From positions 9,033 through 73,032 of the forward strand of contig CAYNRK010000003.1 in NCBI GenBank assembly GCA_964399675.1: a DNA stretch of 64,000 nucleotides. The letters run 5' to 3'. Every line of letters starts with the position of its first letter. Position 1 is the first letter of the stretch. The notes beneath the pieces were generated by a model. The model did no database searches. It saw only the letters and a list, made by a program, of their open reading frames with translations, and had not been told where the DNA came from. Origin of the DNA: an uncultured Gammaproteobacteria bacterium (GTDB lineage: Bacteria; Patescibacteriota; Patescibacteriia; UBA9934; GWF2-40-263). The position numbers were made by a program, and so were the translations under genes. Shown here in pieces: positions 1 to 64,000 of the stretch.

Positions 1-231
1 TCCAAGCGTGTGCCAAAGGAAGTAGAAGGGAAAAAAGGCGCCAAAGACGAGAACATGATGGCTGCAATGAACAAGTCAATGAAATATTTTATGCCCGTAA
101 TCACAGTAGTGATTGGTGCATCTCTGCCTGCAGGGCTTACACTTTACTGGGTAACAGTTAATATTTTTTCTATTATTCAGCAATATCTCGTTTTCAATAA
201 AAAGAAAAAGCAGGAGAAAAAAGCGGAATAA
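1..231 (+). CDS. yidC: membrane protein insertase YidC, C-terminal fragment (gene begins upstream of window)
   Basis: Frame is open from base 1. Conserved YidC C-terminal motif ...LPAGLTLYWVTVNIFSIIQQ... followed by a Lys-rich tail; stop at 231. Confidence 0.7.
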   Translation, partial: SKRVPKEVEGKKGAKDENMMAAMNKSMKYFMPVITVVIGASLPAGLTLYWVTVNIFSIIQQYLVFNKKKKQEKKAE

Positions 232-277
232 CTATCCACAAGTCAACCAACCAATAGGCTGCTAAGATAGCTTCTGT

Positions 278-1213
278 ATGGAAGCTGAGCCAACAAATTT
301 GGAAGAATCAATCATGAAAACCCTTTGTTGGTTTTCTGTTTTTGATTACCCATTAAGTTTGTTTGAGGTTCACAAATGGTTGCTTGAACCAAATCAATCA
401 TATTCTCTTGAAGAGGTTATTGATTCGCTTGAATCAAGTAAGTGGTTGTCTGACAAGATAAAATCAAAGGATGGTTTTTATTCCCTTGCAAGCAAAAACA
501 TTTTTGATTCTGTAAAAAAACGACAGGCTCGATTTATTGATGCTGCGCGTAAGTATAAAAAACTCAAACGAGCTGCTCGTTTTTTTGCTGCGCTCCCTGG
601 GGTTCGGGCAGTGGCTGCTGCGAATACACTTAGTTGGTGGCACACAACCGAATCAAGCGACATTGATCTTTTTGTTGTAACACGTCCAGGCCATATTTGG
701 TCTTCTCGTTTTTATATGGTTTTACCTTTTCTTTTGGTGGGCAAGCGTCCAACTCACGATCATAACAACGAGCACGAGGACATTGATCCATTTTGTTTTA
801 CTTTTTTTTCAACACAAAATGCTTTGCAACTGGAGGAGATTGCCATAAGAGGGAAGGATTATTATTTGGCGTTTTGGACAAAAGCTCTTGTTCCGATTTT
901 TGATAAAGACAATTCTCTTGAAAAGGTTGGCAAAGTTAATTATTGGGCAACTCGTCTTTTGCCGCATGCAAAACAAAGTTGCGTTCATCATTCAATGAAG
1001 AATCACAAACGGTCATATCTACCTTTGCAAACAGGAGTTTTTGAGTCTTTGTTTCGTTTTGTTCAACAAAAAAGGCTTCCCAACCAATTACGCGACTGCG
1101 CAAACACAGATTCAGATGTTATTATTAACGACGATATGCTGAAGTTTCATGATAATGATAGGCGCGAAGAATATAGGGAAGAATATGAAAAAGTATTAGC
1201 AGCACAAATGTGA
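278..1213 (+). CDS. hypothetical protein; possible nucleotidyltransferase-fold motif (..ESSDIDLFVVT..)
   Basis: 311-aa ORF with host-like AT-rich codon usage. The hG..x(n)..SDIDLFVV pattern is reminiscent of Pol-beta-type NTases. No firm family assignment possible by eye. Confidence 0.4.
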   Translation: MEAEPTNLEESIMKTLCWFSVFDYPLSLFEVHKWLLEPNQSYSLEEVIDSLESSKWLSDKIKSKDGFYSLASKNIFDSVKKRQARFIDAARKYKKLKRAARFFAALPGVRAVAAANTLSWWHTTESSDIDLFVVTRPGHIWSSRFYMVLPFLLVGKRPTHDHNNEHEDIDPFCFTFFSTQNALQLEEIAIRGKDYYLAFWTKALVPIFDKDNSLEKVGKVNYWATRLLPHAKQSCVHHSMKNHKRSYLPLQTGVFESLFRFVQQKRLPNQLRDCANTDSDVIINDDMLKFHDNDRREEYREEYEKVLAAQM

Positions 1214-2487
1214 GAGATCGACTGTCAAATTATTTTTTATTTTTGTTTGTATTTCTTTTGCCGTGGCAAACGCGATGGATTTTTTCTGAACTCACAATTA
1301 ACGGGGATGTTACAGAGTATGGAAAGCTGGCTGTTTACGCCACAGAGATCTTGTTGCTTTTTGTAATGTTTTTGCGAGGCAGGCCGCAGATACTTCAAGG
1401 TGCTTACAATCCGGTTCGATATGGATATTTTATTCTTGCTGCAGGATTTTTCTCTGTCTCTTTAGCAGCAGGATTTGGTGTTGGTTTGATTCAGCTGTTG
1501 CACATCATTCTTGCGCTTTCGTTTTTTACAATCTTGTGTGATCAACGCACAAACGTTAAGCAAGTCATTATTGTTTTTTTAATTGGTTTGATTGTGCCGG
1601 TTGTTTTTGGTATTGCACAATTTTTTTCCGGAACAAATCCCGCCAGTTCCTATCTTGGAATGTCTTATCAAAATGCGCAGATTCCAGGTACAGCAGTTAT
1701 TGAAACCGAGGCCGGCAGATCGTTGCGAGCATACGGCAGCTTTTCACATCCAAATATTTTTGGTGGATATTTAATGGTTGGCATTCTTCTTATTGCCTGG
1801 ATTGTAAGATTTCAAACAACGCGCAATGCACATCTTCTTTCTGTTCCACTTATTTTGTTTGCGGTTTCTCTTATCTTTACTTTTTCAAGATCAGCCTGGC
1901 TTGGATTGATTTTATCTTTGCTTGTGCTTAGTGGACTTATGTTATGGCAAAGAAAAGTTCCTCCGCGCAGAGTTTTTCCAATTATGATTTTGGGACTTAT
2001 GAGCGTTCTTGTAACAATTAGTATTTTTAATTCCGAAGTTTATGCGCGGTTCAGGCCAGAGCTGCGCGTTGAAGCAATTTCAATTGAGGAGCGCGCATCT
2101 CAGTACACACACATTGATGACATTATTTTATCCAGACCTGTTTTTGGTGTTGGTCCTGGTGGTTATGTTTTTGCTCTTTCACAGTTAACTCCAAATCAGT
2201 CGGCCTGGTCTTATCAGCCGATTCACAACACATATCTTCTCATTCTTGCCGAGATTGGCGTGCTTGGTTTTTTTGGATTGTTTTGGTTTCTTATGTCCAT
2301 TGATAAAATCAGCAGCTCTGTTTCAAAAACAGCCGGTGGAATGTTTGCTTTTACATTAAGCCTTGCATTGTTTGTTGTTGGACTTTTTGATCATTATTTA
2401 TGGTCATCATGGGCAGGGCTTGCACTTTGCGCCTTATGTTTGGCACTTATTTTACGTTGGTCTTTAACTGAAAAGAAGGGCGAATAA
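1210..2487 (+). CDS. O-antigen ligase family (Wzy_C-like) polytopic membrane protein
   Basis: 425 aa, about 10 predicted TM helices. Characteristic ...FTFSRSAWLGLILSLLVL... motif of O-antigen ligase/Wzy_C proteins. 4-nt overlap with the upstream gene. Confidence 0.6.
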   Translation: MRDRLSNYFLFLFVFLLPWQTRWIFSELTINGDVTEYGKLAVYATEILLLFVMFLRGRPQILQGAYNPVRYGYFILAAGFFSVSLAAGFGVGLIQLLHIILALSFFTILCDQRTNVKQVIIVFLIGLIVPVVFGIAQFFSGTNPASSYLGMSYQNAQIPGTAVIETEAGRSLRAYGSFSHPNIFGGYLMVGILLIAWIVRFQTTRNAHLLSVPLILFAVSLIFTFSRSAWLGLILSLLVLSGLMLWQRKVPPRRVFPIMILGLMSVLVTISIFNSEVYARFRPELRVEAISIEERASQYTHIDDIILSRPVFGVGPGGYVFALSQLTPNQSAWSYQPIHNTYLLILAEIGVLGFFGLFWFLMSIDKISSSVSKTAGGMFAFTLSLALFVVGLFDHYLWSSWAGLALCALCLALILRWSLTEKKGE

Positions 2488-2565
2488 CTGATGTAAAACT
2501 TCCATATGGTAACTTTACATCAATTGTTTGGTTTGATATTTAGTTTGAGTAACTGGGAAATTCGG

Positions 2566-2594
2566 TTGACAAAACCGACTATTTAAGCTATAGT
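2566..2594 (+). promoter_or_regulatory. sigma70-like promoter TTGACA-17nt-TATAGT upstream of the high-GC ORF 2698..3579
   Basis: ttgacaaaaccgactatttaagctatagt is a perfect -35, 17-nt spacer and a near-consensus -10. It lies in AT-rich DNA immediately before the GC-rich island. Confidence 0.5.
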
Positions 2595-2697
2595 TCTCTT
2601 CTGTTCATTGCATAATCTAACTCTGACTTTTGTTGAAGGTGGCCTCACTTCGCTCACTAGGTGAGCTTTGAGGGGCCGCTTTTAACAAAGGCTACTC

Positions 2698-3579
2698 ATG
2701 ACAACCCGAGTTTCTCGGGCCGTGAACGCCGGCGGTTTCAAGGAGGGCTACTCCATTATGGAACGCCTTATCGAGATCAGACATACCGAACTCCACCCAA
2801 CCCTTCGCGCTCTCTCGAGTGCGGGTGTGACCGTCGATGACGCAACTTGGCTCCGTCGGGACGGCAATGCCGCACTGGTCGAAGCCTTCATTCGAAGGAC
2901 ACGCGATCAGTACCCCTTCAAGCAGAGTATCCGAGAACAGCTCGCTGCTCTGCATGAGCAGAACAATGCTGGTAACTGGGGTATCCCAATGGAGACGTTC
3001 TCTTACCTCGTCGCTAGAGCTCCGAAATGGCCCAAGGGTCGCGACGCGTATCGCTCGTTCCGCATCCGCTTTGGCGAGGGGGTCAAAGGTGTGGCCAAGA
3101 CCTTTGAAGCGCACGCTGCAGCCATGAAGCGTGTCTTCGGTAACAGGTTCTGGCGCTGGGATTCTCTTCTGTCCGGCAAGACCCCACACCAACGCAAGGG
3201 TGGCGAGGATGTGGAGCGTTTGCGTTTGCTCAACGGCAACGATACTCATCGTCCTACAGTCCAGTGGGTCATCATTCCGGATCTGTCGGTCCATCGCCAG
3301 CGTGAGGACATCACGTCCGTACGTAACCCTCTGTCCCTGGCGGACGAAGGGCTTGTGCTTGCGTGGCTCAACCCCAAGCGTGCCGAGGCTGTTGACTACG
3401 AGGAGTGGCCGGCCTGGTTCTGTGCTGGTTACGAGCTCAACGTTCCCGAGCACGACGAAGAGCCATGGCAGAGCGTGGTGGTCGTGGGTCGCAGCGGGGG
3501 CGATAGCGAGGCAAGTCTGAGCGCCTACTTGCGCAACGATTCCAACCCGAGCTGCTCGGTGCCTTGTCTCAAGAGGTAG
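2698..3579 (+). CDS. hypothetical protein encoded in a high-GC (~60%) island; probable horizontally acquired gene
   Basis: 293-aa ORF with balanced, protein-like composition. The fully overlapping antisense ORF 2692..3615 is Arg/Leu/Val-rich and typical of GC-rich antisense noise. A structured GC-rich 5' leader hairpin (gctcac-tag-gtgagc) lies at 2655-2669. Confidence 0.5.
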   Translation: MTTRVSRAVNAGGFKEGYSIMERLIEIRHTELHPTLRALSSAGVTVDDATWLRRDGNAALVEAFIRRTRDQYPFKQSIREQLAALHEQNNAGNWGIPMETFSYLVARAPKWPKGRDAYRSFRIRFGEGVKGVAKTFEAHAAAMKRVFGNRFWRWDSLLSGKTPHQRKGGEDVERLRLLNGNDTHRPTVQWVIIPDLSVHRQREDITSVRNPLSLADEGLVLAWLNPKRAEAVDYEEWPAWFCAGYELNVPEHDEEPWQSVVVVGRSGGDSEASLSAYLRNDSNPSCSVPCLKR

Positions 3580-3714
3580 TACCGAACTTGCCGCATCTGA
3601 GATTCGATCCAACAACGGGTCGCTCTCTTGGGTGCGGCTTTTCTATTGTTTTTGAGGCGATTCAAACTCCTTGACAAGAAGGCTTGTTTTAGGCAAGATA
3701 TTGGCGAATTCGAA

Positions 3715-3741
3715 TTAGCACTCTATTAGGGGGTTTGCTAA
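3715..3741 (+). promoter_or_regulatory. CIRCE-like HrcA operator (TTAGCACTC-N9-GTTTGCTAA) upstream of groES; possible -35 TTGACA at 3671-3676
   Basis: Left half-site is perfect TTAGCACTC with a 9-nt spacer; right half matches GAGTGCTAA at 7/9. Canonical position upstream of groESL. Confidence 0.6.
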
Positions 3742-3756
3742 TCATTTATTTTTAAG

Positions 3757-3897
3757 CCTGTGTCATTGCGAGTCCGGCAGAGTCGGGCAAGTCCCTGCAT
3801 CCTGTGTCATTGCGAGGCCTAAAAGGCCGAAGCAATCCTCGTATAACGAAGATTGCCGCGTCGCCCCGTCTGACGGGGCTCCTCGCAATGACACAGG
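3757..3897. repeat. nested palindromic repeat element (family GTCATTGCGAG / CTCGCAATGAC), two tandem 5' arms plus internal hairpins
   Basis: cctgtgtcattgcgag occurs at 3757 and 3801. Its exact reverse complement cctcgcaatgacacagg is at 3881-3897. Internal modules are gaagcaatcctcgtataacgaagattgc and gccccgtctgacggggc. Confidence 0.85.
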
Positions 3898-3930
3898 ACG
3901 CGAGATGCAAAGCAACGACAAAAACAAAAT

Positions 3931-5858
<1,928 letters not shown>

Positions 5859-5864
5859 TAGAAA

Positions 5865-5965
5865 TATATTGAAATAAGTGGAAACTAATTGAAATAAATG
5901 GAAATAGGTTGTATTCAATCTATTTCTATTTTATTTCTGCCTATTTCTACTTATTTCCATTTTTG
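5865..5965 (+). terminator. compound stem-loop / probable groESL terminator
   Basis: Inner hairpin gaaatag-N12-ctatttc is nested within a longer inverted repeat (tgaaataagtggaaa ... tttctacttatttcca), followed by TTTTTG. Confidence 0.45.
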
Positions 5966-5991
5966 TTAGAATGTTTATATAAACAAAAATT

Positions 5992-6312
5992 ATGACTTCA
6001 CAAAAAGCTCCAACAAAAGACGAGAAACTTTTAAGTGCAATTGGATATTTGGGCGTGCTTTGCATTGTGCCACTTATTCTAAAACGCAAAAGTGCATACG
6101 CACAGCATCATGGCAAGCAAGGTCTTGTGATTCTTATCGCATGGCTGATCCTTTGGGTAGGTAACATTATTCCGATTCTTGGCCAAATCGTTTGGGTTCT
6201 CGGATCCTTTGCGCTTCTCATCCTTGTTATTTTGGGCGTGATTAATGCTTTTAATGGCAGGATGTGGAAAATGCCGTATCTAGGATCGTTTGCCAAAAAA
6301 TTCAAGTTTTAA
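5992..6312 (+). CDS. small membrane protein (DUF4870-like; 3 TM)
   Basis: 106 aa. N-terminal ...LSAIGYLGVLCIVPLIL..KSAYAQHHGKQGLVI... resembles the DUF4870 family. Confidence 0.5.
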   Translation: MTSQKAPTKDEKLLSAIGYLGVLCIVPLILKRKSAYAQHHGKQGLVILIAWLILWVGNIIPILGQIVWVLGSFALLILVILGVINAFNGRMWKMPYLGSFAKKFKF

Positions 6313-6319
6313 TACTCTT

Positions 6320-6411
6320 GCGTCATTGCGAGGGAGCGAAGCGACCGAAGCAACCCCCGTGTACGGAGATTGCTTCGTCGGCCCGTCGGACGGACCTCCT
6401 CGCAACGACGC
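6320..6411. repeat. nested palindromic repeat element (same family) in the prfB 5' leader
   Basis: gcgtcattgcgaggg at 6320 and cctcctcgcaacgacgc at 6396-6411 form the inverted ends. Internal module is gaagcaacccccgtgtacggagattgcttc. It ends 10 nt before the prfB ATG. Confidence 0.85.
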
Positions 6412-6421
6412 ATTGAAAGAT

Positions 6422-7553
6422 ATGAAAGAACTTCTTAATCAGATTCAAGGCCTCCGAGCGCGCGCAGAGCGTACTTGGAGGTATCTTTGACCTTGATACA
6501 GTTGAAACAGAAATAAAGGTTTTTGAAAAAGAAATGGAAGCTACTGATTTTTGGAAAGATCAGGAGCATGCAAAACGAATTAGCAAACAAGCTGCAGCGC
6601 TTAGGTCTGAGCTTGATATGTGGAAAACATTTTTAGATGATGTTCGTGATCTTGAAAGTTTCACACGTTTAGCGCACGATCAGGATGATGTAATGCTTGA
6701 AGATGATATAAGAGATCAATTTAAGATTCTTGAGAAAAAGTTTTCACGACTGGAGTTTCAAACTCTTTTTTCCAGTGAATATGACGATAATCCTGCGATT
6801 GTTTCAATTCATGCGGGATCAGGCGGAACAGAGGCGCAGGATTGGACGCAAATACTTCTTCGGATGATCAGTCGATTTTGTGAGTCAAAGGATTGGGATG
6901 TGGTAATTTTGGACGAATCGCGTGCTGAAGATGTTGGTCTTAAAAAAGTTACAATTCGTGTTGAAGGACGGTATGCTTATGGATATTTGAAATCCGAAGC
7001 AGGTGTGCATAGATTGGTGCGAATTTCGCCATTTGATGCAGAGAAAATGCGTCACACAACATTTGCGCTTATGGAAGTGATTCCAGAACTTGAGGAAGTG
7101 GAGCTTGAACTTGATGAAAAAGATTTACGGATTGATACGTTTATGGCAAGTGGTCATGGTGGGCAAAGTGTGAACACAACTTATTCTGCAGTGCGGATTG
7201 TGCACGAGCCAACTAAGACTACGGCGACTTGTCAAAATGAACGGTCTCAACAACAAAACAAGGAAACAGCGCTTAAGGTTTTGAAATCAAAACTGTTTCA
7301 ATTACAAAAAAAAGAACAAGAGGAAGAGAAAAAGAAACTGCGAGGAGATTATGCAGCTGCTGAGTGGGGAAATCAGATTCGTTCGTATGTACTTCATCCA
7401 TACAAAATGGTAAAAGATCATAGGACAAATTATGAAACCCAGGATACAGAGGCAGTGCTTGACGGGGAGCTTGAGCCGTTTATGGAAGCTTATTTAAGAA
7501 CGCAATTAGAAAACTCAGATCGATTTGAAAAAGCTAACAAAGACGACGATTAA
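6422..7553 (+). CDS. prfB: peptide chain release factor 2 with programmed +1 ribosomal frameshift (ORF1 6422..6490 stops at TGA; shift at CTT-TGA-C, continuing at 6489)
   Basis: ORF1 MKELLNQIQGLRARAERTWRYL* ends in AGGAGGTATCTTTGAC, matching the E. coli RF2 frameshift cassette (SD-like + CUU UGA C). The +1 frame continues DLDTVETEIKVF...ASGHGGQSVNTTYSAVRIVHEPT with the GGQ motif. Confidence 0.9.
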
Positions 7554-7554
7554 T

Positions 7555-8484
7555 ATGCCAAAGTACAAAACAGCATTAGTAACAGGAGGGGCGGGATTTA
7601 TTGGATCGCACATTGTTGATGCGTTGATTCGTCGTCGAATCAAGGTTTATGTTGTTGACGATCTTTCAACCGGAAATAAGAGCAACTTAAACCCAAACGC
7701 GCACTTTACAAAGTTGTCGGTTGTAAATCCGCAGTTTGCAAAATATCTCAAACGTCTTAAGCCGGATATTATTTTTCACCTTGCAGCTCAAATTAATTTG
7801 AGAGATTCTCTTATTGATCCACCAACAGACGCGCGAGTGAATATAATGGGCACACTTACGCTTGCACATTTGGCTGGTGAGATTGGTGTGAAAAAGATTG
7901 TTTATTCATCAACGGGTGGGCCAATGTACCCTGAAAGCGCACGTCTTCCTTATTCTGAGAAAACTCCACCACAACCGATTTCTCCATATGGTATTTCAAA
8001 AAGGGCTGGGGAAATGTATTTGCATTATGCTTATCAGGTGCATGGAATTCCTTATGTTGCATTACGATATGCAAACGTTTATGGGCCGCGGCAAAATTCA
8101 AAAGGAGAGGCAGGGGTTGTTGCAATATTTTCAGAAAGCATGCTGAAAGGAAAGCCTGTAACTATTTTTGGAACAGGAAAGCAAACGCGCGATTTTGTTT
8201 TTATTGATGATGTTGTGCGTGCGAATCTTTTTGCAATGAATCGTGCAGTTGTTGGTGAGTTTAATATAAGTACTGGTCGACAAACAGATGTTAATACCAT
8301 TTTGAAAAAAATTAAAAACATTACTGATTACGAATTACCGGAAAGACGAAAGCCAGCAGTTGCCGGTGAAGTAATGCAATCAGCGCTGAGTTATAAAAAG
8401 GCTAAAAAGTTTTTAGGTTGGGAGCCAAAAGTGAAACTAAATGAAGGATTGACGAAAACAGTAAAATGGTTTAAGAATCGTTAA
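7555..8484 (+). CDS. NAD-dependent epimerase/dehydratase (UDP-sugar 4-epimerase family)
   Basis: Rossmann motif TGGAGFIGSHIV; catalytic YxxxK region (SPYGISKRAGE). The ATG at 7555 follows the prfB stop; the longer alternative start at 7525 overlaps prfB. Confidence 0.8.
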   Translation: MPKYKTALVTGGAGFIGSHIVDALIRRRIKVYVVDDLSTGNKSNLNPNAHFTKLSVVNPQFAKYLKRLKPDIIFHLAAQINLRDSLIDPPTDARVNIMGTLTLAHLAGEIGVKKIVYSSTGGPMYPESARLPYSEKTPPQPISPYGISKRAGEMYLHYAYQVHGIPYVALRYANVYGPRQNSKGEAGVVAIFSESMLKGKPVTIFGTGKQTRDFVFIDDVVRANLFAMNRAVVGEFNISTGRQTDVNTILKKIKNITDYELPERRKPAVAGEVMQSALSYKKAKKFLGWEPKVKLNEGLTKTVKWFKNR

Positions 8485-8486
8485 GC

Positions 8487-9095
8487 ATGTCAGTAAAAGA
8501 ATCAGATCTTCAAAAAGCTATTACAACCCTCCAGAACGGAGGTGTTGTTGTTTTTCCAACAGAGACTGCTTATGGATTAGCAGCTGATGCAACAAATAAG
8601 CATGCAGTTAATAAGATTTTTTCAATTAAACAAAGGCAACTTGAAAATAAACTTCCGCTTATTGCTGCAAGTAAACAAATGGTTGAAGAGTTTACAGAGG
8701 TTCCAGATTTGCTTAAAGAGCTTACTGATCAGTTTTGGCCTGGCCCACTTACAATTGCAATTAAGCCAAAACCCGGCATTTTTTCAGAAAACTTTATCAA
8801 TTCCGAAGGGCTGATTGCTATTCGGGTATCATCAAACAAAATCGCTCAAAAATTGTCTGATGGACTAGAAAAGCCTATTATCTCAACTTCTGCCAATATT
8901 TCCGGGCAACCTGCTTGTTACTCTGTTGATTCTGTGAAAGATCAGCTTAGTGCTCAAGCATTACAGCCAGACATGTATTTAGACGAGGGGGTGCTTGAAA
9001 AAAATAAACCTTCAACTATTGTAAAAGAGGAGAATGGAAAAATTGTCGTGGTTCGTCAGGGAGAGTTAGTTGTCCCAAACACATATGTTGCCTAA
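8487..9095 (+). CDS. tsaC: L-threonylcarbamoyladenylate synthase (YrdC/Sua5/TsaC family)
   Basis: 202 aa; YrdC-domain signature ...VVFPTETAYGLAADATN...AV.KIF.IK.R... Confidence 0.75.
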   Translation: MSVKESDLQKAITTLQNGGVVVFPTETAYGLAADATNKHAVNKIFSIKQRQLENKLPLIAASKQMVEEFTEVPDLLKELTDQFWPGPLTIAIKPKPGIFSENFINSEGLIAIRVSSNKIAQKLSDGLEKPIISTSANISGQPACYSVDSVKDQLSAQALQPDMYLDEGVLEKNKPSTIVKEENGKIVVVRQGELVVPNTYVA

Positions 9096-9858
9096 AGCAA
9101 AAAAAGAATTTGGACAGAATTTTTTACAGGACCAGTCTGCAATTCAAAAAGTTATTGATGCTGCAGAGATTCAAAAAGGGGAAACAGTTCTTGAGATTGG
9201 TCCGGGAACAGGGGTGATTACAGAAGCGCTTGTAAAAGCCGGTGCTAAAGTTACAGCTGTTGAAATAGATGAGAAACTAGTTGAATTGTTAAAAGAAAAA
9301 TTCGACAATCAAATCGAATTAATTAATGACGATATACTTGCTACTAACTACTTGCTACCTGCTACTTTTAAATTAGTATCTTCTTTACCCTACAACATCA
9401 CCTCAGACGTTTTAAAAAAATTTCTCACACAAGAACCCAAACCAAGCAAAATAATCTTTGTCCTTCAAAAAGAAGTTGTTGATCGCATTGTTGCCAAACC
9501 TTCGAAAATGAGTTTGCTTTCCGTGATGTGTCAGCTTTATGCCAGGTGTGGAAAAGTGGCGAACATAAAAGCTGGAGCATTTTATCCTGTTCCAAAAGTA
9601 GATTCCGCGATCATTAAACTTGATCCTTGTCCTAAAGAACAATTCAAAGATTATAATCCAGAGCAAGTTATAAAACTTGCAAAAGTTGGATTTTCTTCAA
9701 AACGCAAACAATTAAAGAATAATTTAGCTTCTTTTGTAAATTTAAACGTTGCACAAATTGGGGAAAAGCTTCAAGAAATCGGGTTAGATCCAAGGGTGCG
9801 GGCAGAGAACTTAACAGTGGAAAATTGGGTGCAACTTTCTCAGATTTTTCTGCTATAA
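9070..9858 (+). CDS. rsmA: 16S rRNA (adenine1518/1519-N6)-dimethyltransferase RsmA/KsgA
   Basis: ...FGQNFLQDQ...VLEIGPGTGVITEAL... is the SAM-binding motif typical of KsgA. Confidence 0.85.
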   Translation: MSQTHMLPKAKKEFGQNFLQDQSAIQKVIDAAEIQKGETVLEIGPGTGVITEALVKAGAKVTAVEIDEKLVELLKEKFDNQIELINDDILATNYLLPATFKLVSSLPYNITSDVLKKFLTQEPKPSKIIFVLQKEVVDRIVAKPSKMSLLSVMCQLYARCGKVANIKAGAFYPVPKVDSAIIKLDPCPKEQFKDYNPEQVIKLAKVGFSSKRKQLKNNLASFVNLNVAQIGEKLQEIGLDPRVRAENLTVENWVQLSQIFLL

Positions 9859-9874
9859 TGGGAAGGAAATCATT

Positions 9875-10591
9875 ATGGCCATAAAGAGATTGGGAAATAA
9901 ACCGACTCAGTCTTTGAGTACTGAGCAAAAGATTGCTTTTGCTCTATTGATGTTTCTTGGAATTGGTGGAATTTTATTTGGTTTTCAATCATTTGGTGCA
10001 AATCTGTCCCGTCCTATTCAACTTCAGATCGCTGAGTATTACACAGGCAAGGAGTATTTGAGTACTGATGAGCGTGAGACAAAAGAAAGGGAAGAAGCAA
10101 AAAATAAAGATACAGACAAAGACGGCATTTCAGATTACGACGAGTTATATATTTATAAAACCAGCCCATATCTTACTGACTCAGATTCTGATGGCTTTGA
10201 TGACAAAGCAGAAGTTTTCTCAGGCAATGATCCAAATTGTCCAACAGGTCGTGATTGCGGTCCTGGTGGTCAAGAGGAGGTTGGTAAGAAAGACAATCTT
10301 AAAGGTCTTGTTGAGGGAATAGGTAGTGGAGGAAACAAGATTTTGGAATCAGGACAAATGGAGCTTGAGAATGCACAAGACATTGAGTCTCTTTTTCGTG
10401 ATGCAACCATAGCTGAAATTCGCGAGGCTTTGATGGCAACCGGAATTTCAGAAGAGCAACTTTCAGAAATTGAAGATGATCAATTACAAGAAATGTTTTT
10501 TGGAGCAATTGACGATGCATCAGATGCCGGTGCCTTTGATACTCTTGCAGGAGATGATGTTAATTTACAGGAACTAGGTGCTGGGAACTAG
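9875..10591 (+). CDS. membrane-anchored protein with thrombospondin type-3-like Ca-binding Asp-rich repeats
   Basis: N-terminal TM helix; repeats DTDKDGISDYDE and DSDSDGFDDKAE (DxDxDGxxD); acidic C-terminus. Confidence 0.5.
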   Translation: MAIKRLGNKPTQSLSTEQKIAFALLMFLGIGGILFGFQSFGANLSRPIQLQIAEYYTGKEYLSTDERETKEREEAKNKDTDKDGISDYDELYIYKTSPYLTDSDSDGFDDKAEVFSGNDPNCPTGRDCGPGGQEEVGKKDNLKGLVEGIGSGGNKILESGQMELENAQDIESLFRDATIAEIREALMATGISEEQLSEIEDDQLQEMFFGAIDDASDAGAFDTLAGDDVNLQELGAGN

Positions 10592-10621
10592 GTGCTGGGA
10601 TTGCTTATTCCAGTTCCCAGC
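10572..10621 (+). repeat. tandem 15-nt direct repeat (gggaactaggtgct x2) plus hairpin gctggga-N14-tcccagc; weak terminator candidate
   Basis: Seen directly downstream of ORF 9875..10591. No clear U-tract follows. Confidence 0.35.
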
Positions 10622-10656
10622 TCCCAGGCCCCAGTACCTAGGCCTCAATTAGAATT

Positions 10657-13600
10657 ATGATTCACATAACGTCAAAAGCTAAGCGGCAATTCGCAGCGGC
10701 GTTTTTTGTGTTTGCAATAATTTTTTCATCAGCAATTGGAATTTTTGTTTCTTCAAACGAAGTGTTGGCCGATAGCCCAAACAAGATGGTACGAATTAAT
10801 GCAGCTGGTGCTATGGTTGCATGTCCTAAAGTAGCATCTCCTTCGCCTCCTTTGCCATGTGTTCCAGAATCCGTCTTGCTAACTTCCAAAGAAGCAGATG
10901 AAAACATGATCAAGCCAGCGCAAAGAATGATTATTGCTCAGGCTCTCATGAACCTCACACAATTTGTTCTTAACAGACTTGCTTACGAAGCAGCGGTTAT
11001 TGTTGCAGCTGGTGGAATAGGGCAAGATTCAATGTTCTACGAAAAAAGTCCCACAGAAGCATGGGGTGACTTTGGTCTTGATATTGCAGGAGAAGCAGTG
11101 GGAACTCTTTCGGATACATTAGAGGATACTTTTGGTTTTGGATTAGACTTGTGTAAACCCCCAAACCAACTTTTAAATTTAAATTTGGCCATTGGTTTTA
11201 AGCAGGAATATCAACCAGGTGACATAAAATGTGACATCATGAAGGTTGGACAAAATTGGAAAGAAGCCTTTACAAACACATTTGGTTTTTTGGAAAGTCC
11301 GGCAGCAATTAAGGAAGCAACTCTTACAAAATTTGCACAAAGCCTGCATCCAGGGCGAAACGAACTAAGTGCTTCAGCAGGCTTTGCGTTTAAAATTCAT
11401 GAAAAGGTTGAGGAAGAGAAACAAAGGAATTTTATTGAGCAAGCAAATAAGGATGGATACAAGGATGTAACCGATTTTGTTACTGGCAAAACCGAGACGC
11501 CTGCAGACACAATGCAAAAGCAATACGAAGAGACGCTTGCCGCCACTTCTGGGCACGAGTCAAGAGTTGATGTTAGTGAACTAATGAGTTGGGGAGATAT
11601 TGGTTTTGGTATGGCAGCTGCTGCTGGATCAACGTTTACAAATACTTTGCTCTCTAAGGTTCTTCAAAATGTTTATGATGGTTTGTTTCAAACAGAGCCT
11701 GACGACATTGATCCGTTTAATATAGAAAGTTTGGCAGGCTCAGGTAAAGAATCAGCACAGGACGCTCTTTCTGAACTTCTTGCAATAAACCCAATCAGTG
11801 TTTCAGATTACAATATATTAAATGAATTTAGTGTTTGTGCTGCATCAGGAGGAATAAATAGAGGGCTTAACAGCTGTGTTTTAGATTCAAGGTTTGCAGG
11901 AGCAATTACAAAAGCTCAAACCGGGCAAGCTCTTACTGTACAAGAAGCAATTGATGCAGGAGATCTTCATGGAGATTGGCCACTTATTTCACCAGAGGCT
12001 AAAGCATTAAATCAAGATCCTTTATGTTATAAGGAAGGGTATTGTTATGGAAATTTGGTAAAGCTAAGAAAGGCGCGAATTCTTCCAATTGGTTGGGAGC
12101 TTGCTGCGCAGAAAAACGATAAAGATAACCCAACCAAGCTTCAGGAAATCGTTGACGGTTTCAGTAAATGTAATGACAACGGAGAAATTGATGACACCTC
12201 AGATCATAAGTGGTGTCATTTAATTGATCCAAACTGGGTGATTAAATATCCTGAGACACAGTGTCGCGCTCAGGCAAACGGTGAGATTCGATTAAGTACA
12301 TATGTGCCCGGTCGCACAAGTGTTTGTGTGGATACTCCAAGCTGTATTGGTGAGGACAATGACGGAAAGTGCTCAGATGGGTTTGGTTATTGTGTGAGTG
12401 AGAAAAATGTTTGGCGTTTTCGTGGAAATGATTGTCCGGCGCAATATGCTTCCTGTCTTTCATTTACAAATACAACAACAAGTGCACAAAGTAATTGGCT
12501 TGTCCGTTCAGTGGACTTTAGTGTTTGTGGACAAAGCAATGCAGGGTGTCAATGGTACAGAACAAATAAGTTTCCAAATGATCAGGGAACAGTGGATGAT
12601 CCAACAGATGATGCGTATGAGTGGTTGGCAAAAGGGGAGACTTATTCAACTTTGAATAGAGATGGATTTTTAGATTACACAGTTGGTAATAACCGCGCTG
12701 CTCCAATGGCTTTGGATTATGTCTATGGAGGAGCACAATCTTTTGTTCACTACGCTTATCAAGATCGTCGTTATCTAACACACAGCGCACAGGCGTGCGA
12801 TGCAGAACAGGTTGGCTGTAGTGAATTGTATTCTGCAAAAGATTTGACCTTGAATATTTTACAAAATCCAAGTTTTGAAAAAGATGAGGATAATAATAAT
12901 ATTCCAGACGCCTGGCTACCAAATGATATAGCAAACGGAAATGAACTGTATTCCGGTCCTGAAACAAATCATGGAACAAATAGTTTGTCTTTAGAAGAAA
13001 ATGAAAGGTACATTCAAAGAGTTCCAATTACTGAAAACAATTTTTATACATTAACTTTTGATGCAAAAGCGCAAATAGATGTTCAAACAAATGTAATAGC
13101 AACAGTAACTCTTTTGGATTATCAAGGAGACAAATTAAATCTAGGTGGGCTTGTAATGCTTGGTGATTGCGATCCGGTCAATGATGATGTGGTAATGAGT
13201 AAAGTCATTAAAAATGAATGGACTAAACTAGAATGCACGTTTACAACACCGCCTGGTAGTAAAACAGCTTCTGTCTCTTTGAATAGAAGCGTTTCAAATG
13301 CTGATGTTGTTTATTTTGATACGTTTCAACTTGAGCTTGGAGAAAATTCAACTCCATTTACTATTGGTTATAACACAGAACCAAGCGGTGGCGAGCACAT
13401 AAAGCTTGCGCCCGGTTATCTTGGTTGTGATGGCATTGATGATCCAAAAGAATGTGAGGGTTATGCGCAAATGTGTCGAGCGCAAGATGTTGGATGTAAT
13501 TTATATTCTCCAAAAGACAATGGTCCTAATGTTCCGGCAATTACAACTGATCTTGATGTGTGTCCATCAGAGTGTGTTGGCTATACAACATTTAAACAAG

Positions 13601-16600
13601 AAAAAACAGATTGGGAGAATGAAAAATTCCCTGTGTATTTTATTGCTGATAAATCAACAGCTTGTCAGGAGCAAAATATTGGATGTGATAGTTTTACAAA
13701 CATCAACACAGTTGCAACCGGTGGGGAAGGGGTTGAGGCTTACACATATTTGCGAGCTTGTGTAACAGAGGGAATGACAAGCAATGCAGCAAATAAACAA
13801 GCTGCGGTTTTCTATACATGGGAAGGTTCTGATAAGGCTGGGTTCCAATTGAAGACATGGAATTTGCTTGAGTCAAACTATTTTCCAAATCCAGACACTT
13901 TGACTTTTGAAGAAAGTAATGTTGTTGAGACAAAGCCGTCTCTGGCACCATGTACAAAACCAGACGTTATTAATGAGGATGAAGTTGTGTGTGATGAGGA
14001 TGCAGCACATGTTAACAGCGAGGCAGTGAAGCAGAATTCAGATTGTGATGAACACGCGGACATTTTTACGAACCCAGACTGTCGTGAGTTCTTTGATTCA
14101 CAAGGAAACATTCACTATCGAGAATGGTCTGAGACTGTCACGGTTGATAACAGCTGCGCACCCTATCGAAAGAATGAGGGAGATCTAGCAAGCTGTAATG
14201 CTTCGGGTGGTTTTTGGACCAATCAAGGTTTCTGTAGATACTTTGGTCTTCAAAAAGAATCAAACAGTTGTCCTGTTTCAGAATCCGGTTGTCGAGAATA
14301 TACAGGTGGTGCAAGTCGAAACGCATCCACGATTATTAATGAGACTTTTGAAAATGAAGATTTTGGTCCGTTTGTTGAACTTTTATCAGCCCGAGTAACA
14401 GCAAGTATTAGCAACGAGTCTTTAGCCTATGCAGGTCATTCTGTAAGCGCTATTGCAAATGATGATAATGGTATTGCAACCTGGGATGCATATGTTGGCG
14501 GGGGAAATAAAAATACTCTTTGTACTGATCAACATCAAACTTATGATGCAGATAGAGGAATGTGTATTGCAGAAAATTCAGTTGATGCTGATTTAAAGTG
14601 TGAGGTTGCAGTTGGGAAAAATGGCTGTAGTCCAATTTCAGAATCGCTTGTTTCAGGAAAAACTTTTATTCTTAGGTTTTGGGCAAAAGGAAGCAGCGGG
14701 TTAAAAGTCGGGTTTAAGCATAGTAAAATGGGTCTTCAAGAGTATTCAGATTTAGTGGATACTGCAAATCAAGATGTGGGTCAAAATCAAATGGCCACAT
14801 TGCCACTTACCGGATCCTGGAAACTGTATGAGCTTGGGCCATTTGACAGCTCAAAGTCAGACTTCTTTTCAAATTTAGCAAAGTTGGTAATTTTTAAATC
14901 CGGAGGCGGTGATCGATTCTTTATTGACAACATAGAACTCATTCAGGTCGAAGACAATCTTGCGATTATAAAAGATTCCTGGGTTGTGCCTTCAACTTGC
15001 GATTCAGCACCAAACGGCTTGCCGGATCCACAGTACTATCTTGGTTGTAGAGCTTATAAAGACAAAGATCAAAAAGACGTGAACTTGTATCAGTTCTCAA
15101 GTTTGTGTTCTGAAGAAGTTGTTGGTTGTGAGGCTTTTTATCAAACCCAACAGTCTGCTTCTGCTTACAAACAGGTTTTCAATGCTCGTTGTCAATATGA
15201 TTCTGATAATAACATGAGCACTGATAATGTGAGCTCAAACGCTCAGGCTTGTGCTGTACAAGGTGTGACATATTGCACAATTCCGGCTTTCCAAAGTTTT
15301 TGTCTGTTTGATGCAACTCAAACATTCCCTGAAAAGCTTCCTTCAAGCGGCGATTTTAGAATTGTTTATGGACCTGAAACCACTATTGTAGATGCGGACA
15401 AGCCAGTCTATGCAGTTAATGATGAATCAGCTAGTTGTTCATCTGCTTTTGCAGGATGTCAGGAATTCGGAAAGCCAAAATTCGAACAGGACCTTTCGCA
15501 AGTCACAGAATTTGAGTCTGTGTATTTCATGAATACGCCGACAACTTATGGTGATGACTTGTGTGATGACGCAGCTCTTTTCTGTGAGGAGTATGAGTCA
15601 ACTTCTGAGGGGAATTTCTATTTTAAAGATCCAATAAGTAAGACTTGTGATTATAAAACAAATGTAAATATTCGAAACAAAAATTATTTAGGCTGGTTCC
15701 GTTCTAATTCAGATGAGCCGTGTTACTTCACGGATGATAACGGTAATGACAAATGGGATGATAATGAATCAGCACATATTGTAAGTGGTGAGAACATGGC
15801 CATGTGGTCAAATGGAGATGTGGATAATTATGATGGTTGGGTTGGAGTATGTGAAAATCAGTATGATATGTGTTCAGAGTTTGTTGATGTGGTTGATACC
15901 GGCGGTGGATTAAATCCTAATGGCGCTTCGTATTATTTCTTAGATGATAAGTCTCTTGATGAAAGTCACCTGCCAAGTACACAAAAATGTGATGGAAAAG
16001 CTGGTCAAAAGTTTGGTTGCGGTTTGTTTAACAATAAGACAAATCCAGAGCTTACGTTTAATACAAACGCATCTTATGTTGCATCCACTCATGCCGATGT
16101 GCTTCTTGATAAAGGAGCAAATGAGCTTATTGATCCAATCAATTGCAACATTGAGGATAATGGTAAATTTACGATTTCAGAGGCAAATAAACAAAAGTTG
16201 AATCTTATTTCCACGAACGTTGATTTGTGTACAAGTCGTTGTGAGTATCAAACAGATGAGGAGGACAGCTTAGAGACTTCGCTCACAACATTTCGTGGAA
16301 TAATTTGGGGCACACATTTTTATTATGAGAGGTCTTGTCTTGTAAATGAGGATTGTCCAAAACTTCAATCTGAAAATGGGGAAAATCTTAGTGGTACTTG
16401 TGGTGTTGCGGCAAGTCAATATCGTTCTGTTAATGACGCAAATACTGTTTTGAAAGTGAATCGTGATAGAACATGTGCTTCATGGTTGGAAGGTAGAATG
16501 GGTCGACAAAGTTGGAATACGCGTACAAATAAATGGGAAACAATTTATAGAGAATTGAAATATTGTGTTCCGGGCGTTGGTGAAAGATGCGAGATTGTCA

Positions 16601-19600
16601 GTAGAGATTCAACTATTTTATCTACCCTTGAATATTCAAAACGCGATGTTAACTGGTCTGGTGTTGATTACTCAGGATTTTCAATTCCAAATCAATTACC
16701 AGTTGAGCAATATTCACAAGAGAATTTAAATCCGGACAAATGGTGTAAGAGAGATGATGGTGATATTGAGTTGAATGAAAACGATCAAGTTAAAAGTTGT
16801 GATGATGAGTCAGATTGTAGCAATAATTATGAATGTAAAAAGGCATCAAAGACATTTATACTCGCTTACAACGCAGGTTCATGTGATAGGTCAGAGGTTG
16901 GTCAAGGCGGTGAATGTAAAATAGGGTTCTGTAGCGTTACAAAAGATTCTTGTGCTTTTGATGAAAATTGTGAGGGCAATGCGAATGAATGTGTGATTGG
17001 TTATTGCCAGGCTGTTGGAAATGTAGGATGTCCTGCAGGCGGCTGTGTTTGTGAATCAAATCCAGATTGTAATGGTGTGATGGCCGATGCTAATGGCAAT
17101 GGAATTGTAGATAATGCAGATTTGACAACTCCAATTTGCGATACAGTGCAACAATTGTGTGTTAACGAACTAATGCCAAATGCCAATAGTTGTGATTCAG
17201 GCTTGAACTCAAGTTGTGACAGCCCTGCTATTTGTAATGTAGCCTTTACGACCTCACAGGGTGCTTGCTTTAACGATAAATGTTTAACAGATATTGTGGA
17301 TACTAATGGTAATGGTTTTGCCAACTCACTAAATGTAGAAGTGGCCAACAAACAAAGTTGTCGTGGGTATCCTGAGATTGATTCACCATTTCCATTAAAA
17401 GTAGTGTCAACTTGGAGTGTTCCAACAAGAGCGGAAGTTGTAGATAGAGATGCTGATGTTTCGTATCAGTCAGAAGCAATTCAAAAAGAGTTTGCGCCTC
17501 AGAATGGTGTTGTGGAAGTAAAACCTGGTTCCAAACCTTTTAGCTATATTAATGGCTATGAAGAATCAAAAGTTTGTGAACCAAATAAAACAACCGGAAA
17601 AGTAACTGATGATTGTTTGTGTTCTTACGATAAGGTTGAGTACGGAGATGGTGTTGATTTTCATTATTATGAGATTGGTGCAAGTGCTGATGCTGCACCA
17701 CCACAAATTTGTCTTGGCGGACCTTTTGCTGGAATGAGTTGTACGGGAGATGAGCAGTGCATGGCTGATAATGTTGCAACAAACGGCACATGTGTTTCTT
17801 ACACAAAAGCACAGCAACTATATGGTTGGCCGGGATATTGTATTGAAAAAGACAGCTCGATTTCTTTGTATGCAAGCACTGACCAAACCGATCGTGCGTG
17901 TTTGACCTGGCTGCCGGTTGATCAGTTAAAAGGCGCAACAGATTTGTTTGCTAAGTACACAGGAGCTGGTTTTCCACCAAGTCAAACTTTGTATTGTGCA
18001 GAGGAAACTGTTGCATATGACATTGCAACAACAGATGTTGGATGTGCTGAGATTTTTCCTGGGGTTGGATATTGTGGATGGGATGAAGATGATGGCACGG
18101 ACGCTGAAATGATGGAGGATATTAATGATGATAATCCTCATGATGTCCTTGATTGTCCAAGTGGGTTTTTTGCAATTATGACAATGTGCGATGAGGAATT
18201 GGCTTTAAATGATTGTGAAAATGGTGATAATGATTATCCGTATTTCTGTGTTCCATATCACTCAAGCAAGATTGAAGATGGAAATGAAATTTTGTGCGAA
18301 CCACCAGATGATGCAACACACCACATTGCAGGTGGTTTTGTACAAGATATTTATGTTGTTCATGATGGCCCTTTTAAAACAAAATATAGCTATTATCAAA
18401 ACTGCACAGTAAGAGGGATTTTACATGAGCACATTGGAAATTATCTTGGTGACGGGGCAACTTCACCGGCCAATTATCCAAGCAGTTCGCCTGGAGATTT
18501 GAGGTATGATCTTGATTATAATTATATTCAGTATTCAGCATGCAAATCTTTGGTTGAGGTTGGAAAAGCAGGTTCACTTCCGGATAATGGTGAAATGAAG
18601 GTTTACAATGTGGGTTGGACAAATCGTTTGTGGGAGGAGAGTGAATATAATATAGAACCAGATGGGAATTTAAAGTTCAATTATTCATACTTAACTGATC
18701 CGTCTTTGTTTGGTCAGTCAAAGAGCTTGCAATCGATTTTAAATACAGATGATCCTGTCCCTCCAAGAGCAATAATGTGTAAGAAGGGTAATGAAGAGAA
18801 AGTGCCAGAAAATCAAGAAACAAGCGCTTGCCCTGCTGGTTTTAATGATTTTGAAGGTAACAGAGAAGCCAGGCCTTATTATGAAGTTAAGTTAGCGTCA
18901 TCTGGATTTGAAGCACCTGTAATAGAATATTGTAAAGAAGATGGTTGTGTTTGTGCTGATATTAAAGAATGTAATTGGCAAAATGATCCAGATCCAAATA
19001 ACCCAGGAAGACAAATTCTGTGTGGAATCCATAGGTGTAATGGAGGAATAAACAACGGTAACTTATGCGAAGATGTTAGTGATTGTCCTTCAAATAATGT
19101 TTGTGATGTAAACAACAATCTTCACACAGGCCAAAACTGGGCTTGTGGTTGGCAGATTTGTCACAAAGGGAAATGTCTTAAACCATGTCAGCTTCAAGGC
19201 GATAAGATTTGTATTGGTGGACCAAATGATCAACAAGACTGTGAAAATACTGCTTTTTGTAGACCAAATCAATGCTACAAAGGGGATTGTACTTCCAAAA
19301 TACCTAAGCCAGGAGGTAATCCAATGTCTGAGCTTGAAGAACCTGTAAAAGCAAAAGAGCGTTTGCAACAAATATTTGCGCGTTCGCTTAGTTTGTTTGA
19401 GTTTGATGATGGACGTTCAGCGATTGCTGACGAGGATTCTCATGTTGACGAAAGTAAAGGAGAATTTGAAGAACCGGATGATCTTAGTTCAGGTGAGGAC
19501 TGGCACTGGGATGTTCGAGCCATGGGAGATGAATATGAGGATGGAACGCCATATGGTCCTAAGGTTATGTCAGTTGGAGATTGTTTGAATACGTTATGTG

Positions 19601-20337
19601 AAGAAGGGCCTGAGGGCGAGTTTAATGTAAATGAAAAGAGTAGTGGAACAGTGAGTGGTGTTGACCAGTTAGGTGTTAGTGTGAGTTTCTTTACCAAAGC
19701 CAATCCAAATCAATTACCAATTCGACGTATTGTTGTTGACTGGGGTGCAGATTATAGTCCGATTGACCAATACTGGCCAACAGATAAACAGAGTGGCTCA
19801 ACAGCCCCTGATAACTTCTACAAAAATTACAGAGGAATTGATTCATCAAAACAAACTCCAATATGTAATGATAGTCCAAACAATTTTGGTGAAAGTTATG
19901 AGGCCTGTAATTCCGGTTATATCTCGTTTAAATATGATTACACTTGTACAAGATTTGATGTACAAACCCTGGAAGGTGAAGAAATGAAGCTGTGTAAAAC
20001 AGATGTAAATAATCGCCTTATAAATTCACCATGTACAGGAAATGCACCAGACACAGAGGTTCCTATTGCAGGTGCAGTTGGCGCGTGTGTGTTCCAACCA
20101 CGTGTGCATGTATTGGATAACTGGGGTTGGTGTACTGGGCATTGTGATGCAGGGGATGAAGATTTTGATAATGGTCCAGGGTGTTATTCTGGTAAAGGGC
20201 CTGTTGGTCCTGCGGAAATTAACGAGTGTAATATTGACGAGTGTCCAGGGAACGGTAATGGGTGTCCAGATTTTTTGGGCGGACTTACAAACCCATGGGT
20301 GAACTTTAATGGATATGTGATTGTAAGGCCGGAGTAG
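10657..20337 (+). CDS. giant (3226 aa) cysteine-rich secreted/surface protein with recurring C-x(4-7)-GC-x-x-[FYW] motifs
   Basis: Single uninterrupted ORF of 9.68 kb; N-terminal signal/TM (FAAAFFVFAIIFSSAIGIFVSS). Over 10 copies of motifs such as VGCSELYS, VGCNLYS, IGCDSFT, VGCEAFY, AGCQEFG, AGCQWYR, SGCREYT. Asp/Asn/Gly-rich. No recognisable enzymatic motifs. Confidence 0.8.
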   Translation: MIHITSKAKRQFAAAFFVFAIIFSSAIGIFVSSNEVLADSPNKMVRINAAGAMVACPKVASPSPPLPCVPESVLLTSKEADENMIKPAQRMIIAQALMNLTQFVLNRLAYEAAVIVAAGGIGQDSMFYEKSPTEAWGDFGLDIAGEAVGTLSDTLEDTFGFGLDLCKPPNQLLNLNLAIGFKQEYQPGDIKCDIMKVGQNWKEAFTNTFGFLESPAAIKEATLTKFAQSLHPGRNELSASAGFAFKIHEKVEEEKQRNFIEQANKDGYKDVTDFVTGKTETPADTMQKQYEETLAATSGHESRVDVSELMSWGDIGFGMAAAAGSTFTNTLLSKVLQNVYDGLFQTEPDDIDPFNIESLAGSGKESAQDALSELLAINPISVSDYNILNEFSVCAASGGINRGLNSCVLDSRFAGAITKAQTGQALTVQEAIDAGDLHGDWPLISPEAKALNQDPLCYKEGYCYGNLVKLRKARILPIGWELAAQKNDKDNPTKLQEIVDGFSKCNDNGEIDDTSDHKWCHLIDPNWVIKYPETQCRAQANGEIRLSTYVPGRTSVCVDTPSCIGEDNDGKCSDGFGYCVSEKNVWRFRGNDCPAQYASCLSFTNTTTSAQSNWLVRSVDFSVCGQSNAGCQWYRTNKFPNDQGTVDDPTDDAYEWLAKGETYSTLNRDGFLDYTVGNNRAAPMALDYVYGGAQSFVHYAYQDRRYLTHSAQACDAEQVGCSELYSAKDLTLNILQNPSFEKDEDNNNIPDAWLPNDIANGNELYSGPETNHGTNSLSLEENERYIQRVPITENNFYTLTFDAKAQIDVQTNVIATVTLLDYQGDKLNLGGLVMLGDCDPVNDDVVMSKVIKNEWTKLECTFTTPPGSKTASVSLNRSVSNADVVYFDTFQLELGENSTPFTIGYNTEPSGGEHIKLAPGYLGCDGIDDPKECEGYAQMCRAQDVGCNLYSPKDNGPNVPAITTDLDVCPSECVGYTTFKQEKTDWENEKFPVYFIADKSTACQEQNIGCDSFTNINTVATGGEGVEAYTYLRACVTEGMTSNAANKQAAVFYTWEGSDKAGFQLKTWNLLESNYFPNPDTLTFEESNVVETKPSLAPCTKPDVINEDEVVCDEDAAHVNSEAVKQNSDCDEHADIFTNPDCREFFDSQGNIHYREWSETVTVDNSCAPYRKNEGDLASCNASGGFWTNQGFCRYFGLQKESNSCPVSESGCREYTGGASRNASTIINETFENEDFGPFVELLSARVTASISNESLAYAGHSVSAIANDDNGIATWDAYVGGGNKNTLCTDQHQTYDADRGMCIAENSVDADLKCEVAVGKNGCSPISESLVSGKTFILRFWAKGSSGLKVGFKHSKMGLQEYSDLVDTANQDVGQNQMATLPLTGSWKLYELGPFDSSKSDFFSNLAKLVIFKSGGGDRFFIDNIELIQVEDNLAIIKDSWVVPSTCDSAPNGLPDPQYYLGCRAYKDKDQKDVNLYQFSSLCSEEVVGCEAFYQTQQSASAYKQVFNARCQYDSDNNMSTDNVSSNAQACAVQGVTYCTIPAFQSFCLFDATQTFPEKLPSSGDFRIVYGPETTIVDADKPVYAVNDESASCSSAFAGCQEFGKPKFEQDLSQVTEFESVYFMNTPTTYGDDLCDDAALFCEEYESTSEGNFYFKDPISKTCDYKTNVNIRNKNYLGWFRSNSDEPCYFTDDNGNDKWDDNESAHIVSGENMAMWSNGDVDNYDGWVGVCENQYDMCSEFVDVVDTGGGLNPNGASYYFLDDKSLDESHLPSTQKCDGKAGQKFGCGLFNNKTNPELTFNTNASYVASTHADVLLDKGANELIDPINCNIEDNGKFTISEANKQKLNLISTNVDLCTSRCEYQTDEEDSLETSLTTFRGIIWGTHFYYERSCLVNEDCPKLQSENGENLSGTCGVAASQYRSVNDANTVLKVNRDRTCASWLEGRMGRQSWNTRTNKWETIYRELKYCVPGVGERCEIVSRDSTILSTLEYSKRDVNWSGVDYSGFSIPNQLPVEQYSQENLNPDKWCKRDDGDIELNENDQVKSCDDESDCSNNYECKKASKTFILAYNAGSCDRSEVGQGGECKIGFCSVTKDSCAFDENCEGNANECVIGYCQAVGNVGCPAGGCVCESNPDCNGVMADANGNGIVDNADLTTPICDTVQQLCVNELMPNANSCDSGLNSSCDSPAICNVAFTTSQGACFNDKCLTDIVDTNGNGFANSLNVEVANKQSCRGYPEIDSPFPLKVVSTWSVPTRAEVVDRDADVSYQSEAIQKEFAPQNGVVEVKPGSKPFSYINGYEESKVCEPNKTTGKVTDDCLCSYDKVEYGDGVDFHYYEIGASADAAPPQICLGGPFAGMSCTGDEQCMADNVATNGTCVSYTKAQQLYGWPGYCIEKDSSISLYASTDQTDRACLTWLPVDQLKGATDLFAKYTGAGFPPSQTLYCAEETVAYDIATTDVGCAEIFPGVGYCGWDEDDGTDAEMMEDINDDNPHDVLDCPSGFFAIMTMCDEELALNDCENGDNDYPYFCVPYHSSKIEDGNEILCEPPDDATHHIAGGFVQDIYVVHDGPFKTKYSYYQNCTVRGILHEHIGNYLGDGATSPANYPSSSPGDLRYDLDYNYIQYSACKSLVEVGKAGSLPDNGEMKVYNVGWTNRLWEESEYNIEPDGNLKFNYSYLTDPSLFGQSKSLQSILNTDDPVPPRAIMCKKGNEEKVPENQETSACPAGFNDFEGNREARPYYEVKLASSGFEAPVIEYCKEDGCVCADIKECNWQNDPDPNNPGRQILCGIHRCNGGINNGNLCEDVSDCPSNNVCDVNNNLHTGQNWACGWQICHKGKCLKPCQLQGDKICIGGPNDQQDCENTAFCRPNQCYKGDCTSKIPKPGGNPMSELEEPVKAKERLQQIFARSLSLFEFDDGRSAIADEDSHVDESKGEFEEPDDLSSGEDWHWDVRAMGDEYEDGTPYGPKVMSVGDCLNTLCEEGPEGEFNVNEKSSGTVSGVDQLGVSVSFFTKANPNQLPIRRIVVDWGADYSPIDQYWPTDKQSGSTAPDNFYKNYRGIDSSKQTPICNDSPNNFGESYEACNSGYISFKYDYTCTRFDVQTLEGEEMKLCKTDVNNRLINSPCTGNAPDTEVPIAGAVGACVFQPRVHVLDNWGWCTGHCDAGDEDFDNGPGCYSGKGPVGPAEINECNIDECPGNGNGCPDFLGGLTNPWVNFNGYVIVRPE

Positions 20338-20347
20338 TTTTCTTCTT

Positions 20348-20412
20348 GCGTTATTGCGAAGCAATCTTCATATACGAAGATTGCTTCGGCCTTTCAGGCC
20401 TCGCAATGACGC
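20348..20412. repeat. palindromic repeat element (same family) directly after the giant gene; likely acts as its terminator
   Basis: gcgttattgcgaag ... cctcgcaatgacgc form the ends. Perfect 12-bp internal stem gaagcaatcttc-atatac-gaagattgcttc and hairpin ggcc-tttca-ggcc. Confidence 0.85.
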
Positions 20413-20486
20413 ATGAAGTTTTTTGTTTCAATTAGAAAACCCGGTTGCCGAAGCTACCGGGAGTGAAGAGGTTGCAGCGGCCGAAG

Positions 20487-21131
20487 CTACTGCTTGGTGA
20501 GCGTGCCTTCCGAGACGTTGCCGTTGGAGGCCTCGAGCTTGTAGGTGATCAAGGACAGGTCGTCCGAAATCGTGCCTTCGAGCGTGACCCCCGGCTTCTC
20601 GCCGTAGAACGCGGCGCCGGTCACATGGACCATGACGTTGAGTCCCATGTTCATGAAGACCCTGTCACCGTCGAGACCGGTCTCGACTGCGCGCACGCTG
20701 TCGTTCGAGCTGTCGACGTACGCGCCGTTCGGAGCCAGGCCCCAGGAGCCTTCCTCGGTCCAGTTGAGCTCCACGACTGTTCCGTTGTCGTCGGCGTTGG
20801 GCACGTACTCGCGCGGGGCAAACAGGTGGATCGGGCTCTCGAGCTCGATCTCGACCTGGTCGTCGATCTTGACGACCTTGACCTCGCAGGTGTCGGTTGC
20901 CTCGCAGGCAACGTCTCCCTTGACCAGGAAGTCACCGACGATGCCCGCTGGGGCGTTGGCGTTGAGGGTGACCGTGAAGAGCGGCTCGCCCGTGTCCGGG
21001 TTGATGCCGTCCTGTCGGGCCTGCTCGTCGTGTCGAGCAGCCTCGTCGGCCTCGCTGTTGTCGAGATCCGCACCACACCCCAGAGCCAGGCAAAGGGGCA
21101 GCAGTGCGATGAGAAGAGTTCGCTTGTTCAT
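20487..21131 (-). CDS. lipoprotein (signal peptide + lipobox LALGCG), high-GC island gene
   Basis: MNKRTLLIALLPLCLALGCGADLDNSEADE...; RBS GGAG 7 nt upstream of the ATG at 21131. The three other ORFs overlapping this interval look like GC-rich frame noise. Confidence 0.6.
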   Translation of the reverse strand: MNKRTLLIALLPLCLALGCGADLDNSEADEAARHDEQARQDGINPDTGEPLFTVTLNANAPAGIVGDFLVKGDVACEATDTCEVKVVKIDDQVEIELESPIHLFAPREYVPNADDNGTVVELNWTEEGSWGLAPNGAYVDSSNDSVRAVETGLDGDRVFMNMGLNVMVHVTGAAFYGEKPGVTLEGTISDDLSLITYKLEASNGNVSEGTLTKQ

Positions 21132-21453
21132 CGCTTTACTCCGGTTTCTGCCCCGTTTCCTACTCCAGCCTTGTGCTGAAAGCAGGGCGCGGGTAAACAC
21201 ACTTCTGTATATATTACAAGGGTTTTTTTAAATTTTGTCAAGTCTAAATATGGGATCTTTGCGAATTTTAGGTAAATCGTAAAGAATTTTGTGGATATTC
21301 TCTGGATAAAATTTCAAACAAATTTTTTAAAAACAATCAAGCTTTCATTTAAAATTTTTCTTGGCTCTGATATATTGACATTAGGCGAGAAACGTGATAA
21401 AAAATCGCCTCGTTCCTTTCAACAAACAACCTACAGGAACGGAAGGGAGTAGT

Positions 21454-22398
21454 ATGAAAAACTTGCTGTGCCTCGCGCTTATGGCGCTCGCCCTGATTTG
21501 GGGTAGCACAGCGAGTGCTACCTGCAAGTCATCCACCATCATCGAGGAGCTCGCAGAAGCCGAAAGCAAAGGCGAGACGGCTTTTGCAGACATGGATCTG
21601 GACGGTCTGCGTGCTCAGGCAAAGAAAGCTCGTGAGATCCTCGCGTGTCTTTCCGAGCCGGTCAATTCAAAGCACGCGGCTGCGTTCCATCGTCTGATGG
21701 CACTCGAAGCGTTCACACATCAGAACGACGATCGTGTGATCGCTGAGTTTCACGCAGCTCGTAAGCTCGATCCCGGCTACCAGTTCCCAGAGGATGTGGC
21801 TGGTGAAGACCATCCGGTTCGCGAGCTCTACAAACGAGCCGCAACAGCCGAAGACGGTGAGCTGCAAACGGTCTACCCACCCAAGGGTGGGTACGCAACC
21901 GTTGGTGGTGTGCGTGGTGCTCCGCGTCCGGAAAAGACGCCGGTCATCATCCAGGTCTTTACCAAGCGTGGAAAGATCAAGGGGACGCACTACATCGAGT
22001 CAGGCAAGTCGCTTGGCAAACTCGGTAAGCCTCCGGTCAAGCTTGTGGCCAAGGTCATCCCACCTTTGCCACCGGAAGGCTGGGCAAAGCCGAATCGTTG
22101 GTACTACACTGCAGCAGCTTCGGCTGCTCTGGCTGGAGTTCTCTACGCTGCGGCACTTCAGCAGAAGTCGGAATTCGAAGACACAAGCGGGACTGACACT
22201 GCGTCGTCCGACAAGGACCTTGCAGGCTACAAGTCGCGCGCAAACGGATTGGGCTACGCTTCTGTAGCTCTTGGCAGCTTGGGTGTCATTGCCACTGGCA
22301 TTGGCTTTACCTTGCAGCTCAACTTCAGCGGAGACGAGAAGGCCACAAAGGTCTCGTTCACCCCAAGCATGGGCAGGGGGTTTGCCAATGTTCGATGA
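21454..22398 (+). CDS. secreted protein (signal peptide MKNLLCLALMALALIWGSTASA), high-GC island gene
   Basis: RBS GGGAGT precedes the ATG at 21454. AT-rich promoter-like TTGACA at 21377. C-terminal TM-like segment. The stop overlaps the start of the downstream kinase gene (ATGTTCGATGA). Confidence 0.6.
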   Translation: MKNLLCLALMALALIWGSTASATCKSSTIIEELAEAESKGETAFADMDLDGLRAQAKKAREILACLSEPVNSKHAAAFHRLMALEAFTHQNDDRVIAEFHAARKLDPGYQFPEDVAGEDHPVRELYKRAATAEDGELQTVYPPKGGYATVGGVRGAPRPEKTPVIIQVFTKRGKIKGTHYIESGKSLGKLGKPPVKLVAKVIPPLPPEGWAKPNRWYYTAAASAALAGVLYAAALQQKSEFEDTSGTDTASSDKDLAGYKSRANGLGYASVALGSLGVIATGIGFTLQLNFSGDEKATKVSFTPSMGRGFANVR

Positions 22399-24265
22399 TC
22401 CAGAAGTCCTGATGGGCATGATCCGAGCTCATGGTCGCTTTGAGCCGATCAAGATGGTTGGCGAAGGCGGAATGGGTACCGTGGTCAAGGTTCGCGATCC
22501 TCGCCTGAGGGCAATTCGTGCCATGAAGGTGATCAATCCGGACATGGCTGATCACGATCTGGTCAAGCGTCGGTTTGAGGCTGAGGCAGCCTTGACCGAC
22601 AAGGTGACACATCCCAATATCGTGCGCGTGTACGACATTGGTGAGCTCACACATCCTGACACCGGGATCGAGTTCTTGTACATTGTCATCGAATGGGTCG
22701 ATGGTGGTTCGCTTGCGGATCACATCGAGGCGTTTGGGGCAATGCCGGAACAACAGGCTCTTGCGGTCACGATCGCGATCCTGAATGGGCTCGGGTGTGC
22801 GCACGAAGCCGGTGTTATTCATCGCGACATCAAGCCGGACAACATCCTGCTTACTTCAGGGGAGGTCTCCAAGATCGCGGACTTTGGCATTGCTCAAGGT
22901 CAGGACGCTACTCACAAAACCCGGTCTGGTATCGCACTAGGAACCATTGGGTTCATGCCTCCTGAGCAGATGATCGACGCAGCTTCTGTGGACGCTCGCG
23001 CTGATCTCTACGCCGTAGGGATGACTCTGTGGAACATGCTTAGCGGCAAAAGGCCGCCGAGCGATAATCTGGTCTGGTATCTCAATTTCCTGAGCGAAGC
23101 TTGGGTCATGGAGGGAATCGATCACCAGCTGGTTGCAGTCCTCAAAAGGGCCTGTGCAGAAAAGCCGGCGGGTCGATACCAGAGCTGTGCAGAGCTTGTC
23201 CAGGTTCTCACACAAGCGCTTGGCTCGTTCGGCGCACTCAGTCAAGGCACCCCTCTTCTGGGCAGCATGCCTGAGATGGTGGTCGAGGCAACCGGCCTTG
23301 TTCCAGGTGTGGCCAGGATGGTGGCTGCAATCGATGCGGTTGATGACGACCTGCCGTTTGAGCCACCTGCTGGTTCGGTCAGGCTTCAGCCTTCAGGGGG
23401 ACAGGTCGACGCCACTGTTCGGAATCCTGCCACTGAGATAGCTGGATCCCCACCTCTTCTTGTCAGCAGCACACCTCCACCGAGCGTGAGTTCTCAGCCT
23501 AGTGTGCGCGCAGCAACAGATCCGCACAGGGATCTTGCGTACGCACACACCCACGTGGCTTCAGCAGACAGCGTGCCCAGCACTGGAACGCTTGCAGAAG
23601 CTGCTGGTGAGACCATTCGCAATGGTGACCTCGATGTGCCAGGCTCTGTCACCAAGGGGCGACGTTCAGCCGGAATCCTGGCTGTGGCAGCGCTTGCGCT
23701 GCTTGGTGGCCTGGCTTCGCTCGCGGTCTTCGGTATTCCGCGGCTCACCAGCGAGTCACCTGGACATGCTGCTACTCAGACTGATCCGCAGGTGACTCAG
23801 CCAACCGCGCCGGTTGCTCGTGCAGTCATCACACCACAGCCGGCAACACCTCTCGAAGAGGTGCCAAAGCCTGAGCGTCCATCAGTTGCATCTGGGTACG
23901 GTGCAAAGGTGGCGAGTGGCAAAGCACCAGAGATCAGTGTGGGGCCAAAGGAAGAGGTTCCCAAGCCTGCTTCAAAGGCAAAGAAGAAGGCCAGGAAGAA
24001 GCGCAAGAAGCGCAAAAAGGCCAAGGCAGCTGTTGAGGCAAAGGTCCGTGTTGGACTCAAGCTTCCAGCAAATGACCCGGCCAAGGTCTGGTTGGTTGGC
24101 AAAGCTGGTACGTCCAAGTTGCCGGCCAAGGTGCCTCCTGGCACTTACAAGGTCAAGGCCAAGTTCAAGGATCGGCCACCCAAGGTGGTCATCTCCTCAT
24201 ACACGGTTCAGGCCGGCAGCACGCCGCGCCTGAAGTGCTCATCCTCGTTTGCACGCTGCAAGTGA
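22388..24265 (+). CDS. Hanks-type Ser/Thr protein kinase with Pro-rich linker, single TM helix and Lys-rich C-terminal tail
   Basis: Gly-loop VGEGGMGTVVKV, catalytic HRDIKPDNILL, DFG (KIADFGIAQ). TM segment AGILAVAALALLGGLASLAVFG; KKKARKKRKKRKKAK tail. GC about 60%. Confidence 0.85.
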   Translation: MFDDPEVLMGMIRAHGRFEPIKMVGEGGMGTVVKVRDPRLRAIRAMKVINPDMADHDLVKRRFEAEAALTDKVTHPNIVRVYDIGELTHPDTGIEFLYIVIEWVDGGSLADHIEAFGAMPEQQALAVTIAILNGLGCAHEAGVIHRDIKPDNILLTSGEVSKIADFGIAQGQDATHKTRSGIALGTIGFMPPEQMIDAASVDARADLYAVGMTLWNMLSGKRPPSDNLVWYLNFLSEAWVMEGIDHQLVAVLKRACAEKPAGRYQSCAELVQVLTQALGSFGALSQGTPLLGSMPEMVVEATGLVPGVARMVAAIDAVDDDLPFEPPAGSVRLQPSGGQVDATVRNPATEIAGSPPLLVSSTPPPSVSSQPSVRAATDPHRDLAYAHTHVASADSVPSTGTLAEAAGETIRNGDLDVPGSVTKGRRSAGILAVAALALLGGLASLAVFGIPRLTSESPGHAATQTDPQVTQPTAPVARAVITPQPATPLEEVPKPERPSVASGYGAKVASGKAPEISVGPKEEVPKPASKAKKKARKKRKKRKKAKAAVEAKVRVGLKLPANDPAKVWLVGKAGTSKLPAKVPPGTYKVKAKFKDRPPKVVISSYTVQAGSTPRLKCSSSFARCK

Positions 24266-24285
24266 GAGATCGGGCACAACTCTCA

Positions 24286-24308
24286 GCGAGACTTCGGTCT
24301 CGCTTTTC
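24286..24308 (+). terminator. rho-independent terminator (agcgagac-ttcg-gtctcgct-TTTT)
   Basis: Perfect 8-bp stem with UUCG loop and U-tract, 20 nt after the kinase stop. Confidence 0.7.
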
Positions 24309-24385
24309 AATTACCCTCCGTCGCCCTTTGGGCTTTGATGGGCAAGCTTCACTTTTTTTGAGAAATCGGGCAATATAGGGGGCGT

Positions 24386-25645
24386 ATGATTGATTTAAAA
24401 CTTATTCTTGAGCAACCAGAAATGGTTGAAACTAATAACAAAAATAGAGGTATTGAGCTTGATGTTCAATCTGCTGTTAAGCTTGCAAAAAAACGATCTG
24501 TGCAAATGGAAGAGGTTCAGGTGCTTCGAACTCAAGCTAATGAGATTGCAGGACAAACTTCCAAAGCAAGCGATTCAGATCGCCCAGAACTTGTTAAAAA
24601 AGGAAAAGCGCTCAAGGCAGAGATTAAAATCGCTGAGACAGCACTTTCCAAAGTTGAAGAGGCTTTGAACAACGAACTTCTAAAATACCCAAACGTTTTG
24701 CGTGAGGATGTGCCAATTGGTAGGGATGAGTCAGTTAATGAGGTTATTGAAACTGTTGGCAAACCAACAGAACTTTCTTTTGAACCAAAAGATCATTTGG
24801 AACTTGGCGAGGCATTGGGAATTATTGATATGGAGCGTGCAGCAAAAGTTTCTGGAGCTCGGTTTGTGTATCTTAAAGGCGACGCTGTGCTGTTAGAGTT
24901 TGCGCTTGTTAATCTTGCGCTTGAAATTGCTACAAAGCATGGTTTTGTTCCTGTTATTCCTCCGCATCTTATTTCAACAAAAGCAATGGGTGCTATGGGA
25001 TATTTGGCACATGGTGGGGAAGAGGAGATCTATCATTTGAAAAACGATGACGCAGTGCTTATTGGAACGTCCGAGCAGGTGATTGGTCCAATGCATATGG
25101 ATGAAATTCTTGATGAAAAAAAGTTACCGCTTCGTTATGTTGGTTTTTCACCGTGTTATCGTCGTGAAGCTGGAAGTTATGGAAAAGATACGCGCGGTAT
25201 TTTGCGCATGCACCAATTTGATAAAGTGGAAATGTTTAGTTTTACTTCACCTGAAAAATCTGATGAAGAGCATGAGCTAATATTGTCTGTTCAAAAAGAA
25301 CTTATGGATGAACTAAAGCTTCCATATCAAGTTGTAAGACTAAGTTCTGGTGATACCGGTGCTCCGTCGGCTCGAACATATGATATTGAAACCTGGATTC
25401 CATCTCAAAAAACTTATCGAGAAACTCATTCAACTTCTAATACAACAGATTTTCAAACACGACGTCTTGGTACACGTATTAAGAAAAAAGGAAAAAACGA
25501 ATTTGCACATGCGCTTAATGGAACAGCTTTTGCAATTGGCAGAACATTGATTGCAATTCTTGAAAACAATCAACAAGAAGATGGTTCGGTTTTAGTGCCA
25601 GAGGTTTTGCAAAAGTGGATAGGAAAAGACAAGTTAGTTTCATGA
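24386..25645 (+). CDS. serS: seryl-tRNA synthetase
   Basis: N-terminal coiled-coil arm; class II motifs ...FSPCYRREAGSYGKDTRGILRMHQFDKVEMF...GRTLIAILENNQ. AT-rich, host-like codon usage. Confidence 0.93.
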   Translation: MIDLKLILEQPEMVETNNKNRGIELDVQSAVKLAKKRSVQMEEVQVLRTQANEIAGQTSKASDSDRPELVKKGKALKAEIKIAETALSKVEEALNNELLKYPNVLREDVPIGRDESVNEVIETVGKPTELSFEPKDHLELGEALGIIDMERAAKVSGARFVYLKGDAVLLEFALVNLALEIATKHGFVPVIPPHLISTKAMGAMGYLAHGGEEEIYHLKNDDAVLIGTSEQVIGPMHMDEILDEKKLPLRYVGFSPCYRREAGSYGKDTRGILRMHQFDKVEMFSFTSPEKSDEEHELILSVQKELMDELKLPYQVVRLSSGDTGAPSARTYDIETWIPSQKTYRETHSTSNTTDFQTRRLGTRIKKKGKNEFAHALNGTAFAIGRTLIAILENNQQEDGSVLVPEVLQKWIGKDKLVS

Positions 25646-25714
25646 TGTTATACACACAATTATTTCCGGATTTTGGCGGACAAAAAAACAAACTAAGTTC
25701 AGCTAAAAAAAGGT

Positions 25715-25743
25715 ATGACAAAACTTGTCATGTCGAAATGACA
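25715..25743. promoter_or_regulatory. operator-like alternating inverted repeats ATGACA-N5-TGTCAT-N6-ATGACA
   Basis: atgacaaaacttgtcatgtcgaaatgaca, seen directly in the intergenic region upstream of the M23/T4SS-like gene block. Confidence 0.4.
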
Positions 25744-25772
25744 TAAACAAAAAAATCGCTAAAATTAGCCAA

Positions 25773-25801
25773 AAATCACTTGACTTTCAAGTGATTTTTT
25801 G
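25773..25801 (+). terminator. rho-independent terminator (aatcacttg-actt-tcaagtgatt-TTTTT)
   Basis: 9-10 bp stem followed by a U-tract, downstream of serS. Confidence 0.6.
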
Positions 25802-26001
25802 ATGTCCTGAAATTAGACAGGAGGAAAAAAGCTTGTCGCCGGCCAAAAACACCTGTCATGTGCGAGGGGAAATCGCATGGCAAATAAGAACGATTTTTCT
25901 TCGGCATCGTGGATGTTTGGCTGATAAGGACTATGTCCTAAGTGGGACTCACTTGGAAGGGAGCAACCTGTGAGTCAATCCCGCATTTTTTACGAAGGTG
26001 C

Positions 26002-26041
26002 GGGGTCAACCACGTCGCTCGCGAGCGACGTGGTCAACCCC
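26002..26041. promoter_or_regulatory. 40-bp near-perfect palindrome (ggggtcaacc-cacgtcgctcgcgagcgacgtg-gtcaacccc) with a third GTCAACC copy inverted at 26082-26088
   Basis: The 22-bp core cacgtcgctcgcgagcgacgtg is exactly self-complementary. It lies in the GC-rich leader about 95 bp upstream of the M23 peptidase start. Confidence 0.5.
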
Positions 26042-26136
26042 ACTCGGATCGGTGCGCACAGGCCTAGTGCACCGTCCGAGGTGGTTGACCAAAAAGGTCA
26101 GTCTGGCTCGATTGTACCTTACAACAGGAGAGAGGC

Positions 26137-28125
26137 ATGAACACGCTCAGAATTCGGTTTTTCTTTTACTTCCTCTGTGCTCAGGCCTTCTTGGCGTTTG
26201 TGATGATCATGATGGCCTGCACAGAGTCGGTGGATGTCTCCTCAAGAGAGCATTCATTCGAAGGTGGTGGTGTCTACAGGACAACGATCCATCTTCCCGG
26301 TTCGCCAGCAGTGGAGCTTCAGTGCGTGCAAGGTGTTGGCGGTTCCTACTCGCACACTTCTCGATCGACCTACTACGATATCGATCTTGACACCTCGAAC
26401 ATCCGTGATGAGAGCGTGTACGCGCCGGCTGATGGGATCGCTTTCGTTCATATGCACAACTCGCATATGAACTTTGGAAAGCATGTGAACATTGACCTGG
26501 GCGATGGCACGTACGTGGTGATTGCGCACATGTCAAAGATCGTGGTCTCTGACAACGCTGAAGTGGCAACCGGACAGCTACTAGGGCTTGAAGGATGCAC
26601 TGGATCCTGCACAGGCGATCACATTCATGTCGGTCTTCACAGAGGGAATGCGGCTCAACCTGCGCAGTATGGTGAGTCTGTTCCTGTTCGATACCATGTA
26701 GCGGATAACACAGAGCCGCGCGGACACAAGCCGCTTGATGTTGAAGAGACGGTCTGTGGTCTCCGAGCATTCGGAGACAACCAAAACGGGCAGTTCTATA
26801 CCTCTGCACTTGACGTAACGCTTTTCCATCCAAACGGCACGCTTGTGAAGACGTCAAACAACGCACGTGTGTATCTCATTGACAACGGTCAATTGCGACA
26901 CATTGCAAACGAACGAACGTTTCACTCATACGGCTACAGTTTCATGGACGTTGCCATCATTTCAGATGAAGAACGCTCATGTTACCCCGAGGGTCCCGTG
27001 CTTGACCTTGTGGGTATGGTGGATGCTGTTACGGATGACAACGATCAGATTTGGCTACTGGTTGGTCCAAGGCAAAGGAGCGACCGGTATCGTATCCGCG
27101 TCAGAAACGAAGCGTTTGAGCAGGTGCTTGAGTCCTGGGGAGTCAACGTTGGTCTTCAAGGACCTCGACAGGTTCGCTCAAATGCACGCGAGCTTGCTCA
27201 GTGGCCTGTGAGATCCGGAACAGCTCGATTCCGAGATGGAAGTCTTGTCAGAGAGCAAGATCGTTCGGATGTCTATCTGATCTCAGACTCTGTTGCGCTT
27301 CCGATTGCGAACTGGCAGACGTATCTGCGTCTTGGGTTTTACGATCGACAAGTGCTCATGGTTGGAAACGGTGAGCTAGCACAGGTTCAGCGAGCAGCTG
27401 GCAATTGCCTGGTGGGCAGCAACTGCTTGGACGGATACAACATCAGTGTGTGCGGAAACGACTTGAGGCTGGATCTCAGGCATGAGTCAGACACCAGCGG
27501 CGATCTACAAGTTGCTGGATTTCGTGAAAACGAAAACGAGGAACACAATGGCGAAAAAGAAGAGCAAGAAGGTGATGGGGAGAGTGAGGAGGAGGTGGTT
27601 GCAGGTACCACTCTGGACGAAAGCGAGGATGAAGAACGTGAGATTGAAGCAGGTGTAACTCCTCTTTGCAACGGCCAGGACGCATGCCTACACGACAACG
27701 ACGGTGATGACAAGGCCGAGTTCCTTCTGATGCGAAATCATCAGTGGTTGAATCCGGACTTGCACGATGAGTTCGCGGTTGTTTACGGCAACGGAGGTTG
27801 CTTTAACAATCGTTTCGAGCCAGGTGACGTTTTCTATCCAAGAGACGGTTACTACTGGATCGATTTCACTGTCTTTGACAGACCGTGCAGCAGTGAGCTC
27901 ACACTCATCTCTGTGGTCGGCACTGACGGCGAAGATCCACGTCCTTCAATGGACAACTGGTACTGGTGGCAGAATGCACCGTTCTGTTCGCAAGGCTCCA
28001 TGCTTTGCAATCTCATGAACAACGGTGTGCCATGGGAAGAGTGGTTGGTTTCGGTTGCCTGGCATCCGGATCAAGGCCTCTTGCCAAACGGCAACGGCTT
28101 CACACGAAATACTCAGCTTCACTGA
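26137..28125 (+). CDS. secreted M23-family (LytM-like) peptidoglycan metalloendopeptidase, high-GC gene with acidic E/D-rich region
   Basis: Signal peptide. HxxxD (SHTSRSTYYDIDLD) and HxH (GDHIHVGLH) zinc-site motifs typical of M23. RBS AGGAGAGAGG. GC about 55%, against about 38% in flanking genes. Confidence 0.7.
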   Translation: MNTLRIRFFFYFLCAQAFLAFVMIMMACTESVDVSSREHSFEGGGVYRTTIHLPGSPAVELQCVQGVGGSYSHTSRSTYYDIDLDTSNIRDESVYAPADGIAFVHMHNSHMNFGKHVNIDLGDGTYVVIAHMSKIVVSDNAEVATGQLLGLEGCTGSCTGDHIHVGLHRGNAAQPAQYGESVPVRYHVADNTEPRGHKPLDVEETVCGLRAFGDNQNGQFYTSALDVTLFHPNGTLVKTSNNARVYLIDNGQLRHIANERTFHSYGYSFMDVAIISDEERSCYPEGPVLDLVGMVDAVTDDNDQIWLLVGPRQRSDRYRIRVRNEAFEQVLESWGVNVGLQGPRQVRSNARELAQWPVRSGTARFRDGSLVREQDRSDVYLISDSVALPIANWQTYLRLGFYDRQVLMVGNGELAQVQRAAGNCLVGSNCLDGYNISVCGNDLRLDLRHESDTSGDLQVAGFRENENEEHNGEKEEQEGDGESEEEVVAGTTLDESEDEEREIEAGVTPLCNGQDACLHDNDGDDKAEFLLMRNHQWLNPDLHDEFAVVYGNGGCFNNRFEPGDVFYPRDGYYWIDFTVFDRPCSSELTLISVVGTDGEDPRPSMDNWYWWQNAPFCSQGSMLCNLMNNGVPWEEWLVSVAWHPDQGLLPNGNGFTRNTQLH

Positions 28126-28229
28126 GTTTCGTCTCGCTGGACTCGGTAACTTGTCCAGCTTTTCTATTTAAAAAACATCCCCAATTTTTCTGCATATCCG
28201 AAAGGATTTATGATATAATTTCAACGGTT

Positions 28230-31163
28230 ATGCAAAACCTTTTTTTCCGTTTGATTGAAACGCTTTTGTTGTTATCTAAGCGTTTGAAATCGTTTACAAA
28301 CCGCAAGAGGAAACAAGCGGGAATTTTTGGTTTAATTACCTTTGTCGGTGTGTTTGTTGCAGCAAGGCCGGTGTTTGCTCAAACATCTGAGCCAGGTGTA
28401 TTGGCTTGGTTTTTTGAATTAATTGGAAATCTAGCCATTGCAATTGCAGGATTCCTTTCTCAAATGGTTGTCGCAATTATAAACGCGATCATACCGGTCA
28501 TGCTTTACAATGATTTCTCAAACAACCCAATTGTAAGTGCTGGTTGGGCAATTATGAGAGACACTGTGAACATGTTCTTTGTTATCATTCTTATCATTGT
28601 TGCTTTTGGAACTATTTTTGGACACTCTCGTTTTCAGTGGCAGCAGCAGATTCCAAAGCTCATGATCTTTGCGATTGTTATCAATTTTTCAAAAACACTT
28701 TGTGGACTCATGATTGATTTTGGACAGATCATCATGCTTACGTTTGCAAATGCACTTCAGGAAATTGCTGCCGGTAACTTTATACAACTTCTCGGACTAG
28801 GTGATATTTATTCAGTTAGTACTGCAACAGACAAAATGCAGAACCAAGGTGGTACAAGTGCATTTGACTGGATGGCAGCAGGCCTTGGTGCTGCATTTAT
28901 TATGTTGATAGTTTTTGTAACCATGGTGCTTTTGCTTGTGATTTTGTTGTATCGCATTGTGATGCTTTGGATTATGATCGTGCTTGCACCTCTTGCCTGG
29001 TTTGTTGGTGGGGCTGGTGGGGCAAATGGGATTGTGCGGTCCAATGCATATGCACAATGGTGGGAACGATTTAAGTGCTTGGTTGCAATTGGTCCTGTTC
29101 TTACGTTTTTTTTATGGCTAACTCTTGCTGTTGCCGGTGCCGGTAATGTTGCGCGCTCGACCGGTTTTAATGTTGGGTCTCCAACAGGGATTAAAAATCC
29201 ATCCGCCATTCTCTCTACAATTTTTGAGCTTGACAGATTTATTAGTTTTATAATTGGAATTGCCATGATCTACGCAGGTTTTGAAGCAGCTCAGCAGTTG
29301 TGTTCTTCAATGTCCGGATCGTTTTTGGGTAAGCAGCTTTCAGGCAAGTCACCGTTTAAAGCACCTGTTGTTAGGGGTGCTGCTGGAGCTGGTGCAAAAG
29401 TTGGTGCATGGGGTGCAAGACAGGCGTATAGACCAATTGGCGCTGCTGGCCGCGGTGTTCGACGTTCATTAGGTGCTGCTCTTGATCAAAAACAAAGCAC
29501 AGGGGGTCGTTGGAAATATACAAAACCATTTACAAGAAAAGGACGTGCTGATATTGCAAGAGCAGCAGTTGGTAAAGCACCAAAACCACTTCAGAAATTA
29601 ATTGCACCTGTTGTGCAAGGATATGCAACTGGTCAAGAACAAAAAACACGCGATGATGTTGCAAAAGCCGCAGAAAAATACAAAGACAGAGACAAATCAG
29701 TTAAGGTTGATCAATTGGAACGATTTGCTGAAGGTGGTGCCAGTACACTTACAGGCGGAAAGAATGAAGCAATGGGTCTTATGATGGAGGCTATGGGTGA
29801 TAAGGAAATGATGAAGCAGCTTAGGGCTTCGGGCGCTGGTGAAAAACTTTGGGAAGAAAACGGAGAGGATCTTAAGCGTGTATATGCCAGCGATTCAGCG
29901 TCAATGGATAAGATTGAAAAGTTTGAAAAAGAAAATGCTGATATAACCGGAGCAACTCATCTTATTAATGACGAACAAGATGTTCGCGATCTTTCAGATC
30001 AGGCTGTGGCAGATGGTGATGTAAGAGCAGCTATGAGAAGTAAGCAGATGAGGTATAAGGGTCAAGTGATGAATATGGAAGATGCTGCAGAGCAAGGTGC
30101 TTTCGGTGCTCGCAAACAAGCGATTGTACAAGAAGCAATGGCTGGTGGTAGTGGTAAAGGAGCTTTGTATGATCGCATGAGCAACAGAGAATTATCAAGA
30201 GTATCAACAGAGGCCCTTCTTTCAAGTGCTTCAGTTGCGACTCTTGCACGTGCGATGAAAGTAGCTACCCAACAAGGCAATGCCGGTCGTGCAGATGCGC
30301 TAAGCGCCGGTATTGCATCGGGTTCTACAGGCGCAGATTCAAATATGCAAATGGCAGACGGAAGAGATGCATTAGAGAGTGCTCAGTGGTCGTTCGAAGA
30401 TGTTCTTGCTGATGAAAGTGTTCCAGATACAGATCGAGCAAGAGTAGAGGACGTAGCCGGTCGTAATGCCGAACGATTGGAGGCTGCACAACAGACAAGT
30501 GCACCAATACTTGGCGAACATCCTGATCAATATGCTGATTCTGTTGTTTTGGCAGAAGAGGAAAGAACAACGCAATTGGTGGGTTATGATGCAATTCAGC
30601 CAATGAGCGCAGCTGCAATCGGGCAGAAATATGTTAAACGAGCCGGATTTGCTGATCAAAGTCAAGAAGAGGTTGGAAGAGCATTGCATGCGGCAGGAAA
30701 CACTGCAGATGCTGTTGATCAAGAAGCAGAAGGACAAAAGAAAGAGATTGCAGAAGCATCACCTGATATGAATCCTATTCTAACTGAATTTCAAAGATTA
30801 ACTGAGGAAATTGGAGGTCTTAGAGAATCGATCGAGACGCAGGTAGAGTCAGAGATGGCGCCAGAGACACAACAACTGGATGCGATTCAAAACCAACTTG
30901 CTTCTAGTGCTTTGGAGGGAGACCAAAGAGAAAAATATAAGATACAAGCCAAGGAAATAGCCAAGGCAATTAATCAGCGACGCTCTGAAGTTACTGATGG
31001 GACACAAATTATGAATTTAATGCGTCAGAAAGCTGCTTTGCAGATTCCTCCTGAACACAAAGATCTTACAGCCAGGATTGTGAAAACAAGTCAGGATAGG
31101 AGGGTTGCCCAAGCTACTGGTGCTGCACTTGAAGATGTTGGAAGAAAAAAGCGTGAAACATGA
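28230..31163 (+). CDS. VirB6/TrbL-like polytopic membrane protein with long hydrophilic C-terminal extension (T4SS-like component)
   Basis: Start at the ATG at 28230, preceded by TATAAT at 28214. The longer ORF-track start at 27966 runs back into the 3' end of the GC-rich M23 gene. At least 6 TM helices (..IVLAPLAWFVGGAGG..), then about 550 aa of charged coiled-coil-like sequence. Confidence 0.5.
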   Translation: MQNLFFRLIETLLLLSKRLKSFTNRKRKQAGIFGLITFVGVFVAARPVFAQTSEPGVLAWFFELIGNLAIAIAGFLSQMVVAIINAIIPVMLYNDFSNNPIVSAGWAIMRDTVNMFFVIILIIVAFGTIFGHSRFQWQQQIPKLMIFAIVINFSKTLCGLMIDFGQIIMLTFANALQEIAAGNFIQLLGLGDIYSVSTATDKMQNQGGTSAFDWMAAGLGAAFIMLIVFVTMVLLLVILLYRIVMLWIMIVLAPLAWFVGGAGGANGIVRSNAYAQWWERFKCLVAIGPVLTFFLWLTLAVAGAGNVARSTGFNVGSPTGIKNPSAILSTIFELDRFISFIIGIAMIYAGFEAAQQLCSSMSGSFLGKQLSGKSPFKAPVVRGAAGAGAKVGAWGARQAYRPIGAAGRGVRRSLGAALDQKQSTGGRWKYTKPFTRKGRADIARAAVGKAPKPLQKLIAPVVQGYATGQEQKTRDDVAKAAEKYKDRDKSVKVDQLERFAEGGASTLTGGKNEAMGLMMEAMGDKEMMKQLRASGAGEKLWEENGEDLKRVYASDSASMDKIEKFEKENADITGATHLINDEQDVRDLSDQAVADGDVRAAMRSKQMRYKGQVMNMEDAAEQGAFGARKQAIVQEAMAGGSGKGALYDRMSNRELSRVSTEALLSSASVATLARAMKVATQQGNAGRADALSAGIASGSTGADSNMQMADGRDALESAQWSFEDVLADESVPDTDRARVEDVAGRNAERLEAAQQTSAPILGEHPDQYADSVVLAEEERTTQLVGYDAIQPMSAAAIGQKYVKRAGFADQSQEEVGRALHAAGNTADAVDQEAEGQKKEIAEASPDMNPILTEFQRLTEEIGGLRESIETQVESEMAPETQQLDAIQNQLASSALEGDQREKYKIQAKEIAKAINQRRSEVTDGTQIMNLMRQKAALQIPPEHKDLTARIVKTSQDRRVAQATGAALEDVGRKKRET

Positions 31164-31196
31164 TTGAAAGAAAGTTATGCAACTTAAAAAATCAAC

Positions 31197-32834
31197 ATGA
31201 CTGACACTTCGTCACAACAGACCCAACAAGTTAGCGAGGAGGTTCGTGAGTATTTGTGGTCTGATGAAGTGTATAAAAGATATGCAGAGACTGCTTTGAA
31301 TCATGGGTTAACAAATGGTTTGCGTGGTGTTGGGTCTATTATGTTGCAGCTTGTTGAAGGAAAGTTGCAAATAAATGATTTGCCTGGAAAGTTGGTTGAG
31401 GTTTTAAAGGTTGATGCAGAAGCTGCAAAGCGAATAAGTCTTGAGCTTGCGCAAACAGTTCTCGTTCAAATCGCTGATAGCATTTCAGGGCTTGATGAAG
31501 TTGTTTTGGTCTGGGGGGGAGAATTGCCAGAGACTAAAGAAAAGCCGGAAAAATTTGTAGATAATTATTTGAAAGGTTTAATTGGTCTTTCAGATAAACA
31601 CATGCATGATCGGTTTGCGTCGTTTTTGGTGAAGCTTATTCGCAAGGAGCGCTCACATGATGAAACAGTCCAGATGATGATGCGGCCAATTAAAGTTGCG
31701 GGATTGGGCCTTGGACAAGTTGAGGCGGAAAAGTTGTTGGATCAGTTTGGGGAGAAAGTTAAGGGGGTTGAGTTTGAGGGGGAAGAGGTCCGAGAGGTAA
31801 AAGAGGTCCGAGAGGGAGAAGATGTTTTGACAGAGCCTGTTGTTGAGGCGTTTGGTGTAGAAGATGCGCGGGAAATTGAGGAAATAAAAAAGTCAGGACC
31901 GGATCTTTCACCTCCAGATAATTTTGAATCAGTGGAAGAAGTTGTTGATACTATCTGTGATCATGAAGTTTTTGATCTTTCAGATAATGTATTAAATAGT
32001 CGGTGTAAAAAAATTATTGATTCCAGAGTACGAGGAGTTAGAGATGCATTTGAAACAAGGAAAAAGTTAGAGCGGCCTACTGATAAAGGCGGGCTTGGGC
32101 TTTCCGGGAGAAAATTAGCAGATATGATGGAGTTTTTAGAAAAGAGTTTGCAAGTGTATCAGAAGAGTCATACAAAACATGTTGAAACAAAGAGAGCTGA
32201 GCATGGTGCAACTCAACAAGAACAAAAACAGCAAAAAGAACAACTCAAGAAAAAAGAAGAGCAAGTTTTGTCAAAGCGATATGCGTCCTTAACCGGCAAG
32301 GCTCCGACAGAGTCAGTAAAGCCGGCAGCCCCACCTCTTGGACGAGCAAGTGTTTCAGTTTCAGCTCAACAACAAATTAATCAGCAAGAAGAAAAAATCA
32401 ACACACAGCGAGTTAGGGGTGCGATTGAAAGTGCAAAAGCTAAGCAGCCTGCAAAGCCTCAGCCAAAAAAGGTTAAGCCAAACATGTCTGATGTTAAATT
32501 TGAGCGAAGGCTTTCAAGTCCCATTGATGAACTTCGTACCATGGATCTAAAAGATTTTAGACGTTTAGCTTCAGATGCTGCGCAAGCAGCTACAAAGATT
32601 AAGGACAAAGTACGTTTAATGGAAGATCAGGGTTATGAAAAAAAGATTGAAGCAATCAAAGCTTGGCGTGAGTCACCTGTGAATCAATTATATGTTAAGT
32701 ATTCGCGTGAGGCACTTCTTAATGGCAAAGCACTTGCAGATGTTTTAAAAAGCCATCAAGACGTTGGCAAGGACGCACTTACTGACAAAGAACTTAAAGC
32801 AATAATGAAGATTAATACGGACTTGCGTTTCTAG
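31197..32834 (+). CDS. hypothetical hydrophilic K/E-rich protein in the T4SS-like locus
   Basis: 545-aa ORF with no TM segments and a coiled-coil-like middle. Tightly packed between the VirB6-like and VirB3-like genes. Confidence 0.5.
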   Translation: MTDTSSQQTQQVSEEVREYLWSDEVYKRYAETALNHGLTNGLRGVGSIMLQLVEGKLQINDLPGKLVEVLKVDAEAAKRISLELAQTVLVQIADSISGLDEVVLVWGGELPETKEKPEKFVDNYLKGLIGLSDKHMHDRFASFLVKLIRKERSHDETVQMMMRPIKVAGLGLGQVEAEKLLDQFGEKVKGVEFEGEEVREVKEVREGEDVLTEPVVEAFGVEDAREIEEIKKSGPDLSPPDNFESVEEVVDTICDHEVFDLSDNVLNSRCKKIIDSRVRGVRDAFETRKKLERPTDKGGLGLSGRKLADMMEFLEKSLQVYQKSHTKHVETKRAEHGATQQEQKQQKEQLKKKEEQVLSKRYASLTGKAPTESVKPAAPPLGRASVSVSAQQQINQQEEKINTQRVRGAIESAKAKQPAKPQPKKVKPNMSDVKFERRLSSPIDELRTMDLKDFRRLASDAAQAATKIKDKVRLMEDQGYEKKIEAIKAWRESPVNQLYVKYSREALLNGKALADVLKSHQDVGKDALTDKELKAIMKINTDLRF

Positions 32835-32838
32835 ATGT

Positions 32839-33273
32839 ATGCCAGAGCAGTTCACAATCCCACAATTTATTGAGTCAGAAGATAAAATTTTTGGGCCTGT
32901 AACAGCCAGGCAATTTATTATTGTCATGGTTGTTGGGCTTGTAGAGTTTATTTTGTTTAAGGCGATTTCTTTTGTCATATTCTTACTGATAGGTATTCCG
33001 TTTTTTGCTCTTGGAATGATTTTCGCATTTGCCAAAGTCAATGGTCAGCCTTTTCACTACTTTATGTTAAACTTAATTCAGACATTTAAAAAACCATCAC
33101 TGCGAGTTTGGGATAAGACCCTGACGGATTCTGAAATTAAATTTATTATAAAAAAGGTTGAGGAGATTCCACCTGAAGCGCCAAAACGAAAAACAAGATT
33201 AGGTAAATCAAGACTTCAAGAACTTACCCTTGTTGTGAATACAGGCGGTGTATATAAACCAGACGAGAACTAG
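32839..33273 (+). CDS. small two-TM membrane protein (VirB3/PrgI-like) immediately preceding VirB4
   Basis: 144 aa with a hydrophobic hairpin (FIIVMVVGLVEFILF / FVIFLLIGIPFFALGMIFAF). Positioned as in Gram-positive-type T4SS operons. Confidence 0.4.
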   Translation: MPEQFTIPQFIESEDKIFGPVTARQFIIVMVVGLVEFILFKAISFVIFLLIGIPFFALGMIFAFAKVNGQPFHYFMLNLIQTFKKPSLRVWDKTLTDSEIKFIIKKVEEIPPEAPKRKTRLGKSRLQELTLVVNTGGVYKPDEN

Positions 33274-33274
33274 T

Positions 33275-33955
33275 ATGCAATCCAAAAAACTTGCAAAACC
33301 AAAACCAGGACCATCAACGCAGCGCTTTCTTGACATTGCTGAGATTCGAGACGACTTGGTTGTACTAAAAGACGGAACAGTTCGCGGTTTGCTTTTGGTT
33401 TCCAGTATTAACTTCGCACTCAAGTCTGTTGATGAACAAGAGGCAGTTATTCAGGCTTACATGATGTTTCTTAATGGTCTGGAATATCCGATTCAGATTG
33501 TGATTCAATCGCGTCGCATGAACATTGATCCATATATGCAACGGCTTGCAGAACAGCAACGGGCAACTGGGAATGATTTACTTCGTGCGCAAATTTCAGA
33601 TTACAGAAATTTTGTTCAGGAACTTGTTGAACTTGGACAGATAATGCAAAAGCGATTTTATATGGTTGTGCCTTATGATCCTGTTTCTGACAAGAAAAAG
33701 AATTTCTGGACGAGATTTTCCTCGGTTCTTTCACCAGCAGCTTCTTCAAAACTAAACAAAAAACAATTTGAAGAGCGGGCTGAACAACTGTCTCGTCGAA
33801 TTAATGTTGTTATTGGTCAACTCAATGGCATGGGGCTTGCGTCTGTTCGTATGGACACGCAAAGTCTTATTGAGCTTTATTATAATGCTTATAATCCAGA
33901 TCTTTTTGAAAGTGAGAAGCTGGCAGATCTGTCACAAATTCGTCACGAAGAATAA
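33275..33955 (+). CDS. VirB4/TrbE-family N-terminal domain, separated from the ATPase part by a single in-frame TAA
   Basis: ...DIAEIRDDLVVLKDGTVRGLLLVSSINFALKSVDEQEAVIQAYMMFLNGLEYPIQIVIQSRRMNI... matches the CagE/TrbE/VirB4 N-terminal pattern. It is in the same reading frame as 33959..36043. Confidence 0.55.
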   Translation: MQSKKLAKPKPGPSTQRFLDIAEIRDDLVVLKDGTVRGLLLVSSINFALKSVDEQEAVIQAYMMFLNGLEYPIQIVIQSRRMNIDPYMQRLAEQQRATGNDLLRAQISDYRNFVQELVELGQIMQKRFYMVVPYDPVSDKKKNFWTRFSSVLSPAASSKLNKKQFEERAEQLSRRINVVIGQLNGMGLASVRMDTQSLIELYYNAYNPDLFESEKLADLSQIRHEE

Positions 33956-33958
33956 TCT

Positions 33959-36043
33959 ATGCCACTTGATATAGGACAAGTAAAAAAAGCCATGCCAGCA
34001 CCGGCTCCAAAGAAACCAGTTAAATTAAAGCCGGAAGAGGTAAAGGTTAAGCAAGAAAAGCTCGTTTTAGAAGAGGAGCGAATTTATCGTCGGGGTGTTG
34101 TAACTGTTAAAGATGTTATTGCTCCTGCGGCATTTCAAGTCAATCCAAGGCACCTTTTACTTTCAGGTGTTTATGTGCAAACGCTTTTCATTATTACTTA
34201 CCCGCGTCACATTGGTATTGGTTGGGCAACGCCGCTTATTAATTTGAATAAAACTTTTGATGTTGCAATGTTTTTTTATCCACTCAAAGCAAACATTGTA
34301 CTCAAACAGCTTCAGAAAAAAGTTGGTGTGTTTGAGGCAAAGGTTCTGGGTGATGCTGAAAAAGGTGCGCCGCGTGATCCAATTGCTGAGACTGCATTAC
34401 GTGACATTGAGGCGCTTCGCGATGCACTTACGCAAGGGATTGAACATTTTTTCCAATTTGCTTTTTACATTACAATTTACGCAAAGAGTCAGGACGAACT
34501 TGATAAATATGCACAAGAAGTTGAAGCGCTGTTTGGGAGCAAGTTGATTTATACAAAGACTGGTTTTTATCAAACCGAACAAGGATTTAATTCCACAATC
34601 CCGCTTGGTAATGATGAGATCATGATTACCTATAACATGAACACATCGCCAATAGCAGCATCCTTCCCGTTTGTGAGTTCTGATGTTTCTTCTGATGATG
34701 GAATTTTGTATGGGATTAATAGACACAACAACTCGCTTATCTTGTTTGATCGGTTTAGTTTGCAAAACGCTAACTCGGTTGTGTTTGCTACTTCTGGTGC
34801 TGGAAAGTCCTATGCTATTAAACTTGAGATTTTGCGAAGCTTGATGATGGGAACAGATGTGATTGTGATTGATCCTGAAATGGAATATAAAGATTTGTCT
34901 GACGCAACCGGAGGAACATATATTAATGTGTCACTTGCTTCGGATGCAAAAGTTAATCCGTTTGATTTGCCGCGCGCGGTTGGAGAGGGTACAAAAGTTG
35001 AAGATATAATTAGAAGCGCTGTTATTACTCTTAAGGGTCTTTTGCGTATTATGATCGGAAAGCCGCAAGGGGCTTCCGGCACTCTTGGTTTCACACCAGA
35101 GGAAGATTCCATGCTTGACCAAGCGCTTATTGAGACATTTGCGAAAAAAGACATCACACCTGATATTACGGATTTATCCAATGTAGAAGCTCCGATTTTT
35201 TCTGATTTTCAAGATGTGCTTGAAGGTATGGAAGGGGCTGATGATTTAGTAGCACGGTTGCGCAAATATACTGAAGGTACATTTTCCGGACTTCTTAATT
35301 CTCCAACAACTGTTGAGATGGATAATCAGCTTGTAGTCTTTTCTGTGCGAGATTTAGAAGATGAGCTTAGGCCTGTTGGAATTTATTCCATTGTTAATTA
35401 TATTTGGAATGTTGTGCGTTCTGTGCGAAAGAAGCGAATCATGGTTATTGATGAGGCTTGGTGGCTGATGCAACAGGAAGATTCTGCTAAGTTTATTTTT
35501 GCACTTGTAAAGCGTTGTAGAAAATACTTCATGGGAGTCACAACAATCACGCAAGATGTTAATGACTTTTTGCGCTCGCCTTATGGTCAGGCGATTGTAA
35601 CAAACTCCTCGCTCCAAATTTTGCTTAAGCAATCTACGTCCGCGATTGATCTCGTTCAAAAGACGTTTAATTTAACGGATGGAGAAAAGTATTTACTTTT
35701 GGAATCAGGTATTGGAGAAGGAATTTTCTTTGCCGGACAAAAGCACGCGGCAATTAAAATTATTGCTTCTTATACTGAAGATCAAATTGTTACAACAAAT
35801 CCGGCACAGCTTTTGGAGATTGAAGAGGCAAAGAAAGAGTTTGAGGCGCAGCTTGAAGAGAAGGGTGGAGGAGAGGTAGCCCCAGGCTTTAGCCTGGGCG
35901 AAGATGTCGAAGGGGAGGAAAAGATTACAGTTAATGAAGCTCAAAAAGAAGCGCAAGCACAAGACGCTGCTTCAGCACTTTTGTCACAAGAAGATGCCGG
36001 CAAAGCCGAAGCAGATAAAATTCGCGATTCACTTACCATATGA
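33959..36043 (+). CDS. VirB4/TraC-like conjugative-transfer ATPase, C-terminal ATPase portion
   Basis: Walker A VFATSGAGKSYAIK; Walker B RIMVIDEAWWLM (DEAW); 694 aa. Together with the preceding ORF, about 930 aa. Confidence 0.75.
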   Translation: MPLDIGQVKKAMPAPAPKKPVKLKPEEVKVKQEKLVLEEERIYRRGVVTVKDVIAPAAFQVNPRHLLLSGVYVQTLFIITYPRHIGIGWATPLINLNKTFDVAMFFYPLKANIVLKQLQKKVGVFEAKVLGDAEKGAPRDPIAETALRDIEALRDALTQGIEHFFQFAFYITIYAKSQDELDKYAQEVEALFGSKLIYTKTGFYQTEQGFNSTIPLGNDEIMITYNMNTSPIAASFPFVSSDVSSDDGILYGINRHNNSLILFDRFSLQNANSVVFATSGAGKSYAIKLEILRSLMMGTDVIVIDPEMEYKDLSDATGGTYINVSLASDAKVNPFDLPRAVGEGTKVEDIIRSAVITLKGLLRIMIGKPQGASGTLGFTPEEDSMLDQALIETFAKKDITPDITDLSNVEAPIFSDFQDVLEGMEGADDLVARLRKYTEGTFSGLLNSPTTVEMDNQLVVFSVRDLEDELRPVGIYSIVNYIWNVVRSVRKKRIMVIDEAWWLMQQEDSAKFIFALVKRCRKYFMGVTTITQDVNDFLRSPYGQAIVTNSSLQILLKQSTSAIDLVQKTFNLTDGEKYLLLESGIGEGIFFAGQKHAAIKIIASYTEDQIVTTNPAQLLEIEEAKKEFEAQLEEKGGGEVAPGFSLGEDVEGEEKITVNEAQKEAQAQDAASALLSQEDAGKAEADKIRDSLTI

Positions 36044-36633
36044 TTACACCTGAAAAACGACGAACTATTATAGTATTGATCATTGTTTTGCTCTTTTTAA
36101 TTTTCTTTTTTACTGGTTTTTTTCTTTTAACAAGATCAACAGACTCTCCTGCGTCGTTGCGAGGAGCCGAAGGCGACGAAGCAATCTCCGTAACTGAAGA
36201 ACAAATGCTTGAATCAGAAAAAAATAATCAAGAGACCCGATTAGAGCAAGAACAAGCAGAACGCAATGAAACAAGTAATGTTACTTCACTATCCAAAACT
36301 TTTGTTGAGCGTTATGGAAGTTATTCAACAGAAGCGAATTTCCAAAATCTTAGAGATGTTTTACCACTCATGACTTCTTCGTTTGCTGCAAGAACCGAGC
36401 AATTTATTTCAACTGCTAAAACACCTTCTGAATATTATGGAGTGAGCACTGATGTGATTACAGTTAATGTTGAGGTGATGGAAGAGGATGAATCCGCCAT
36501 AGTTCTTATAACAACACAAAGAGAAGAGGCAAAAGGATTGCCCGGTAATGTATCAATAAAATATCAGGATGTTCGTGTGGAATATTTATTTGAATCTGGT
36601 TCATGGAAAGTCAACTCAGCCGATTGGTTGTAG
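36040..36633 (+). CDS. bitopic membrane protein (N-terminal TM + ~150-aa external domain); possible VirB8-like component
   Basis: TM segment IIVLIIVLLFLIFFFTGFFLL followed by a soluble domain. 4-nt overlap with the VirB4 stop. Confidence 0.4.
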   Translation: MITPEKRRTIIVLIIVLLFLIFFFTGFFLLTRSTDSPASLRGAEGDEAISVTEEQMLESEKNNQETRLEQEQAERNETSNVTSLSKTFVERYGSYSTEANFQNLRDVLPLMTSSFAARTEQFISTAKTPSEYYGVSTDVITVNVEVMEEDESAIVLITTQREEAKGLPGNVSIKYQDVRVEYLFESGSWKVNSADWL

Positions 36634-37292
36634 AAAGCGTTTTCCCGCGTTTTTGCGTTGGGTGCCGGAGGGAAGGGTCGCTGTGGTGTGAGATTTGCGA
36701 TGAACTTCAGGTTCAATTTTTTTTATCTCCATCATGTCCGTTTTGTTCACGCAAAGGTTCTAATAGAACTTGTCAGGATTGTAAGTCCTACACATATCTC
36801 GATGGACTAACAGCAATGGGGCCGTACGCGAATACAAAAATTAAAGAAGCAATTAAATTGTGGAAGTATTATCAGGACAGATTTATTGAACCAATAATTT
36901 TTAAGTGGCTGCAACAGGAGCTGTCAAGAATGAATCTTCCAATCATGCCGTTTTATGCAACGCACGTTCCACTGCATTTTAAAAAAGAACGAGAGCGTGG
37001 CTTTGATCAGGCAAGGTGTGTTGCTGAGTGGACTGAAAAGCTGTTTGGGATTTTTGTTGAAGATTTGCTTGTAAGGCAGGTTCGTACAGTCTCACAAGCC
37101 AGACAGGAAACAAGAAAGATAGGGGAGTTGGATCACATTTTTGAAATCCATCCGGATGTAGTTGAGGTTCCAGAAAATATCTTGTTATGTGATGATGTGT
37201 TTACATCCGGTGCTACAATGGACGCAGCTGCCAGGCGTCTCAAGGAGTCTGGGGCTAAAATGGTTTGGGGGTTTGTGGTTGCAAGGAAATAA
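36603..37292 (+). CDS. comFC: competence protein ComFC (zinc-finger + phosphoribosyltransferase domain)
   Basis: N-terminal Cys clusters (CVGCRREGSLWCEICDELQ...CPFCSRKGSNRTCQDCKSY). PRTase motif LLCDDVFTSGATMDAA. Confidence 0.75.
   Translation: MESQLSRLVVESVFPRFCVGCRREGSLWCEICDELQVQFFLSPSCPFCSRKGSNRTCQDCKSYTYLDGLTAMGPYANTKIKEAIKLWKYYQDRFIEPIIFKWLQQELSRMNLPIMPFYATHVPLHFKKERERGFDQARCVAEWTEKLFGIFVEDLLVRQVRTVSQARQETRKIGELDHIFEIHPDVVEVPENILLCDDVFTSGATMDAAARRLKESGAKMVWGFVVARK
37263..37286 (+). repeat. left copy of a 25-bp direct repeat (gtttgggggtttgtggttgcaagg), forming the 3' end of comFC
   Basis: About 21/24 nt identical to 38163..38187. Encodes VWGFVVARK*. Confidence 0.7.
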
Positions 37293-37314
37293 GTTTAATT
37301 CTCCAAAAATAACT

Positions 37315-38154
37315 ATGTCTAAAAAAGGCAACTCAATTATACTTTTTCATGAAAAACAAGTTCGTCGTTATTGGGATGAGGAAGATGAACTTTGGTATTT
37401 TTCGATTGTGGATGTTCTTGAAGTTTTAACAGGAAATACAAGACCGAGAAAATATTGGAATGATTTAAAAAAGAAGCTGTTGCTTGAGGGCAGTCAGTTG
37501 TCCGAAAAAATCGGACAACTGAAAATGCAGTCATCTGATGGAAAATTTTATAAAACTGATGTTTTGGATACGGAAAATTTATTGAGACTTATTCAATCGG
37601 TGCCGTCTCCAAAAGCAGAGCCATTGAAACTTTGGCTTGCCCAAGTTGGTTACGAGCGAATTGAAGAAACCGAAGATCCTGAACTTGCTTTTGACCGAGC
37701 AATGCAAACCTATTTGCAAAAAGGCTATTCCAAAGACTGGATAAATCAAAGACTTAAAACAATCGAAGTTCGCAAAGAACTCACAGATGAGTGGAAAGAA
37801 CGAGGAGTTAAAGAAGGTTTAGAATTTGCTATTTTGACGGATGAAATTACCAAAGCTTGGTCTGGAAAGTCTGTAAAACAGTACAAAAAGTTTAAAGATC
37901 TTAAAAAGCAAAACTTGAGAGACAACATGACCAATCTTGAACTTATTTTGAACATGCTTGCCGAAGCGACAACGACCGAAATTTCAAAAGAAAAAGAGCC
38001 AAAGACTTTATTGGAAAGCAAGGGAATTGCAAGAGAGGGAGGAGAGACAGCAGGAAAAGCAAGAAAAGATATTGAAAAGAAAATAGGGAAAAATGTTATT
38101 TCTTCCAAAAGCGTAAAAGAGTTAAAAAATTCAAAACAAGATCTACTTCAGTAA
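37315..38154 (+). CDS. Bro-N domain protein (phage antirepressor / DinD-like)
   Basis: N-terminal ...ILFHEKQVRRYWDEEDELWYFSIVDVLEVLTG... matches the Bro-N pattern. The ATG at 37315 follows the comFC stop. Confidence 0.6.
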   Translation: MSKKGNSIILFHEKQVRRYWDEEDELWYFSIVDVLEVLTGNTRPRKYWNDLKKKLLLEGSQLSEKIGQLKMQSSDGKFYKTDVLDTENLLRLIQSVPSPKAEPLKLWLAQVGYERIEETEDPELAFDRAMQTYLQKGYSKDWINQRLKTIEVRKELTDEWKERGVKEGLEFAILTDEITKAWSGKSVKQYKKFKDLKKQNLRDNMTNLELILNMLAEATTTEISKEKEPKTLLESKGIAREGGETAGKARKDIEKKIGKNVISSKSVKELKNSKQDLLQ

Positions 38155-38162
38155 TTTTAGAA

Positions 38163-38187
38163 GTTTGGGGATTTGCAGTTGCAAAGG
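38163..38187 (+). repeat. right copy of the 25-bp direct repeat (gtttggggatttgcagttgcaaagg)
   Basis: Duplicates the 3' end of comFC just after the Bro-N gene; would encode VWGFAVAKGS*. Confidence 0.7.
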
Positions 38188-38234
38188 GTTCGTGATTCAG
38201 TTATTGTAATTTTATTAAGAGATTTTAATCACTT

Positions 38235-39155
38235 TTGATTCATAGTATTTATTTTCATATGCCTGAACCACGATCAATGTTACCTGCAATCGAACCAGAG
38301 CCACGATCGCAAACAGACCTGGAAATAGGGCGAGATTTAGCTTCTTATAAACTTCTTTTTCAAGAAGCAGGGTTAGATCCCGATACTATTGATACTCGGC
38401 TGTTGGAACGCTTTGCATTACTTGATGAGAAAACCCCGGTTCTTGATGATGAGCGTTTGATGATGCAATACGCAGATAAGGTTTTTGATTATTGCGACAG
38501 AGTTGACTCAGAAAATGCTATGGATGTGTATGGTCGTCGTGTTGTTAGGCTTGGAACCCTGCTTGCAGATATTGGAAAAACAGGGCCATTAGATGCAACA
38601 CCGGAACAGCAAACGCTTGTTACTGAAATGTATGCTATTGATGAACCGTTTGACGGAAATAAATCAGTTACAGAATATTTAGAAACTTTTTTTCCTAATG
38701 AATATCAAGCAAGGATGGAAACATTTAAAACCCTTAAACTAGATCCAGACATGACCATGCGCGATTTTTGGAACATGCATGCTAAATGGAGTTTTGATCT
38801 TGTTTCAATGGGTAAGGCGCCTGATGAGATTGCTTATACAGCAGCAATTCATCATTTGCTTGAAGGGGTTGATCCGGTTGGTATCGATAAAAATGGAGAA
38901 TTTATTGGTTTACAAAAACCACGGCCGATTGATCAAAGAGAAATTTTTGTGATCTTGCTTGATAAGTATGATGCACGCAGACGCAGAGGTGGGGTTGATC
39001 ACGCAACCGCAATCGCGTATCTATATGATCGTGTGACAAATAACAATGTACTCGACAGTCTTCCTCAGCGAGTACGAGCACAGTTTATGAGTTGTATCGA
39101 CGATCTGGCTGAAGCACTTAAGTCAACAGAAGGGCAAGTTGAAGTGCCTCAATAA
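38235..39155 (+). CDS. hypothetical protein
   Basis: 306-aa ORF with host-like composition; no recognisable motif. Confidence 0.45.
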   Translation: MIHSIYFHMPEPRSMLPAIEPEPRSQTDLEIGRDLASYKLLFQEAGLDPDTIDTRLLERFALLDEKTPVLDDERLMMQYADKVFDYCDRVDSENAMDVYGRRVVRLGTLLADIGKTGPLDATPEQQTLVTEMYAIDEPFDGNKSVTEYLETFFPNEYQARMETFKTLKLDPDMTMRDFWNMHAKWSFDLVSMGKAPDEIAYTAAIHHLLEGVDPVGIDKNGEFIGLQKPRPIDQREIFVILLDKYDARRRRGGVDHATAIAYLYDRVTNNNVLDSLPQRVRAQFMSCIDDLAEALKSTEGQVEVPQ

Positions 39156-39164
39156 ATCATAAAA

Positions 39165-39195
39165 ACACCAGACTAATAAGTCTGGTGTTTTTATG
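39165..39195 (+). terminator. rho-independent terminator (caccagac-taataa-gtctggtg-TTTTTAT)
   Basis: Perfect 8-bp stem plus a U-tract, 10 nt after the stop. Confidence 0.75.
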
Positions 39196-39258
39196 GCGGA
39201 GGGGGGCAAGGAAAGGGTCTTGATTTTTTAATCAATCCAGAGTATTCTATCCGCACCT

Positions 39259-39352
39259 GGAGAGGTACCCAAGCGGCTCAAGGGGACGGTTTGCTAAACC
39301 GTTAGATCGGATTATATCCGGTGCGAGGGTTCGAATCCCTCCCTCTCCGCCA
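39259..39352 (+). tRNA. tRNA-Ser (anticodon GCU), long variable arm, encoded CCA
   Basis: Acceptor ggagagg/cctctcc; anticodon stem-loop acggt-ttGCTaa-accgt; T-arm gttcgaatc; CCA end. Confidence 0.85.
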
Positions 39353-39450
39353 CCCTACGCTTCAACAGTATTATTTATTGTTGAAGCGTAGGGTGTCACC
39401 CGAAGCCTTGGCGAAGGGTGGCCTGAGTGCAGACTAAGTGTTGAAGCTTC
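39353..39450. other. two long hairpins (ccctacgcttcaac-N-gttgaagcgtaggg; cacccgaagc...gcttcgggtg) between tRNA-Ser and the GIY-YIG gene
   Basis: Inverted repeats of 14 and 10 bp read directly. The first abuts the tRNA 3' end. Confidence 0.5.
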
Positions 39451-39459
39451 GGGTGGCCT

Positions 39460-39711
39460 TTGGCCATTAAGTATATGTATTACGTATATCTTCTACGACT
39501 TGCAGATGGTAGTTATTACACAGGAAGCACTCCGGATCTCAAAAAACGTCTAGTAGAGCACGATGGTGGGAAAGCAATATCGACTTCGAATTTGAGGCCG
39601 ATAAAGCTCGTCTGGTATTGTGCGTTTCCAACCCGGATTCAGGCTAGAAGATTTGAGTCGTATCTTAAGACTGGATCTGGGCAGGCGTTTCGAAACAAAA
39701 GAATAGTTTAA
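39460..39711 (+). CDS. GIY-YIG nuclease superfamily small protein (UPF0213/YhbQ-like)
   Basis: YVYLLRLADGSYYTGSTPDLKKRLVEH is a textbook GIY-x10-YTG...R..EH motif. 83 aa. Confidence 0.75.
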   Translation: MAIKYMYYVYLLRLADGSYYTGSTPDLKKRLVEHDGGKAISTSNLRPIKLVWYCAFPTRIQARRFESYLKTGSGQAFRNKRIV

Positions 39712-39714
39712 TAC

Positions 39715-39803
39715 GGAGAGGTGGCCGAGTGGTCGATGGCGCTGGTCTTGAAAACCAGTAGGGTTAATAGCTCTCGTGGGTTCGAATCCCACCCTCTCCG
39801 CCA
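39715..39803 (+). tRNA. tRNA-Ser (anticodon UGA), long variable arm, encoded CCA
   Basis: Same acceptor stem ggagagg; anticodon stem-loop ctggt-ctTGAaa-accag; T-loop ttcgaatc; CCA. Confidence 0.85.
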
Positions 39804-39816
39804 GTATGAAAAATAA

Positions 39817-39840
39817 AAGAAACCTCTGGGTTTCTTTTTG
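39817..39840 (+). terminator. rho-independent terminator (agaaacc-tctg-ggtttct-TTTTG)
   Basis: Stem-loop plus U-tract directly after tRNA-Ser(UGA). Confidence 0.6.
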
Positions 39841-39853
39841 AATTACTCTTGTT

Positions 39854-40378
39854 TTGATGATAAACTATGTGCGTATGCCTGAGAATCCACAAAAGCAAAA
39901 GATTGATATTGGTGCGCCGCTTCTTGCATGGGAAGTGGACGAATATCCAAAATATATTAGGTCTAGATCGTGGTACATTATCATGGTAGTTTTTGGTGCT
40001 GCGCTTATTATCTATTCAATTGCTACTGCTAATTTTTTGTTTGCGATTATTGTGCTCATGACAGGGGTTATCATGCTTCTTTCAACGTTTAAAAATCCAG
40101 GTCGGGTTAGTATTCTTATTACAACAACAGGTCTTGTTGTAAGTGATATGTATTATGATTTTGAGGCGATTTCGGATTTTTCAATTGTTTACGAACCACC
40201 AGAGATAAAGAATCTTTACTTTGATTTTGTTTCGCCATGGCAACCAATTTTATCTATTCCGCTTGAAGAAATGAACCCAAATGATGTGCGCGAGTATTTA
40301 CTTCCGTTTTGTGCTGAAAACTTGGAGCGCACAGAAGAGGAGTTGACAGACATGGTTCGCAGGTTGTATAAGTTGTAA
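39854..40378 (+). CDS. hypothetical membrane protein (two TM helices)
   Basis: 174-aa ORF with hydrophobic segments WYIIMVVFGAALIIYSIATANFLFAIIVLMTGVIMLL. Confidence 0.5.
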   Translation: MMINYVRMPENPQKQKIDIGAPLLAWEVDEYPKYIRSRSWYIIMVVFGAALIIYSIATANFLFAIIVLMTGVIMLLSTFKNPGRVSILITTTGLVVSDMYYDFEAISDFSIVYEPPEIKNLYFDFVSPWQPILSIPLEEMNPNDVREYLLPFCAENLERTEEELTDMVRRLYKL

Positions 40379-40384
40379 ACCTAG

Positions 40385-40461
40385 GCGCCCGTAGCTCAGC
40401 TGGATAGAGCATCGGCTTGCGGAGCCGGAGGTCGTAGGTTCGAATCCTGCCGGGCGCACCA
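40385..40461 (+). tRNA. tRNA-Arg (anticodon read as GCG; G37), encoded CCA
   Basis: gcgcccgtagctcagctggatagagc-a-tcggc-ttGCGga-gccgg-aggtc-gtaggttcgaatcctgc-cgggcgc-acca. Closely resembles the E. coli tRNA-Arg backbone. Confidence 0.8.
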
Positions 40462-40475
40462 GTTTATTGTGTAAA

Positions 40476-40504
40476 TTTACCGAAGCTTAGCTTCGGTATT
40501 TTGT
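40476..40504 (+). terminator. rho-independent terminator (taccgaagc-ttag-cttcggta-TTTTG)
   Basis: Perfect 8-bp stem plus a U-tract after tRNA-Arg. Confidence 0.7.
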
Positions 40505-40523
40505 TATGTTATGATGCTGACAT

Positions 40524-42527
40524 ATGGGGCTTCATTTGAATTCATCAGTTGCTGAACTTCCGGGAATTGGCGGAAAGGCAGAAAAAGACCTTAAGAATCT
40601 CGGGATTATTAGTATTAGAGATCTTTTGTGGTATGTGCCATTTCGATACGATGATTACTCTTTAAGCAAACCTATTAATGAATTGAGAAGCGGGGATCAG
40701 GTTACGCTGACCGGAGAAGTAACTTCCATTCATAGTCGACTAGCAAAAAACAAGAAAGTAACAATTACAGAAGCTGAATTTGAAACTGGTGAGGGATCAA
40801 TTAAAGTTATTTGGTTTAATCAACCTTATTTGGAAAAGCAGTTGAAACCAGGTCGTAGAATTTCATTGGCCGGGCGTATTGATCATAGATTTGGTATGTC
40901 ACTTATGAATCCTATTTATGAACCAGAAGGTAAACAAATTCATACCGGACGGATCGTTCCGGTTTATGGTTTGTCCGGGTCGCTTACAATGCGACGTTTG
41001 AGAGCTGCCATACACACCGCACTTAACGCAACTGATGAGATGGACGATTGGATTCCAAAAGATATTCTTGATAAGGAATCGTTTCCAGTTTTGTCAGATG
41101 CTATTGCAAACGTTCACTTTCCAGAAAGCCAAGAGGTTCTAAATCGATCAATTGAGCGCATAAAGTTTGGTGAGCTTTTTTTGCATCAACTCATGTTTGC
41201 AGAAATTAGAGAGGATAGAAAAAAACGTTCAACTCATTCGATTGCCACTGATGAATCTTACTTGAAACAATTTGTTGCTCAACTGCCGTTTGAGTTAACA
41301 AAAGCTCAGCGTGTTTCTGCTTGGGAGATTGTTCAGGATATTTCTTCTGTGATTCCGATGAACCGTTTGTTGGAAGGAGATGTTGGATCTGGAAAAACTG
41401 TTGTCGCAGCTATTGCAGCAGCACAGGTTTTAAAACACGGTCACTCAGTTGCGTATTTAGCCCCAACAGAAATATTAGCTGAGCAACAATACGAAGTTTT
41501 ATCTGACACATTAAAAGATTTTTCCGTTGGTCTTCGGACTCGAACACAAAAGGAAGATGTTAAAGGCTCGTCTGTATGCATTGTTGGAACACACGCGCTT
41601 TTGCAAGAGGGGATTAAGATTCCAAATCTAGCTTTGGTCATTGTTGATGAACAGCACAGGTTTGGAGTGAAGCAGCGGCACGCTCTTCTTGAAAGAGATC
41701 CCGCCCCCCATCTTCTTTCAATGACCGCAACGCCAATTCCGAGATCATTGGCGCTTTCACTTTATGGAGATCTTGATCTTTCAATTTTAAACGAACTTCC
41801 AAAAGGCAGAAAACCTGTTGCAACAGCAATTGTAGAAAAGTCTCACCAACCAGGAATGTGGTCCCACATAAAATCACAAATAAGTTACGGCCGTCAGTTA
41901 TTTGTGATTTGTCCTCTTATTGATCCTTCAGATAAACTTGGTTCGAAATCAGTAACTGATGCAGAAAAAGAGCTAAAAAGCGGATCTTTAAAAGAGTTTT
42001 CAATTGAAGTTTTACATGGCAAACTTAAAACAGAAGAAAAGCAGGAGAGGATGAAAAGTTTTCAAAAAGGAAAGACTGATGTGTTGATTTCAACAACAGT
42101 GGTTGAGGTTGGGGTTGATATTCCAAATGCTTCCACAATGGTCATTCTTGGCGCAGAACGATTTGGACTTGCCCAACTACATCAATTAAGAGGACGTGTT
42201 GGTCGGTCAGATGTTCAATCTTATTGTTATCTTTTACCTGACACATTATCTTCAATTTCAGAAAAACGTTTGAAAGCAATGGTTGAAACAACAGACGGAT
42301 TTAAACTTGCAGAAGTTGATTTGGAACTTCGTGGACCTGGGAATATTTTTGGAAATTCACAATCAGGTTTTCCGGATTTTCGTTTAGCTACAGTTGCAGA
42401 TGTGGAACTTATGAAAAAAGCGCATGATTGGTCTGATCTAATACTCAAAGATGATCCTGAACTTGAAAACAATCCTTTGCTTAGACAAAAAGTAAAAACA
42501 GACTTTGCGTCTGTTCACTTGGAATAA
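40524..42527 (+). CDS. recG: ATP-dependent DNA helicase RecG
   Basis: Wedge/OB N-terminus. Helicase motifs DVGSGKTVVAAIA, VIVDEQHRFGV, HQLRGRVGRSD. 667 aa. Confidence 0.92.
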   Translation: MGLHLNSSVAELPGIGGKAEKDLKNLGIISIRDLLWYVPFRYDDYSLSKPINELRSGDQVTLTGEVTSIHSRLAKNKKVTITEAEFETGEGSIKVIWFNQPYLEKQLKPGRRISLAGRIDHRFGMSLMNPIYEPEGKQIHTGRIVPVYGLSGSLTMRRLRAAIHTALNATDEMDDWIPKDILDKESFPVLSDAIANVHFPESQEVLNRSIERIKFGELFLHQLMFAEIREDRKKRSTHSIATDESYLKQFVAQLPFELTKAQRVSAWEIVQDISSVIPMNRLLEGDVGSGKTVVAAIAAAQVLKHGHSVAYLAPTEILAEQQYEVLSDTLKDFSVGLRTRTQKEDVKGSSVCIVGTHALLQEGIKIPNLALVIVDEQHRFGVKQRHALLERDPAPHLLSMTATPIPRSLALSLYGDLDLSILNELPKGRKPVATAIVEKSHQPGMWSHIKSQISYGRQLFVICPLIDPSDKLGSKSVTDAEKELKSGSLKEFSIEVLHGKLKTEEKQERMKSFQKGKTDVLISTTVVEVGVDIPNASTMVILGAERFGLAQLHQLRGRVGRSDVQSYCYLLPDTLSSISEKRLKAMVETTDGFKLAEVDLELRGPGNIFGNSQSGFPDFRLATVADVELMKKAHDWSDLILKDDPELENNPLLRQKVKTDFASVHLE

Positions 42528-42528
42528 T

Positions 42529-43815
42529 TTATTTTAAGTCTTTTACGTGTTTGATTTCTTTTGGGCCATGGATTGAGTTGATGCCAAGCCGTTCGGCTTC
42601 TTTTTTTCGCTTGTCCAAAAATGGAACTGGACGAACTTCACCGCCTAAACCAACTTCGCCAAGAAACATTGTTGCTTGATCAAAAGATGTGTTCAAGAGT
42701 GCACTGGTGATTGCCGCACAGACAGCAAGGTCTGCAGCAGGTTCCTTGAGCCGCATGCCACCTATCACATTGATATATACATCCTGATCAGAGAGTTTAA
42801 GACCAGCACGTTTTGAAAGAATTGCAATCATCATTTGTAATCGATTGTGATCAAAGCCCGAAGCCTTTCTCACAGGTGTTCCATATGCGGATTTATCAAC
42901 CAGTGCCTGCACTTCAACCAGAAAGACACGAGAACCTTCAACAGTTGCGGTGACAACAGATCCTGGAACCTCAACTCTGTCTTTTAAAAATTGTGCAGAA
43001 GGATTCTCAACTGGCAGAAGTCCTGTTGAAGCCATTTCAAAAACTCCAATTTCATCTGTTGGGCCAAAACGATTTTTTGTTGAAACTAGAAAACGATAAC
43101 TGTGGGTTGCGTCTCCATCCAAAGAAAGCACAACATCAACCAAATGCTCAAGAGTTTTTGGGCCTGCAACAGAACCATCTTTTGTTACTTGACCAACAAG
43201 CAGAATCGTAATGCCTGAACGTTTACAGAATTCTAGTAATAGAGAAGTTGCGTAGCGCACAAGAGCTGGTGTTCCAGGGGCGCTATCCATTGAAAGGGAA
43301 GTCAAAGTCTGAACAGAATCAATTACAACAAAATCGGGTTTTTCTTTTTCCATTGTTGCAACAAGTATTTCAACCGGTTTTACTTCAAGGTAAAGAATTT
43401 TTTCATTTACTCCACCCAAACGTTCAAATCTGGATCTGAGCTGAGATCCGGATTCTTCACCAGATACATAAAGCGACTCTTTGCCTTGTTTTCCCAGGTC
43501 TCTAACAATTCCTGCTACAAGAGTTGATTTTCCAATACCAGGCTCACCAGAGAGCAATACAAGCGATCCTGGTACAAGTCCACCTCCAATAACCCTGTCA
43601 ATTTCTTGAACACCAACTGTAAATCGATTATTGGATTGATTAGAAATTTGTTTTTGAAGTTCGACCACTTCAGCTGCTGGAGTTTTTTGAATCACAGAAG
43701 AAGACGACCCTTTAATGGTCGCCTCCTCCTTTTTTAAAGTTCCCCAGCTGTCACATTCCAGACATTTGCCAGACCACTTGATTGATTGTGCATCACAAGT
43801 ACCGCAGATATACAT
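42529..43815 (-). CDS. radA: DNA repair protein RadA/Sms
   Basis: N-terminal Zn-finger CGTCDAQSIKWSGKCLEC; Walker A LLSGEPGIGKSTL; KNRFGPTDEIGVFEM motif; Lon-like C-terminal domain. Confidence 0.93.
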   Translation of the reverse strand: MYICGTCDAQSIKWSGKCLECDSWGTLKKEEATIKGSSSSVIQKTPAAEVVELQKQISNQSNNRFTVGVQEIDRVIGGGLVPGSLVLLSGEPGIGKSTLVAGIVRDLGKQGKESLYVSGEESGSQLRSRFERLGGVNEKILYLEVKPVEILVATMEKEKPDFVVIDSVQTLTSLSMDSAPGTPALVRYATSLLLEFCKRSGITILLVGQVTKDGSVAGPKTLEHLVDVVLSLDGDATHSYRFLVSTKNRFGPTDEIGVFEMASTGLLPVENPSAQFLKDRVEVPGSVVTATVEGSRVFLVEVQALVDKSAYGTPVRKASGFDHNRLQMMIAILSKRAGLKLSDQDVYINVIGGMRLKEPAADLAVCAAITSALLNTSFDQATMFLGEVGLGGEVRPVPFLDKRKKEAERLGINSIHGPKEIKHVKDLK

Positions 43816-43818
43816 AGT

Positions 43819-44991
43819 TTAACCGGTAGGTTTTTTTAGCTCAGCTTTCATTTTATCCCAATCAAACTTAACACATGGACCAGTAACAATATCTTTTCTG
43901 TGTTTTTCTTGAGTGAGTCCAATTCGATTCCAATCCAAGTTTCTTGGATCAGCATGTCCAATTGCACAATGTCCAATTATATGATCATCATCAAAAGGTA
44001 CGTTTGTGAAAGATGTTAAGGTTCGTAGGAGTATGTTAAGAGATTTATATTGCTCATCTGTCCAAGTGCATTTTGAACTCTTCTCTCTGCTCTTTACAAT
44101 TTCATAAGACGCACCACAGCTGTTTGCAAGATCAATTCCAATGGAATATGAATTGATGCCTGCAGCGTGATATGCTGTTTTTTCGATTCCCATTGTTTGA
44201 ATAACTTCACCATCTCTTCCAATAACATAATGAGTTGAAAGACCCCTCTTTTTTAGGACTGCAATTGTTTGTTTGGCTGTACGAGCACCCTCATGAAGCA
44301 CAATATATTTTACTTTTTTAAAATCTCTATTACAGCCATAGTTGTCTAATTCAGTATTGAAAGTGCCCCCAGTAATTGAAGTCGCATCTACAGAAGGTTG
44401 TTTCCCCCGACACGGTTGTCCTTTTGGATATTTTTTTGGTGGAGGTGGAGCAGGCCATGGAGGAGGCATGTCATGGACATGAATTTGATCAACAACCAAA
44501 GCATCAAAGAAAATAAGTTCTGGGTTAACAACATAAAGAATTGTGTAAACACTAAAAAGAAGAACAACTCCAGTTACTGCATCTTTGATTCGTTTTTTTG
44601 CTTTGCCAGTGTCTGTGCCACCTGAGGCCAGTACGTATTGCAATCCACCTATCATTATCATGACAATTGCGATGACCACTGAAATACCAATCAGATATCG
44701 ATATGCAGCAGTAACATAATCACCTATAAAGGAAACAACAATTTTGTCATCTTTTAAAAGAACATTTGAAAATTTTAGTCCTGGAATGTCAACATTTAAA
44801 TCCGGTGTTATGAAATCAACCACTTCAGTATCCGTTGATGCGCTTGCAGAAACAGAGGTGCTAACTGCCGGAGATGCTGCTGGATCAGGGTCAACCGCTG
44901 AAACTGACAAAGGCAAAATCATGATGATTAACATCACAATTGCCAGTGAATTTTTTTTATCAAGTTTTAACATTTTGGTGGGAATGGACAC
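43819..44991 (-). CDS. membrane-anchored N-acetylmuramoyl-L-alanine amidase (Amidase_2/PGRP domain) with N-terminal two-TM pilin-like module
   Basis: C-terminal ...KYIVLHEGART...HYVIGRDGEVIQ...AYHAAGINSYSIGIDL... The N-terminal ~120 aa are paralogous to the adjacent gene (..YRYLIGISVVIAIVMIMIGGLQYVLASGGTDTGKAKKRIKDAVTGVVLL..). Confidence 0.65.
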   Translation of the reverse strand: MSIPTKMLKLDKKNSLAIVMLIIMILPLSVSAVDPDPAASPAVSTSVSASASTDTEVVDFITPDLNVDIPGLKFSNVLLKDDKIVVSFIGDYVTAAYRYLIGISVVIAIVMIMIGGLQYVLASGGTDTGKAKKRIKDAVTGVVLLFSVYTILYVVNPELIFFDALVVDQIHVHDMPPPWPAPPPPKKYPKGQPCRGKQPSVDATSITGGTFNTELDNYGCNRDFKKVKYIVLHEGARTAKQTIAVLKKRGLSTHYVIGRDGEVIQTMGIEKTAYHAAGINSYSIGIDLANSCGASYEIVKSREKSSKCTWTDEQYKSLNILLRTLTSFTNVPFDDDHIIGHCAIGHADPRNLDWNRIGLTQEKHRKDIVTGPCVKFDWDKMKAELKKPTG

Positions 44992-46124
44992 GATGCCCCT
45001 TTACATCGACAAGAAGTTCCGCCTTTTCCTTTAAGTTCAAAGTGCCAGAGTTCTTTTGAATATCTTACAAAACCAGCCTCAGCCATGATTTCGGCTAAAA
45101 GTTTTCCTGGATCTTCAAATTCTGAATTGTTCTGCACTCTTTTGGATGTTGGTGTGATTTTTTTTGCACCATCTGCAAGGTAAAGATCTATTGCAATACC
45201 ACTTCCATGATTTGATCCGCCTGGATAAGCAACAAGACTTCCGATTTCTTTTATTGCTTTTTCTCGTTTTACTGGATCTTCAATTTTGTATCTATTACAC
45301 ACCATTTTTATTTGTGTTTTAAGCGGCCTAAAACCACTGTAAGCTACAAGAAGATACTCTGTATCATAAAAAAAACCTTCACCTTTCTTTTTTGCAATCT
45401 CTCCGGCACGAGCCAATGCCGTTATCAATTCTTCTGTTCCTCTTGTGCCTGAACTATTTTTTAAACCAGTTGAGTTTGGGATTCTACGAGTTAGTTTTGG
45501 GTCAATTGTTTTTTCAGTACTTGTGGGCCAGGAGCTTGGATCTGGATGGTCATTACACCATTTTAAACATTCTGCTTTGGATTTACATACTGCTGATTTA
45601 TAAAGTTCGCTTCCTTTTTCTGCAACATCACCTGGCTCTTCAAAAACTTCAATAGGTATTCTCTCGATACGTTCAAGTCTAAGCGGACCAAACAAAACAA
45701 GGGATGGATTAACTGTATACAAGATCAAATAAACACTTAAGAGAAGTACAACACCGGTTGCGGCGTCTTTAATTCTTTTTTTAGCTTTACCCGTGTCTGT
45801 GCCACCTGAGGCAAGAACATACTGCAGACCACCAATCATGAGCATTACAATGGCAATGATGGATGAGATGCCGATCAGATAACGGTACATTGCAGAGACA
45901 TAGTCTCCTAGAAAATTAACTTCGAACTCACCACCTCTTGTAATAACGTCTGTAAATTTGAGTCCTGGAATATCAACATTCAGTGTCGGTGAAACAAAGG
46001 TTGGTGCAGCTTCTGCTGTTGTGCCCGGTTTTGCGGCTATGGTTACTGAAGCAAACGAAAAGAAAATGATCAGAGCGATCATTATTCCTAAATTTATACG
46101 AATAAGTAGTTTAACTAATGTCAT
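44967..46124 (-). CDS. membrane-anchored M15-family (VanY-like) D,D-/L,D-peptidase with the same N-terminal two-TM pilin-like module
   Basis: C-terminal SNHGSGIAIDL and ELWHFE motifs (Zn-binding H/D/H of M15). N-terminal module ..YRYLIGISSIIAIVMLMIGGLQYVLASGGTDTGKAKKRIKDAATGVVLL.. is paralogous to 43819..44991. Confidence 0.65.
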   Translation of the reverse strand: MTLVKLLIRINLGIMIALIIFFSFASVTIAAKPGTTAEAAPTFVSPTLNVDIPGLKFTDVITRGGEFEVNFLGDYVSAMYRYLIGISSIIAIVMLMIGGLQYVLASGGTDTGKAKKRIKDAATGVVLLLSVYLILYTVNPSLVLFGPLRLERIERIPIEVFEEPGDVAEKGSELYKSAVCKSKAECLKWCNDHPDPSSWPTSTEKTIDPKLTRRIPNSTGLKNSSGTRGTEELITALARAGEIAKKKGEGFFYDTEYLLVAYSGFRPLKTQIKMVCNRYKIEDPVKREKAIKEIGSLVAYPGGSNHGSGIAIDLYLADGAKKITPTSKRVQNNSEFEDPGKLLAEIMAEAGFVRYSKELWHFELKGKGGTSCRCKGASCPFPPKC

Positions 46125-46780
46125 TTAATAACAGCTAATTGAGTTTGGACAACTTCTAAGAGACGTTCCAAAGTAACAGCTCCCACCAGGATTTCATCTC
46201 CAATGTACAATATTGGAGATGCTGCAATGCCCAAAGCGATTCCTTCTTCAAAATCTTTTCTTATAATCGGAAGAGTTTCACTGCTTGCATAGCAAGATTG
46301 GAACTTGTCCATATTTAACTCAAGGTCTGTTGCGATTTCTGTGTATTGGAGATCAGAAAGAAAAGTTTGTCTTTTAAACAGCATGTCATGATAATCCCAG
46401 AACCTTCCTTGTTCCTGGGCACAGTGAGCTGCAATGGCGGCTGGTGTGGCTTGCTTATGCACGGAATCATTTGGGAGATTCTTCCATACTAGTCTTAAGT
46501 CATCGGGGTAAGTGTTTAACACGATTTCAAGAGGGGTTTGAATATCACCACAGGCAATACATTCAAAATCGCTAAACTCAACAATTGTCAGTTTTGCGTT
46601 AGGTGATCCTTTTGATGGATTGATAAATGTTACAATCGGTGCATCCAACTTTTCTTCCGAAGCTTCTTGTCTTATTGCCTCAAAGTCAATTTCAATAGGC
46701 TGAATACGAATATAAAAAAGAATTAGGACAAAGACGGCCACGCCAGAGAAGATAAGGTAGGCAAGTGTTTTATGATTCAT
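46121..46780 (-). CDS. thioredoxin-fold DsbA-like thiol:disulfide oxidoreductase, membrane-anchored
   Basis: N-terminal TM segment; CxxC active site (FSDFECIACGD); DsbA-like length. Confidence 0.6.
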   Translation of the reverse strand: MNHKTLAYLIFSGVAVFVLILFYIRIQPIEIDFEAIRQEASEEKLDAPIVTFINPSKGSPNAKLTIVEFSDFECIACGDIQTPLEIVLNTYPDDLRLVWKNLPNDSVHKQATPAAIAAHCAQEQGRFWDYHDMLFKRQTFLSDLQYTEIATDLELNMDKFQSCYASSETLPIIRKDFEEGIALGIAASPILYIGDEILVGAVTLERLLEVVQTQLAVIK

Positions 46781-46782
46781 AG

Positions 46783-48006
46783 TTATTTGAGTCTAATGTA
46801 CTCAAGTTGTCCGGTTGCAAGACTTGTGAAGTAAAGAGTTGATTCGTCTTTGCTTACGGAAAGATTTTTCATGGAAGTATCATTTTCTGGAACAGCAATA
46901 GCAACTGAACGGCCTGTTGTTAAATTAATTTTGTAGACTGTGTCAGGGAGATCTTCATAAAGAGATCGTTGCAGTCCGGCATTGTTTGGAAGTCCGCGGG
47001 GGATTGCACAATAGATTGTTGTTGATGATCCCCAGGTACATTTGTCAATCCATGTGTTTAGGCCAAGGCTTCGTCTGTTTTCACCCATGCTTGAGGATGA
47101 AGCATTAACAATCCAAAGAAGTGGCTTGTATTGACTATAATTTCCGGAAACTGAATACAAAAGCTGTTTGCCGTTTGATGACCATTTTGATTCAAAGCCT
47201 AAACCTTCCACAATAAGACCTTTGAAGTTTTCACCTTTTTTTCCAACCGGGATAATCATTTTTCGATCAAGGTCTGCTGAGATTGTTCCGGCAGTATCAG
47301 CAAAGGCAACAACCTGATCGTTTGGCGACCAATTTACTTGTACCTTGTCAGCATTTGTTCCGAGCGCTTGCAGATTTTTTACATTTGATCCATTGGCACT
47401 GGTGCTTATGAGATATCGATTATTTGGATCAAGAGCAATGCTTTTTGCTGCGATTTCATCTTTGACCGGCGAGAAGTCAAATTCCTCCCAGTGGCTTGGT
47501 AAAGTTACCTGTGTTTCATTTTCAAAATCGTAAACAATATTTGAACCATCTGGAAATTCCATTACTGCCTTGTCAGCATCTTTGTTCCAATCGAGTGACT
47601 CCACTTCAGGAAATTGTTTATCAGAGAGTGCAATAACATTACCGTCTTTATCTATGGTGTAGAATCGACCATCGTTAGGGTCATAATAATTCACGTTCTG
47701 TCCATCGCTTGCGATTGTTGTGTTAAAAACTTCCGCTGTTGTTAAAACAGTTGTTTGCGTAAGACCTCCTTGTGCCACTTCATCTGCTTCAACAAGCCCA
47801 GCTTCTTCTTCGTCAATGTCTTCTAGTTCAAACTCTGGAGAGCCTTCAAGCGCGCCTGGTAATTCTCCGGCCATACCTTCTTCTTCGGTTATGACTTCAG
47901 GTTGTTGTTCTGGGGCAAAGAACATGTAATAAAGCGCTCCGCCAATAATTATGACAGAGATAATAAAACCAACAACGATGAGGATTTTTTTGAGATTAAA
48001 ATTCAT
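46783..48006 (-). CDS. secreted/anchored protein with PD40/TolB-like beta-propeller repeats
   Basis: N-terminal TM after MNFNLKKILIVVGFIISVIIIGG, so the start is placed at 48006. The longer ORF-track start at 48093 would overlap the upstream gene. Repeats of the SPNDQVVAF / SSNGKQLLY type. Confidence 0.45.
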   Translation of the reverse strand: MNFNLKKILIVVGFIISVIIIGGALYYMFFAPEQQPEVITEEEGMAGELPGALEGSPEFELEDIDEEEAGLVEADEVAQGGLTQTTVLTTAEVFNTTIASDGQNVNYYDPNDGRFYTIDKDGNVIALSDKQFPEVESLDWNKDADKAVMEFPDGSNIVYDFENETQVTLPSHWEEFDFSPVKDEIAAKSIALDPNNRYLISTSANGSNVKNLQALGTNADKVQVNWSPNDQVVAFADTAGTISADLDRKMIIPVGKKGENFKGLIVEGLGFESKWSSNGKQLLYSVSGNYSQYKPLLWIVNASSSSMGENRRSLGLNTWIDKCTWGSSTTIYCAIPRGLPNNAGLQRSLYEDLPDTVYKINLTTGRSVAIAVPENDTSMKNLSVSKDESTLYFTSLATGQLEYIRLK

Positions 48007-48821
48007 AGAATGCCAATATAATTTAAAATACCAGCCCCAAGAGCAACAGGTACCCAGATGGGGAAGGTGACTGCCAACATTGCAATAATGCACAATAAGA
48101 GAAGAGCCAGGTCTGCTGCTATTACAATGCTGGTAATAATCATTTTTGATTTATCCAGTTTATCCATAAGAGGTATTGGCTGCCATTCAATGGGATCAAT
48201 AACAATACTTTTGCCTTTTGTATACCACCATCCATACCATGTCTCAACGTTTAGATATCCTAAAGAGAGAACTTGAATAACAAAAGTGACAATAATGCCT
48301 ACGCCTGCGGTACCAATATCCAAGACAGCACAGATTGCATTTACGATAAAATTTGCCCCGCGTATAATTAGTTTTTTCACCTGCTTTTTCACCTGTTTTC
48401 TAACTTCACTTTTTACAGCGTCTTTGGCAGTGCCTTTTACATCTTTGGCAAGATTTACACCTTGTCGGGCAGCTTTTAGTTGTCCAAGTTTACTTCCTTT
48501 ATCTCTGGCTGTTTCAAATTGTTTTTTAATTTCTTCAGCTTGTTTTTTCAAGACCTCCATTCCTGTTGGTTGCCGGCTCTGTGTTTTTGGAAGTTGGGGT
48601 AAAGTTGTGTTGATGGCGTTAGGCGCTTTGGCTTGCTGAGCTTTTCTCTGAGCTTGTTGTCGGCCTTGCATGAGTTGGCTCCGCCATGTTGGTGTTTGTA
48701 CGTCTACTTTATTGGGCTGTGAAATTGTTTCTGTTTTTGGTTTTGTTTGAGTATTCAAAGCAGCAGCCCGACTTGCACCAGGATTTTGTGGGGCAGTTGC
48801 AGCTGCAGCTTGAATAGCCAT
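48003..48821 (-). CDS. hypothetical membrane protein (Q/K-rich N-terminal half, 3 C-terminal TM helices)
   Basis: 272-aa ORF translationally coupled (ATGA) with the downstream gene. Confidence 0.45.
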   Translation of the reverse strand: MAIQAAAATAPQNPGASRAAALNTQTKPKTETISQPNKVDVQTPTWRSQLMQGRQQAQRKAQQAKAPNAINTTLPQLPKTQSRQPTGMEVLKKQAEEIKKQFETARDKGSKLGQLKAARQGVNLAKDVKGTAKDAVKSEVRKQVKKQVKKLIIRGANFIVNAICAVLDIGTAGVGIIVTFVIQVLSLGYLNVETWYGWWYTKGKSIVIDPIEWQPIPLMDKLDKSKMIITSIVIAADLALLLLCIIAMLAVTFPIWVPVALGAGILNYIGIL

Positions 48822-48822
48822 A

Positions 48823-51321
48823 CTATTTAGTTCGGGTTTGTGGTTTTGTGACCACTACTTTACCCCCTTTAAGAGTTACAGAAAGTTTATCAGGATTATC
48901 TTTTTTAGTTAGACGTTCAGCAATTTTTGTTTCAACATGCGACTGGATGTGTTGGCGAATGTTGCGCGCTCCATAACGAGTGTCAGCAAGCTTTGCAATA
49001 AACGGCATAATCTGTTTTTGTACGGCCAGGTTTATGCCTTTGAATTGCATTCGATTGACAAGTTCTTTCATTTGCTTGTTACAGATTTGTTCAAGAGTTT
49101 TTTGAGAAAGTGGTTGAAACACGCAAACGTGATCAATTCGATTGAGCATTTCAGGACGGAAGCGTTCCTCCAGTTCTTTGCGCAAATCTTGATTCAACTC
49201 AATTGTTTTAGCACTTTCACCTTCAATAAATCCCATTGACCCTCGTTCAAATCGTTCAAGCCCAACATTAGATGTCATTACAATAATTGTGTTTTTAAAA
49301 TTAACTTTGCGTCCGGTTGCGTCTGTTAAATCTCCTTCTTCTAAAATTTGTAAAAGTAAATTTTGAACGTCTGTATGTGCTTTTTCAATCTCATCAAACA
49401 AAATTACAGAATATGGACGCTGTTTAATCCTGTCAGTTAAATTCGCTTGTTCTTTATAACCAACATATCCGGCTGGAGCACCAATGAGTTTTGACATTGT
49501 AAAACCTTCGGAGTATTCAGACATGTCAAGACGAATCAAATTCTTTTTTCCGTGAAAAATAGTTTCAGCAACAGCTTTTGCAAGTTCGGTTTTTCCAACA
49601 CCAGAAGGCCCCAAAAACATAAATGAAGCAAGAGGCCTGGCTTGATGTGCAATGCCTGTTTTGGCTCGACGTAAAGCACCGCCAACATCACCCAACACTT
49701 CATCTTGTCCAATAACATGTTGTCTTAGTTGATTTTCAATACCTCTTAAACGCTCTTTGTCTTCTTCTAAAATATCAGTCAGTGGAATGCCTGTTGCTTT
49801 TGAAATCACTTCTGAAATTTCTTTTCCAGTGATTTTTGGTACAGGCAAATTTGAATCAAGCCGATTAATAAGCAATGATGCTGACATTTCTTCTTCCTCT
49901 TCTTTTAATTTGATTGCATCTAAAAATCGTTCTTCAACAACAGCTTGTCGTTTTGTGTCTCGTACGTTTTCAAGTTTGTTTTCAAGCAATTTTCGTTTTT
50001 CAATAGGTCCTGGTTCTGCTGCGTGAACTCGTGTTGCTGCAGAGGCTTCGTCTAAAAGATCAATTGCTTTGTCTGGCAAATGTTTGTCTTGGATATATCT
50101 AACTGAAAGTTTTACAGCTTGATCAATGGCATGAGGGGTGATGTGAACGCCGTGGAATTTTTCATAATACGGAGCAATGCCTTGAAGAATTTCAATGGTT
50201 TTTTCTTCTGAAGGTTCTTCAACATGCACAGACTGAAATCGGCGTTCAAGCGCACTGTCTGATTCAATGTGTTTTTTATATTCAGCAGTTGTGGTCGCTC
50301 CAATACATCGAATGTCTCCGCGAGACAAAGCTGGTTTAAGCATGTTTGCTGCATCCATTGAACCAGACGCAGCACCAGCTCCAACAATTGTGTGAAGTTC
50401 ATCTATGAAAAGGAGGATGTCTGGATTTGCAGTCACCTCATCTATTATTTGACGCAAGCGCCCTTCAAACTCACCTCGATACATTGTGCCGGCAATTACA
50501 AGCGCCATGTCAATGGCAAATATACGTTTGTTTTGAAGAGCTGGTGGAATTTGACCATGTAAGATTTTTTTTGCAAGACCTTCTACAATAGCTGTTTTTC
50601 CAACCCCTGGCTCACCGAGCAAAAGGGGATTGTTTTTTGTTCGACGGCACAGAACCTGCATAAGCCGTTCGATTTCCAACTCTCGTCCAATAACTGGGTC
50701 AATTTTTTTCTGGATTTCTTTTGAGGTAAGTTCTCTGCCAAAAAATTCAAGAGCCGCCACTTTATTTTCCGGACCTTCATTGGCAACGGTTGCTGCTTGT
50801 TCTTTTGGTTGATTTAGCAGACTACTTTCCTGGTTTATATTGCTTGCAAGATCTGGAAATTTAGAAGTACTTTTTAAAACAATTGATAATTGTTGGCGAA
50901 TTTCTTTTTGATCAACATTGCGCTTGTTAAGAAAGGTTTCAATAATTGGATTTTTAATTTGTACAATACCGGAGAGCAAGTGCTCGGTTCCAACATATTT
51001 GTGTCCATAAATATTGGCACTCAGTACGGCCTTTTCAACAATACGTTTTGCATCATCTGACAAATGAAGCGTGAGATTGTCAGAGACATTAACTCCCGGA
51101 GTTACGGTTTGAACCGCTCCAATAAGTTTGCGCAAATCAACTGATTTGAGTCCAACTTTTTTAAGAATTTCTGCACCAATGCAACCGCGCTGTGTTCCAA
51201 GAGCCCACAAAAGATGCTCGGGTTGAATGGTTTGTTGGTTTGTTTCAACAACAAAACACAGTGCTCTGGTAAGAACGTTTTTAAGGTGGGAGCTGAATTT
51301 TTCAACAATGTCTTGAGGCAT
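48823..51321 (-). CDS. clpC: Clp/Hsp100 AAA+ chaperone, ClpC-like (two AAA modules, Clp_N repeats, short UVR-like middle domain)
   Basis: Clp_N repeats (..EHLLWALG..); Walker [19 protein letters not shown] and [18 protein letters not shown]; [11 protein letters not shown] sensor motif. Short linker rather than a long ClpB M-domain. Confidence 0.85.
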
Positions 51322-51340
51322 ACGTCATTGCTCTTCCTTT

Positions 51341-51519
51341 GTGTCTCGCACACTGCGTCGTTGCGAGCCCCCTTTCGTGAAAAGGGGCGAAGCAATCTCC
51401 GTATAGAATTATGGGGGACAGTCACGTTGTATATAATTTCGGCAGTACTCACTTTGTTCCGTGCTGGCGAAATTATATACAACGTACCTGTTGTGGAGAT
51501 CCTGATGGTTCGTCGGAGG
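51341..51519. repeat. composite palindromic repeat cluster in the clpC upstream/5' leader region (modules A-H-G-B-M3)
   Basis: gtgtctcgcacactgcgtcgttgcgagc + cccctttcgtgaaaagggg + cgaagcaatctccgtatagaatt + 22-bp inverted repeat acgttgtatataatttcggcag...ctggcgaaattatatacaacgt + gttgtggagatcctg + ggttcgtcggagg. Confidence 0.85.
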
Positions 51520-51529
51520 ATTAATGGTG

Positions 51530-52414
51530 TTAGATCATTTGTTTTAGCTTTGAAATTCTATCTGTAATCGGCGGATGTGTACTAAAGATTCGTTCGAATT
51601 TTTTCTTGGTTACATGTGGATCAAACGGATTGGCAAGAAACATGTGTGCTGTTGCATGGTTTGCTTTTCGAAGCGGTCGGTCGTGTTTTGCGATTTTTTC
51701 AAGAGCTGAGGCAAGGCCTTCCGGATAGCGAGTTAGAAGTGCAGCGGATGCGTCTGCCAAGTATTCGCGTGAACGTGAGACAGCGAGTTTAATAAGTTCA
51801 GCAAACAAAGGGGATAAGACGGCAAGTACCAGACCTATTAACACGAGGACTCCAGCGGATTTTGAATCACTGTCTCGTCTTCCAAAAAGCATTGATCGCA
51901 TCATCCAATCTGAGAGAAGAAGAATCACTCCAACCAGTACAACCACAATGGTCATTACGCGAATATCATAGTTTTTAATATGCGAGAGTTCATGGGCAAG
52001 TACGCCCTCAAGTTCCTGTTTGCTCATTATTTTGGCAAGTCCTGTTGTTACAGCAATAGAAGCGTGTTCAGGATCACGACCTGTTGCAAATGCATTTGGA
52101 GATGGGTCGTTTATTACATACACTTTTGGCATTGCAAGCCCGGCTGTAATAGACAGATTTTCAACAAGCCGATAAAGCTCTGGTGCGTCTTTTTTTTGAA
52201 TTTGTTTTGCCCCAGCGCTTATGAGCGCAACCTTGTCACCTTTGAAGTATCCGGTAAGTGTCATAATGACTGAGATGATCACTGCAAGTATGATTCCAAT
52301 ACTTGGATCGCCCATGTATTCACCAAATGCCCAGCCAAGCAGTACGATAACCACAGTGAAGAGAAACATCAGAATCCACGTCTTTCGTTTGTTTGCCTCA
52401 ATCTGTTCGTACAT
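51530..52414 (-). CDS. htpX: zinc metalloprotease HtpX (M48)
   Basis: HExxH (AHELSHIKNYD), four TM segments, conserved C-terminal glutamate region; 294 aa. Confidence 0.88.
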   Translation of the reverse strand: MYEQIEANKRKTWILMFLFTVVIVLLGWAFGEYMGDPSIGIILAVIISVIMTLTGYFKGDKVALISAGAKQIQKKDAPELYRLVENLSITAGLAMPKVYVINDPSPNAFATGRDPEHASIAVTTGLAKIMSKQELEGVLAHELSHIKNYDIRVMTIVVVLVGVILLLSDWMMRSMLFGRRDSDSKSAGVLVLIGLVLAVLSPLFAELIKLAVSRSREYLADASAALLTRYPEGLASALEKIAKHDRPLRKANHATAHMFLANPFDPHVTKKKFERIFSTHPPITDRISKLKQMI

Positions 52415-52418
52415 GCAA

Positions 52419-52970
52419 TTAGAACTTCACTTCAGGTTTTTCTAACTCAACATCAGGTGCATCAAAGAAATCTTTTTTCTTAAAACCAAACAGTCCAGCA
52501 ATTGTGTTAGCTGGAAAGACCTGAATCTTTGTAATGAATGTCTGAACGTTTGAGTTGTAAAAACGTCTGGACGCTTGGATTTTATCTTCCGCATCTGTGA
52601 GTTCATGTTGTAGGTGGAGAAAATTTTCCGAAGCTTGTAGTTGCGGGTAATTTTCAGAAACAGCAAAAAGTGATTTTAAAGTTTCAGAAAGCATGTTTTC
52701 TTTTTCAGCATGGTCTTTCATTGATTTGGCTTGCATTGCTTCTGTACGAGCTTGTGTTACTTTTGTAAAAACAGAATCTTCATGCTTTGCATAGCCTTTA
52801 ACAGTACTGACAATATTTGGAATCAAGTCATAACGACGTTTGAGCTGAACTTCAATATCTGACCAAGCTTCATCCACACGATTACGCGCACGAATGAGCG
52901 AGTTGTATGTTAGAATGATCCAAAACGCAACCAGGATCAGAATTATCACGATAACCCAAATAAATTCCAT
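52419..52970 (-). CDS. lemA: LemA family protein
   Basis: N-terminal TM plus ..LTYNSLIRARNRVDEAWSDIEVQLKRRYDLIPN.. (LemA signature). Confidence 0.8.
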   Translation of the reverse strand: MEFIWVIVIILILVAFWIILTYNSLIRARNRVDEAWSDIEVQLKRRYDLIPNIVSTVKGYAKHEDSVFTKVTQARTEAMQAKSMKDHAEKENMLSETLKSLFAVSENYPQLQASENFLHLQHELTDAEDKIQASRRFYNSNVQTFITKIQVFPANTIAGLFGFKKKDFFDAPDVELEKPEVKF

Positions 52971-53043
52971 AATTTTAATTCAAAAAATTAAGGTTTCTTA
53001 ATCAAATAATACGAGGTTTTTATCCTAAAGTCAAAGAAAAATT

Positions 53044-54414
53044 ATGAATGTTCCAAAGCATATTTTCAAGAAATACGATATTCGCGGGCTTATTGATGAA
53101 GAGGTTACTCCAGAGCTTGCTGAATCAATAGGAAAGGCGTTTGGAACTTTTTTAAAAAATGAAAATCAAGGCAAAACACTGACAGTTGCTGTTGGCAGAG
53201 ATATGCGCGACAGCTCACCTGGTTTTCAAGATAATGTAATGACAGGGTTAACTTCTGTTGGCGTAAATATTAAAGACGTCGGACTTGTTTCAACCCCGGC
53301 TTTTTATTTTTCTATCGGGCATCTTGGGGTTGATGGGGGAATGATGGTTTCAGCTTCTCATAATCCGGCAAAGTATAATGGTTTTAAACTTGCGCGCGAG
53401 AAAGCTGTTCCTGTAAGTGGTGATACAGGTATTTTAGACATAAGGGATTTAGTAATTGAAAACACATTTGAAAATGCAAAAGTGTCGGGCCAAATAGAAG
53501 TTGTTAATGGAATGCCTGAGCTTGCTACAAAAGCTGAGTTTGAACATGCCGGCTCGCCAACTATTTCAGGTTTAAAAATTGTTGCTGATACAGCAAACGG
53601 AATGGGTGCTCAGTATTTAGATGAACTTTTCAAACTTATCGATTGTAAAGTTACTAAAATGTATTGGAGTTTTGACGGTTCGTTTCCAAACCATGAGGCT
53701 GATCCGTTTAAGCCAGAGAATACTGAAGCAATCAGGGCAAAGGTTAAAGAGCTTGGAGCCGATGTTGGGATAACAACCGACGGCGATGGTGACAGGTTGT
53801 TTTTTATTGATAACACCGGAGAGGTTGTTGACCCAGCGATTCTGCGCGGTCTTCTTTCGCAGATTGTTCTTCGTTCAAATCCGGGAGCAACGATTTGTTA
53901 TGATATCCGTCCTGGAAAAATAACAAAGGACATGATTGAAGAGTCAGGAGGCAAACCTTCGATTACAAGGGTTGGGCATTCTCTTATTAAAGAACAGATG
54001 ATGAAAGAAGGCGCTGTGTTTGGCGGCGAATCTTCCGGTCACTTCTTTTATAAGTTTAATACAGGTGTTTATGAGGGGCCTGTGACTGTTGTGGCTCAGC
54101 TGTTAAACGAGATGATTCAGCAGAAAAAAACACTATCAGAAATTGTAAAGCCACTGAATCGATATTTTCATTCAGGTGAAATTAATTTTATTGTGGATGA
54201 TAAGGATGCTACGATTGCAAAAATTAAAGCAGTTTTTTCTGATGGAGAACTCAGCGAACTGGACGGAATTTCAATTGCTTATGACGATTTTTGGCTTAAT
54301 GTTCGTCCTTCTAATACAGAGCCAAAATTACGAATGAATCTTGAGGCTGTTGATGAGAAGACAATGCAAGAGCGTCGCGATCAGATTATTGAATTGATTC
54401 AAGGAAACAAGTAA
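53044..54414 (+). CDS. alpha-D-phosphohexomutase (phosphomannomutase/phosphoglucomutase family)
   Basis: Active-site MMVSASHNPAKYNGFKL; metal-binding TDGDGDR; 456 aa. Confidence 0.85.
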   Translation: MNVPKHIFKKYDIRGLIDEEVTPELAESIGKAFGTFLKNENQGKTLTVAVGRDMRDSSPGFQDNVMTGLTSVGVNIKDVGLVSTPAFYFSIGHLGVDGGMMVSASHNPAKYNGFKLAREKAVPVSGDTGILDIRDLVIENTFENAKVSGQIEVVNGMPELATKAEFEHAGSPTISGLKIVADTANGMGAQYLDELFKLIDCKVTKMYWSFDGSFPNHEADPFKPENTEAIRAKVKELGADVGITTDGDGDRLFFIDNTGEVVDPAILRGLLSQIVLRSNPGATICYDIRPGKITKDMIEESGGKPSITRVGHSLIKEQMMKEGAVFGGESSGHFFYKFNTGVYEGPVTVVAQLLNEMIQQKKTLSEIVKPLNRYFHSGEINFIVDDKDATIAKIKAVFSDGELSELDGISIAYDDFWLNVRPSNTEPKLRMNLEAVDEKTMQERRDQIIELIQGNK

Positions 54415-54418
54415 GCTG

Positions 54419-55621
54419 GTGTATATGTCTATTGATACTGACCCAAAGAAAATTGAAGAATTATTAACGCGGGGGGTGGAGAATGTTTACCCGTCGAGGA
54501 AGTTTTTGGAAGATGCGTTAAAGAGTGGCAAACAGCTATCACTTTATGTTGGCATTGATCCAACCGGAGCTGATCTTCACATTGGTCACAGTATTTTTCT
54601 TAAAAAGATGAAACAGTTTCAAGATTTGGGTCACAAGATTATTATGTTGATTGGAGACTTTACTGGAATGATTGGGGATCCAACGGATAAGTCGGCGACC
54701 CGTGTGCGATTGACTCGCGAGCAGGTTCTTGAGAATTCAAAGACTTACAAAAAACAAGCAAGTAAAATTATTGATTTTAAGGGAAAAAATGCAGCGGAGA
54801 TTAAACATAACAGTGAGTGGTTATCGAAGTTGACATTGGCAGAGCTTATTGATATTGGGTCGCATTTTACGATTCAACAGATGCTTGCCCGCGACATGTT
54901 CCGTCGAAGACTCAAAGAAGATAAGGAAATAGGATGGCATGAATTCGTCTATCCAATCATGCAAGGTTACGATTGCGTTGCAATGGATGTTGATGGCGAG
55001 CTTGGTGGGAATGATCAGATGTTTAACATGCTTGCCGGTCGGACGCTTATGAAAGCAATTAAGAATAAGGAAAAGTTTGTGCTCACAACAAAGTTGCTTA
55101 TTGATCCAACTGGAAAGAAAATGGGTAAGTCAGAAGGGAACATGATTCGGTTGAATGATTCAGCTGACGAGATGTTTGGAAAAGTAATGAGCTGGCCGGA
55201 TGAGTTGATTCTTAGTGGGTTTGAACTTGTAACAGATGTTGCAATGGATGAAATTAAATCAATTGAAAAAGAAATGAAAAAAGGTGCGAACCCGCGGGAC
55301 ATAAAGGCACGACTTGCCAGGGAAGTGGTTACGGGATTTTATAATGAAAAAGATGCGCAAGCAGCTTCTGATCGGTTTGATCAACAATTTAAAGAAGGAG
55401 ATAAGCCAGAGGAGATTCCAGAATTCAAAATTAAAAAAGACATGACAATTATTGATGTACTTGTGGGGTCAGGGCTTGCCAAATCAAAGTCAGAAGCAAG
55501 AAGACTTATTGATGGAAAAGGAGTGAAAGTAGACGATAAGGTTGTTGAAGATTATGAACACAAAGTTGATTCAAATCAGGTTGTTCAAAAAGGAAAGAGG
55601 CATTTTATTAAATTGATTTAA
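54419..55621 (+). CDS. tyrS: tyrosyl-tRNA synthetase (with C-terminal S4 domain)
   Basis: HIGH motif (DLHIGHSIF), KMSKS (KMGKSEGN); 400 aa. The ATG at 54425 is the likely start (ORF track begins at the GTG at 54419). Confidence 0.92.
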   Translation: MYMSIDTDPKKIEELLTRGVENVYPSRKFLEDALKSGKQLSLYVGIDPTGADLHIGHSIFLKKMKQFQDLGHKIIMLIGDFTGMIGDPTDKSATRVRLTREQVLENSKTYKKQASKIIDFKGKNAAEIKHNSEWLSKLTLAELIDIGSHFTIQQMLARDMFRRRLKEDKEIGWHEFVYPIMQGYDCVAMDVDGELGGNDQMFNMLAGRTLMKAIKNKEKFVLTTKLLIDPTGKKMGKSEGNMIRLNDSADEMFGKVMSWPDELILSGFELVTDVAMDEIKSIEKEMKKGANPRDIKARLAREVVTGFYNEKDAQAASDRFDQQFKEGDKPEEIPEFKIKKDMTIIDVLVGSGLAKSKSEARRLIDGKGVKVDDKVVEDYEHKVDSNQVVQKGKRHFIKLI

Positions 55622-55623
55622 TA

Positions 55624-55687
55624 CTAACAATTCGCCACTAAGTGGCGAATTGTTAGTGGAAAACGCGTCACAGAGCGCGTTTTTTTG
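55624..55687 (+). terminator. tandem rho-independent terminators after tyrS
   Basis: ctaacaattcgccact-aagt-ggcgaattgttag, then aacgcg-tcacagag-cgcgtTTTTTTG. Confidence 0.7.
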
Positions 55688-55734
55688 TTTATCAAAATTG
55701 GTACAAAAACAAATTCAATCTGTGTGAATGAGGG

Positions 55735-55763
55735 TTGACAAAATCGTTGTTTTGTGGTAGTAT
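55735..55763 (+). promoter_or_regulatory. strong sigma70-like promoter TTGACA-17nt-TAGTAT driving the candidate sRNA
   Basis: ttgacaaaatcgttgttttgtggtagtat, read directly. Confidence 0.6.
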
Positions 55764-55769
55764 TTCACC

Positions 55770-56003
55770 GTTGGCTTCGGCTGACCCTTGTTGTTGGATG
55801 GCCCCAGGTTTACCCAAAACCTGGCGCATTGCGGGCAACCGTGATCCACAACTTGGTTTTTCCTATACTACCTACTTGTCCGTGCAACTTCCTGGCTCCT
55901 TGCCGCAAGCGTTCCGTGCTCTACCCACGAGCCGCAACGCAACTAAAAAGCGGCCCTACTACTCCCCCATTGACTAGTAAAGTTGATGGGGGCACTTTTT
56001 TTA
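55770..56003 (+). ncRNA. candidate structured small RNA (~230 nt) bounded by promoter and terminator; identity unknown
   Basis: GC-enriched (~50%) relative to the surroundings. Internal hairpins (ccaggttt-accc-aaacctgg etc.). Ends with cccccattgac-tagtaa-agttgatggggg + TTTTTTT. No convincing ORF; the ORF-track 55754..56323 reading frame is low complexity. Confidence 0.45.
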
Positions 56004-56020
56004 AATTTCTAGAACTAAAC

Positions 56021-57604
56021 TTAACTAAACAACCAGTTTTCATCATGCAATCCAACTGCTTTGAACTGGTCAGTCATTTTTTTCTTGTCATCATCACCCT
56101 GCATGAAATCCAAATAGCATTCCTTAAACGCTCTTTGCATCACTGTCTTTGGATCAGATTGGGCTGTTGTTTGTTTCTTGGTTTTTGCATTTCTAAGTCG
56201 CTTTGCATCAAGGAAATCCATAAGAGCCAACAAGTTGTCTCTTGTAAACACATAAGGTTCTGGCCTTCCTTTTCCAATGGTTTTGTCGTGAGCCATTTTT
56301 TCTATTTGTGCATGGAATTTTGAAAGGGCAATAATCATTTCTTTAAATCTTGGAATGCGTTTAAGAAGTTTATATGTTGGGTCTGCATCATCTCCTTGAT
56401 ATTCTTGTCCGTCAATATTAACTTTTGGTTGAGTTCCAAAAGCAGCAAAGTTCATCATTGCCTCATAACTTTTTTCATCCGGTCTTTCCACAAAAAGATA
56501 ACCAGTCCAACGGCGTTTTTCAGCAGGAGTAAGAGGTTCGCGGCCAGCATATGATGATGGGTTTGATGCTCCAAAGACGCGGAAATCTGGATGCATTTCA
56601 TGATCAGCCCCTTCACCAACAGACTCTCCTTTATTTTCTGAAAGAACAAGCCATGGTTTTCGTTCAAGCGCAGAGTTCATTCGCTCACGAACAGAAGCTT
56701 CACTAAGCATGAGCTCGTCACAAAGAAGCCATGCACCTGTTTTCATTGCTCTTGGTAACATCCCATCTTGCCATCGCCACTCAGGAACCTGGATTCCTTC
56801 TTCTGAAGCAACCATTTGGGATTCTGTAAGAGACAGTTCACGTTGTTCACCTGCTGCAGTATTAATAATAGCTTGTGATTTTGCTGACAAGTTTTCAACG
56901 TGCATTAAAAGTTTTTCAAATTCTAATTGAACTTGCCCATCGTTTGGTACAAATTTTCCAATAAGCTCGGATGTATCTGTTTGTCCTGAAAAATTTAAGC
57001 GCAATAGTTCATGATTTGTGATTGCTGCTAAATATTCAATTGGGCTTGTTTTTGCAACTCCGGTTTCTCCTTCCAACAACAGAGGCTTTTTCAGATCAAC
57101 AGCTGTTGCGATTTTGTGAAGAGTTTTCAGTGTGTGTTCGTCCAAAGTAAAGTGTTCAAACTTTTTCATTGATGGAACCATTGGTCCGCCATCTGGGTTG
57201 TATGGAATTTCAGTGTCAAGAACATAAACAACACCTTCGGCTTTATTAATTTCAATTGGAAGTGGAGTTTCTCGTTTTTTTTCAACTGCCATTGGAACAC
57301 CTTCTTCTTTTAGTGGTTTGACAAATAATTTTCCTTTGCGTTCACCCGGTTTGGTATCAATGGTTACTTGTACATCATAAGGAACACCAGGGGTTGGTTC
57401 AAAATTATAATCTGGATCTGGGAGTAAAATTTTGTGCTCAGGAGTACCTGAAACAAAAAATTCAGTAGTTGCTTTTCCTCTGCGTCTTGACCTTCTTTCC
57501 CTACTTTCAAAAACAACACCTGTAAGCACATTTCCAACAGTTGCTTCTCTGCGTTCTGTGGATCCTGTGCCAGGCTCTCGGTCTGGTCTTTCTGGGTCAA
57601 CCAT
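56021..57604 (-). CDS. MoxR/AAA_5-family AAA+ ATPase with ~170-aa N-terminal extension
   Basis: Walker A LLLEGETGVAKTS; Walker B LLCDELMLSEA (DE-I/L-N-x-A type); 527 aa. Last gene of a three-gene minus-strand operon. Confidence 0.7.
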   Translation of the reverse strand: MVDPERPDREPGTGSTERREATVGNVLTGVVFESRERRSRRRGKATTEFFVSGTPEHKILLPDPDYNFEPTPGVPYDVQVTIDTKPGERKGKLFVKPLKEEGVPMAVEKKRETPLPIEINKAEGVVYVLDTEIPYNPDGGPMVPSMKKFEHFTLDEHTLKTLHKIATAVDLKKPLLLEGETGVAKTSPIEYLAAITNHELLRLNFSGQTDTSELIGKFVPNDGQVQLEFEKLLMHVENLSAKSQAIINTAAGEQRELSLTESQMVASEEGIQVPEWRWQDGMLPRAMKTGAWLLCDELMLSEASVRERMNSALERKPWLVLSENKGESVGEGADHEMHPDFRVFGASNPSSYAGREPLTPAEKRRWTGYLFVERPDEKSYEAMMNFAAFGTQPKVNIDGQEYQGDDADPTYKLLKRIPRFKEMIIALSKFHAQIEKMAHDKTIGKGRPEPYVFTRDNLLALMDFLDAKRLRNAKTKKQTTAQSDPKTVMQRAFKECYLDFMQGDDDKKKMTDQFKAVGLHDENWLFS

Positions 57605-57607
57605 ATA

Positions 57608-58051
57608 TTATTCAAGTCTTAAAATTGATGAAATAAGGGGTTGTAGCTGAATATCAGTTGGTTCAACATTAACAAGTAAAATAAGAAGCAGCGCTCCTTT
57701 TGGAAGAGGGTTTATTATAGTTGGCTCTTCATGTCCTGCAAGATGTACGTTCAAATGTCCTTCTTTAATGTTATGTAATTGACTGAGAATTTTTCCAGGC
57801 AATTGGCTTGTGATTACAAGTGCAGTAGCTTGGGCTTTCTCAAGCCTGCGAGCAAGAACTTCAAGCAGTTCATCAGGATGTTGGTCATCTTTGATTTCAA
57901 GCAAACTTGCACCAGTAGTAATTAGCAAGGCTTTTACAGCTTCTTTGTGTTCGTTTGGTGTGATAATTGTTCCAAACGCAAATCCTTCACCACGTTTCAT
58001 GGTAAGGCCATCTAAATAGTCTTTTAGATATTCTTTTTGTTCTTCATTCAT
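57608..58051 (-). CDS. hypothetical 147-aa protein between the VWA and AAA+ genes
   Basis: ORF tightly spaced: 6 nt to the upstream gene, 3 nt to the downstream gene. Confidence 0.45.
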   Translation of the reverse strand: MNEEQKEYLKDYLDGLTMKRGEGFAFGTIITPNEHKEAVKALLITTGASLLEIKDDQHPDELLEVLARRLEKAQATALVITSQLPGKILSQLHNIKEGHLNVHLAGHEEPTIINPLPKGALLLILLVNVEPTDIQLQPLISSILRLE

Positions 58052-58057
58052 AGTTTT

Positions 58058-60340
58058 TTACCAATCGCTTTCATCATACCATGGGTCATCATCTTCGTCT
58101 CTTTCCTTTCTTTCGCTTCTTTTTCTTTCGAGTTCTGGTTTATTGGCTTCAAGCATAGCTTGAAATGATTCTGGTGAGATGATCATGCCTTGCACAATTT
58201 TACCCAATTGTTCTGCCAGGTCTTTTACTGAAAGGTTTGGAAATGCAACAGGATAATAATCTTCTACATGCTCTGTTCCTGAGCCAAGTCCAAGTCCGGC
58301 GAGTTTCTGATTGGTTTCAGTAGTTATGGTTTCAACTGCATCATCTAAATCTTCTGCTGTACTATGTCTTCCCGCAGGTTGTCCGTCTGAAAGAACTGTA
58401 AGGAATTTATGCTTTGCAACTTGTTTTTTCAAACGCTTTGACGCTTCAAGAAGACAAGGGCCATCATCATTATATCCTGATTGATTGTGCCCACCAGGAT
58501 TTTCACTATTGACTTCTTTTAACATTCCTGCCATTCTGTTTCTTATTTCATCTGTTAGTTCTTCATCAAAATTTTTAAAAGGTATGATTTCATCTTGGAA
58601 ACCAAGGATTTCACATTTGATACCAAGTCGACTTAATACTTCTGCAAGTATAATTACCCCCTTGAATGTTTCTCCAATTGTTCCTGGGTCATCATCATAA
58701 CCGGCCATTGACCCAGACAGATCAACTAAAATTGTAAAGGCAAAATCATTAACTTTTGGGATGTCTTTTGATTCCCAAAATTTTGCCGGCAAATCTTTGG
58801 CCCCGGCTGCTCTTGCTGCAATAAAATTGAAAAGCGCGCGAATGTTTGGTTTTGTACCAGAGCTTTTAAGTGTTGTCTTTTTCTTACGCTGCGGGTAAAA
58901 AACTTGATATAGTTCGCGGTGTAGTTGATCTTCAAATTCTCTGACTTGCTCGTAATTCTCATCGTAAACGCTTTTTTGATCAAGAGCCGCTTGTTCTTCT
59001 TCAATCAGTTCGCGCAATGCTTCTGCGTCTGCTTCATCTTGTGCGCGCTGTTTTGCCTCTGCTTTTGCGCTTGCTTGTTTGGCATCCTTGTCTGCAACTG
59101 CAGCATGAGTTGGAAGAGGACTATCTTCCATTGCTCCTTCAAACAATTTTGTAATAATGTCTTCAATTTTTTCAAGCGCCTTTTTAATAAGTTTTTCAAT
59201 CTTTTCTCTTTGTTCTTTTTCCAGCTCATCAAATATTTCTAATAGCTTTTCTTCAAGCTCTTCTGAAAAAGTATCAGCAGGTACAGGAAGTTTGTTGTAG
59301 CCACCAACAATATCTGCAAAAGTATCAATTTGATCAAGCATTACACTTGAGGTATTTGGTTTGTCATCTATAAGACTAAGTTCTTCGTTGGTTTTTTGTG
59401 CATGGCCTTCTGCCTTTTTTCGAATAACAGGATACAGTTTGTGCAAAAGTTCATAGAAAAGTTCCAGTGGCAACTCAGTAAGCCGATCTCTTTCCTCTCC
59501 TGTACGATCTTCAACAGGTGTTCTATCAATTGTTCTGGATTGTTCAATAAGAAAAAGACTTACTTGTCTGAGTCTTTCGGTTTTCATGTCTTGTTCTGCA
59601 AGTTCTTTAACATGCGGAAAAATTTCTTTGTAAGTAGCTTTGTAACGTTCTTTTGCCAGCGCGATCTTTTTTTCATCATCGTCCTTTGTGTTTGGAATCT
59701 CACGTTCTATTCTTTCAACAGTAGTTCGAATTGCTTCATAATGTTCAAGTGCAATAGAACTTTTTGCATTCCGTTGTTCTTCAATGTAATGCGGATCATG
59801 AACAATTATTCCGTCTAATTGAGCAAAGTGCGGCACATAACCAAGAAGATCTAGCGCGCTTCCTTCTAGTTCGCCTTCTCTTGCAAGCGTTCGTCGCATT
59901 TGATCAACCCAAAGCCCTGCTCCAGCAAACCTATCTCTTACAACCTGATCTGTTGGACGTTCTTCAACAGCTCGTAAAAGAGAAACTAATCCAAGTTCTT
60001 TGGCTGCTTCTTCAGGGAAAAAAGAAAAGTCTGTAATAAGAGCATGACCGGCTTCGTGTGCAATGCTTCCCAAAAGCACTCCTTCTTCTTCGGTTCCAGC
60101 ACGTTCCAGAACCTCTTCTGGGTCAAAGAAAATTTCACGTGTTGAAGTATCGATGTACCATAATTTATCTCCGCCCTTTCCTTGTTTAACAACAACACCT
60201 TTTTCACCGGAAATAGTTTGCGCAAGTGCCTGGAGCCGACCTTGCCAACTTCGAAGAGTTGCTTTTTCTTCATCAGTAAATACACGCGGCTCAGAAGCCT
60301 CGCCAATTCTGTCTCTTGTTTCAGTGCTTGTTGGTGTCAT
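58058..60340 (-). CDS. VWA-domain protein with N-terminal HExxH (zincin-like, DUF2201_N-type) region and long coiled-coil linker
   Basis: N-terminal SIAHEAGHALI (HExxH). C-terminal VWA/MIDAS motif ILVDLSGSM...(DxSxS)...SDGQP. 760 aa; E/K-rich middle. Confidence 0.7.
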   Translation of the reverse strand: MTPTSTETRDRIGEASEPRVFTDEEKATLRSWQGRLQALAQTISGEKGVVVKQGKGGDKLWYIDTSTREIFFDPEEVLERAGTEEEGVLLGSIAHEAGHALITDFSFFPEEAAKELGLVSLLRAVEERPTDQVVRDRFAGAGLWVDQMRRTLAREGELEGSALDLLGYVPHFAQLDGIIVHDPHYIEEQRNAKSSIALEHYEAIRTTVERIEREIPNTKDDDEKKIALAKERYKATYKEIFPHVKELAEQDMKTERLRQVSLFLIEQSRTIDRTPVEDRTGEERDRLTELPLELFYELLHKLYPVIRKKAEGHAQKTNEELSLIDDKPNTSSVMLDQIDTFADIVGGYNKLPVPADTFSEELEEKLLEIFDELEKEQREKIEKLIKKALEKIEDIITKLFEGAMEDSPLPTHAAVADKDAKQASAKAEAKQRAQDEADAEALRELIEEEQAALDQKSVYDENYEQVREFEDQLHRELYQVFYPQRKKKTTLKSSGTKPNIRALFNFIAARAAGAKDLPAKFWESKDIPKVNDFAFTILVDLSGSMAGYDDDPGTIGETFKGVIILAEVLSRLGIKCEILGFQDEIIPFKNFDEELTDEIRNRMAGMLKEVNSENPGGHNQSGYNDDGPCLLEASKRLKKQVAKHKFLTVLSDGQPAGRHSTAEDLDDAVETITTETNQKLAGLGLGSGTEHVEDYYPVAFPNLSVKDLAEQLGKIVQGMIISPESFQAMLEANKPELERKRSERKERDEDDDPWYDESDW

Positions 60341-60416
60341 AAGTCAACTTCCATTTTACTTGTAAAAGACCTTCGAGTAAATTTCTTGCCCAAAAGAGAG
60401 AAAACCGTTATCATTT

Positions 60417-61502
60417 ATGCTGATTATGGGGACCATTCTTTTATTTATTATTGTTTTGTCTCTGCTTGTATTTGTCCATGAATTGGGCCATTTTTTAATT
60501 GCAAAAAAAATGAAAATGCGTGTAGAGGAGTTTGGATTTGGGTTTCCACCTCGATTGTTTGGGATAAAAAAAGGCCAGACAACCTATTCAATCAACTGGA
60601 TTCCGCTTGGTGGGTTTGTGCGAATCAAAGGTGAGTCCGGGGATCATAAAGACCATGAGGATAGTTTTGCGTCAAAAACCGTGTGGCAGCGATTTATTGT
60701 GCTTGTTGCAGGGGTTGTAATGAATTTGTTTTTGGCCGGGGTGTTGTTGTCGATTGGGTTCATGATTGGCTTGCCAAGTATTATTAATGAGCATTTGCCA
60801 GCAAGTGCGCGTATTACAGATCAACAGATAGGTGTGATGACGGTTTGGCAAAATTCACCGGCTGAAAAAGCCGGGATTGAAATTGGAGAGACCATTGTGT
60901 CAATTAATGAAAAGACTTTTGTTTCATCAGATGATGCTCGTGAATTTATTAAGCTAAAAGGGGAAGAGGAGATTAGCTTGCTTGTAAAAGACAGCAATGA
61001 GAAAGCAAGAATTGTTTTACTTAATTCTGAATCACTTGAGAACACGGAAATTTCAGGGGTTGGTTTAGGTCTTGCTACAGTTGGAAGAGTTTCATTTTCA
61101 CCTGGCAGAGCTGTGTTGCAAGGGTTTGAAGCAACAGCACAATATACTGTTCAAATTGTTTTGGCATTTTATGATTTGATTAAAGGGTTGATTCTTGGTC
61201 AGGGTACAACCATTGATCTTTCGGGTCCGGTTGGCATTGCTGTTTTAACAGGAGAGGTTGCTGCGCTTGGATTTGTTTATCTTTTGCAATTTACCGCGCT
61301 GTTGTCCATTAACTTGGCAATCATTAATATTTTCCCATTTCCTGCGCTTGATGGCGGTCGTTTGTTGTTTTTGGCAATTGAAAAATTGCGCGGAAAGGCA
61401 GTTGATGAGAAACTAGAAGCAGTGGTGCATAACCTTGGATTCGCGTTTTTGATGATTTTGGTGATTCTTGTAACATATCGGGACATTATCAATTTTTTCT
61501 AA
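60417..61502 (+). CDS. rseP: RseP-type site-2 protease (M50) with PDZ domain
   Basis: HExxH in TM1 (VFVHELGHFLIAKK); PDZ-like middle; C-terminal LDGG motif (NIFPFPALDGGRLLF). Confidence 0.88.
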   Translation: MLIMGTILLFIIVLSLLVFVHELGHFLIAKKMKMRVEEFGFGFPPRLFGIKKGQTTYSINWIPLGGFVRIKGESGDHKDHEDSFASKTVWQRFIVLVAGVVMNLFLAGVLLSIGFMIGLPSIINEHLPASARITDQQIGVMTVWQNSPAEKAGIEIGETIVSINEKTFVSSDDAREFIKLKGEEEISLLVKDSNEKARIVLLNSESLENTEISGVGLGLATVGRVSFSPGRAVLQGFEATAQYTVQIVLAFYDLIKGLILGQGTTIDLSGPVGIAVLTGEVAALGFVYLLQFTALLSINLAIINIFPFPALDGGRLLFLAIEKLRGKAVDEKLEAVVHNLGFAFLMILVILVTYRDIINFF

Positions 61503-61508
61503 CCACAA

Positions 61509-61537
61509 GTCTGCCCGCACCTGAGCTGCGGGCAGAC
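61509..61537 (+). terminator. hairpin gtctgcccgca-cctgagc-tgcgggcagac immediately after rseP (terminator candidate; no U-tract)
   Basis: Perfect 11-bp stem, read directly. Confidence 0.45.
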
Positions 61538-61539
61538 CA

Positions 61540-61978
61540 CACCCTGCGTCGTTGCGAGGCCTGTTAGACGGGTCGAAGCAATTTCCGTGTCTCGCACACT
61601 GCGTCGTTGCGAGCCCCCTTTCGTGAAACGGGGCGAAGCCCGTCCGAACGGCCGCAAGGCCGGGCGGGCAATCTCCGTAAAGAATTCCCTCGTGTCCTGC
61701 ACCTTGTGTCATTGCGAGCGAAGCGAAGCAATCTTCGTAAAGAATTATGGGGGACAGTCACGTTGTATATAATTTCGGCAGTACTCACTATCGTTCCGTG
61801 CTGGCGAAATTATATACAACGTACCTGTTGTGGAGATGCTGGGGGTTCGTCGGAGAATTGCGTAGGACAGTCACGTTTTGTCATCTCGACCGAGGCGCTA
61901 GCCGAGCGGAGAGATCCCGAATATCAGAGATCCCTCGGCTTCGGCCCGTCGGACGGGCCTTCGCTCGAGATGACACAA
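61540..61978. repeat. large composite palindromic repeat cluster (~440 bp; at least 3 tandem A-type units + B unit + C-type unit) filling the rseP-pheS intergenic region
   Basis: ctgcgtcgttgcgaggc..., gtgtctcgcacactgcgtcgttgcgagccccctttcgtgaaacgggg..., tgtcattgcgagcgaagcgaagcaatcttcgtaaagaatt, B-unit 22-bp inverted repeat, ggttcgtcggaga, then the C-type unit tgtcatctcgaccgagg...cgctcgagatgaca. Confidence 0.9.
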
Positions 61979-62000
61979 TAATACGGAGGATTATGTATAT

Positions 62001-63056
62001 ATGAAAAAGGATTTAGAACAACTTAAAAAAGATTTTGAAAAGTTGGTTGATAAAGCAACTGACAGAGATTCTTTGGAGGAATTGAAGAATCAGTTTTTGG
62101 GTCGTAAAGGAAAGTTTAAAAAACTCATGAAAGAAGTTGCGTCTTTGGCCAATGATGAGCGAAAAGTAGTTGGGAAGATTGGGAATGAAATTAAAGAATC
62201 TATTGAGAGTGCGTATGGAGACAAGGAAAAGCAGATAAAAAGTCAGGAGGCTGTGTTGCGCGAACAGGATGAACAGATTGATATTACAGAGCCAGGACGT
62301 TTTAATGAGGAAGGGCATTTGCATCCTGTGAGTAAGGCCATTGAAGAGATCGAGGATATATTTGCTCGAATTGGATTTACTGCTGTGCGAGCACCTGAAA
62401 TTGATTGGGATTATTATGCGTTTGAATCTCTGAACATGCCAAAAGATCATCCAGCGCGCGATGATTGGGAAACGTTTTTTATTGATGCACCAGAAGGGAA
62501 AAAGAAAAAACAGGGCAAGCTTGTGCTTACACCACATACATCAAACTCACAGGTGCGCACAATGGAAACTCAAGAACCACCGATTCGCATGATAAATATT
62601 GGTCGTTGTTACAGACGTCAGATCGACATTAGTCACACACCAATGTTTCATCAGTTTGAAGGTATGATGATTGATAAAGGGGTAAGTGTTGCGCATTTAA
62701 AAGGTATTCTGGATTATTTTGCTAAAACTTACTTTGGTCCGGATCGTCGTACGCGTTTGCGTCCGCATCACTTCCGTTTTACTGAACCAAGTTTTGAAGT
62801 TGATATTAGTTGTGATGCTTGTGGTGGAGATGAAAAGGGCAATTGTCGGCTTTGTAAAGCAGGTTGGCTTGAACTTGGTGGTGCTGGCATGACACACCCA
62901 AATGTAATTAAAGCTGGTGGTTTGGATCCTGAAGTTTATACAGGGTTTGCATTTGGTTGGGGAATTGAAAGGACTTTAATGATGAGGGCTGGTATCAAGA
63001 TTCATGATATAAGAATTTTATATAAAAACGATTTGCGATTCGTGAGGCAGTTTTAA
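62001..63056 (+). CDS. pheS: phenylalanyl-tRNA synthetase alpha subunit
   Basis: Class II motifs ..FRFTEPSFEVD.., GWLELGGAGM, FGWGIERTLM; RBS GGAGGA at 61985. Confidence 0.93.
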   Translation: MKKDLEQLKKDFEKLVDKATDRDSLEELKNQFLGRKGKFKKLMKEVASLANDERKVVGKIGNEIKESIESAYGDKEKQIKSQEAVLREQDEQIDITEPGRFNEEGHLHPVSKAIEEIEDIFARIGFTAVRAPEIDWDYYAFESLNMPKDHPARDDWETFFIDAPEGKKKKQGKLVLTPHTSNSQVRTMETQEPPIRMINIGRCYRRQIDISHTPMFHQFEGMMIDKGVSVAHLKGILDYFAKTYFGPDRRTRLRPHHFRFTEPSFEVDISCDACGGDEKGNCRLCKAGWLELGGAGMTHPNVIKAGGLDPEVYTGFAFGWGIERTLMMRAGIKIHDIRILYKNDLRFVRQF

Positions 63057-63057
63057 C

Positions 63058-63368
63058 ATTGTCATCTCGACCGAGGTTCCTGCCGAGCGGAGAGATCTCG
63101 AAGATTGCTTCGTAGAGGATTTTGGGTGACAGTCACGTTGTATATAATTTCGGCAGTACTCGCGTGGCTCCGTGCTGGCGAAATTATATACAACGTACCT
63201 GTTGTGGAGATCCTGAATGTTCGTTGGAGGATTGTGAAAGGCTTTTGGGATCATGCCATTTCCCCGCGTCGTTGCGAGCCCCCTACGTGAAAAGGGGCGA
63301 AGCAATCTCCGTAGAGAATTATATACAACGTACCTGTTGTGGAGATGCTGGGGGTTCGTCGGAGGTTT
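63058..63368. repeat. composite palindromic repeat cluster (C-unit, B-unit, A/H-unit, partial B/M3) between pheS and pheT
   Basis: attgtcatctcgaccgagg...gagatctcgaagattgcttcgta; gacagtcacgttgtatataatttcggcag...ctggcgaaattatatacaacgt; gcgtcgttgcgagccccctacgtgaaaagggg; ...ggttcgtcggagg. Confidence 0.9.
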
Positions 63369-63386
63369 AAAAAAAGTAAAAGCGAT

Positions 63387-64000
63387 ATGAACATACTTAC
63401 TTCCTACAATTGGTTAAAAGAGTATTTGGACACTGATTTGTCTCCAGGAGAATTTGCTGCAGCTACAACCAATGCTGGAAATTCTGTTGAAAGGACAAAA
63501 AATATTGGAGAGGGGTTGGAGGGGGTTGTGGTTGGGGAAATTAAAAGTATTGATAAACATCCAGATGCTAATAAGTTGAGTGTTGCTAAAGTTGATGTTG
63601 GAAAAAAAGACAACCTGCAGATTATTTTTGGGCAAATGGTTGAGATGGAAGTTGGATTTAAAATTCCTGTTGCGGTTGCTCCAATGACAATGCCTAATGG
63701 AAATGAAATAAAGAAAACAAAGTTGCGTGGGGAAGTTTCAGAGGGGATGCTTTGTCTTGATCAGGAATTAGGTTTTTCCGACAAAGGAGTTAGTATTAGA
63801 TTTTTTGATGAGTCTGTTAAAAACGGAACTTCAATAGTTGATGCGCTTGAACTTGATGATGTGATTTTTGATATTGAGGTGACTTCAAACAGGCCTGACT
63901 GTAGAAGTATTATTGGTCAAGCTCGTGAGGGTGGGGCAGCAATTGGAGGTGGATTTAAAATGCCACAAGTTTCTATTCCAAAAGCAAAAGAAACTCCTTC
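63387..64000 (+). CDS. pheT: phenylalanyl-tRNA synthetase beta subunit, N-terminal part (continues beyond window)
   Basis: MNILTSYNWLKEYLDTDLSPGEFAAATTNAGNSVE... is the PheT N-terminus, followed by a tRNA-binding OB domain (VVVGEIKSIDKHPDANKLSVAKVDVG). The frame is open to the window end. Absent from the ORF track because no stop lies within the window. Confidence 0.85.
   Translation, partial: MNILTSYNWLKEYLDTDLSPGEFAAATTNAGNSVERTKNIGEGLEGVVVGEIKSIDKHPDANKLSVAKVDVGKKDNLQIIFGQMVEMEVGFKIPVAVAPMTMPNGNEIKKTKLRGEVSEGMLCLDQELGFSDKGVSIRFFDESVKNGTSIVDALELDDVIFDIEVTSNRPDCRSIIGQAREGGAAIGGGFKMPQVSIPKAKETP

Follow-up and report, generated by a model that had tools for sequence, protein, structure and literature searches.

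Known contact systems and glycan-binding proteins

A comparable arrangement is found in Enterococcus faecalis, where the genes for the pCF10 surface proteins PrgA, PrgB and PrgC lie directly upstream of, and in the same orientation as, genes for VirB6-like, PrgI and VirB4 proteins. The window, by which we mean the whole stretch of 64,000 nucleotides that was analysed, has a gene for a giant protein upstream of a type IV secretion system (T4SS) cluster, and the contact role that PrgA, PrgB and PrgC play for the secretion system is the one that we propose for the giant protein. However, the latter shows no homology to these proteins, lacks an LPXTG sortase anchor, is 2.5 times larger and is rich in Cys. 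Moreover, in contrast to pCF10, the giant gene and the T4SS genes of the window lie about 6 kb apart, with a terminator between them.

RTX adhesins (SiiE, LapA and MpIBP) and the Bap, Ebh and Embp proteins, which are thought to bridge cells to surfaces, are likewise acidic, Ca-associated, extracellular proteins of several thousand residues with lectin-like modules. They consist of tens of tandem Ig-like repeats, are poor in Cys and depend on a T1SS or on sortase, whereas the giant protein is non-repetitive, Sec-dependent, predicted to contain about 74 disulfides and collinear across the class. Indeed, no tandem Ig-like, BIg or cadherin-like array was detected in it by hhalign, TRF or Pfam. The giant proteins of predatory Omnitrophota are also very large and extracellular, carry CBM-like beta-barrels and belong to uncultivated bacteria (West-Roberts et al., bioRxiv 10.1101/2023.11.21.568195); TSP3-repeat structures appear in the reference list of that study. 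However, they comprise tens of thousands of amino acids, are repetitive, stem from another phylum and were not reported to be Cys-rich, and none of our searches revealed homology between them and the giant-protein family. The Pam pili (bioRxiv 10.64898/2026.03.03.709456) were set aside, as they belong to other CPR classes and are built from small Ig-like pilins.

In the Sulfolobales, the large secreted canopy protein SlaA is combined with the small membrane-anchored partner SlaB, which provides an analogy for the retention of an anchorless giant protein. However, there is no homology to either protein, SlaA has only about 1400 aa, and the 238-aa protein encoded next to the giant gene is a putative anchor. 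This small partner shares DxDxDGxxDxxE motifs and a Cys pair with TSP3_bac proteins such as MtsD and CglD of Myxococcus, which act in cell cohesion and gliding adhesion. In contrast to these large lipoproteins, it is a single-pass membrane protein, and its matches, all of which score less than the curated cut-offs, cover nothing but the repeat. Finally, two domains of the giant protein resemble CBM families 4, 9, 16 and 22 by HMM, PDB profile and predicted fold, with a TM(target) of about 0.7. However, the CBM-like modules account for only about 10% of the giant protein, no glycoside hydrolase domain stands alongside them, and they share 12-18% identity with solved CBMs.

The giant gene and its flanking RNA elements

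The giant gene and its immediate surroundings comprise the following features.

9875..10591, + strand: small partner gene, 238 aa, with an N-terminal TM anchor (aa ~20-37) and an acidic ectodomain
10575..10640, + strand: stable RNA hairpin spanning the stop codon of the small gene and the intergenic spacer
10657..20337, + strand: giant ORF, uninterrupted from ATG to TAG, 3226 aa plus stop codon
10657..10770, + strand: Sec signal peptide, aa 1-38, inferred cleavage after VLA
20342..20425, + strand: terminator-like nested palindrome with U-run, directly after the stop codon of the giant gene

The giant protein is encoded by a single gene, as the earlier note had claimed. The ORF is intact in the window and uninterrupted ORFs of 2900-3480 aa are present in 56 of 83 related loci, which rules out several genes or a frameshift artefact; the shorter ORFs, judged overall and not locus by locus, mostly lie on short or truncated contigs. 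The gene occupies 15.1% of the window, in line with the previous estimate of about 15%. The protein contains 148 Cys residues (4.6%), so that the Cys-richness described before holds, although the count of over 150 was slightly too high. The most common residues are D (8.3%), G (8.1%), S (7.6%) and N (7.5%), which agrees with the described Asn/Asp/Gly-rich composition, and the net charge is -249.

All seven of the Cys-containing strings that had been quoted (VGCSELYS, VGCNLYS, IGCDSFT, VGCEAFY, AGCQEFG, AGCQWYR and SGCREYT) are present, and the recurrence of the motif C-x4-7-GC-x-x-[FYW] could be verified in its strict form, with seven copies against 0.20 expected (reached by 0 of 5000 shuffles) or 0.37 expected when the Cys positions are kept fixed. 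These copies are located at aa 940, 1003 and 1205 in region A and at aa 1484, 1594, 1636 and 1732 in region B (see the domain map below), and the motif positions are kept in homologs. Furthermore, the spacing C-x6-C occurs 18 times as compared to 6.7 expected.

The hairpin in front of the giant gene has a dG of -40.7 kcal/mol (z -4.55), and none of 200 shuffles folds as well. The palindrome at the end of the gene, which the earlier note had assigned to a repeat family, is even more stable (dG -46 kcal/mol, z -10.1). Its core, GAAGATTGCTTCG, is found in 11 copies in the window against 2.6 expected, which confirms an intergenic repeat family.

Secretion and disulfide formation

The only TM-like stretch of the giant protein is located at aa 13-31 (Kyte-Doolittle >2), and thus no TM segment follows the N-terminal signal, as had been stated before. 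The homologs possess classic n-h-c signal peptides with AxA ends. A lipobox Cys is absent from the signal peptide of the giant protein, and its C-terminus (...NPWVNFNGYVIVRPE) has neither an LPXTG motif nor a hydrophobic tail. The protein does not carry the combination of LPXTG motif, hydrophobic segment and basic tail that marks sortase-anchored proteins.

Across the family alignment, 111 of the 148 Cys residues are at least 90% conserved, and the mean column identity is 0.86 for Cys as compared to 0.09-0.65 for the other residue types. Moreover, 149 of 180 full-length family members (83%) have an even number of Cys residues (p 1e-19). An enzyme of the appropriate type is encoded in the window:

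46121..46780, - strand: DsbA-like thiol-disulfide oxidoreductase with TM anchor and CIAC active site

This gene, correctly identified in the earlier note, matches Pfam Thioredoxin_4 (2.7e-20) and DSBA (8.6e-12); a VKOR partner was not found within the window. DsbA/MdbA-type machinery has been reported CPR-wide (bioRxiv 10.1101/335083). The Sec signal, the conserved Cys residues, their even counts and the membrane-anchored DsbA with its CxxC site support the view that the giant protein is a secreted, disulfide-stabilised extracellular protein, as had been suggested.

Domain organisation of the giant protein

Following the signal peptide, the protein can be divided into nine parts, all encoded on the + strand.

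10942..11838, + strand: N-terminal helical region, aa 96-394, long helices in the AF2 model with pLDDT 30-60, identity 0.37
11839..12636, + strand: N core, aa 395-660, most conserved part, identity 0.55, 14 Cys
12856..13356, + strand: CBM-like jelly roll 1, aa 734-900, by Pfam and Foldseek, identity only 0.26
13357..14436, + strand: Cys-module region A, aa 901-1260, beta-rich, identity 0.48
14437..14973, + strand: CBM-like jelly roll 2, aa 1261-1439, by profile matches, identity 0.29
14974..16803, + strand: region B, aa 1440-2049, beta-rich conserved domains without recognised fold
16804..17376, + strand: Cys-knot region, aa 2050-2240, 21 Cys with the spacing C-x4-C-x6-C-x5-C
17377..19476, + strand: aa 2241-2940, conserved and beta-rich at aa 2241-2560, poorly conserved at aa 2561-2940
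19477..20334, + strand: C-terminal domain, aa 2941-3226, consensus DNWGWCTGxC ... NPWVxYDGxIxVxP, identity 0.37

The two AF2 models, built from alignments of 38-39 rows, reach only a moderate confidence, with mean pLDDT values of 61 and 67. The first jelly roll (pLDDT 72-86) matches CBM_4_9 (PF02018) at aa 734-875 with an E-value of 1.2e-5, a marginal match of 26.1 bits against a cut-off of 25.9 bits, and precomputed PF02018 matches exist on many orthologs. In Foldseek searches against the PDB, its model retrieved CBM16, CBM4, CBM22 and CBM61 structures with E-values down to 4.6e-7, among them 2zew/2zex (CBM16), 2y64 (CBM4-2), 1gui (CBM4) and 4xup (CBM22), with E-values of 5e-7 to 1e-5 and TM(target) of 0.6-0.72. 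The second jelly roll aligns with the first at an hhalign probability of 96.5% (~aa 1315-1400), matches the profile of 1GUI (CBM4, E 2.8e-5) and is recognised as CBM_4_9 by Pfam in 21 of 54 orthologs. Based on these models and profiles, aa 734-900 and ~1261-1439 are CBM4/9/16/22-type jelly rolls, for which carbohydrate binding is putative. Neither the CBM_4_9 domain nor its second copy had been mentioned in the earlier note.

The two rolls are the least conserved folded modules of the protein (0.26 and 0.29 versus 0.48-0.55 for the flanking regions), which precludes a residue-level transfer from solved CBMs. At the same time, low conservation is expected of heads that determine specificity, and it was therefore counted in favour of an adhesin.

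For the remaining parts, no such relatives were detected. Confident AF2 blocks are found at aa 409-539 of the N core (pLDDT 84-93), at aa 979-1209 of region A (pLDDT 75-94), at aa ~1499-1579 and 1779-1929 of region B (model 2) and in the Cys-knot region (pLDDT 68-92). Region B has no Pfam match, and aa 1440-2639 of model 2 gave no Foldseek match in the PDB or BFVD at E<=1e-3; when model 1 was compared with the PDB, all matches were CBMs, and these mask the remaining domains. The Cys-knot region contains DxNGNG motifs that resemble Ca loops in the translation, and its orthologs show sub-threshold matches to DUF7107 and Dickkopf_N. Identity and occupancy are 0.33 and 0.83 for aa 2241-2560, and 0.16 and 0.59 for aa 2561-2940, a part with a Cys-rich insertion at ~aa 2750-2880 that is specific to the lineage. 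Searches of Pfam, NCBIfam and PHROGs with the giant protein and its orthologs yielded only CBM_4_9, besides the sub-threshold DUF7107/Dickkopf_N and GTA_spike_fiber matches, and phmmer with the whole protein as well as three segment profiles against PDB sequences identified CBMs only. About 2700 residues are without a sequence-family match in Pfam, NCBIfam, PHROGs or the PDB.

The idea that the protein forms a fibre of a recurring module did not withstand the analysis. An all-against-all hhalign comparison of 120-aa windows revealed only the CBM pair and one Cys module of about 30 aa as internal repeats, and TRF detected no tandem DNA repeats in the giant gene, which rules out a repetitive fibre. 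The copies of the Cys motif are local elements dispersed among domains that are otherwise unique.

The N core, the most conserved part, contains an invariant basic cluster in GNLVKLRKARI, and the invariant charged residues include D454, N466, K469, R471, K472, R474, E481, D524, R553, D559 and E582. Judged on the best 150 of 1154 matches, it has the same N-terminal place in almost all proteins (~aa 305-700, mostly 340-670), most of which are 2700-3600 aa long; no match was obtained for it among PDB sequences. The N core or another conserved domain could be a hydrolase or lyase of a new kind that attacks polysaccharides of the host wall or the environment, with the CBMs targeting the substrate as they do in multimodular glycoside hydrolases. 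CBM4/9/16/22 modules typically occur attached to such hydrolases, and the PDB matches of the CBM modules all derive from glycanases or tailspikes. Moreover, the genes for an M23 peptidase, a pilin-fused amidase and VanY near the giant gene indicate an investment in wall remodelling, and catalytic domains could hide in the approximately 85% of the protein that has no recognised fold. However, the earlier statement that no enzymatic domain is recognisable holds for the whole length in Pfam, NCBIfam, PHROGs and PDB profile searches, the stretch without Foldseek match covers aa 1440-2639, and 3200 aa with about 74 disulfides are far beyond typical CBM-enzymes. We thus consider an extracellular enzyme to be rather improbable.

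The C-terminal domain bears on a further possibility, namely a polymorphic toxin or contact-dependent effector, in which a delivery stalk would carry a toxic tip at the C-terminus. A giant secreted protein of a probable episymbiont with a variable region downstream of its gene would be in line with this function. However, rather than being polymorphic, the last 286 aa are conserved and include invariant Cys, Trp and Gly residues, no toxin, RHS/YD or PT-type domain was detected, and the downstream genes differ between genomes, with no conserved small immunity-like gene among them. A toxin is therefore very improbable, and it was discarded because of the conserved C-terminus.

A class-wide family with a small membrane partner

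Relatives of the giant protein occur in at least 410 species genomes and form about 1000 clusters at 50% identity (1154 representatives match). The family is collinear, comprises proteins of 2700-3600 aa and belongs to Uhrbacteria, Magasanikbacteria and relatives, which are ultra-small CPR bacteria. Among 177 homologs at E<=0.001, the best 120 have 2001-3509 aa, most of them about 2900-3500 aa, and the collinearity extends over the full length down to 27% identity. What the earlier note had overlooked is that the giant protein is an ortholog kept collinear throughout the class, not an oddity of one lineage or an idiosyncratic repeat fibre. Literature searches on cysteine-rich, giant or adhesin proteins of Uhrbacteria or Parcubacteria did not turn up this family, which is uncharacterised.

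The small partner gene is located directly upstream of the giant gene in 80 of 83 loci, including those of members with about 27% identity, and it is also present at Magasanikbacteria-type loci. The upstream TSP3-repeat protein announced before was indeed found: it has two DxDxDGxxDxxE motifs of the TSP3 type (DTDKDGISDYDE and DSDSDGFDDKAE) and a conserved DPNCPxGxxC loop, although its score against Pfam TSP3_bac (PF18884) of 23.2 bits is below the cut-off of 25 bits, and the matches to TSP3_bac, MtsD and CglD are weak. In an alignment of 81 sequences, consisting of the window protein and 80 locus-derived copies, the core DTDxDGLxDYDELYVYKTSPYLxDxDSDG...DPNCPxGxxC is conserved.

Host-facing adhesins usually evolve fast, and the collinear conservation down to 27% identity would be unusual for such a protein. 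It would be compatible with an envelope scaffold or S-layer-type canopy, in which the giant protein would form the main surface layer, held by the small protein as a membrane stalk, while the CBM-like modules bind the cell's own wall polymers. The identity of the giant protein (31-45%) is comparable to that of the housekeeping neighbours KsgA and Sua5 (46%), the pairing with the small TM protein is strictly conserved, the giant protein has no anchor of its own, it is very acidic with Ca-binding motifs, and a strong terminator follows its gene. Moreover, Luef et al. reportedly observed in 2015 surface layers on groundwater CPR cells by cryo-EM. However, Pfam and NCBIfam revealed no SLH, CWB2 or other S-layer anchoring domain in the giant protein and its orthologs, S-layer proteins are as a rule far smaller and show little conservation from one genus to another, and variable CBM heads fit diverse external ligands better than the own wall. 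A scaffold thus appears unlikely.

The T4SS neighbourhood

A monoderm-type T4SS cluster is encoded downstream of the giant gene.

26137..37292, + strand: monoderm-type T4SS cluster, by Pfam matches, with the following genes
26137-28125, + strand: M23 peptidase
27966-31163, + strand: VirB6/TrbL-like protein, 1065 aa
between the VirB6/TrbL-like and PrgI/VirB3-like genes, + strand: 545-aa protein without assignment
32839-33273, + strand: PrgI/VirB3-like protein
33248-33955, + strand: TraC-like protein
33959-36043, + strand: VirB4
between the VirB4 and ComF-like genes, + strand: 197-aa protein without assignment
36603-37292, + strand: ComF-like protein

In other genomes, the cluster is also located downstream of the giant gene, co-oriented and 0.2-9 kb away. 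The count was limited to eight loci whose downstream flank measures 9 kb or more, and in seven of these the T4SS cluster lies downstream and co-oriented within 10 kb. The giant gene occupies the position of PrgB/MSCRAMM-type adhesins, beside monoderm T4SS channel genes, but the whole region is syntenic: the order YidC-Wzy-GroES/EL-RF-epimerase-Sua5-KsgA ... SerRS is preserved across the clade. For this reason, the nearness to the T4SS may reflect an inherited arrangement of genes and not a functional link. That the giant gene keeps its place right upstream of the T4SS cluster had escaped the earlier note. A survey of Patescibacteria T4SS from 2025 observed KsgA, comF, recG and radA near virB4 (PMC12102498), a pattern with which the gene content around virB4 in the window agrees.

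The same survey described the monoderm-type T4SS as lacking pilins and found no adhesin beside it, and none that is PrgB-like (PMC12102498). The giant protein could be an integral extracellular part of the T4SS instead of an independent adhesin. As a stalk or an extension of the channel, it would take the place of the absent pilus and dock on the unusually large VirB6-like protein. The high conservation would suit a component of a machine, and at locus L089 the co-oriented VirB6-like gene starts only 192 nt past the stop codon of the giant gene. However, a strong terminator, a 4-kb high-GC island and serS intervene in the window, and most Uhrbacteria have unrelated genes (STK, serS, mobile-element genes) and a terminator in this place. 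Furthermore, there is no homology to known T4SS subunits, and the equally conserved housekeeping synteny upstream makes position alone weak evidence. An integral T4SS component is therefore improbable.

A contact adhesin as the favoured interpretation

We favour the interpretation, with a probability of roughly 0.45, that the giant protein is a non-covalently anchored, glycan-binding contact adhesin that possibly serves the T4SS. According to this model, Sec would export a very acidic multidomain protein with about 3190 residues in its mature form, in which about 74 conserved disulfides, made by the membrane-bound DsbA-type oxidase, would lock the beta-rich domains. As the protein itself carries neither a membrane nor a lipid or sortase anchor, it would be retained at the surface by the small type-II membrane protein, whose TSP3 repeats may bind Ca2+. 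The conserved scaffold, consisting of the N core and the Cys-module regions, would display the two fast-evolving CBM4/9/16/22-type lectin modules, which may bind glycans of the envelope of another cell. The giant protein would thus be the contact or adhesion arm of episymbiont-like bacteria, and it would probably bring the envelope of the partner cell to the type IV secretion/DNA-uptake machinery encoded downstream. The attachment role that had been proposed earlier is plausible because two CBM-type lectin folds are combined with a conserved Ca-binding membrane partner; the function in host contact itself is putative.

A more far-reaching version of this model, which we regard as doubtful, unites the TSP3 membrane protein and the giant protein in a new extracellular organelle of the ABY1-class Patescibacteria. 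This contact arm, locked by disulfides and built for the most part from novel folds, would replace the missing T4SS pilus or adhesin, and its exchangeable CBM-like heads would choose the partner for DNA or protein transfer. If this were true, the giant protein would be a host-range determinant of a large uncultivated class.

Implications for Patescibacteria

How CPR/Patescibacteria recognise and hold their hosts and what role their conserved T4SS plays are central questions, and for most Patescibacteria classes no adhesin is known. The giant gene would account for about 1% of a genome of about 1 Mb, a size that is assumed by analogy with the 1.0-Mb contig of the homolog P0073, and the disulfide-rich architecture of its product is unusual for bacteria. 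Its end-to-end conservation in at least 410 species-level genomes, its membrane partner and its adjacency to the T4SS make the giant protein a strong, concrete and clonable adhesin candidate. Even if it were only a structural envelope protein, one of the major components of the cell surface would have been identified for a class that is uncultivated.

The giant gene and its small partner

The giant gene and its immediate surroundings comprise the following features:

9875-10591 (+): small partner gene, encoding a 238-aa protein with TSP3-type motifs
10575-10640: hairpin (dG -40.7 kcal/mol, z -4.6) overlapping the stop codon of the small gene, just 5' of the giant gene
10657-20337 (+): giant gene, one uninterrupted ATG-to-TAG ORF of 3226 codons
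20357-20388: copy of a palindromic repeat, 3' of the giant gene

The reading of the giant gene as a single ORF in an earlier note on this DNA was thus correct. Its product is rich in Asp, Gly, Ser and Asn, much as described there, has a net charge of -249 and contains 148 Cys (4.6%), slightly fewer than the "over 150" that had been claimed. The sole TM-like stretch (aa 13-31), previously regarded as a signal or anchor, is a cleaved Sec signal because the homologs possess textbook Sec signal peptides with an AxA end; cleavage probably occurs after VLA38. A search for other surface anchors detected neither a TM segment nor a lipobox, LPXTG, SLH or CWB2. No obvious Shine-Dalgarno sequence precedes the gene. 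In the public JGI annotation, the identical protein (P0001, 3143 aa) begins at Met84, 83 codons too late, and has thereby lost the signal peptide (window 10657-10905). The same kind of N-truncation is present in several database homologs and would mask secretion from automated annotation.

A gene for 215-250 aa lies directly 5' of the giant gene in 80 of 83 loci and occupies the same position in the most divergent members examined. In the small partner, a basic N-terminus and a single TM helix precede an acidic ectodomain, whose conserved core, DTDxDGLxDYDELYVYKTSPYLxDxDSDG...DPNCPxGxxC, consists, judged by its sequence, of two TSP3-type Ca sites and a Cys pair; a TSP3-repeat protein had been anticipated at this position. 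Since the giant protein lacks the anchors listed above, the small partner would be its obvious candidate anchor. The two genes look like one transcription unit, and the hairpin between them might influence how stable the two cistrons are or in what ratio they are expressed. A strong, terminator-like nested palindrome with a U-run (dG -46 kcal/mol, z -10) follows the stop codon of the giant gene and, as suspected earlier, belongs to an intergenic repeat family.

The core of this palindromic family, GAAGATTGCTTCG, has 11 matches with at most 2 mismatches in the window (2.6 expected), with copies at 3828-3860, 6365, 20357-20388, 36177, 51388, 61574, 61724, 63100 and 63298. These elements may be terminators or REP-like.

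Conserved cysteines

All seven strings quoted in the earlier note for a recurring Cys-pair motif are present in the giant protein. The strict motif, C-x4-7-GC-x-x-[FYW], occurs seven times (aa 624, 940, 1003, 1205, 1484, 1594 and 3196), as compared to 0.20 expected from composition-preserving shuffles (0/5000 reach seven) and 0.37 with the Cys positions held fixed. Relaxed copies at aa 714, 1636 and 1732 bring the total to about ten, all of which, apart from that at 3196, lie within aa 620-1740. Moreover, the C-x6-C spacing was observed 18 times versus 6.7 expected. When 114 full-length homologs were aligned, conservation reached at least 90% in 111 of the 148 Cys columns, and no other residue type came close to Cys in conservation (0.86 for Cys versus 0.09-0.65); the weakly conserved Cys fall almost entirely within a lineage-specific insertion (aa 2750-2880). 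Furthermore, the Cys count is even in 149 of 180 full-length family members (binomial p 1e-19), as would be expected if all cysteines were paired in disulfides. The cysteines can thus be regarded as structural. AlphaFold2 (AF2) models tentatively place the start of a beta-strand at the second Cys of C-x6-C in 7 of 10 motif copies between aa 593 and 1732, except that in one of the seven (aa 1205/1212) the strand starts two residues later; strand positions were tabulated for 14 C-x6-C pairs, with only two motif copies in confident model regions.

The DsbA-like oxidoreductase that had been noticed at 46121-46780 (minus strand) is membrane-anchored and has a CIAC site, and DsbA/MdbA-type oxidoreductases are widespread among CPR genomes (bioRxiv 10.1101/335083). 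Together with the signal peptide, this makes it well supported that the giant protein is an oxidised extracellular protein with predicted disulfide pairing.

Domain architecture and fold

The earlier proposal of a disulfide-stabilised extracellular fibre or adhesin therefore holds as far as disulfides and location are concerned, but no repeat array was found. An all-against-all profile comparison of 120-aa windows matched aa ~780-900 to aa ~1320-1440 (96.5% probability) and a Cys module of about 30 aa at 983-1013 to 1574-1604, with no further internal repeats, and TRF detected no tandem DNA repeats in the gene. A repeat array can thus be ruled out.

The two repeated domains are jelly rolls of the CBM4/9/16/22 type. 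CBM1 has a Pfam CBM_4_9 match (aa 734-875) just over the cut-off, and CBM2 has a profile match to 1GUI (CBM4; E 2.8e-5). Foldseek with the AF2 model of aa 90-1260 matched CBM16, CBM4-2, CBM22, CBM61 and CBM-like domains of phage tailspikes (E down to 5e-7, target TM about 0.7), so that membership of this fold family is marginal by HMM and clear by fold. Other than CBM_4_9, nothing exceeded the threshold in Pfam, NCBIfam or PHROGs for the giant protein or its orthologs, and sequence and profile searches of the PDB returned CBM matches only, in line with the earlier statement that no enzymatic domain is recognisable. Sub-threshold Cys-knot matches (DUF7107/Dickkopf_N) occur near aa 2100-2170.

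Two AF2 models of moderate confidence, from 38-39-row alignments, cover aa 90-1260 (mean pLDDT 61) and aa 1440-2639 (mean pLDDT 67). In the first, the N-terminal 300 residues form long helices at low confidence, and three blocks are confident:

aa 409-539: mostly small helices, few short strands
aa 729-909: CBM
aa 979-1209: beta-rich

The second model is beta-rich all along; Foldseek matched it to nothing at E<=1e-3 in BFVD or in the PDB, where the best E was about 1. Unrecognised domains such as the N core, which is rich in invariant charged residues, could conceal a novel CBM-targeted enzyme; we regard this as distinctly unlikely.

Mean identity of the regions of the giant protein
N core (aa 395-660): 0.55
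Cys-module region A (aa 901-1260): 0.48
Region B (aa 1440-2049): 0.41
C-terminal domain: 0.37
CBM2 (aa 1261-1439): 0.29
CBM1 (aa 734-900): 0.26
aa 2561-2940: 0.16

The picture is that of a conserved scaffold with variable lectin-type modules. The conserved C-terminus, together with the lack of a conserved immunity gene, all but excludes a polymorphic toxin.

Distribution of the family

With a cut-off of E<=0.001, 177 relatives were retrieved from 5.8 billion proteins. The top 120 of these are 2001-3509 aa long (most about 2900-3500 aa), 31-47% identical and nearly all derived from Candidatus Uhrbacteria or Patescibacteria MAGs; in their sources, all are called "hypothetical protein" but P0081 ("carbohydrate binding domain-containing protein, partial"). 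A scan with one genome per GTDB species identified relatives in at least 410 genomes. The longest ORF has 2900-3480 aa in 56 of 83 loci, shorter ORFs mostly coming from contigs that are short or truncated. Even at about 27% identity, members (one is labelled Candidatus Magasanikbacteria) can be aligned from about residue 50 through to the C-terminus; they contain 96-204 Cys. The N core profile gave 1154 matches among 1.84 billion 50%-identity representatives (1125 at E<=1e-10, 973 at E<=1e-30). In almost all of the best 150 the domain lies at about aa 305-700 (mostly 340-670), and most of these proteins have 2700-3600 aa; given this constant position and length, the N core appears, among these 150, solely in the giant architecture. 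The giant protein is thus a conserved ortholog and not a lineage oddity.

This class-wide and unusually even conservation would also suit an envelope or S-layer-type scaffold analogous to SlaA/SlaB, which nevertheless seems unlikely because the protein has no known wall-anchoring domain and its CBMs are variable.

The taxon given in the source records of this Patescibacteria-specific gene often seems to be wrong: many of them (L016, L018, L022, L025, L027 and others; TPA_asm binchicken/SRP co-assemblies) go under the title "uncultured Gammaproteobacteria bacterium", and one record each names Candidatus Eisenbacteria and Candidatus Kapaibacterium.

The T4SS neighbourhood

A monoderm-type T4SS cluster, which looks complete, is located 3' of the giant gene:

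26137-37292: M23 peptidase (VirB1-like), 1065-aa VirB6/TrbL-like, 545-aa unknown, PrgI/VirB3-like (32839-33273), TraC-like, VirB4, 197-aa unknown, ComF-like
thereafter: tRNAs; RecG, 40524-42527; RadA, 42529-43815 (minus strand)

Among loci with at least 9 kb of flank, 7 of 8 have co-oriented T4SS genes downstream of the giant gene; where the flank spans only 3.5-4.8 kb, 21 of 48 do. The VirB6-like gene begins 192 nt past the giant gene stop codon in one related locus (L089) and 2.9 kb past it in another (L088). In Uhrbacteria proper, the giant gene and the T4SS are set apart by a variable insert with kinase, serS, transposase or nuclease genes; in the window this insert is an island of 55-65% GC against a background of 39%. 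The upstream housekeeping block (YidC, Wzy, GroES/EL, RF, epimerase, Sua5 and KsgA) is equally syntenic, and proximity alone therefore cannot prove coupling to the T4SS. That the giant protein is an integral extracellular part of the T4SS, as its gene position might suggest, is improbable. The surroundings of the T4SS (comF-like, recG, radA, ksgA) match the context described for the GTDB class ABY1 in a survey that found KsgA common near virB4 and no PrgB-like adhesin detectable in Patescibacteria T4SS loci (PMC12102498). By this match, ABY1 is the likely class of the source, and the giant gene would be one of the unannotated T4SS neighbours in that survey.

Several other features of the window were observed. 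Sharp GC islands (background 38-42%) lie at 20400-24300 (55-65% GC; lipoprotein-like ORF at 20487-21200, minus strand, 334-aa secreted/TM ORF and Ser/Thr kinase) and 25800-28200 (about 52% GC; M23 peptidase gene). Synteny of the kinase, the 334-aa ORF and M23 extends to other Uhrbacteria; for these islands, a foreign insertion seems less likely than an assembly chimera or allelic replacement with DNA of a higher-GC relative. At 43819-46780 (minus strand), two genes encode a T4SS_pilin domain (PF18895, VirB2/TrbC-like) fused N-terminally to cell-wall hydrolases (Amidase_2; VanY/M15); the DsbA-like gene lies directly 5' in the same direction, a possible envelope-remodelling operon. At 56021-60340 (minus strand), an AAA_5 (MoxR/dynein-like) ATPase beside a 760-aa CobT_C/VWA protein is a typical MoxR-VWA pair unrelated to the giant protein.

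Novelty and proposed role

As a whole, the protein fits no adhesin family described so far: LPXTG, tandem Ig-like repeats, SLH/CWB2 and a toxin cassette were all absent, and only the CBM modules were recognised. Full-text literature searches, T4SS literature included, found no description of the family. It belongs to the broad class of giant bacterial surface proteins, and what is new are about 2700 residues without a sequence-family match. The closest system in proposed working is PrgA/B/C of pCF10, surface adhesins whose genes lie upstream of conjugative T4SS genes in Gram-positive bacteria, with gene position as the only shared feature.

The best-supported reading, to which we assign a probability of roughly 45%, is an anchored, glycan-binding contact adhesin. 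The giant protein would be exported by Sec, oxidised by DsbA and retained via its putatively Ca-binding small membrane partner. Its variable CBM-type modules may then bind glycans on the envelope of another cell, and the resulting contact would plausibly serve the adjacent T4SS/DNA-uptake machinery.

Follow-up and report, generated by a model that had tools for sequence, protein, structure and literature searches.

A chromosomal type IV secretion system of MPF_FATA ancestry, probably inherited vertically, in Patescibacteria of class ABY1

Positions 28230–37292 of the window (the whole stretch of 64,000 nucleotides that was analysed) hold seven tightly packed genes, all on the + strand, which encode components of a type IV secretion system (T4SS) followed by a ComF-family protein. 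A gene for a peptidoglycan endopeptidase lies upstream.

26137..28125, +: M23 peptidoglycan endopeptidase, secreted or membrane-anchored, 662 aa (Pfam Peptidase_M23)
28230..31163, +: extended VirB6-like polytopic membrane protein, 977 aa (near-cut-off TrbL/VirB6 match and hydropathy)
31197..32834, +: u545, all-helical protein of 545 aa without membrane segment (position between the VirB6-like gene and PrgI)
32839..33273, +: PrgI family (VirB3-like) protein, 144 aa, two membrane helices (PF12666)
33275..33955, +: TrsD-like protein, a detached VirB4 N-terminal domain, 226 aa from ATG (NCBIfam VirB4_plasma, TrsD)
33959..36043, +: VirB4-family ATPase without N-terminal domain, 694 aa (P-loop_TraG, conju_CD1110, PDB 4ag5)
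36040..36633, +: VirB8-like bitopic protein, 197 aa (fold)
36603..37292, +: ComF-family protein, 229 aa (TIGR00201, DZR_2, Pribosyltran)

From the VirB6-like gene through comF, successive genes are separated by 33, 4, 1, 3, -4 and -31 bp, so that comF and the VirB8-like gene share 31 bp. Promoter and terminator scans of the locus gave no more matches than chance. The initial annotation had described a seven-gene T4SS-like locus, with which our coordinates, strand and family matches agree. For comparison, we used 80 related loci from species-level genomes (Uhrbacteria, Magasanikbacteria, Falkowbacteria or Patescibacteria MAGs), and the homologs of the locus proteins come from the same groups. 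Across this set, the order VirB6-like, u545, PrgI, TrsD, VirB4 is nearly invariant. The conserved order continues with the VirB8-like gene, and gene order is kept in ~70 species.

The VirB6-like protein has ~7–8 hydrophobic helices within residues 30–345, followed by a hydrophilic tail of ~610 aa (as judged by hydropathy), and a tail of 520–1500 aa is found in 48 of its 49 orthologs. Its assignment to VirB6, already proposed, is supported although borderline by sequence: the match to TrbL/VirB6 (PF04610) reaches 23.4–25.4 bits, just under the cut-off of 25.9 bits, eight of the 49 orthologs match this family (best E 3e-7) and a profile search against PDB sequences returned no match. The tail had been suggested to be surface-exposed, but it is probably cytoplasmic by the positive-inside rule, since a strongly basic stretch (21 K+R versus 3 D+E) directly follows the last membrane helix. 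The neighbouring u545 belongs to a family present in 70/80 related loci, always between the VirB6-like gene and PrgI. It is all-helical, carries an internal domain duplication and corresponds to no known fold; the initial annotation had seen no obvious family in it. The idea put forward there that this protein too could be surface-exposed fares less well: because it has neither signal peptide nor membrane segment, u545 is more likely cytoplasmic, and it is a clade-specific component of the T4SS.

PrgI, which lies directly upstream of TrsD in 73/80 loci, matches PF12666 above the cut-off (E 7.7e-10) and shows two hydrophobic helices by hydropathy, and the VirB3 position in which it had been placed holds. 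The TrsD-like protein matches NCBIfam VirB4_plasma (positions 92–239, E 7.8e-9) and TrsD (8.2e-5), and aligns with the N-terminal ~220 residues of ~50 full-length VirB4 representatives (36% identity and E 5.7e-43 with P0145, for instance). The adjacent ATPase, with 9492 homologs in the representative library, matches P-loop_TraG (E 3.4e-29), NCBIfam conju_CD1110 (329 bits, E 4.9e-98, profile positions 170–730 of 752) and the VirB4 C-terminal domain of PDB 4ag5 (2e-45), with a Walker A motif (GAGKS, residue 280) and a DEAW motif (residue 498). The two pieces that had been read as a split VirB4 are thus real, but they represent a known TrsD+VirB4 arrangement rather than a local disruption. The TAA stop at 33953–33955 is not a sequencing error, because metagenome contigs from independent samples agree with the window letter for letter over 22 kb, and the two are separate ORFs in 76/76 informative loci (in different frames in 55). 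The split is ancient and universal in the clade.

The 197-aa protein, previously a VirB8-like candidate, does have the VirB8 fold, with a single membrane helix at the N-terminus that is followed by a long helix and an NTF2-like domain. The last protein, which had been called ComFC, combines a double zinc ribbon with a phosphoribosyltransferase-like domain; it matches the whole TIGR00201 comF profile (1.7e-18), but under the NCBI cut-off, and both domains are recognised. Among 35 orthologs, DZR_2 is matched in 33 and Pribosyltran in all 35, with no variation in the cysteines or in the DDxxTxGxT motif.

Further genes of interest lie downstream.

40524..42527, +: RecG helicase (RecG_wedge, DEAD and Helicase_C domains)
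42529..43815, -: RadA (Sms) (Zn ribbon, KaiC/AAA_25 and Lon_C/ChlI domains)
43819..44991, -: VirB2-like pilin domain fused to N-acetylmuramoyl-L-alanine amidase, 390 aa (PF18895, Amidase_2)
44967..46124, -: VirB2-like pilin domain fused to VanY/M15 D,D-carboxypeptidase, 385 aa (PF18895, VanY)
46121..46780, -: membrane-anchored DsbA-like thioredoxin (Thioredoxin_4 2.7e-20, DSBA 8.6e-12)

The two pilin fusions, the only pilin-domain genes in the window, were missing from the original parts list. The amidase fusion (T4SS_pilin PF18895 5.3e-8, Amidase_2 5.4e-19) combines a signal-like segment with the two membrane helices of the pilin, and the carboxypeptidase fusion matches PF18895 at 4.9e-7 and VanY at 1.4e-9. 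Comparable fusions are seen in related loci. In 19 such loci, 24 of the 25 pilin-domain ORFs carry C-terminal extensions, ~10 of which are recognised by Pfam as peptidoglycan enzymes (VanY, SLT, Amidase_2, M15 or M23). In the 52 loci with enough sequence downstream, ComF, RadA or RecG is encoded within the 10 kb downstream of VirB4 in 50, in varying order and orientation, and the DsbA-like gene is found downstream of VirB4 in 16 (near pilin genes in related loci). RecG and RadA are conserved members of the neighbourhood, and RecG is no part of the machine. The M23 protein (Peptidase_M23 9.6e-14) is intact, with HxxxD and HxH motifs and an N-terminal hydrophobic segment, and its gene is high in GC as noted before (GC3 0.54 versus 0.25–0.39 in neighbours). 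It had been described as the usual wall-breaching partner of a T4SS, but of the 80 related loci just the seven closest have it upstream of the VirB6-like gene, which makes it a lineage-specific neighbour rather than a conserved partner. All 126 of its homologs are Patescibacteria-type proteins. The cluster is closely followed by a phage-like Bro-N gene and three tRNA genes.

The surrounding genes are otherwise housekeeping ones, with GroEL, RF, Sua5, KsgA, SerRS, RecG, RadA, ClpB, TyrRS and PheS in the window and NusA, YidC and DnaE beyond it. Neither a relaxase nor a VirD4-type coupling protein was found among window ORFs of at least 150 aa, as had been reported, or among called genes in the 10 kb beyond each end, and no integrase was found in these ~84 kb. 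Could the cluster nevertheless be the remnant of an ICE, i.e. a mating-pore module whose relaxase, coupling protein and integrase were lost or lie elsewhere? The best NCBIfam model for VirB4, conju_CD1110, is of a Clostridioides CTn2-type ICE, Gram-positive conjugation operons have the same order VirB6, VirB3, VirB4, VirB8, and the tRNA and Bro-N genes are close by. This scenario is nevertheless largely refuted, and we regard it as highly improbable. Besides the three functions absent from ~84 kb, the composition of the cluster is that of the core genome (T4SS genes and flanking core genes have equal GC3), its place relative to core genes is fixed in ~70 species, and VirB4 is more conserved towards the closest species (L006) than core proteins (82% identity versus 70% for SerRS, 63% for RecG and 61% for RadA), a sign of strong purifying selection. 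None of the 80 related loci has the Bro-N gene or its neighbour, which therefore mark a separate insertion specific to the strain, and the Patescibacteria VirB4 clade is monophyletic with almost no transfer between classes (PMC12102498). The earlier view that this is no conjugative plasmid module is therefore upheld by the missing genes, the housekeeping neighbours and the conserved order. The ancestry of the T4SS is the conjugation machinery of single-membrane bacteria (MPF_FATA type), and the locus is, in our opinion, probably a vertically inherited chromosomal system of Patescibacteria class ABY1 (Uhrbacteria-like) with a contact-dependent role towards a host cell.

Systems of this kind are already on record (2023–2025), and the cluster is typical of ABY1 rather than new, which the initial annotation did not recognise. 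The T4SS of the Patescibacteria clade and their ABY1-class arrangement have been described (Quinonero-Coronel et al. 2025, Microb Genom, PMC12102498), and the locus shares with them (i) a chromosomal location and a VirB4 closest to the MPF_FATA type, (ii) a TrsD-like gene next to virB4, PrgI/VirB3, VirB6 and a VirB8-like protein (reported almost only in ABY1), (iii) PF18895 VirB2-like pilins nearby, with relaxase and coupling protein not nearby, and (iv) comF, recG and radA in the neighbourhood, a context reported there for ABY1. There are no essential differences. What goes beyond the main text of that study is that the u545 family is conserved between VirB6 and PrgI, that the VirB4 split is universal in the clade, that the pilin domain is fused to wall hydrolases and that the M23 neighbour is confined to one subclade.

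The only genetically tested relative is the T4SS of Southlakia epibionticum ML1 (SEML1_0006–0019), for which co-culture experiments showed the genes to be essential (Wang et al. 2023, Cell, PMC10633639). Like the locus, it has VirB6-like proteins extended by long helical tails, the gene order PrgI, TrsD-like (SEML1_0009), VirB4, an NTF2-like protein, PF18895 pilins, adjoining wall hydrolases (M15B/M23-like, lysozyme and CHAP in Southlakia) and a cluster without relaxase or coupling protein. It differs in belonging to another class (Saccharimonadia), in having two VirB6-like genes and an array of six separate small pilin genes, and in lying near dnaA/dnaN rather than comF/recG/radA; no 545-aa homolog is apparent in the Southlakia annotation tables. 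Its essentiality comes from Tn-seq. More distant are the plasmid-borne Prg/Pcf system of pCF10 (PrgH, PrgI, PrgJ, PrgK, PrgL) and Trs system of pGO1 (TrsD, TrsE), which show the same order of VirB6-like, VirB3-like, VirB4 and VirB8-like genes and a single-membrane architecture without VirB7/9/10, the Trs system also having a separate TrsD homologous to the VirB4 N-terminus. Unlike the locus, they transfer DNA via a relaxase and PcfC or TrsK, have neither VirB2-like pilins nor a 545-aa component, and encode their wall hydrolase, an SLT/CHAP protein, inside the operon.

By analogy with VirB/Prg systems, PrgI/VirB3 would hold a VirB4 hexamer and the separate TrsD N-terminal domain at the membrane, where VirB4 would power a single-membrane channel of VirB6-like and VirB8-like proteins. 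This machine would insert or extrude the VirB2-like proteins encoded 8 kb downstream, whose wall-hydrolase domains, together with M23, would open peptidoglycan, be it the cell's own or that of a host. On the cytoplasmic side, the VirB6 tail and the 545-aa protein may form a docking platform, elsewhere provided by the coupling protein. The latter could be encoded elsewhere in the genome, VirD4 homologs being far from virB4 in most Patescibacteria (PMC12102498). Because relaxase and coupling protein are absent nearby and the homologous system of Southlakia is essential on its host, the most likely role would be contact-dependent interaction with a host cell, to export proteins or to build a surface structure, rather than conjugation.

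DNA import, in which the T4SS would take up environmental or host DNA and hand it to ComF, RadA and RecG, with the 545-aa protein or the VirB6 tail as a DNA-handling adaptor replacing relaxase and coupling protein, strikes us as decidedly unlikely. The overlap of comF with the VirB8-like gene, which it follows as first recognised gene in 27/52 loci, and the proximity of ComF, RadA or RecG in nearly all of them speak for it; such lasting proximity suits a role connected with DNA no less than one in host contact, but may simply reflect an order of genes passed on in small genomes that rearrange slowly. Relaxase and coupling protein are likewise missing from the VirB4-type uptake systems ComB of Helicobacter pylori and Ced of Archaea, which are also linked to competence proteins (ComEC and ComF act downstream in H. 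pylori). ComB, however, has VirB7/9/10 homologs and acts across an outer membrane, the similarity of VirB4 to the importer CedB is marginal (45 bits versus a cut-off of 700), and searches of u545 and the VirB6 tail revealed no DNA-binding domain. Functional coordination has been suggested for the same co-localisation (PMC12102498), and Patescibacteria lack de novo nucleotide synthesis (PMC11809585). Against this, competence in Southlakia relies on type IV pili and ComEC, and comEC is dispensable while the T4SS is essential (PMC10633639, PMC12857230), which leaves ComF, on which the initial annotation had partly based a DNA-uptake apparatus, as weak evidence.

A mainly self-directed function, in which the machine inserts and displays VirB2-anchored wall hydrolases and M23 for division or for remodelling of the cell's own wall, and secretes nothing into other cells, is an unlikely account too. 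It would explain the frequency of pilin domains extended by peptidoglycan enzymes and the co-located DsbA, but to our knowledge no T4SS serves the growth of its own cell wall. The essentiality in Southlakia (PMC10633639) also fits a housekeeping envelope role; since it was measured only in co-culture, it does not distinguish this from host dependence. The VirB6 tail and u545 evolve fast (38–45% identity to the closest species versus 82% for VirB4), a pattern that better suits components facing a variable partner.

The seven forward-strand open reading frames (ORFs) that the initial annotation had seen at 28230-37292 are all present at those positions, and the list of components that they encode is real and had mostly been read correctly. 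This cluster is a typical member of a type IV secretion system (T4SS) already in the literature and, with little doubt in our view, the one known in Patescibacteria. Its genes and closest relevant neighbours are listed here.

26137-28125, M23 peptidase
28230-37292 (+), the cluster: VirB6-like, u545, PrgI, TrsD, VirB4, VirB8-like and ComF genes
31197-32834 (+), u545, a 545-aa protein
33275-33955 (+), TrsD, 226 aa
33959-36043 (+), VirB4, 694 aa
36040-36633 (+), VirB8-like protein, 197 aa
36603-37292 (+), ComF-family protein
37315-38154, Bro-N/DinD-like gene
38235-39155, 306-aa ORF
40524-42527, RecG, an ABY1-type neighbour of the cluster
42529-43815, RadA, an ABY1-type neighbour of the cluster
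43819-44991 (-), PF18895 T4SS pilin gene
44967-46124 (-), PF18895 T4SS pilin gene

The genes of the cluster are tightly packed, with gaps of 33, 4, 1 and 3 bp followed by overlaps of 4 and 31 bp. When the HMM searches suggested at the outset were run, PrgI/VirB3, VirB4 and ComF matched their families and VirB6 fell just below the cut-off. PrgI/VirB3, which has two membrane helices, matches PF12666 (E 7.7e-10, 39.6 bits for a cut-off of 27). VirB4, which is closest to MPF_FATA models, matches conju_CD1110 from NCBIfam (329 bits for a cut-off of 325, E 4.9e-98), P-loop_TraG (3.4e-29) and PDB 4ag5 (2e-45), and its Walker motifs are intact (GAGKS at residue 280, DEAW at 498). The VirB6-like protein reaches 25.4 bits with PF04610 (TrbL), half a bit under the Pfam cut-off of 25.9; this family is matched by eight of 49 orthologues (best E 3e-7), and a profile of the 49 N-terminal regions found no match among PDB sequences. 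Its polytopic topology and its place upstream of PrgI fit VirB6. The ComF-family protein consists of a double zinc ribbon and a phosphoribosyltransferase domain, and aligns end to end with TIGR00201 (E 1.7e-18; 67 bits, below the 233-bit cut-off). Among its 35 orthologues, DZR_2 is found in 33 and Pribosyltran in all, and the zinc-finger cysteines and the DDxxTxGxT motif (PRPP-loop) are invariant, which is the architecture of the ComF/ComFC family. In sister contigs ComF seems to be truncated at its N-terminus, but the DNA is identical and the difference comes from gene calling.

How widely this arrangement is shared was assessed in the 80 best loci from a species-level genome collection (GTDB), found in a genome scan using a 10-sequence VirB4 alignment and compared with the window proteins by tblastn and profile searches. 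Their VirB4 proteins are 57-83% identical to ours, and they belong to Uhrbacteria, Magasanikbacteria, Falkowbacteria, Buchananbacteria or unnamed Patescibacteria MAGs, lineages that form class ABY1 in GTDB; named homologues of the 197-aa and M23 proteins likewise come from Uhrbacteria or the "Patescibacteria group". The gene order VirB6-like, u545, PrgI, TrsD, VirB4 is nearly invariant, with TrsD found in 78, PrgI in 73 and u545 in 70 of the 80 loci (eight of the ten u545 misses are loci lacking upstream sequence). For 52 loci, 3 kb or more of downstream sequence is available; 50 of them have ComF, RadA or RecG no further than 10 kb away, and in 27 the VirB8-like gene is followed by ComF as the first gene that could be recognised, the arrangement varying otherwise. 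Compared with the closest species (locus L006), VirB4 (82% identity) and TrsD (76%) are better conserved than SerRS (70%), RecG (63%) and RadA (61%), and the fast-evolving parts are the VirB6-like protein (45%) and u545 (38%).

This picture agrees with a survey of 3,035 Patescibacteria genomes (Quinonero-Coronel et al., 2025; PMC12102498). The T4SS described there is chromosomal, and its VirB4 sequences form a clade within MPF_FATA, a monoderm class; TrsD, a homologue of the VirB4 N-terminus, accompanies it most often, and further components are PrgI/VirB3, VirB6 and VirB2-like PF18895 pilins. Relaxases are almost absent, and the genes for coupling proteins lie in other parts of the genome. 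The window has TrsD, PrgI/VirB3 and the pilins in a chromosomal setting, with neither a relaxase nor a coupling protein in the roughly 84 kb examined; its VirB6-like protein scores just under the Pfam cut-off, and the 80 best loci for its VirB4 are those of Patescibacteria named above. Proximity of comF, recG and radA to the T4SS, which the same survey reported in ABY1 specifically (PMC12102498), is seen here as well.

The initial annotation had described VirB4 as split, rightly so. The TrsD ORF ends in TAA, one codon before the ATG of VirB4, and the two ORFs align colinearly with full-length NCBIfam VirB4 models, the 226-aa one at the N-terminal region and the 694-aa one over the remainder; the former also matches TrsD from NCBIfam (8.2e-5) and the N-terminal region of VirB4_plasma (7.8e-9). 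The ATPase has 9492 homologues in a full HMMER search, and BLAST of the 226-aa ORF showed that about 50 of the top 150 VirB4 representatives carry the TrsD domain fused N-terminally (in one of them, P0145, it is 36% identical to our TrsD over 222 residues). In every one of the 76 informative related loci TrsD has an ORF of its own next to VirB4, and in 55 of them the two reading frames differ, the proportion expected for independent genes; the split is therefore an old, stable TrsD+VirB4 arrangement and not a recent disruption. Recoding of the in-frame stop was ruled out, the stop being TAA rather than TGA and the window holding an uninterrupted 3226-aa ORF under the standard code, and so was sequencing error, as the same sequence occurs in independent assemblies and the pieces are in different frames in those 55 relatives. 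As an aside, three VirB4 representatives (P0219, P0272 and P0240) have a PrgI/VirB3-like segment fused in front, and the first two also have a TrsD-like domain, making a VirB3-TrsD-VirB4 fusion; no VirB3-VirB4 fusions are reported for the Patescibacteria set of the published survey (PMC12102498). Another relative, P0144 (1263 aa), is matched in two stretches separated by about 600 unrelated residues, the second restarting directly after the query's Walker A position, and this insert at the P-loop looks, from its placement, like an intein or a similar insertion.

The VirB8-like protein has no sequence-family match and was recognised by structure. In its model, built from a 55-homologue alignment (pLDDT 89), a single membrane helix at the N-terminus is followed by a long helix and an alpha+beta domain; this C-terminal domain is NTF2-like and similar to VirB8 structures that have been solved, with unrelated NTF2-like proteins coming next in the structure comparison, at 11.6 or less. 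The early suggestion of a VirB8 candidate is thus borne out by predicted fold and bitopic topology, and at that level, which is the level of a model, we regard the assignment as settled. VirB8 homologues in Patescibacteria are "nearly all" from ABY1 (PMC12102498).

Could the cluster simply be a conjugative module? Conjugative MPF_FATA systems (pCF10, pIP501, pGO1 and CTn2-type ICEs) reside on mobile elements and have a relaxase with an oriT as well as a coupling protein. Here, in contrast, neither a relaxase nor a VirD4/TcpA-type coupling protein had a Pfam match among ORFs of at least 150 aa in the 64-kb window or among called genes in the 10 kb beyond each end (about 84 kb in all), which upholds the early view that this is not a conjugative module. 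There is no integrase in these 84 kb either, the base composition of the cluster is that of the core genome, and its place with respect to core genes does not change across about 70 species. The other window genes are housekeeping (GroEL, release factor, Sua5, KsgA, SerRS, RecG, RadA, ClpB, TyrRS, PheS and three tRNAs), NusA, YidC, PheT and DnaE lie in the 10 kb beyond the ends, and environmental metagenome contigs, the longest of 264 kb, match the window without a difference over 22 kb. A remnant of an ICE, which composition, context and conservation largely refute, is therefore hardly credible.

The VirB2-like pilins are near virB4 as expected but are both fused to wall-hydrolase domains. 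The two PF18895 genes (E 5.3e-8 and 4.9e-7), the only ones in the window with a pilin domain and located outside the interval first annotated, each encode a signal-like segment and then two membrane helices; one pilin domain is fused to Amidase_2 and the other to VanY/M15, and a DsbA-like gene is next to them. Of 25 pilin-domain ORFs in 19 related loci (such as L006:18032-19657 and L016:18144-20150), 24 continue for more than 120 residues beyond the pilin domain, and the extensions recognised by Pfam are VanY, SLT, Amidase_2, M15, M23 or 3D. This suggests that the VirB2-like module in this clade usually anchors or carries a peptidoglycan enzyme, a fusion of which we found no mention in the main text of the survey (PMC12102498). 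The M23 gene upstream of the cluster, originally proposed as a wall-breaching partner with high GC content, does encode an M23 peptidase (HxxxD and HxH motifs intact, N-terminal hydrophobic segment) with elevated GC3 (0.54, against 0.25-0.39 in surrounding genes); its adjacency to the cluster, however, is limited to the seven closest species. Recent transfer from another phylum was considered for this gene and is not supported, all 126 homologues being of Patescibacteria type and same-position orthologues in the seven species also being GC3-elevated relative to neighbours, so that simple recent transfer and amelioration does not explain its GC3.

Another part that deserves attention is u545, which matches nothing in Pfam, NCBIfam or PHROGs. 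It is rich in lysine and glutamate (10.8% each), and its predicted structure is all-helical (pLDDT 77, pTM 0.29), with domains that are well predicted and a mutual orientation that is undefined. A domain of about 72 aa is duplicated (residues ~118-188 and ~247-318; profile-profile probability 99.3%, E 1.5e-20), each repeat ending with R-x(3-5)-GGLGL-x(4)-A between two helices. The C-terminal domain (~440-545) is the most conserved part, and the protein usually ends with a hydrophobic, then a basic (R, K or H) and then an aromatic residue. A Foldseek search with u545 found nothing, and its profile gave only weak SRP54 matches in the PDB (E 0.05-0.14). From its sequence, u545 appears to be a clade-specific T4SS component whose fold is not matched; it might conceivably be a helix-hairpin-helix or SRP54 M-domain-like nucleic-acid binder. 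Surface exposure, initially envisaged for both u545 and the tail of the VirB6-like protein, is not supported for either: u545 has no hydrophobic segment and is probably cytoplasmic, and the VirB6 tail begins, behind the last hydrophobic helix, with a 120-residue stretch containing 21 K+R versus 3 D+E, which predicts a cytoplasmic location by the positive-inside rule. Such a hydrophilic tail, of 520-1500 aa, is present in 48 of 49 complete VirB6-like orthologues. The annotation of Southlakia, too, includes extended VirB6 proteins that have helical tails (Wang et al., 2023; PMC10633639), and a 2025 review discusses proteins of this kind (PMC12857230). Our locus is a clean, complete example of a T4SS from the uncultivated class ABY1, and it sharpens the parts list by adding (i) a VirB8-fold subunit mostly missed by sequence methods, (ii) a universally split VirB4, (iii) the conserved u545 between VirB6 and VirB3 and (iv) VirB2-like proteins with wall-degrading enzymes.

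What might this machinery do? Patescibacteria, which account for a large part of bacterial diversity, live attached to other microorganisms, and to our knowledge their T4SS is the only one known to be essential for the growth of its owner. In Southlakia epibionticum, Tn-seq showed that the homologous cluster is essential in co-culture (PMC10633639). Owing to this essentiality on the host and to the lack of a relaxase and coupling protein in our cluster, a role in host contact is the reading that we favour, and, identity and mechanism taken together, it is reasonably probable by analogy. By extension from VirB/Prg systems, PrgI would dock VirB4 plus TrsD, which would power a single-membrane channel of VirB6 and VirB8 and would also drive VirB2-like proteins into or out of the membrane; peptidoglycan would be cut by M23 and by the pilin-fused amidase and carboxypeptidase, and the VirB6 tail and u545 could form a cytoplasmic platform. 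The same enzymes bring to mind a role in assembling the envelope, for the cell's own wall, which we consider unlikely. DNA import coupled to ComF, RadA and RecG is rather improbable: of the two known kinds of importer (ComB, Ced), the CedB model gives our VirB4 only 45 bits for a cut-off of 700, and the VirB7/9/10 homologues of the ComB system are absent. Moreover, comEC is dispensable in Southlakia (PMC12857230), so the essentiality of the T4SS does not arise through ComEC-dependent competence. A bolder version, which we rate as a long shot, is that in ABY1 the T4SS, u545 and ComF/RadA/RecG would be a single pathway importing host-cell or environmental DNA via a reversed conjugation-derived channel, with u545 (duplicated helix-GGLGL-helix) as a new nucleic-acid adaptor replacing relaxase and coupling protein, and hydrolase-tipped VirB2-like proteins opening the host wall. 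The residual interest of the locus lies in u545, the hydrolase-bearing VirB2-like proteins and the link to ComF/RadA/RecG.

Several minor observations concern the surroundings. Promoter and terminator scans gave counts at chance level; two strong hairpins alone stand out (25771-25799 after SerRS and 39158-39195 after the 306-aa ORF). They have perfect stems of 13 and 17 bp flanked on either side by T/A runs, enclose the region that begins with M23 and ends with the Bro-N insertion, and may be bidirectional terminators. The Bro-N/DinD-like gene (phrog_15286, a phage family, E 2e-114), the sole match in a PHROGs scan of unmatched window proteins, adjoins the 306-aa ORF; this pair, between ComF and tRNA-Ser, is missing from all 80 related loci and is thus a phage-derived insertion specific to this strain and distinct from the T4SS (L086:20640-21056 belongs to the same observation). 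Another Bro-N gene is found some 10 kb beyond the end of the window, and a small GIY-YIG ORF is called between tRNA genes in one assembly. Five genes (2698-3579, 20445-24265 and 26137-28125) have a GC3 of 0.54-0.68 versus 0.25-0.39 in all others, namely a 293-aa ORF without assignment, two secreted or lipoprotein-like ORFs, a membrane Ser/Thr kinase and M23; for the M23 orthologues (loci L005, L006, L008, L009, L010, L081 and L082), an example is 0.85 versus 0.50-0.60 in neighbours. Next to the beta-propeller, DsbA and pilin genes, 48003-48821 (-) encodes a 272-aa protein with no family match, a Q/K-rich and probably disordered N-terminal half and three C-terminal hydrophobic helices. Finally, the 3226-aa ORF (10657-20337), whose sole match is a weak one to the carbohydrate-binding CBM_4_9, may be a giant surface protein, and partial homologues of it are found upstream of the T4SS in three related loci (L016, L026 and L040).

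Follow-up and report, generated by a model that had tools for sequence, protein, structure and literature searches.

A two-gene VirB4 in a chromosomal T4SS locus of Patescibacteria: a TrsD-like protein encoded ahead of a shortened ATPase

The window, that is, the whole stretch of 64,000 nucleotides that was analysed, contains a T4SS locus whose central part is formed by two consecutive genes, ORF1 and ORF2 (Table 1). The stop codon of prgI is located 1 nt ahead of the ORF1 start and a TrbL/VirB6-like protein is encoded further upstream, so that ORF2 lies alongside T4SS membrane components. For the VirB6/TrbL-like gene, we kept the start called in the public assembly (28230), the mechanical ORF starting at 27966; a TrbL_3 protein occupies the matching position in the loci encoding fused proteins described below. 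The charged protein encoded between this gene and prgI had no match in Pfam and NCBIfam searches. Downstream, the gene of the 197-aa protein, a possible candidate for a VirB8/PrgL-like subunit, shares 4 nt (ATGA) with the end of virB4. No relaxase was seen near ORF1 and ORF2, and the Rfam and tRNA scans detected three tRNA genes, none of them at the junction of the two ORFs. ABY1-class loci typically have comF beside the T4SS, and recG has likewise been described near it there (PMC12102498).

Table 1. Features of the T4SS locus and its surroundings (positions in the window).
Feature	Position	Strand	Evidence
VirB6/TrbL-like large membrane protein, 977 aa	28230..31163	+	Pfam TrbL PF04610, E 5.6e-5, just under gathering score
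Charged protein, 545 aa, conserved in operon	31197..32834	+	539-aa counterpart at the same position in locus L090
PrgI (VirB3-like) small membrane protein, 144 aa	32839..33273	+	Pfam PrgI PF12666, E 7.7e-10, above cut-off; hydrophobic segment
ORF1, TrsD-like / TraC-like (PF26593) protein, 226 aa	33275..33955	+	N-terminal VirB4-model alignments; PF26593; hhalign to TrsD
Gene junction TAA-TCT-ATG	33953..33961	+	ORF1 stop, 3-nt spacer, ORF2 start; same in 8 assemblies; 80-locus survey
ORF2, VirB4/TraC-type T4SS ATPase without first N-terminal subdomain, 694 aa	33959..36043	+	P-loop_TraG; conju_CD1110; PDB 4ag5; Foldseek TrwK/VirB4
Walker A motif SGAGKS, ORF2 residues 279-284	34793..34810	+	Translation; conserved in alignment A3
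Walker B motif IMVIDE, ORF2 residues 494-499	35438..35455	+	Translation; conserved in alignment A3
Protein with N-terminal transmembrane segment, 197 aa	36040..36633	+	Same place in independent assemblies
ComF-like protein (double zinc ribbon + phosphoribosyltransferase)	36603..37292	+	Weak Pfam matches DZR_2, Pribosyltran
RecG helicase, chromosomal context marker	40524..42527	+	Pfam RecG_wedge (5.6e-24), Helicase_C, DEAD

The junction between the two ORFs reads ...CAC GAA GAA TAA TCT ATG CCA..., in which the TAA occupies positions 33953-33955, the spacer TCT positions 33956-33958 and the ATG begins at 33959; the purine-rich GAAGAA ahead of this ATG is a weak Shine-Dalgarno match. The initial annotation had described both ORFs at the positions of Table 1, in the same frame and with only TAA-TCT-ATG between them, and our coordinates agree, the distance between the two starts (33959-33275) being 684 nt, or 3 × 228. 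It had also recognised a VirB4 N-terminal motif in ORF1, present as KDGTVRGLLLVSSINFALKSVDEQEAVIQAYMMFLNGLEYPIQI, and a Walker A/B ATPase in ORF2, both motifs of which we read in the translation. Four explanations had been offered for this arrangement, one of them being that the TAA was created by a sequencing or assembly error. Nothing beyond the prior possibility of such an error speaks for it, whereas the exact protein was found on 17 contigs and the junction CGTCACGAAGAATAATCTATGCC is unchanged at eight loci that differ in sequencing run and assembler (ENA, Logan). With the same junction in eight independent assemblies, an error is extremely improbable.

ORF2 starts with a tail rich in Lys and Pro (residues ~1-45), continues with the second half of the N-terminal domain (~46-265) and then the P-loop ATPase (268-581), and ends in an acidic tail. 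The Pfam P-loop_TraG match (E 3.4e-29) starts at residue 268, and residues 241-612 align with the VirB4 C-terminal domain of PDB 4ag5 (E 2.1e-45). In alignment A3, S279, G280, G282, K283 and S284 of the Walker A motif are invariant and A281 is nearly so (90% or more); D498 and E499 of the Walker B motif are invariant as well. The protein scores 329.3 bits against the NCBIfam model conju_CD1110 (cut-off 325), of which only positions 170-730 of 752 are covered, while TIGR00929 aligns residues 70-580 to VirB4 positions 239-724. The complete N-terminal domain is therefore not in ORF2: the first ~170-290 model positions are missing in every full-length model, and ORF1 matches them. The break had initially been placed between the N-terminal and ATPase domains. 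In contrast, from the TIGR00929 and P-loop_TraG alignments, ORF2 keeps about 220 residues of the N-terminal domain before the P-loop domain, and the break interrupts the N-terminal domain itself, in a flexible linker.

ORF1 aligns with positions 92-239 of the 894 of the VirB4_plasma model (E 7.8e-9, NCBIfam profile search), 25-103 of the 752 of conju_CD1110 and 58-174 of the 375 of Pfam TraC_F_IV. It also matches positions 24-141 of the 201 of the TrsD model NF041427 (E 8.2e-5), and the profile of its family aligns with the TrsD of pGO1 over 175 columns (hhalign probability 85.8%, E 5e-6, 23% identity over the aligned TrsD columns). The PF26593 assignment is precomputed for P0001, a protein identical to ORF1, and for all its close homologues, and is absent from the output of our local Pfam scan. 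The 226 aa of ORF1 and its placement between prgI and virB4 fit the TrsD family, whose members are soluble, measure about 200-230 aa and are encoded between a VirB3-like gene and virB4. From these profile comparisons, ORF1 is probably a member of the TraC-like family of Patescibacteria and a relative of plasmid TrsD, a remote one since its NCBIfam TrsD score is far under the cut-off (22.5 vs 200 bits). PDB sequence searches with ORF1 and with the TrsD-like family profile retrieved no meaningful match. The AlphaFold2 model of ORF1 alone, built from a shallow alignment of 20 sequences, is poor (pLDDT 51.7), and TrwK/VirB4 chains rank first in the Foldseek search with this model at a non-significant E of 0.14, which is suggestive at most.

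We also considered ORF1 as a duplicate of the N-terminal region of ORF2 and rejected it, as a comparison of the TrsD-like profile (91 sequences) with that of the ORF2 family in hhalign gave a probability of 0.1% and BLASTP retrieved nothing. In the model of the concatenated proteins, the order of secondary-structure elements is alike in ORF1 and in the N-terminal region of ORF2; this matching order prompts the speculative and rather doubtful idea that the VirB4 N-terminal domain derives from an ancient tandem duplication.

Together, the two proteins follow the full-length VirB4 in order, ORF1 corresponding to the first ~200 residues of the full-length models and ORF2 to the remainder. Behind the segments matched by ORF1, ORF2 covers positions 289-890 of VirB4_plasma and 170-730 of conju_CD1110; the SCO6880 family model likewise spans both (234-290 for ORF1, 365-476 for ORF2). 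Moreover, natural fusions exist: about 68 clusters of TraC-like-VirB4 proteins of 820-910 aa, carrying PF26593 and VirB4 domains, are found in Berkelbacteria and Saccharimonadales (P0245, P0391-P0459). For both alignment and modelling, ORF1 and ORF2 were simply concatenated. The fused proteins align with the concatenated pair end to end (43-48% identity), the junction falling within a variable Pro/Ala-rich linker, and their genes directly follow prgI, in the same slot as the split pair. The model of the concatenated proteins has a disordered segment at 213-273, and in the PDB it is best matched by full-length TrwK/VirB4, with 921-939 columns aligned (Foldseek, E 2.9e-25); with a pTM of 0.44 and an rmsd of ~24 A to TrwK, its inter-domain geometry is unreliable and only the collinear coverage counts.

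The comparison with orthologues, suggested as a check by the initial annotation, found the split kept at the same place in related species. In our locus survey, all 80 related species-level genomes encode a separate small gene with its stop, followed by an ATPase gene with its own conserved start. The spacer between the two genes measures 1-173 nt (median 5), reaching 75-173 nt in 20 of the 80 relatives, and the stop codon of the small gene is TAA (42 loci), TAG (26) or TGA (12). The downstream start is ATG in 79 loci and GTG in one, the ATPases beginning with M[APS][IF] and showing a conserved MAIDIG/MPLDIG N-terminus among related loci. Both halves are 59-87% identical in protein to their counterparts in related species and strongly conserved; numerous positions are invariant, among them positions of Walker A and B. 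ORF1 has 4967 homologues, the best 120 of which are stand-alone proteins of 225-267 aa (69-87% identical); among the best 150 representatives of 50% clusters, 149 are 132-443 aa long and one has 898 aa. Similarly, the best 120 homologues of ORF2 measure 630-739 aa and none is fused. Some ORF1 homologues (P0147, P0175) carry low-complexity C-terminal tails of ~200 aa. The split is conserved and its parts are collinear with a VirB4 that also occurs naturally fused.

These observations bear on the idea that a recent nonsense mutation inactivated a formerly single virB4. An in-frame stop within a family that usually forms one polypeptide would fit such a pseudogene, which would be expected to have uninterrupted orthologues. 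Instead, each of the 80 related species shares the two-gene layout, as do homologues in the thousands, the best 120 homologues of each half stand alone, and both the products and the downstream start are conserved; we give this pseudogene next to no credence. Nor is a functional split VirB4 unusual, as had first been supposed: Patescibacteria as a rule encode VirB4 in separate genes (4967 homologues of the small protein here; 2272 TrsD homologues in PMC12102498), and the arrangement also occurs in pGO1-class Gram-positive plasmids.

The last of the initial alternatives, low-level read-through of the in-frame TAA yielding a minor fused isoform of 105 kDa in this genome, draws on the common frame, on the single sense codon separating stop and start, and on the fused proteins being functional in other lineages. 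Nevertheless, the relative frames of the two genes are distributed 18/27/35 over the 80 loci, only the 18 being in frame. Since adjacent genes share their frame one time in three, this is within chance, indeed below the expected third, and the shared frame of ORF1 and ORF2 is coincidental and plays no part in recoding. A TAA followed by T, as at this junction, is an efficient termination signal in E. coli. With neither frame nor stop codon conserved, spacers ranging from 1 to 173 nt and an independent downstream start in 80 of 80 loci, read-through is highly unlikely.

Thus, among the four initial alternatives, the two-subunit VirB4 with probable translational coupling is the one retained, on the grounds of the conserved split, the collinearity and the fusions, and the other three are set aside. 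We consider it very probable that ORF1 and ORF2 are both genuine genes, each translated separately, of the chromosomal T4SS of a member of the Patescibacteria (Uhrbacteria-like), and that their products jointly correspond to what is elsewhere one VirB4. In the N-terminal domain of VirB4, the ORF1 product (26 kDa) would represent the first half and the ORF2 product (78 kDa), which also carries the P-loop motor, the second. As the break lies in a linker that is flexible and of low complexity, either part could fold alone. The tightly packed prgI, trsD and virB4 (spacers of 1 and 3 nt) would be co-transcribed and probably translationally coupled, although the long spacers of 20 of the 80 relatives indicate that coupling is no general requirement. 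The TrsD-like protein would then dock non-covalently onto the N-terminal region of VirB4 and restore, jointly with the VirB3-like PrgI, the platform next to the membrane. In R388, the VirB4 N-terminal domain is where the tails of VirB3 and VirB8 bind and where VirB4 dimerises (PMC9259494). Association of the two proteins, their coupling and a role in docking to PrgI and the membrane all appear plausible here.

TrsD is a remote homologue of the VirB4 N-terminus and the most abundant T4SS component in Patescibacteria, where 1664 of 2272 TrsD homologues adjoin virB4 (PMC12102498, Quinonero-Coronel et al. 2025). According to the same source, which cites Wang et al. 2023, it is essential in Ca. Southlakia epibionticum. 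The homologues of Gracilibacteria are reported away from virB4 (PMC12102498), which leaves room for some functional independence of TrsD. The TrsD-like protein could be an independent accessory factor (a regulator, chaperone or adaptor) that only descends from the VirB4 N-terminus and does not complete the VirB4 fold. The literature assigns TrsD no function, and the Gracilibacteria genes, the long tails of some homologues and the long intergenic spacers at 20 of the 80 loci would agree with this. In contrast, the matches of ORF1 and ORF2 on four full-length VirB4-type models follow each other in order and do not overlap, conserved natural fusions occupy the same genomic slot, and the segment supplied by ORF1 is consistently missing from ORF2 and its homologues. 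An accessory factor of this kind is therefore unlikely, and we keep to the reading of two parts of one VirB4.

The main relevance of the locus is to annotation: flagging a frameshift, a pseudogene or recoding at this junction would be wrong, and "hypothetical" should give way to TrsD-like / VirB4 N-terminal-subdomain protein as the name of the 226-aa product. The naturally occurring split and fused forms mark a domain boundary within the N-terminal domain of VirB4, which could guide the design of constructs for structural studies of the Patescibacteria T4SS, an essential system that is poorly understood. A more speculative idea, which we regard as doubtful, is that the split is more than a neutral boundary: the first-half N-terminal module would be autonomous, and its separate expression would control docking of the motor onto PrgI and the membrane. 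If so, docking of VirB4 could be controlled by stoichiometry or assembly order, for example, and the recurrence of fission and fusion, with separate genes in most lineages and a fused one in Berkelbacteria, would point to a functional hinge. Overall, our results are a small addition to published knowledge and no discovery.

Compared with the full-length VirB4 (TrwK of R388, TraC of F, and the CD1110 and Mbov_0397 types), the whole protein is collinear with ORF1 plus ORF2 and the ATPase domain is clearly homologous. However, those proteins are single polypeptides of ~750-900 aa, whereas in our locus a gene of its own encodes the first ~200 residues. The Berkelbacteria/Saccharimonadales-like fused proteins, not mentioned in PMC12102498, share the domains, their order and the position after prgI, in a single ORF with a Pro/Ala-rich linker of 70-100 aa instead of the stop, spacer and start found here. 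The VirB3-VirB4 fusions of some conjugative systems represent the opposite event, fusion and not fission, and none was found in Patescibacteria; they show that the module of VirB3, VirB4 N-terminal domain and motor tolerates varied gene boundaries. Among plasmids, pIP501 TraD and pELF TraD were discarded as comparisons, their literature concerning other proteins. TrsC-TrsD-TrsE of Staphylococcus aureus pGO1 (MPF_FATA, pGO1 subclass) show the same order and similar sizes (135/227/672 aa vs 144/226/694 aa here), and TrsE aligns with ORF2 from the N-terminal region onward (E 4e-38); nevertheless, pGO1 is a conjugative plasmid with relaxase and coupling protein, while the present locus is chromosomal, with no relaxase seen. 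The closest known system is the chromosomal TrsD-VirB4 pair of Patescibacteria (CPR), in which, as here, a small TrsD-like gene lies directly upstream of a VirB4 of ~650-700 aa and is preceded by PrgI/VirB3. This pair has no nearby relaxase, and the comF and recG neighbours fit the ABY1-class layout (PMC12102498). Nothing substantive separates the two, and the two-polypeptide VirB4 reported here is genuine and already known, an instance of the TrsD beside virB4 described in Patescibacteria in 2025 (PMC12102498).

The initial annotation had described one virB4 gene interrupted by a single in-frame TAA and had considered a two-subunit VirB4 with translational coupling, a nonsense pseudogene, a sequencing error and stop-codon read-through. 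The window sequence confirms both ORFs and the location of the break: at the junction (CAC GAA GAA TAA TCT ATG CCA, 33944-33964), ORF1, which encodes a TrsD-like protein, and ORF2 are separated by TAA-TCT-ATG, with start codons 684 nt apart and thus in one reading frame. The N-terminal VirB4 motif reported earlier is present in translated ORF1, and Walker A (SGAGKS) and Walker B (IMVIDE) motifs in ORF2. Since one in three pairs of adjacent ORFs would share a frame by chance, the common frame is unremarkable by itself.

Coordinates of the features discussed (window positions)
Feature	Position	Strand	Remarks
3226-aa ORF	10657-20337	+	rich in Asp/Gly/Ser/Asn
Ser/Thr protein kinase	22271-24265		Pkinase, 3e-41
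prgI	32839-33273		VirB3-like small membrane protein
ORF1	33275-33955	+	226 aa
ORF2	33959-36043	+	694 aa
First look-alike region	33335-33900		residues 21-206 of concatenated model
Second look-alike region	34130-34570		residues 285-431 of concatenated model
197-aa protein	36040-36633	+	start overlaps virB4 stop (ATGA)
ComF-like gene	36603-37292	+
Bro-N domain protein	37162-38154	+	Pfam, 3.1e-9
tRNA-Ser(gct), tRNA-Ser(tga), tRNA-Arg(gcg) cluster	39259-40461
recG	40524-42527	+

By its family matches, ORF2 is a VirB4/TraC-type ATPase (Pfam P-loop_TraG, 3.4e-29; NCBIfam conju_CD1110, 329 bits with a cut-off of 325; also VirB4_plasma, TraC-F-type and VirB4_CagE), and it matches the crystal structure of the Thermoanaerobacter VirB4 C-terminal domain (4ag5) at 2e-45. 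In every full-length VirB4 model, its alignment begins only at about position 170-290. The N-terminal stretch that ORF2 lacks is matched by ORF1, at positions 92-239 of VirB4_plasma (E 7.8e-9), 25-103 of conju_CD1110 and 58-174 of Pfam TraC_F_IV, and the SCO6880-family model is covered in order by the last part of ORF1 at positions 234-290 and the first part of ORF2 at 365-476. Therefore, judged from these alignments, the pair is collinear with a single VirB4. ORF1 also matches the stand-alone TrsD/TraD family model (E 8e-5), and an identical database protein is annotated as Pfam PF26593 "TraC-like". The break does not lie between the N-terminal and ATPase domains, as had been proposed, but inside the N-terminal domain: since TIGR00929 pairs ORF2 residue 70 with VirB4 position 239, ORF2 residues ~46-265 still belong to that domain. 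ORF2 has a Lys/Pro-rich N-terminal tail (residues 1-45, 33959-34093) and an acidic C-terminal one (615-694, 35801-36040) closed by the conserved motif ...GKAEADKIRDSL.

The exact 226-aa ORF1 protein occurs on 17 public contigs and the identical junction in eight loci that differ in sequencing run and assembler, which excludes a sequencing error for practical purposes and makes that reading negligible. Of the 4967 ORF1 homologues at E<=1e-3, the top 120 have lengths of 225-267 aa and identities of 69-87%, the named ones mostly from Candidatus Uhrbacteria; the best 120 ORF2 homologues measure 630-739 aa. As the orthologue comparison suggested in the initial annotation, we surveyed the junction in 80 loci, each from a different GTDB species (59-77% identity). 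In all 80, the small gene is closed by a stop codon and the downstream gene begins M-[APS]-[IF]; this conserved split excludes a recent nonsense mutation and leaves a pseudogene with virtually no probability. The spacer is 1-173 nt long (median 5), the genes are in frame in 18 loci, at +1 in 27 and at +2 in 35, and the stops are TAA (42), TAG (26) or TGA (12). As neither frame nor stop identity is conserved, the 80 loci carry no signature of read-through or recoding, and translation across the TAA is very improbable. The in-frame position of the TAA is a coincidence. The survey and the identical junctions thus contradict three of the four original options and favour a conserved split.

Of the best 150 representatives of ORF1 homologues clustered at 50% identity, 149 are 132-443 aa long. 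The remaining one, P0245 (898 aa), a fused TraC-like-VirB4 protein, was the entry point to some 68 clusters whose members are 820-910 aa long, containing PF26593 and VirB4 domains, 56-75% identical to P0245 and, where named, from Candidatus Berkelbacteria or Saccharimonadales. These fused proteins align with concatenated ORF1+ORF2 over the full length (43-48% identity), and the stop-spacer-start of the window maps into their variable, Pro/Ala-rich linker of 70-100 residues. The two fused genes examined, one of which occurs on 13 contigs, directly follow prgI and a VirB6-like gene, matching the slot in the window. These fusions provide "Rosetta stone" evidence that the TrsD-like and VirB4 products act as one functional unit whose boundary lies in a flexible linker.

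An AlphaFold2 model of concatenated ORF1+ORF2, with fused homologues in the input alignment, had a mean pLDDT of 68.5 and a pTM of 0.44. The ORF1 domain is confident (pLDDT of 10-residue blocks mostly 75-88 at residues ~20-140 and 160-210, falling to ~50 in between, at 141-160), followed by a disordered stretch (213-273), a moderately confident second N-terminal region and a good ATPase domain. A PDB comparison of this model ranks full-length TrwK/VirB4 chains from the R388 T4SS first (921-939 columns, E 2.9e-25), ahead of 4ag5, which comprises the C-terminal domain only; because the domain packing is unreliable (rmsd ~24 A), we used only the collinear coverage. The model of ORF1 alone was poor, its top matches being TrwK chains without significance (E 0.14). 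In the concatenated model, the ORF1 domain and the ORF2 N-terminal region have the same order of secondary structure (three short strands, helix, strand, two helices, strand, helix), a hint of tandem duplication within the N-terminal domain of VirB4 in the distant past. When the two families were compared profile against profile, no sequence similarity emerged, leaving a derivation of ORF1 from ORF2's own N-region without sequence support.

The N-terminal domain of VirB4 in R388 (residues 15-400) provides the dimer interface, is wrapped by VirB3 and binds VirB8 tails (PMC9259494; PMC12857230). We propose that the TrsD-like protein would contribute, in trans, the first half of such a platform, associating with the ORF2 N-terminal region and PrgI and thereby anchoring and organising the motor at the membrane. 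Alternatively, it could be an independent accessory factor: it has no assigned function, in Gracilibacteria its gene and virB4 are unlinked, and long tails occur on some homologues. We consider this unlikely. The data establish the conserved split, collinearity and fusions, which support the two-subunit VirB4; association of the two proteins and coupling of their translation are inferred. Many TrsD-like proteins (e.g., the ORF1 homologues P0147 and P0175) have low-complexity, Pro/Ala/Gln-rich C-terminal tails of ~200 residues. As for coupling, the tight packing (4 nt from a 545-aa gene to prgI, 1 nt from prgI to ORF1, 3 nt from ORF1 to ORF2, and a 4-nt overlap of ORF2 with the next gene) favours co-transcription and termination-reinitiation in this genome. 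Nevertheless, spacers of 75-173 nt in 20 of the 80 relatives indicate that coupling is not a family requirement.

The 197-aa protein, with an N-terminal transmembrane segment and a C-terminal domain of ~150 aa that has no Pfam match, would fit a VirB8/PrgL-like subunit in size, topology and position. The Bro-N gene lies between the ComF-like gene and the tRNA cluster; this domain is common in phage and mobile-element proteins. Islands of 52-63% G+C (2698-3579, 20400-24300, 26137-28125; ~40% elsewhere in the window) contain a 293-aa Arg/Ala-rich ORF, the kinase and the ORFs beside it, and a gene for an M23 peptidase; these islands may have been acquired from a foreign source. The peptidase gene lies a short distance upstream of the T4SS cluster, and its product might serve as the VirB1-like cell-wall hydrolase. 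The 3226-aa ORF, some 8 kb ahead of the T4SS genes, could encode a giant surface or adhesin-type protein.

A functional split VirB4 had been regarded as unusual, but ORF1 and ORF2 represent the ordinary, already published two-gene TrsD-like and VirB4 organisation of Patescibacteria T4SS. Quinonero-Coronel et al. (2025; PMC12102498) counted 2272 TrsD homologues, 1664 of them adjoining virB4, and reported TrsD as essential in Ca. Southlakia epibionticum. The text of that study does not mention TrsD-VirB4 fusions; what the present analysis adds is modest, namely the junction statistics together with the Berkelbacteria-type fused proteins, which pin the boundary to a flexible linker. The comF and recG genes common in ABY1-class T4SS loci (PMC12102498) have counterparts in the window. 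On plasmid pGO1, the gene order trsC (135 aa, VirB3-like), trsD (227 aa) and trsE (672 aa, VirB4) corresponds to PrgI (144 aa), ORF1 (226 aa) and ORF2 (694 aa) in the window. A 175-column alignment links pGO1 TrsD to the TrsD-like profile from Patescibacteria (probability 85.8%, E 5e-6), and the alignment of ORF2 with TrsE (E 4e-38) begins at residue 52 versus 36, so that both ATPases begin at the same point of the fold.
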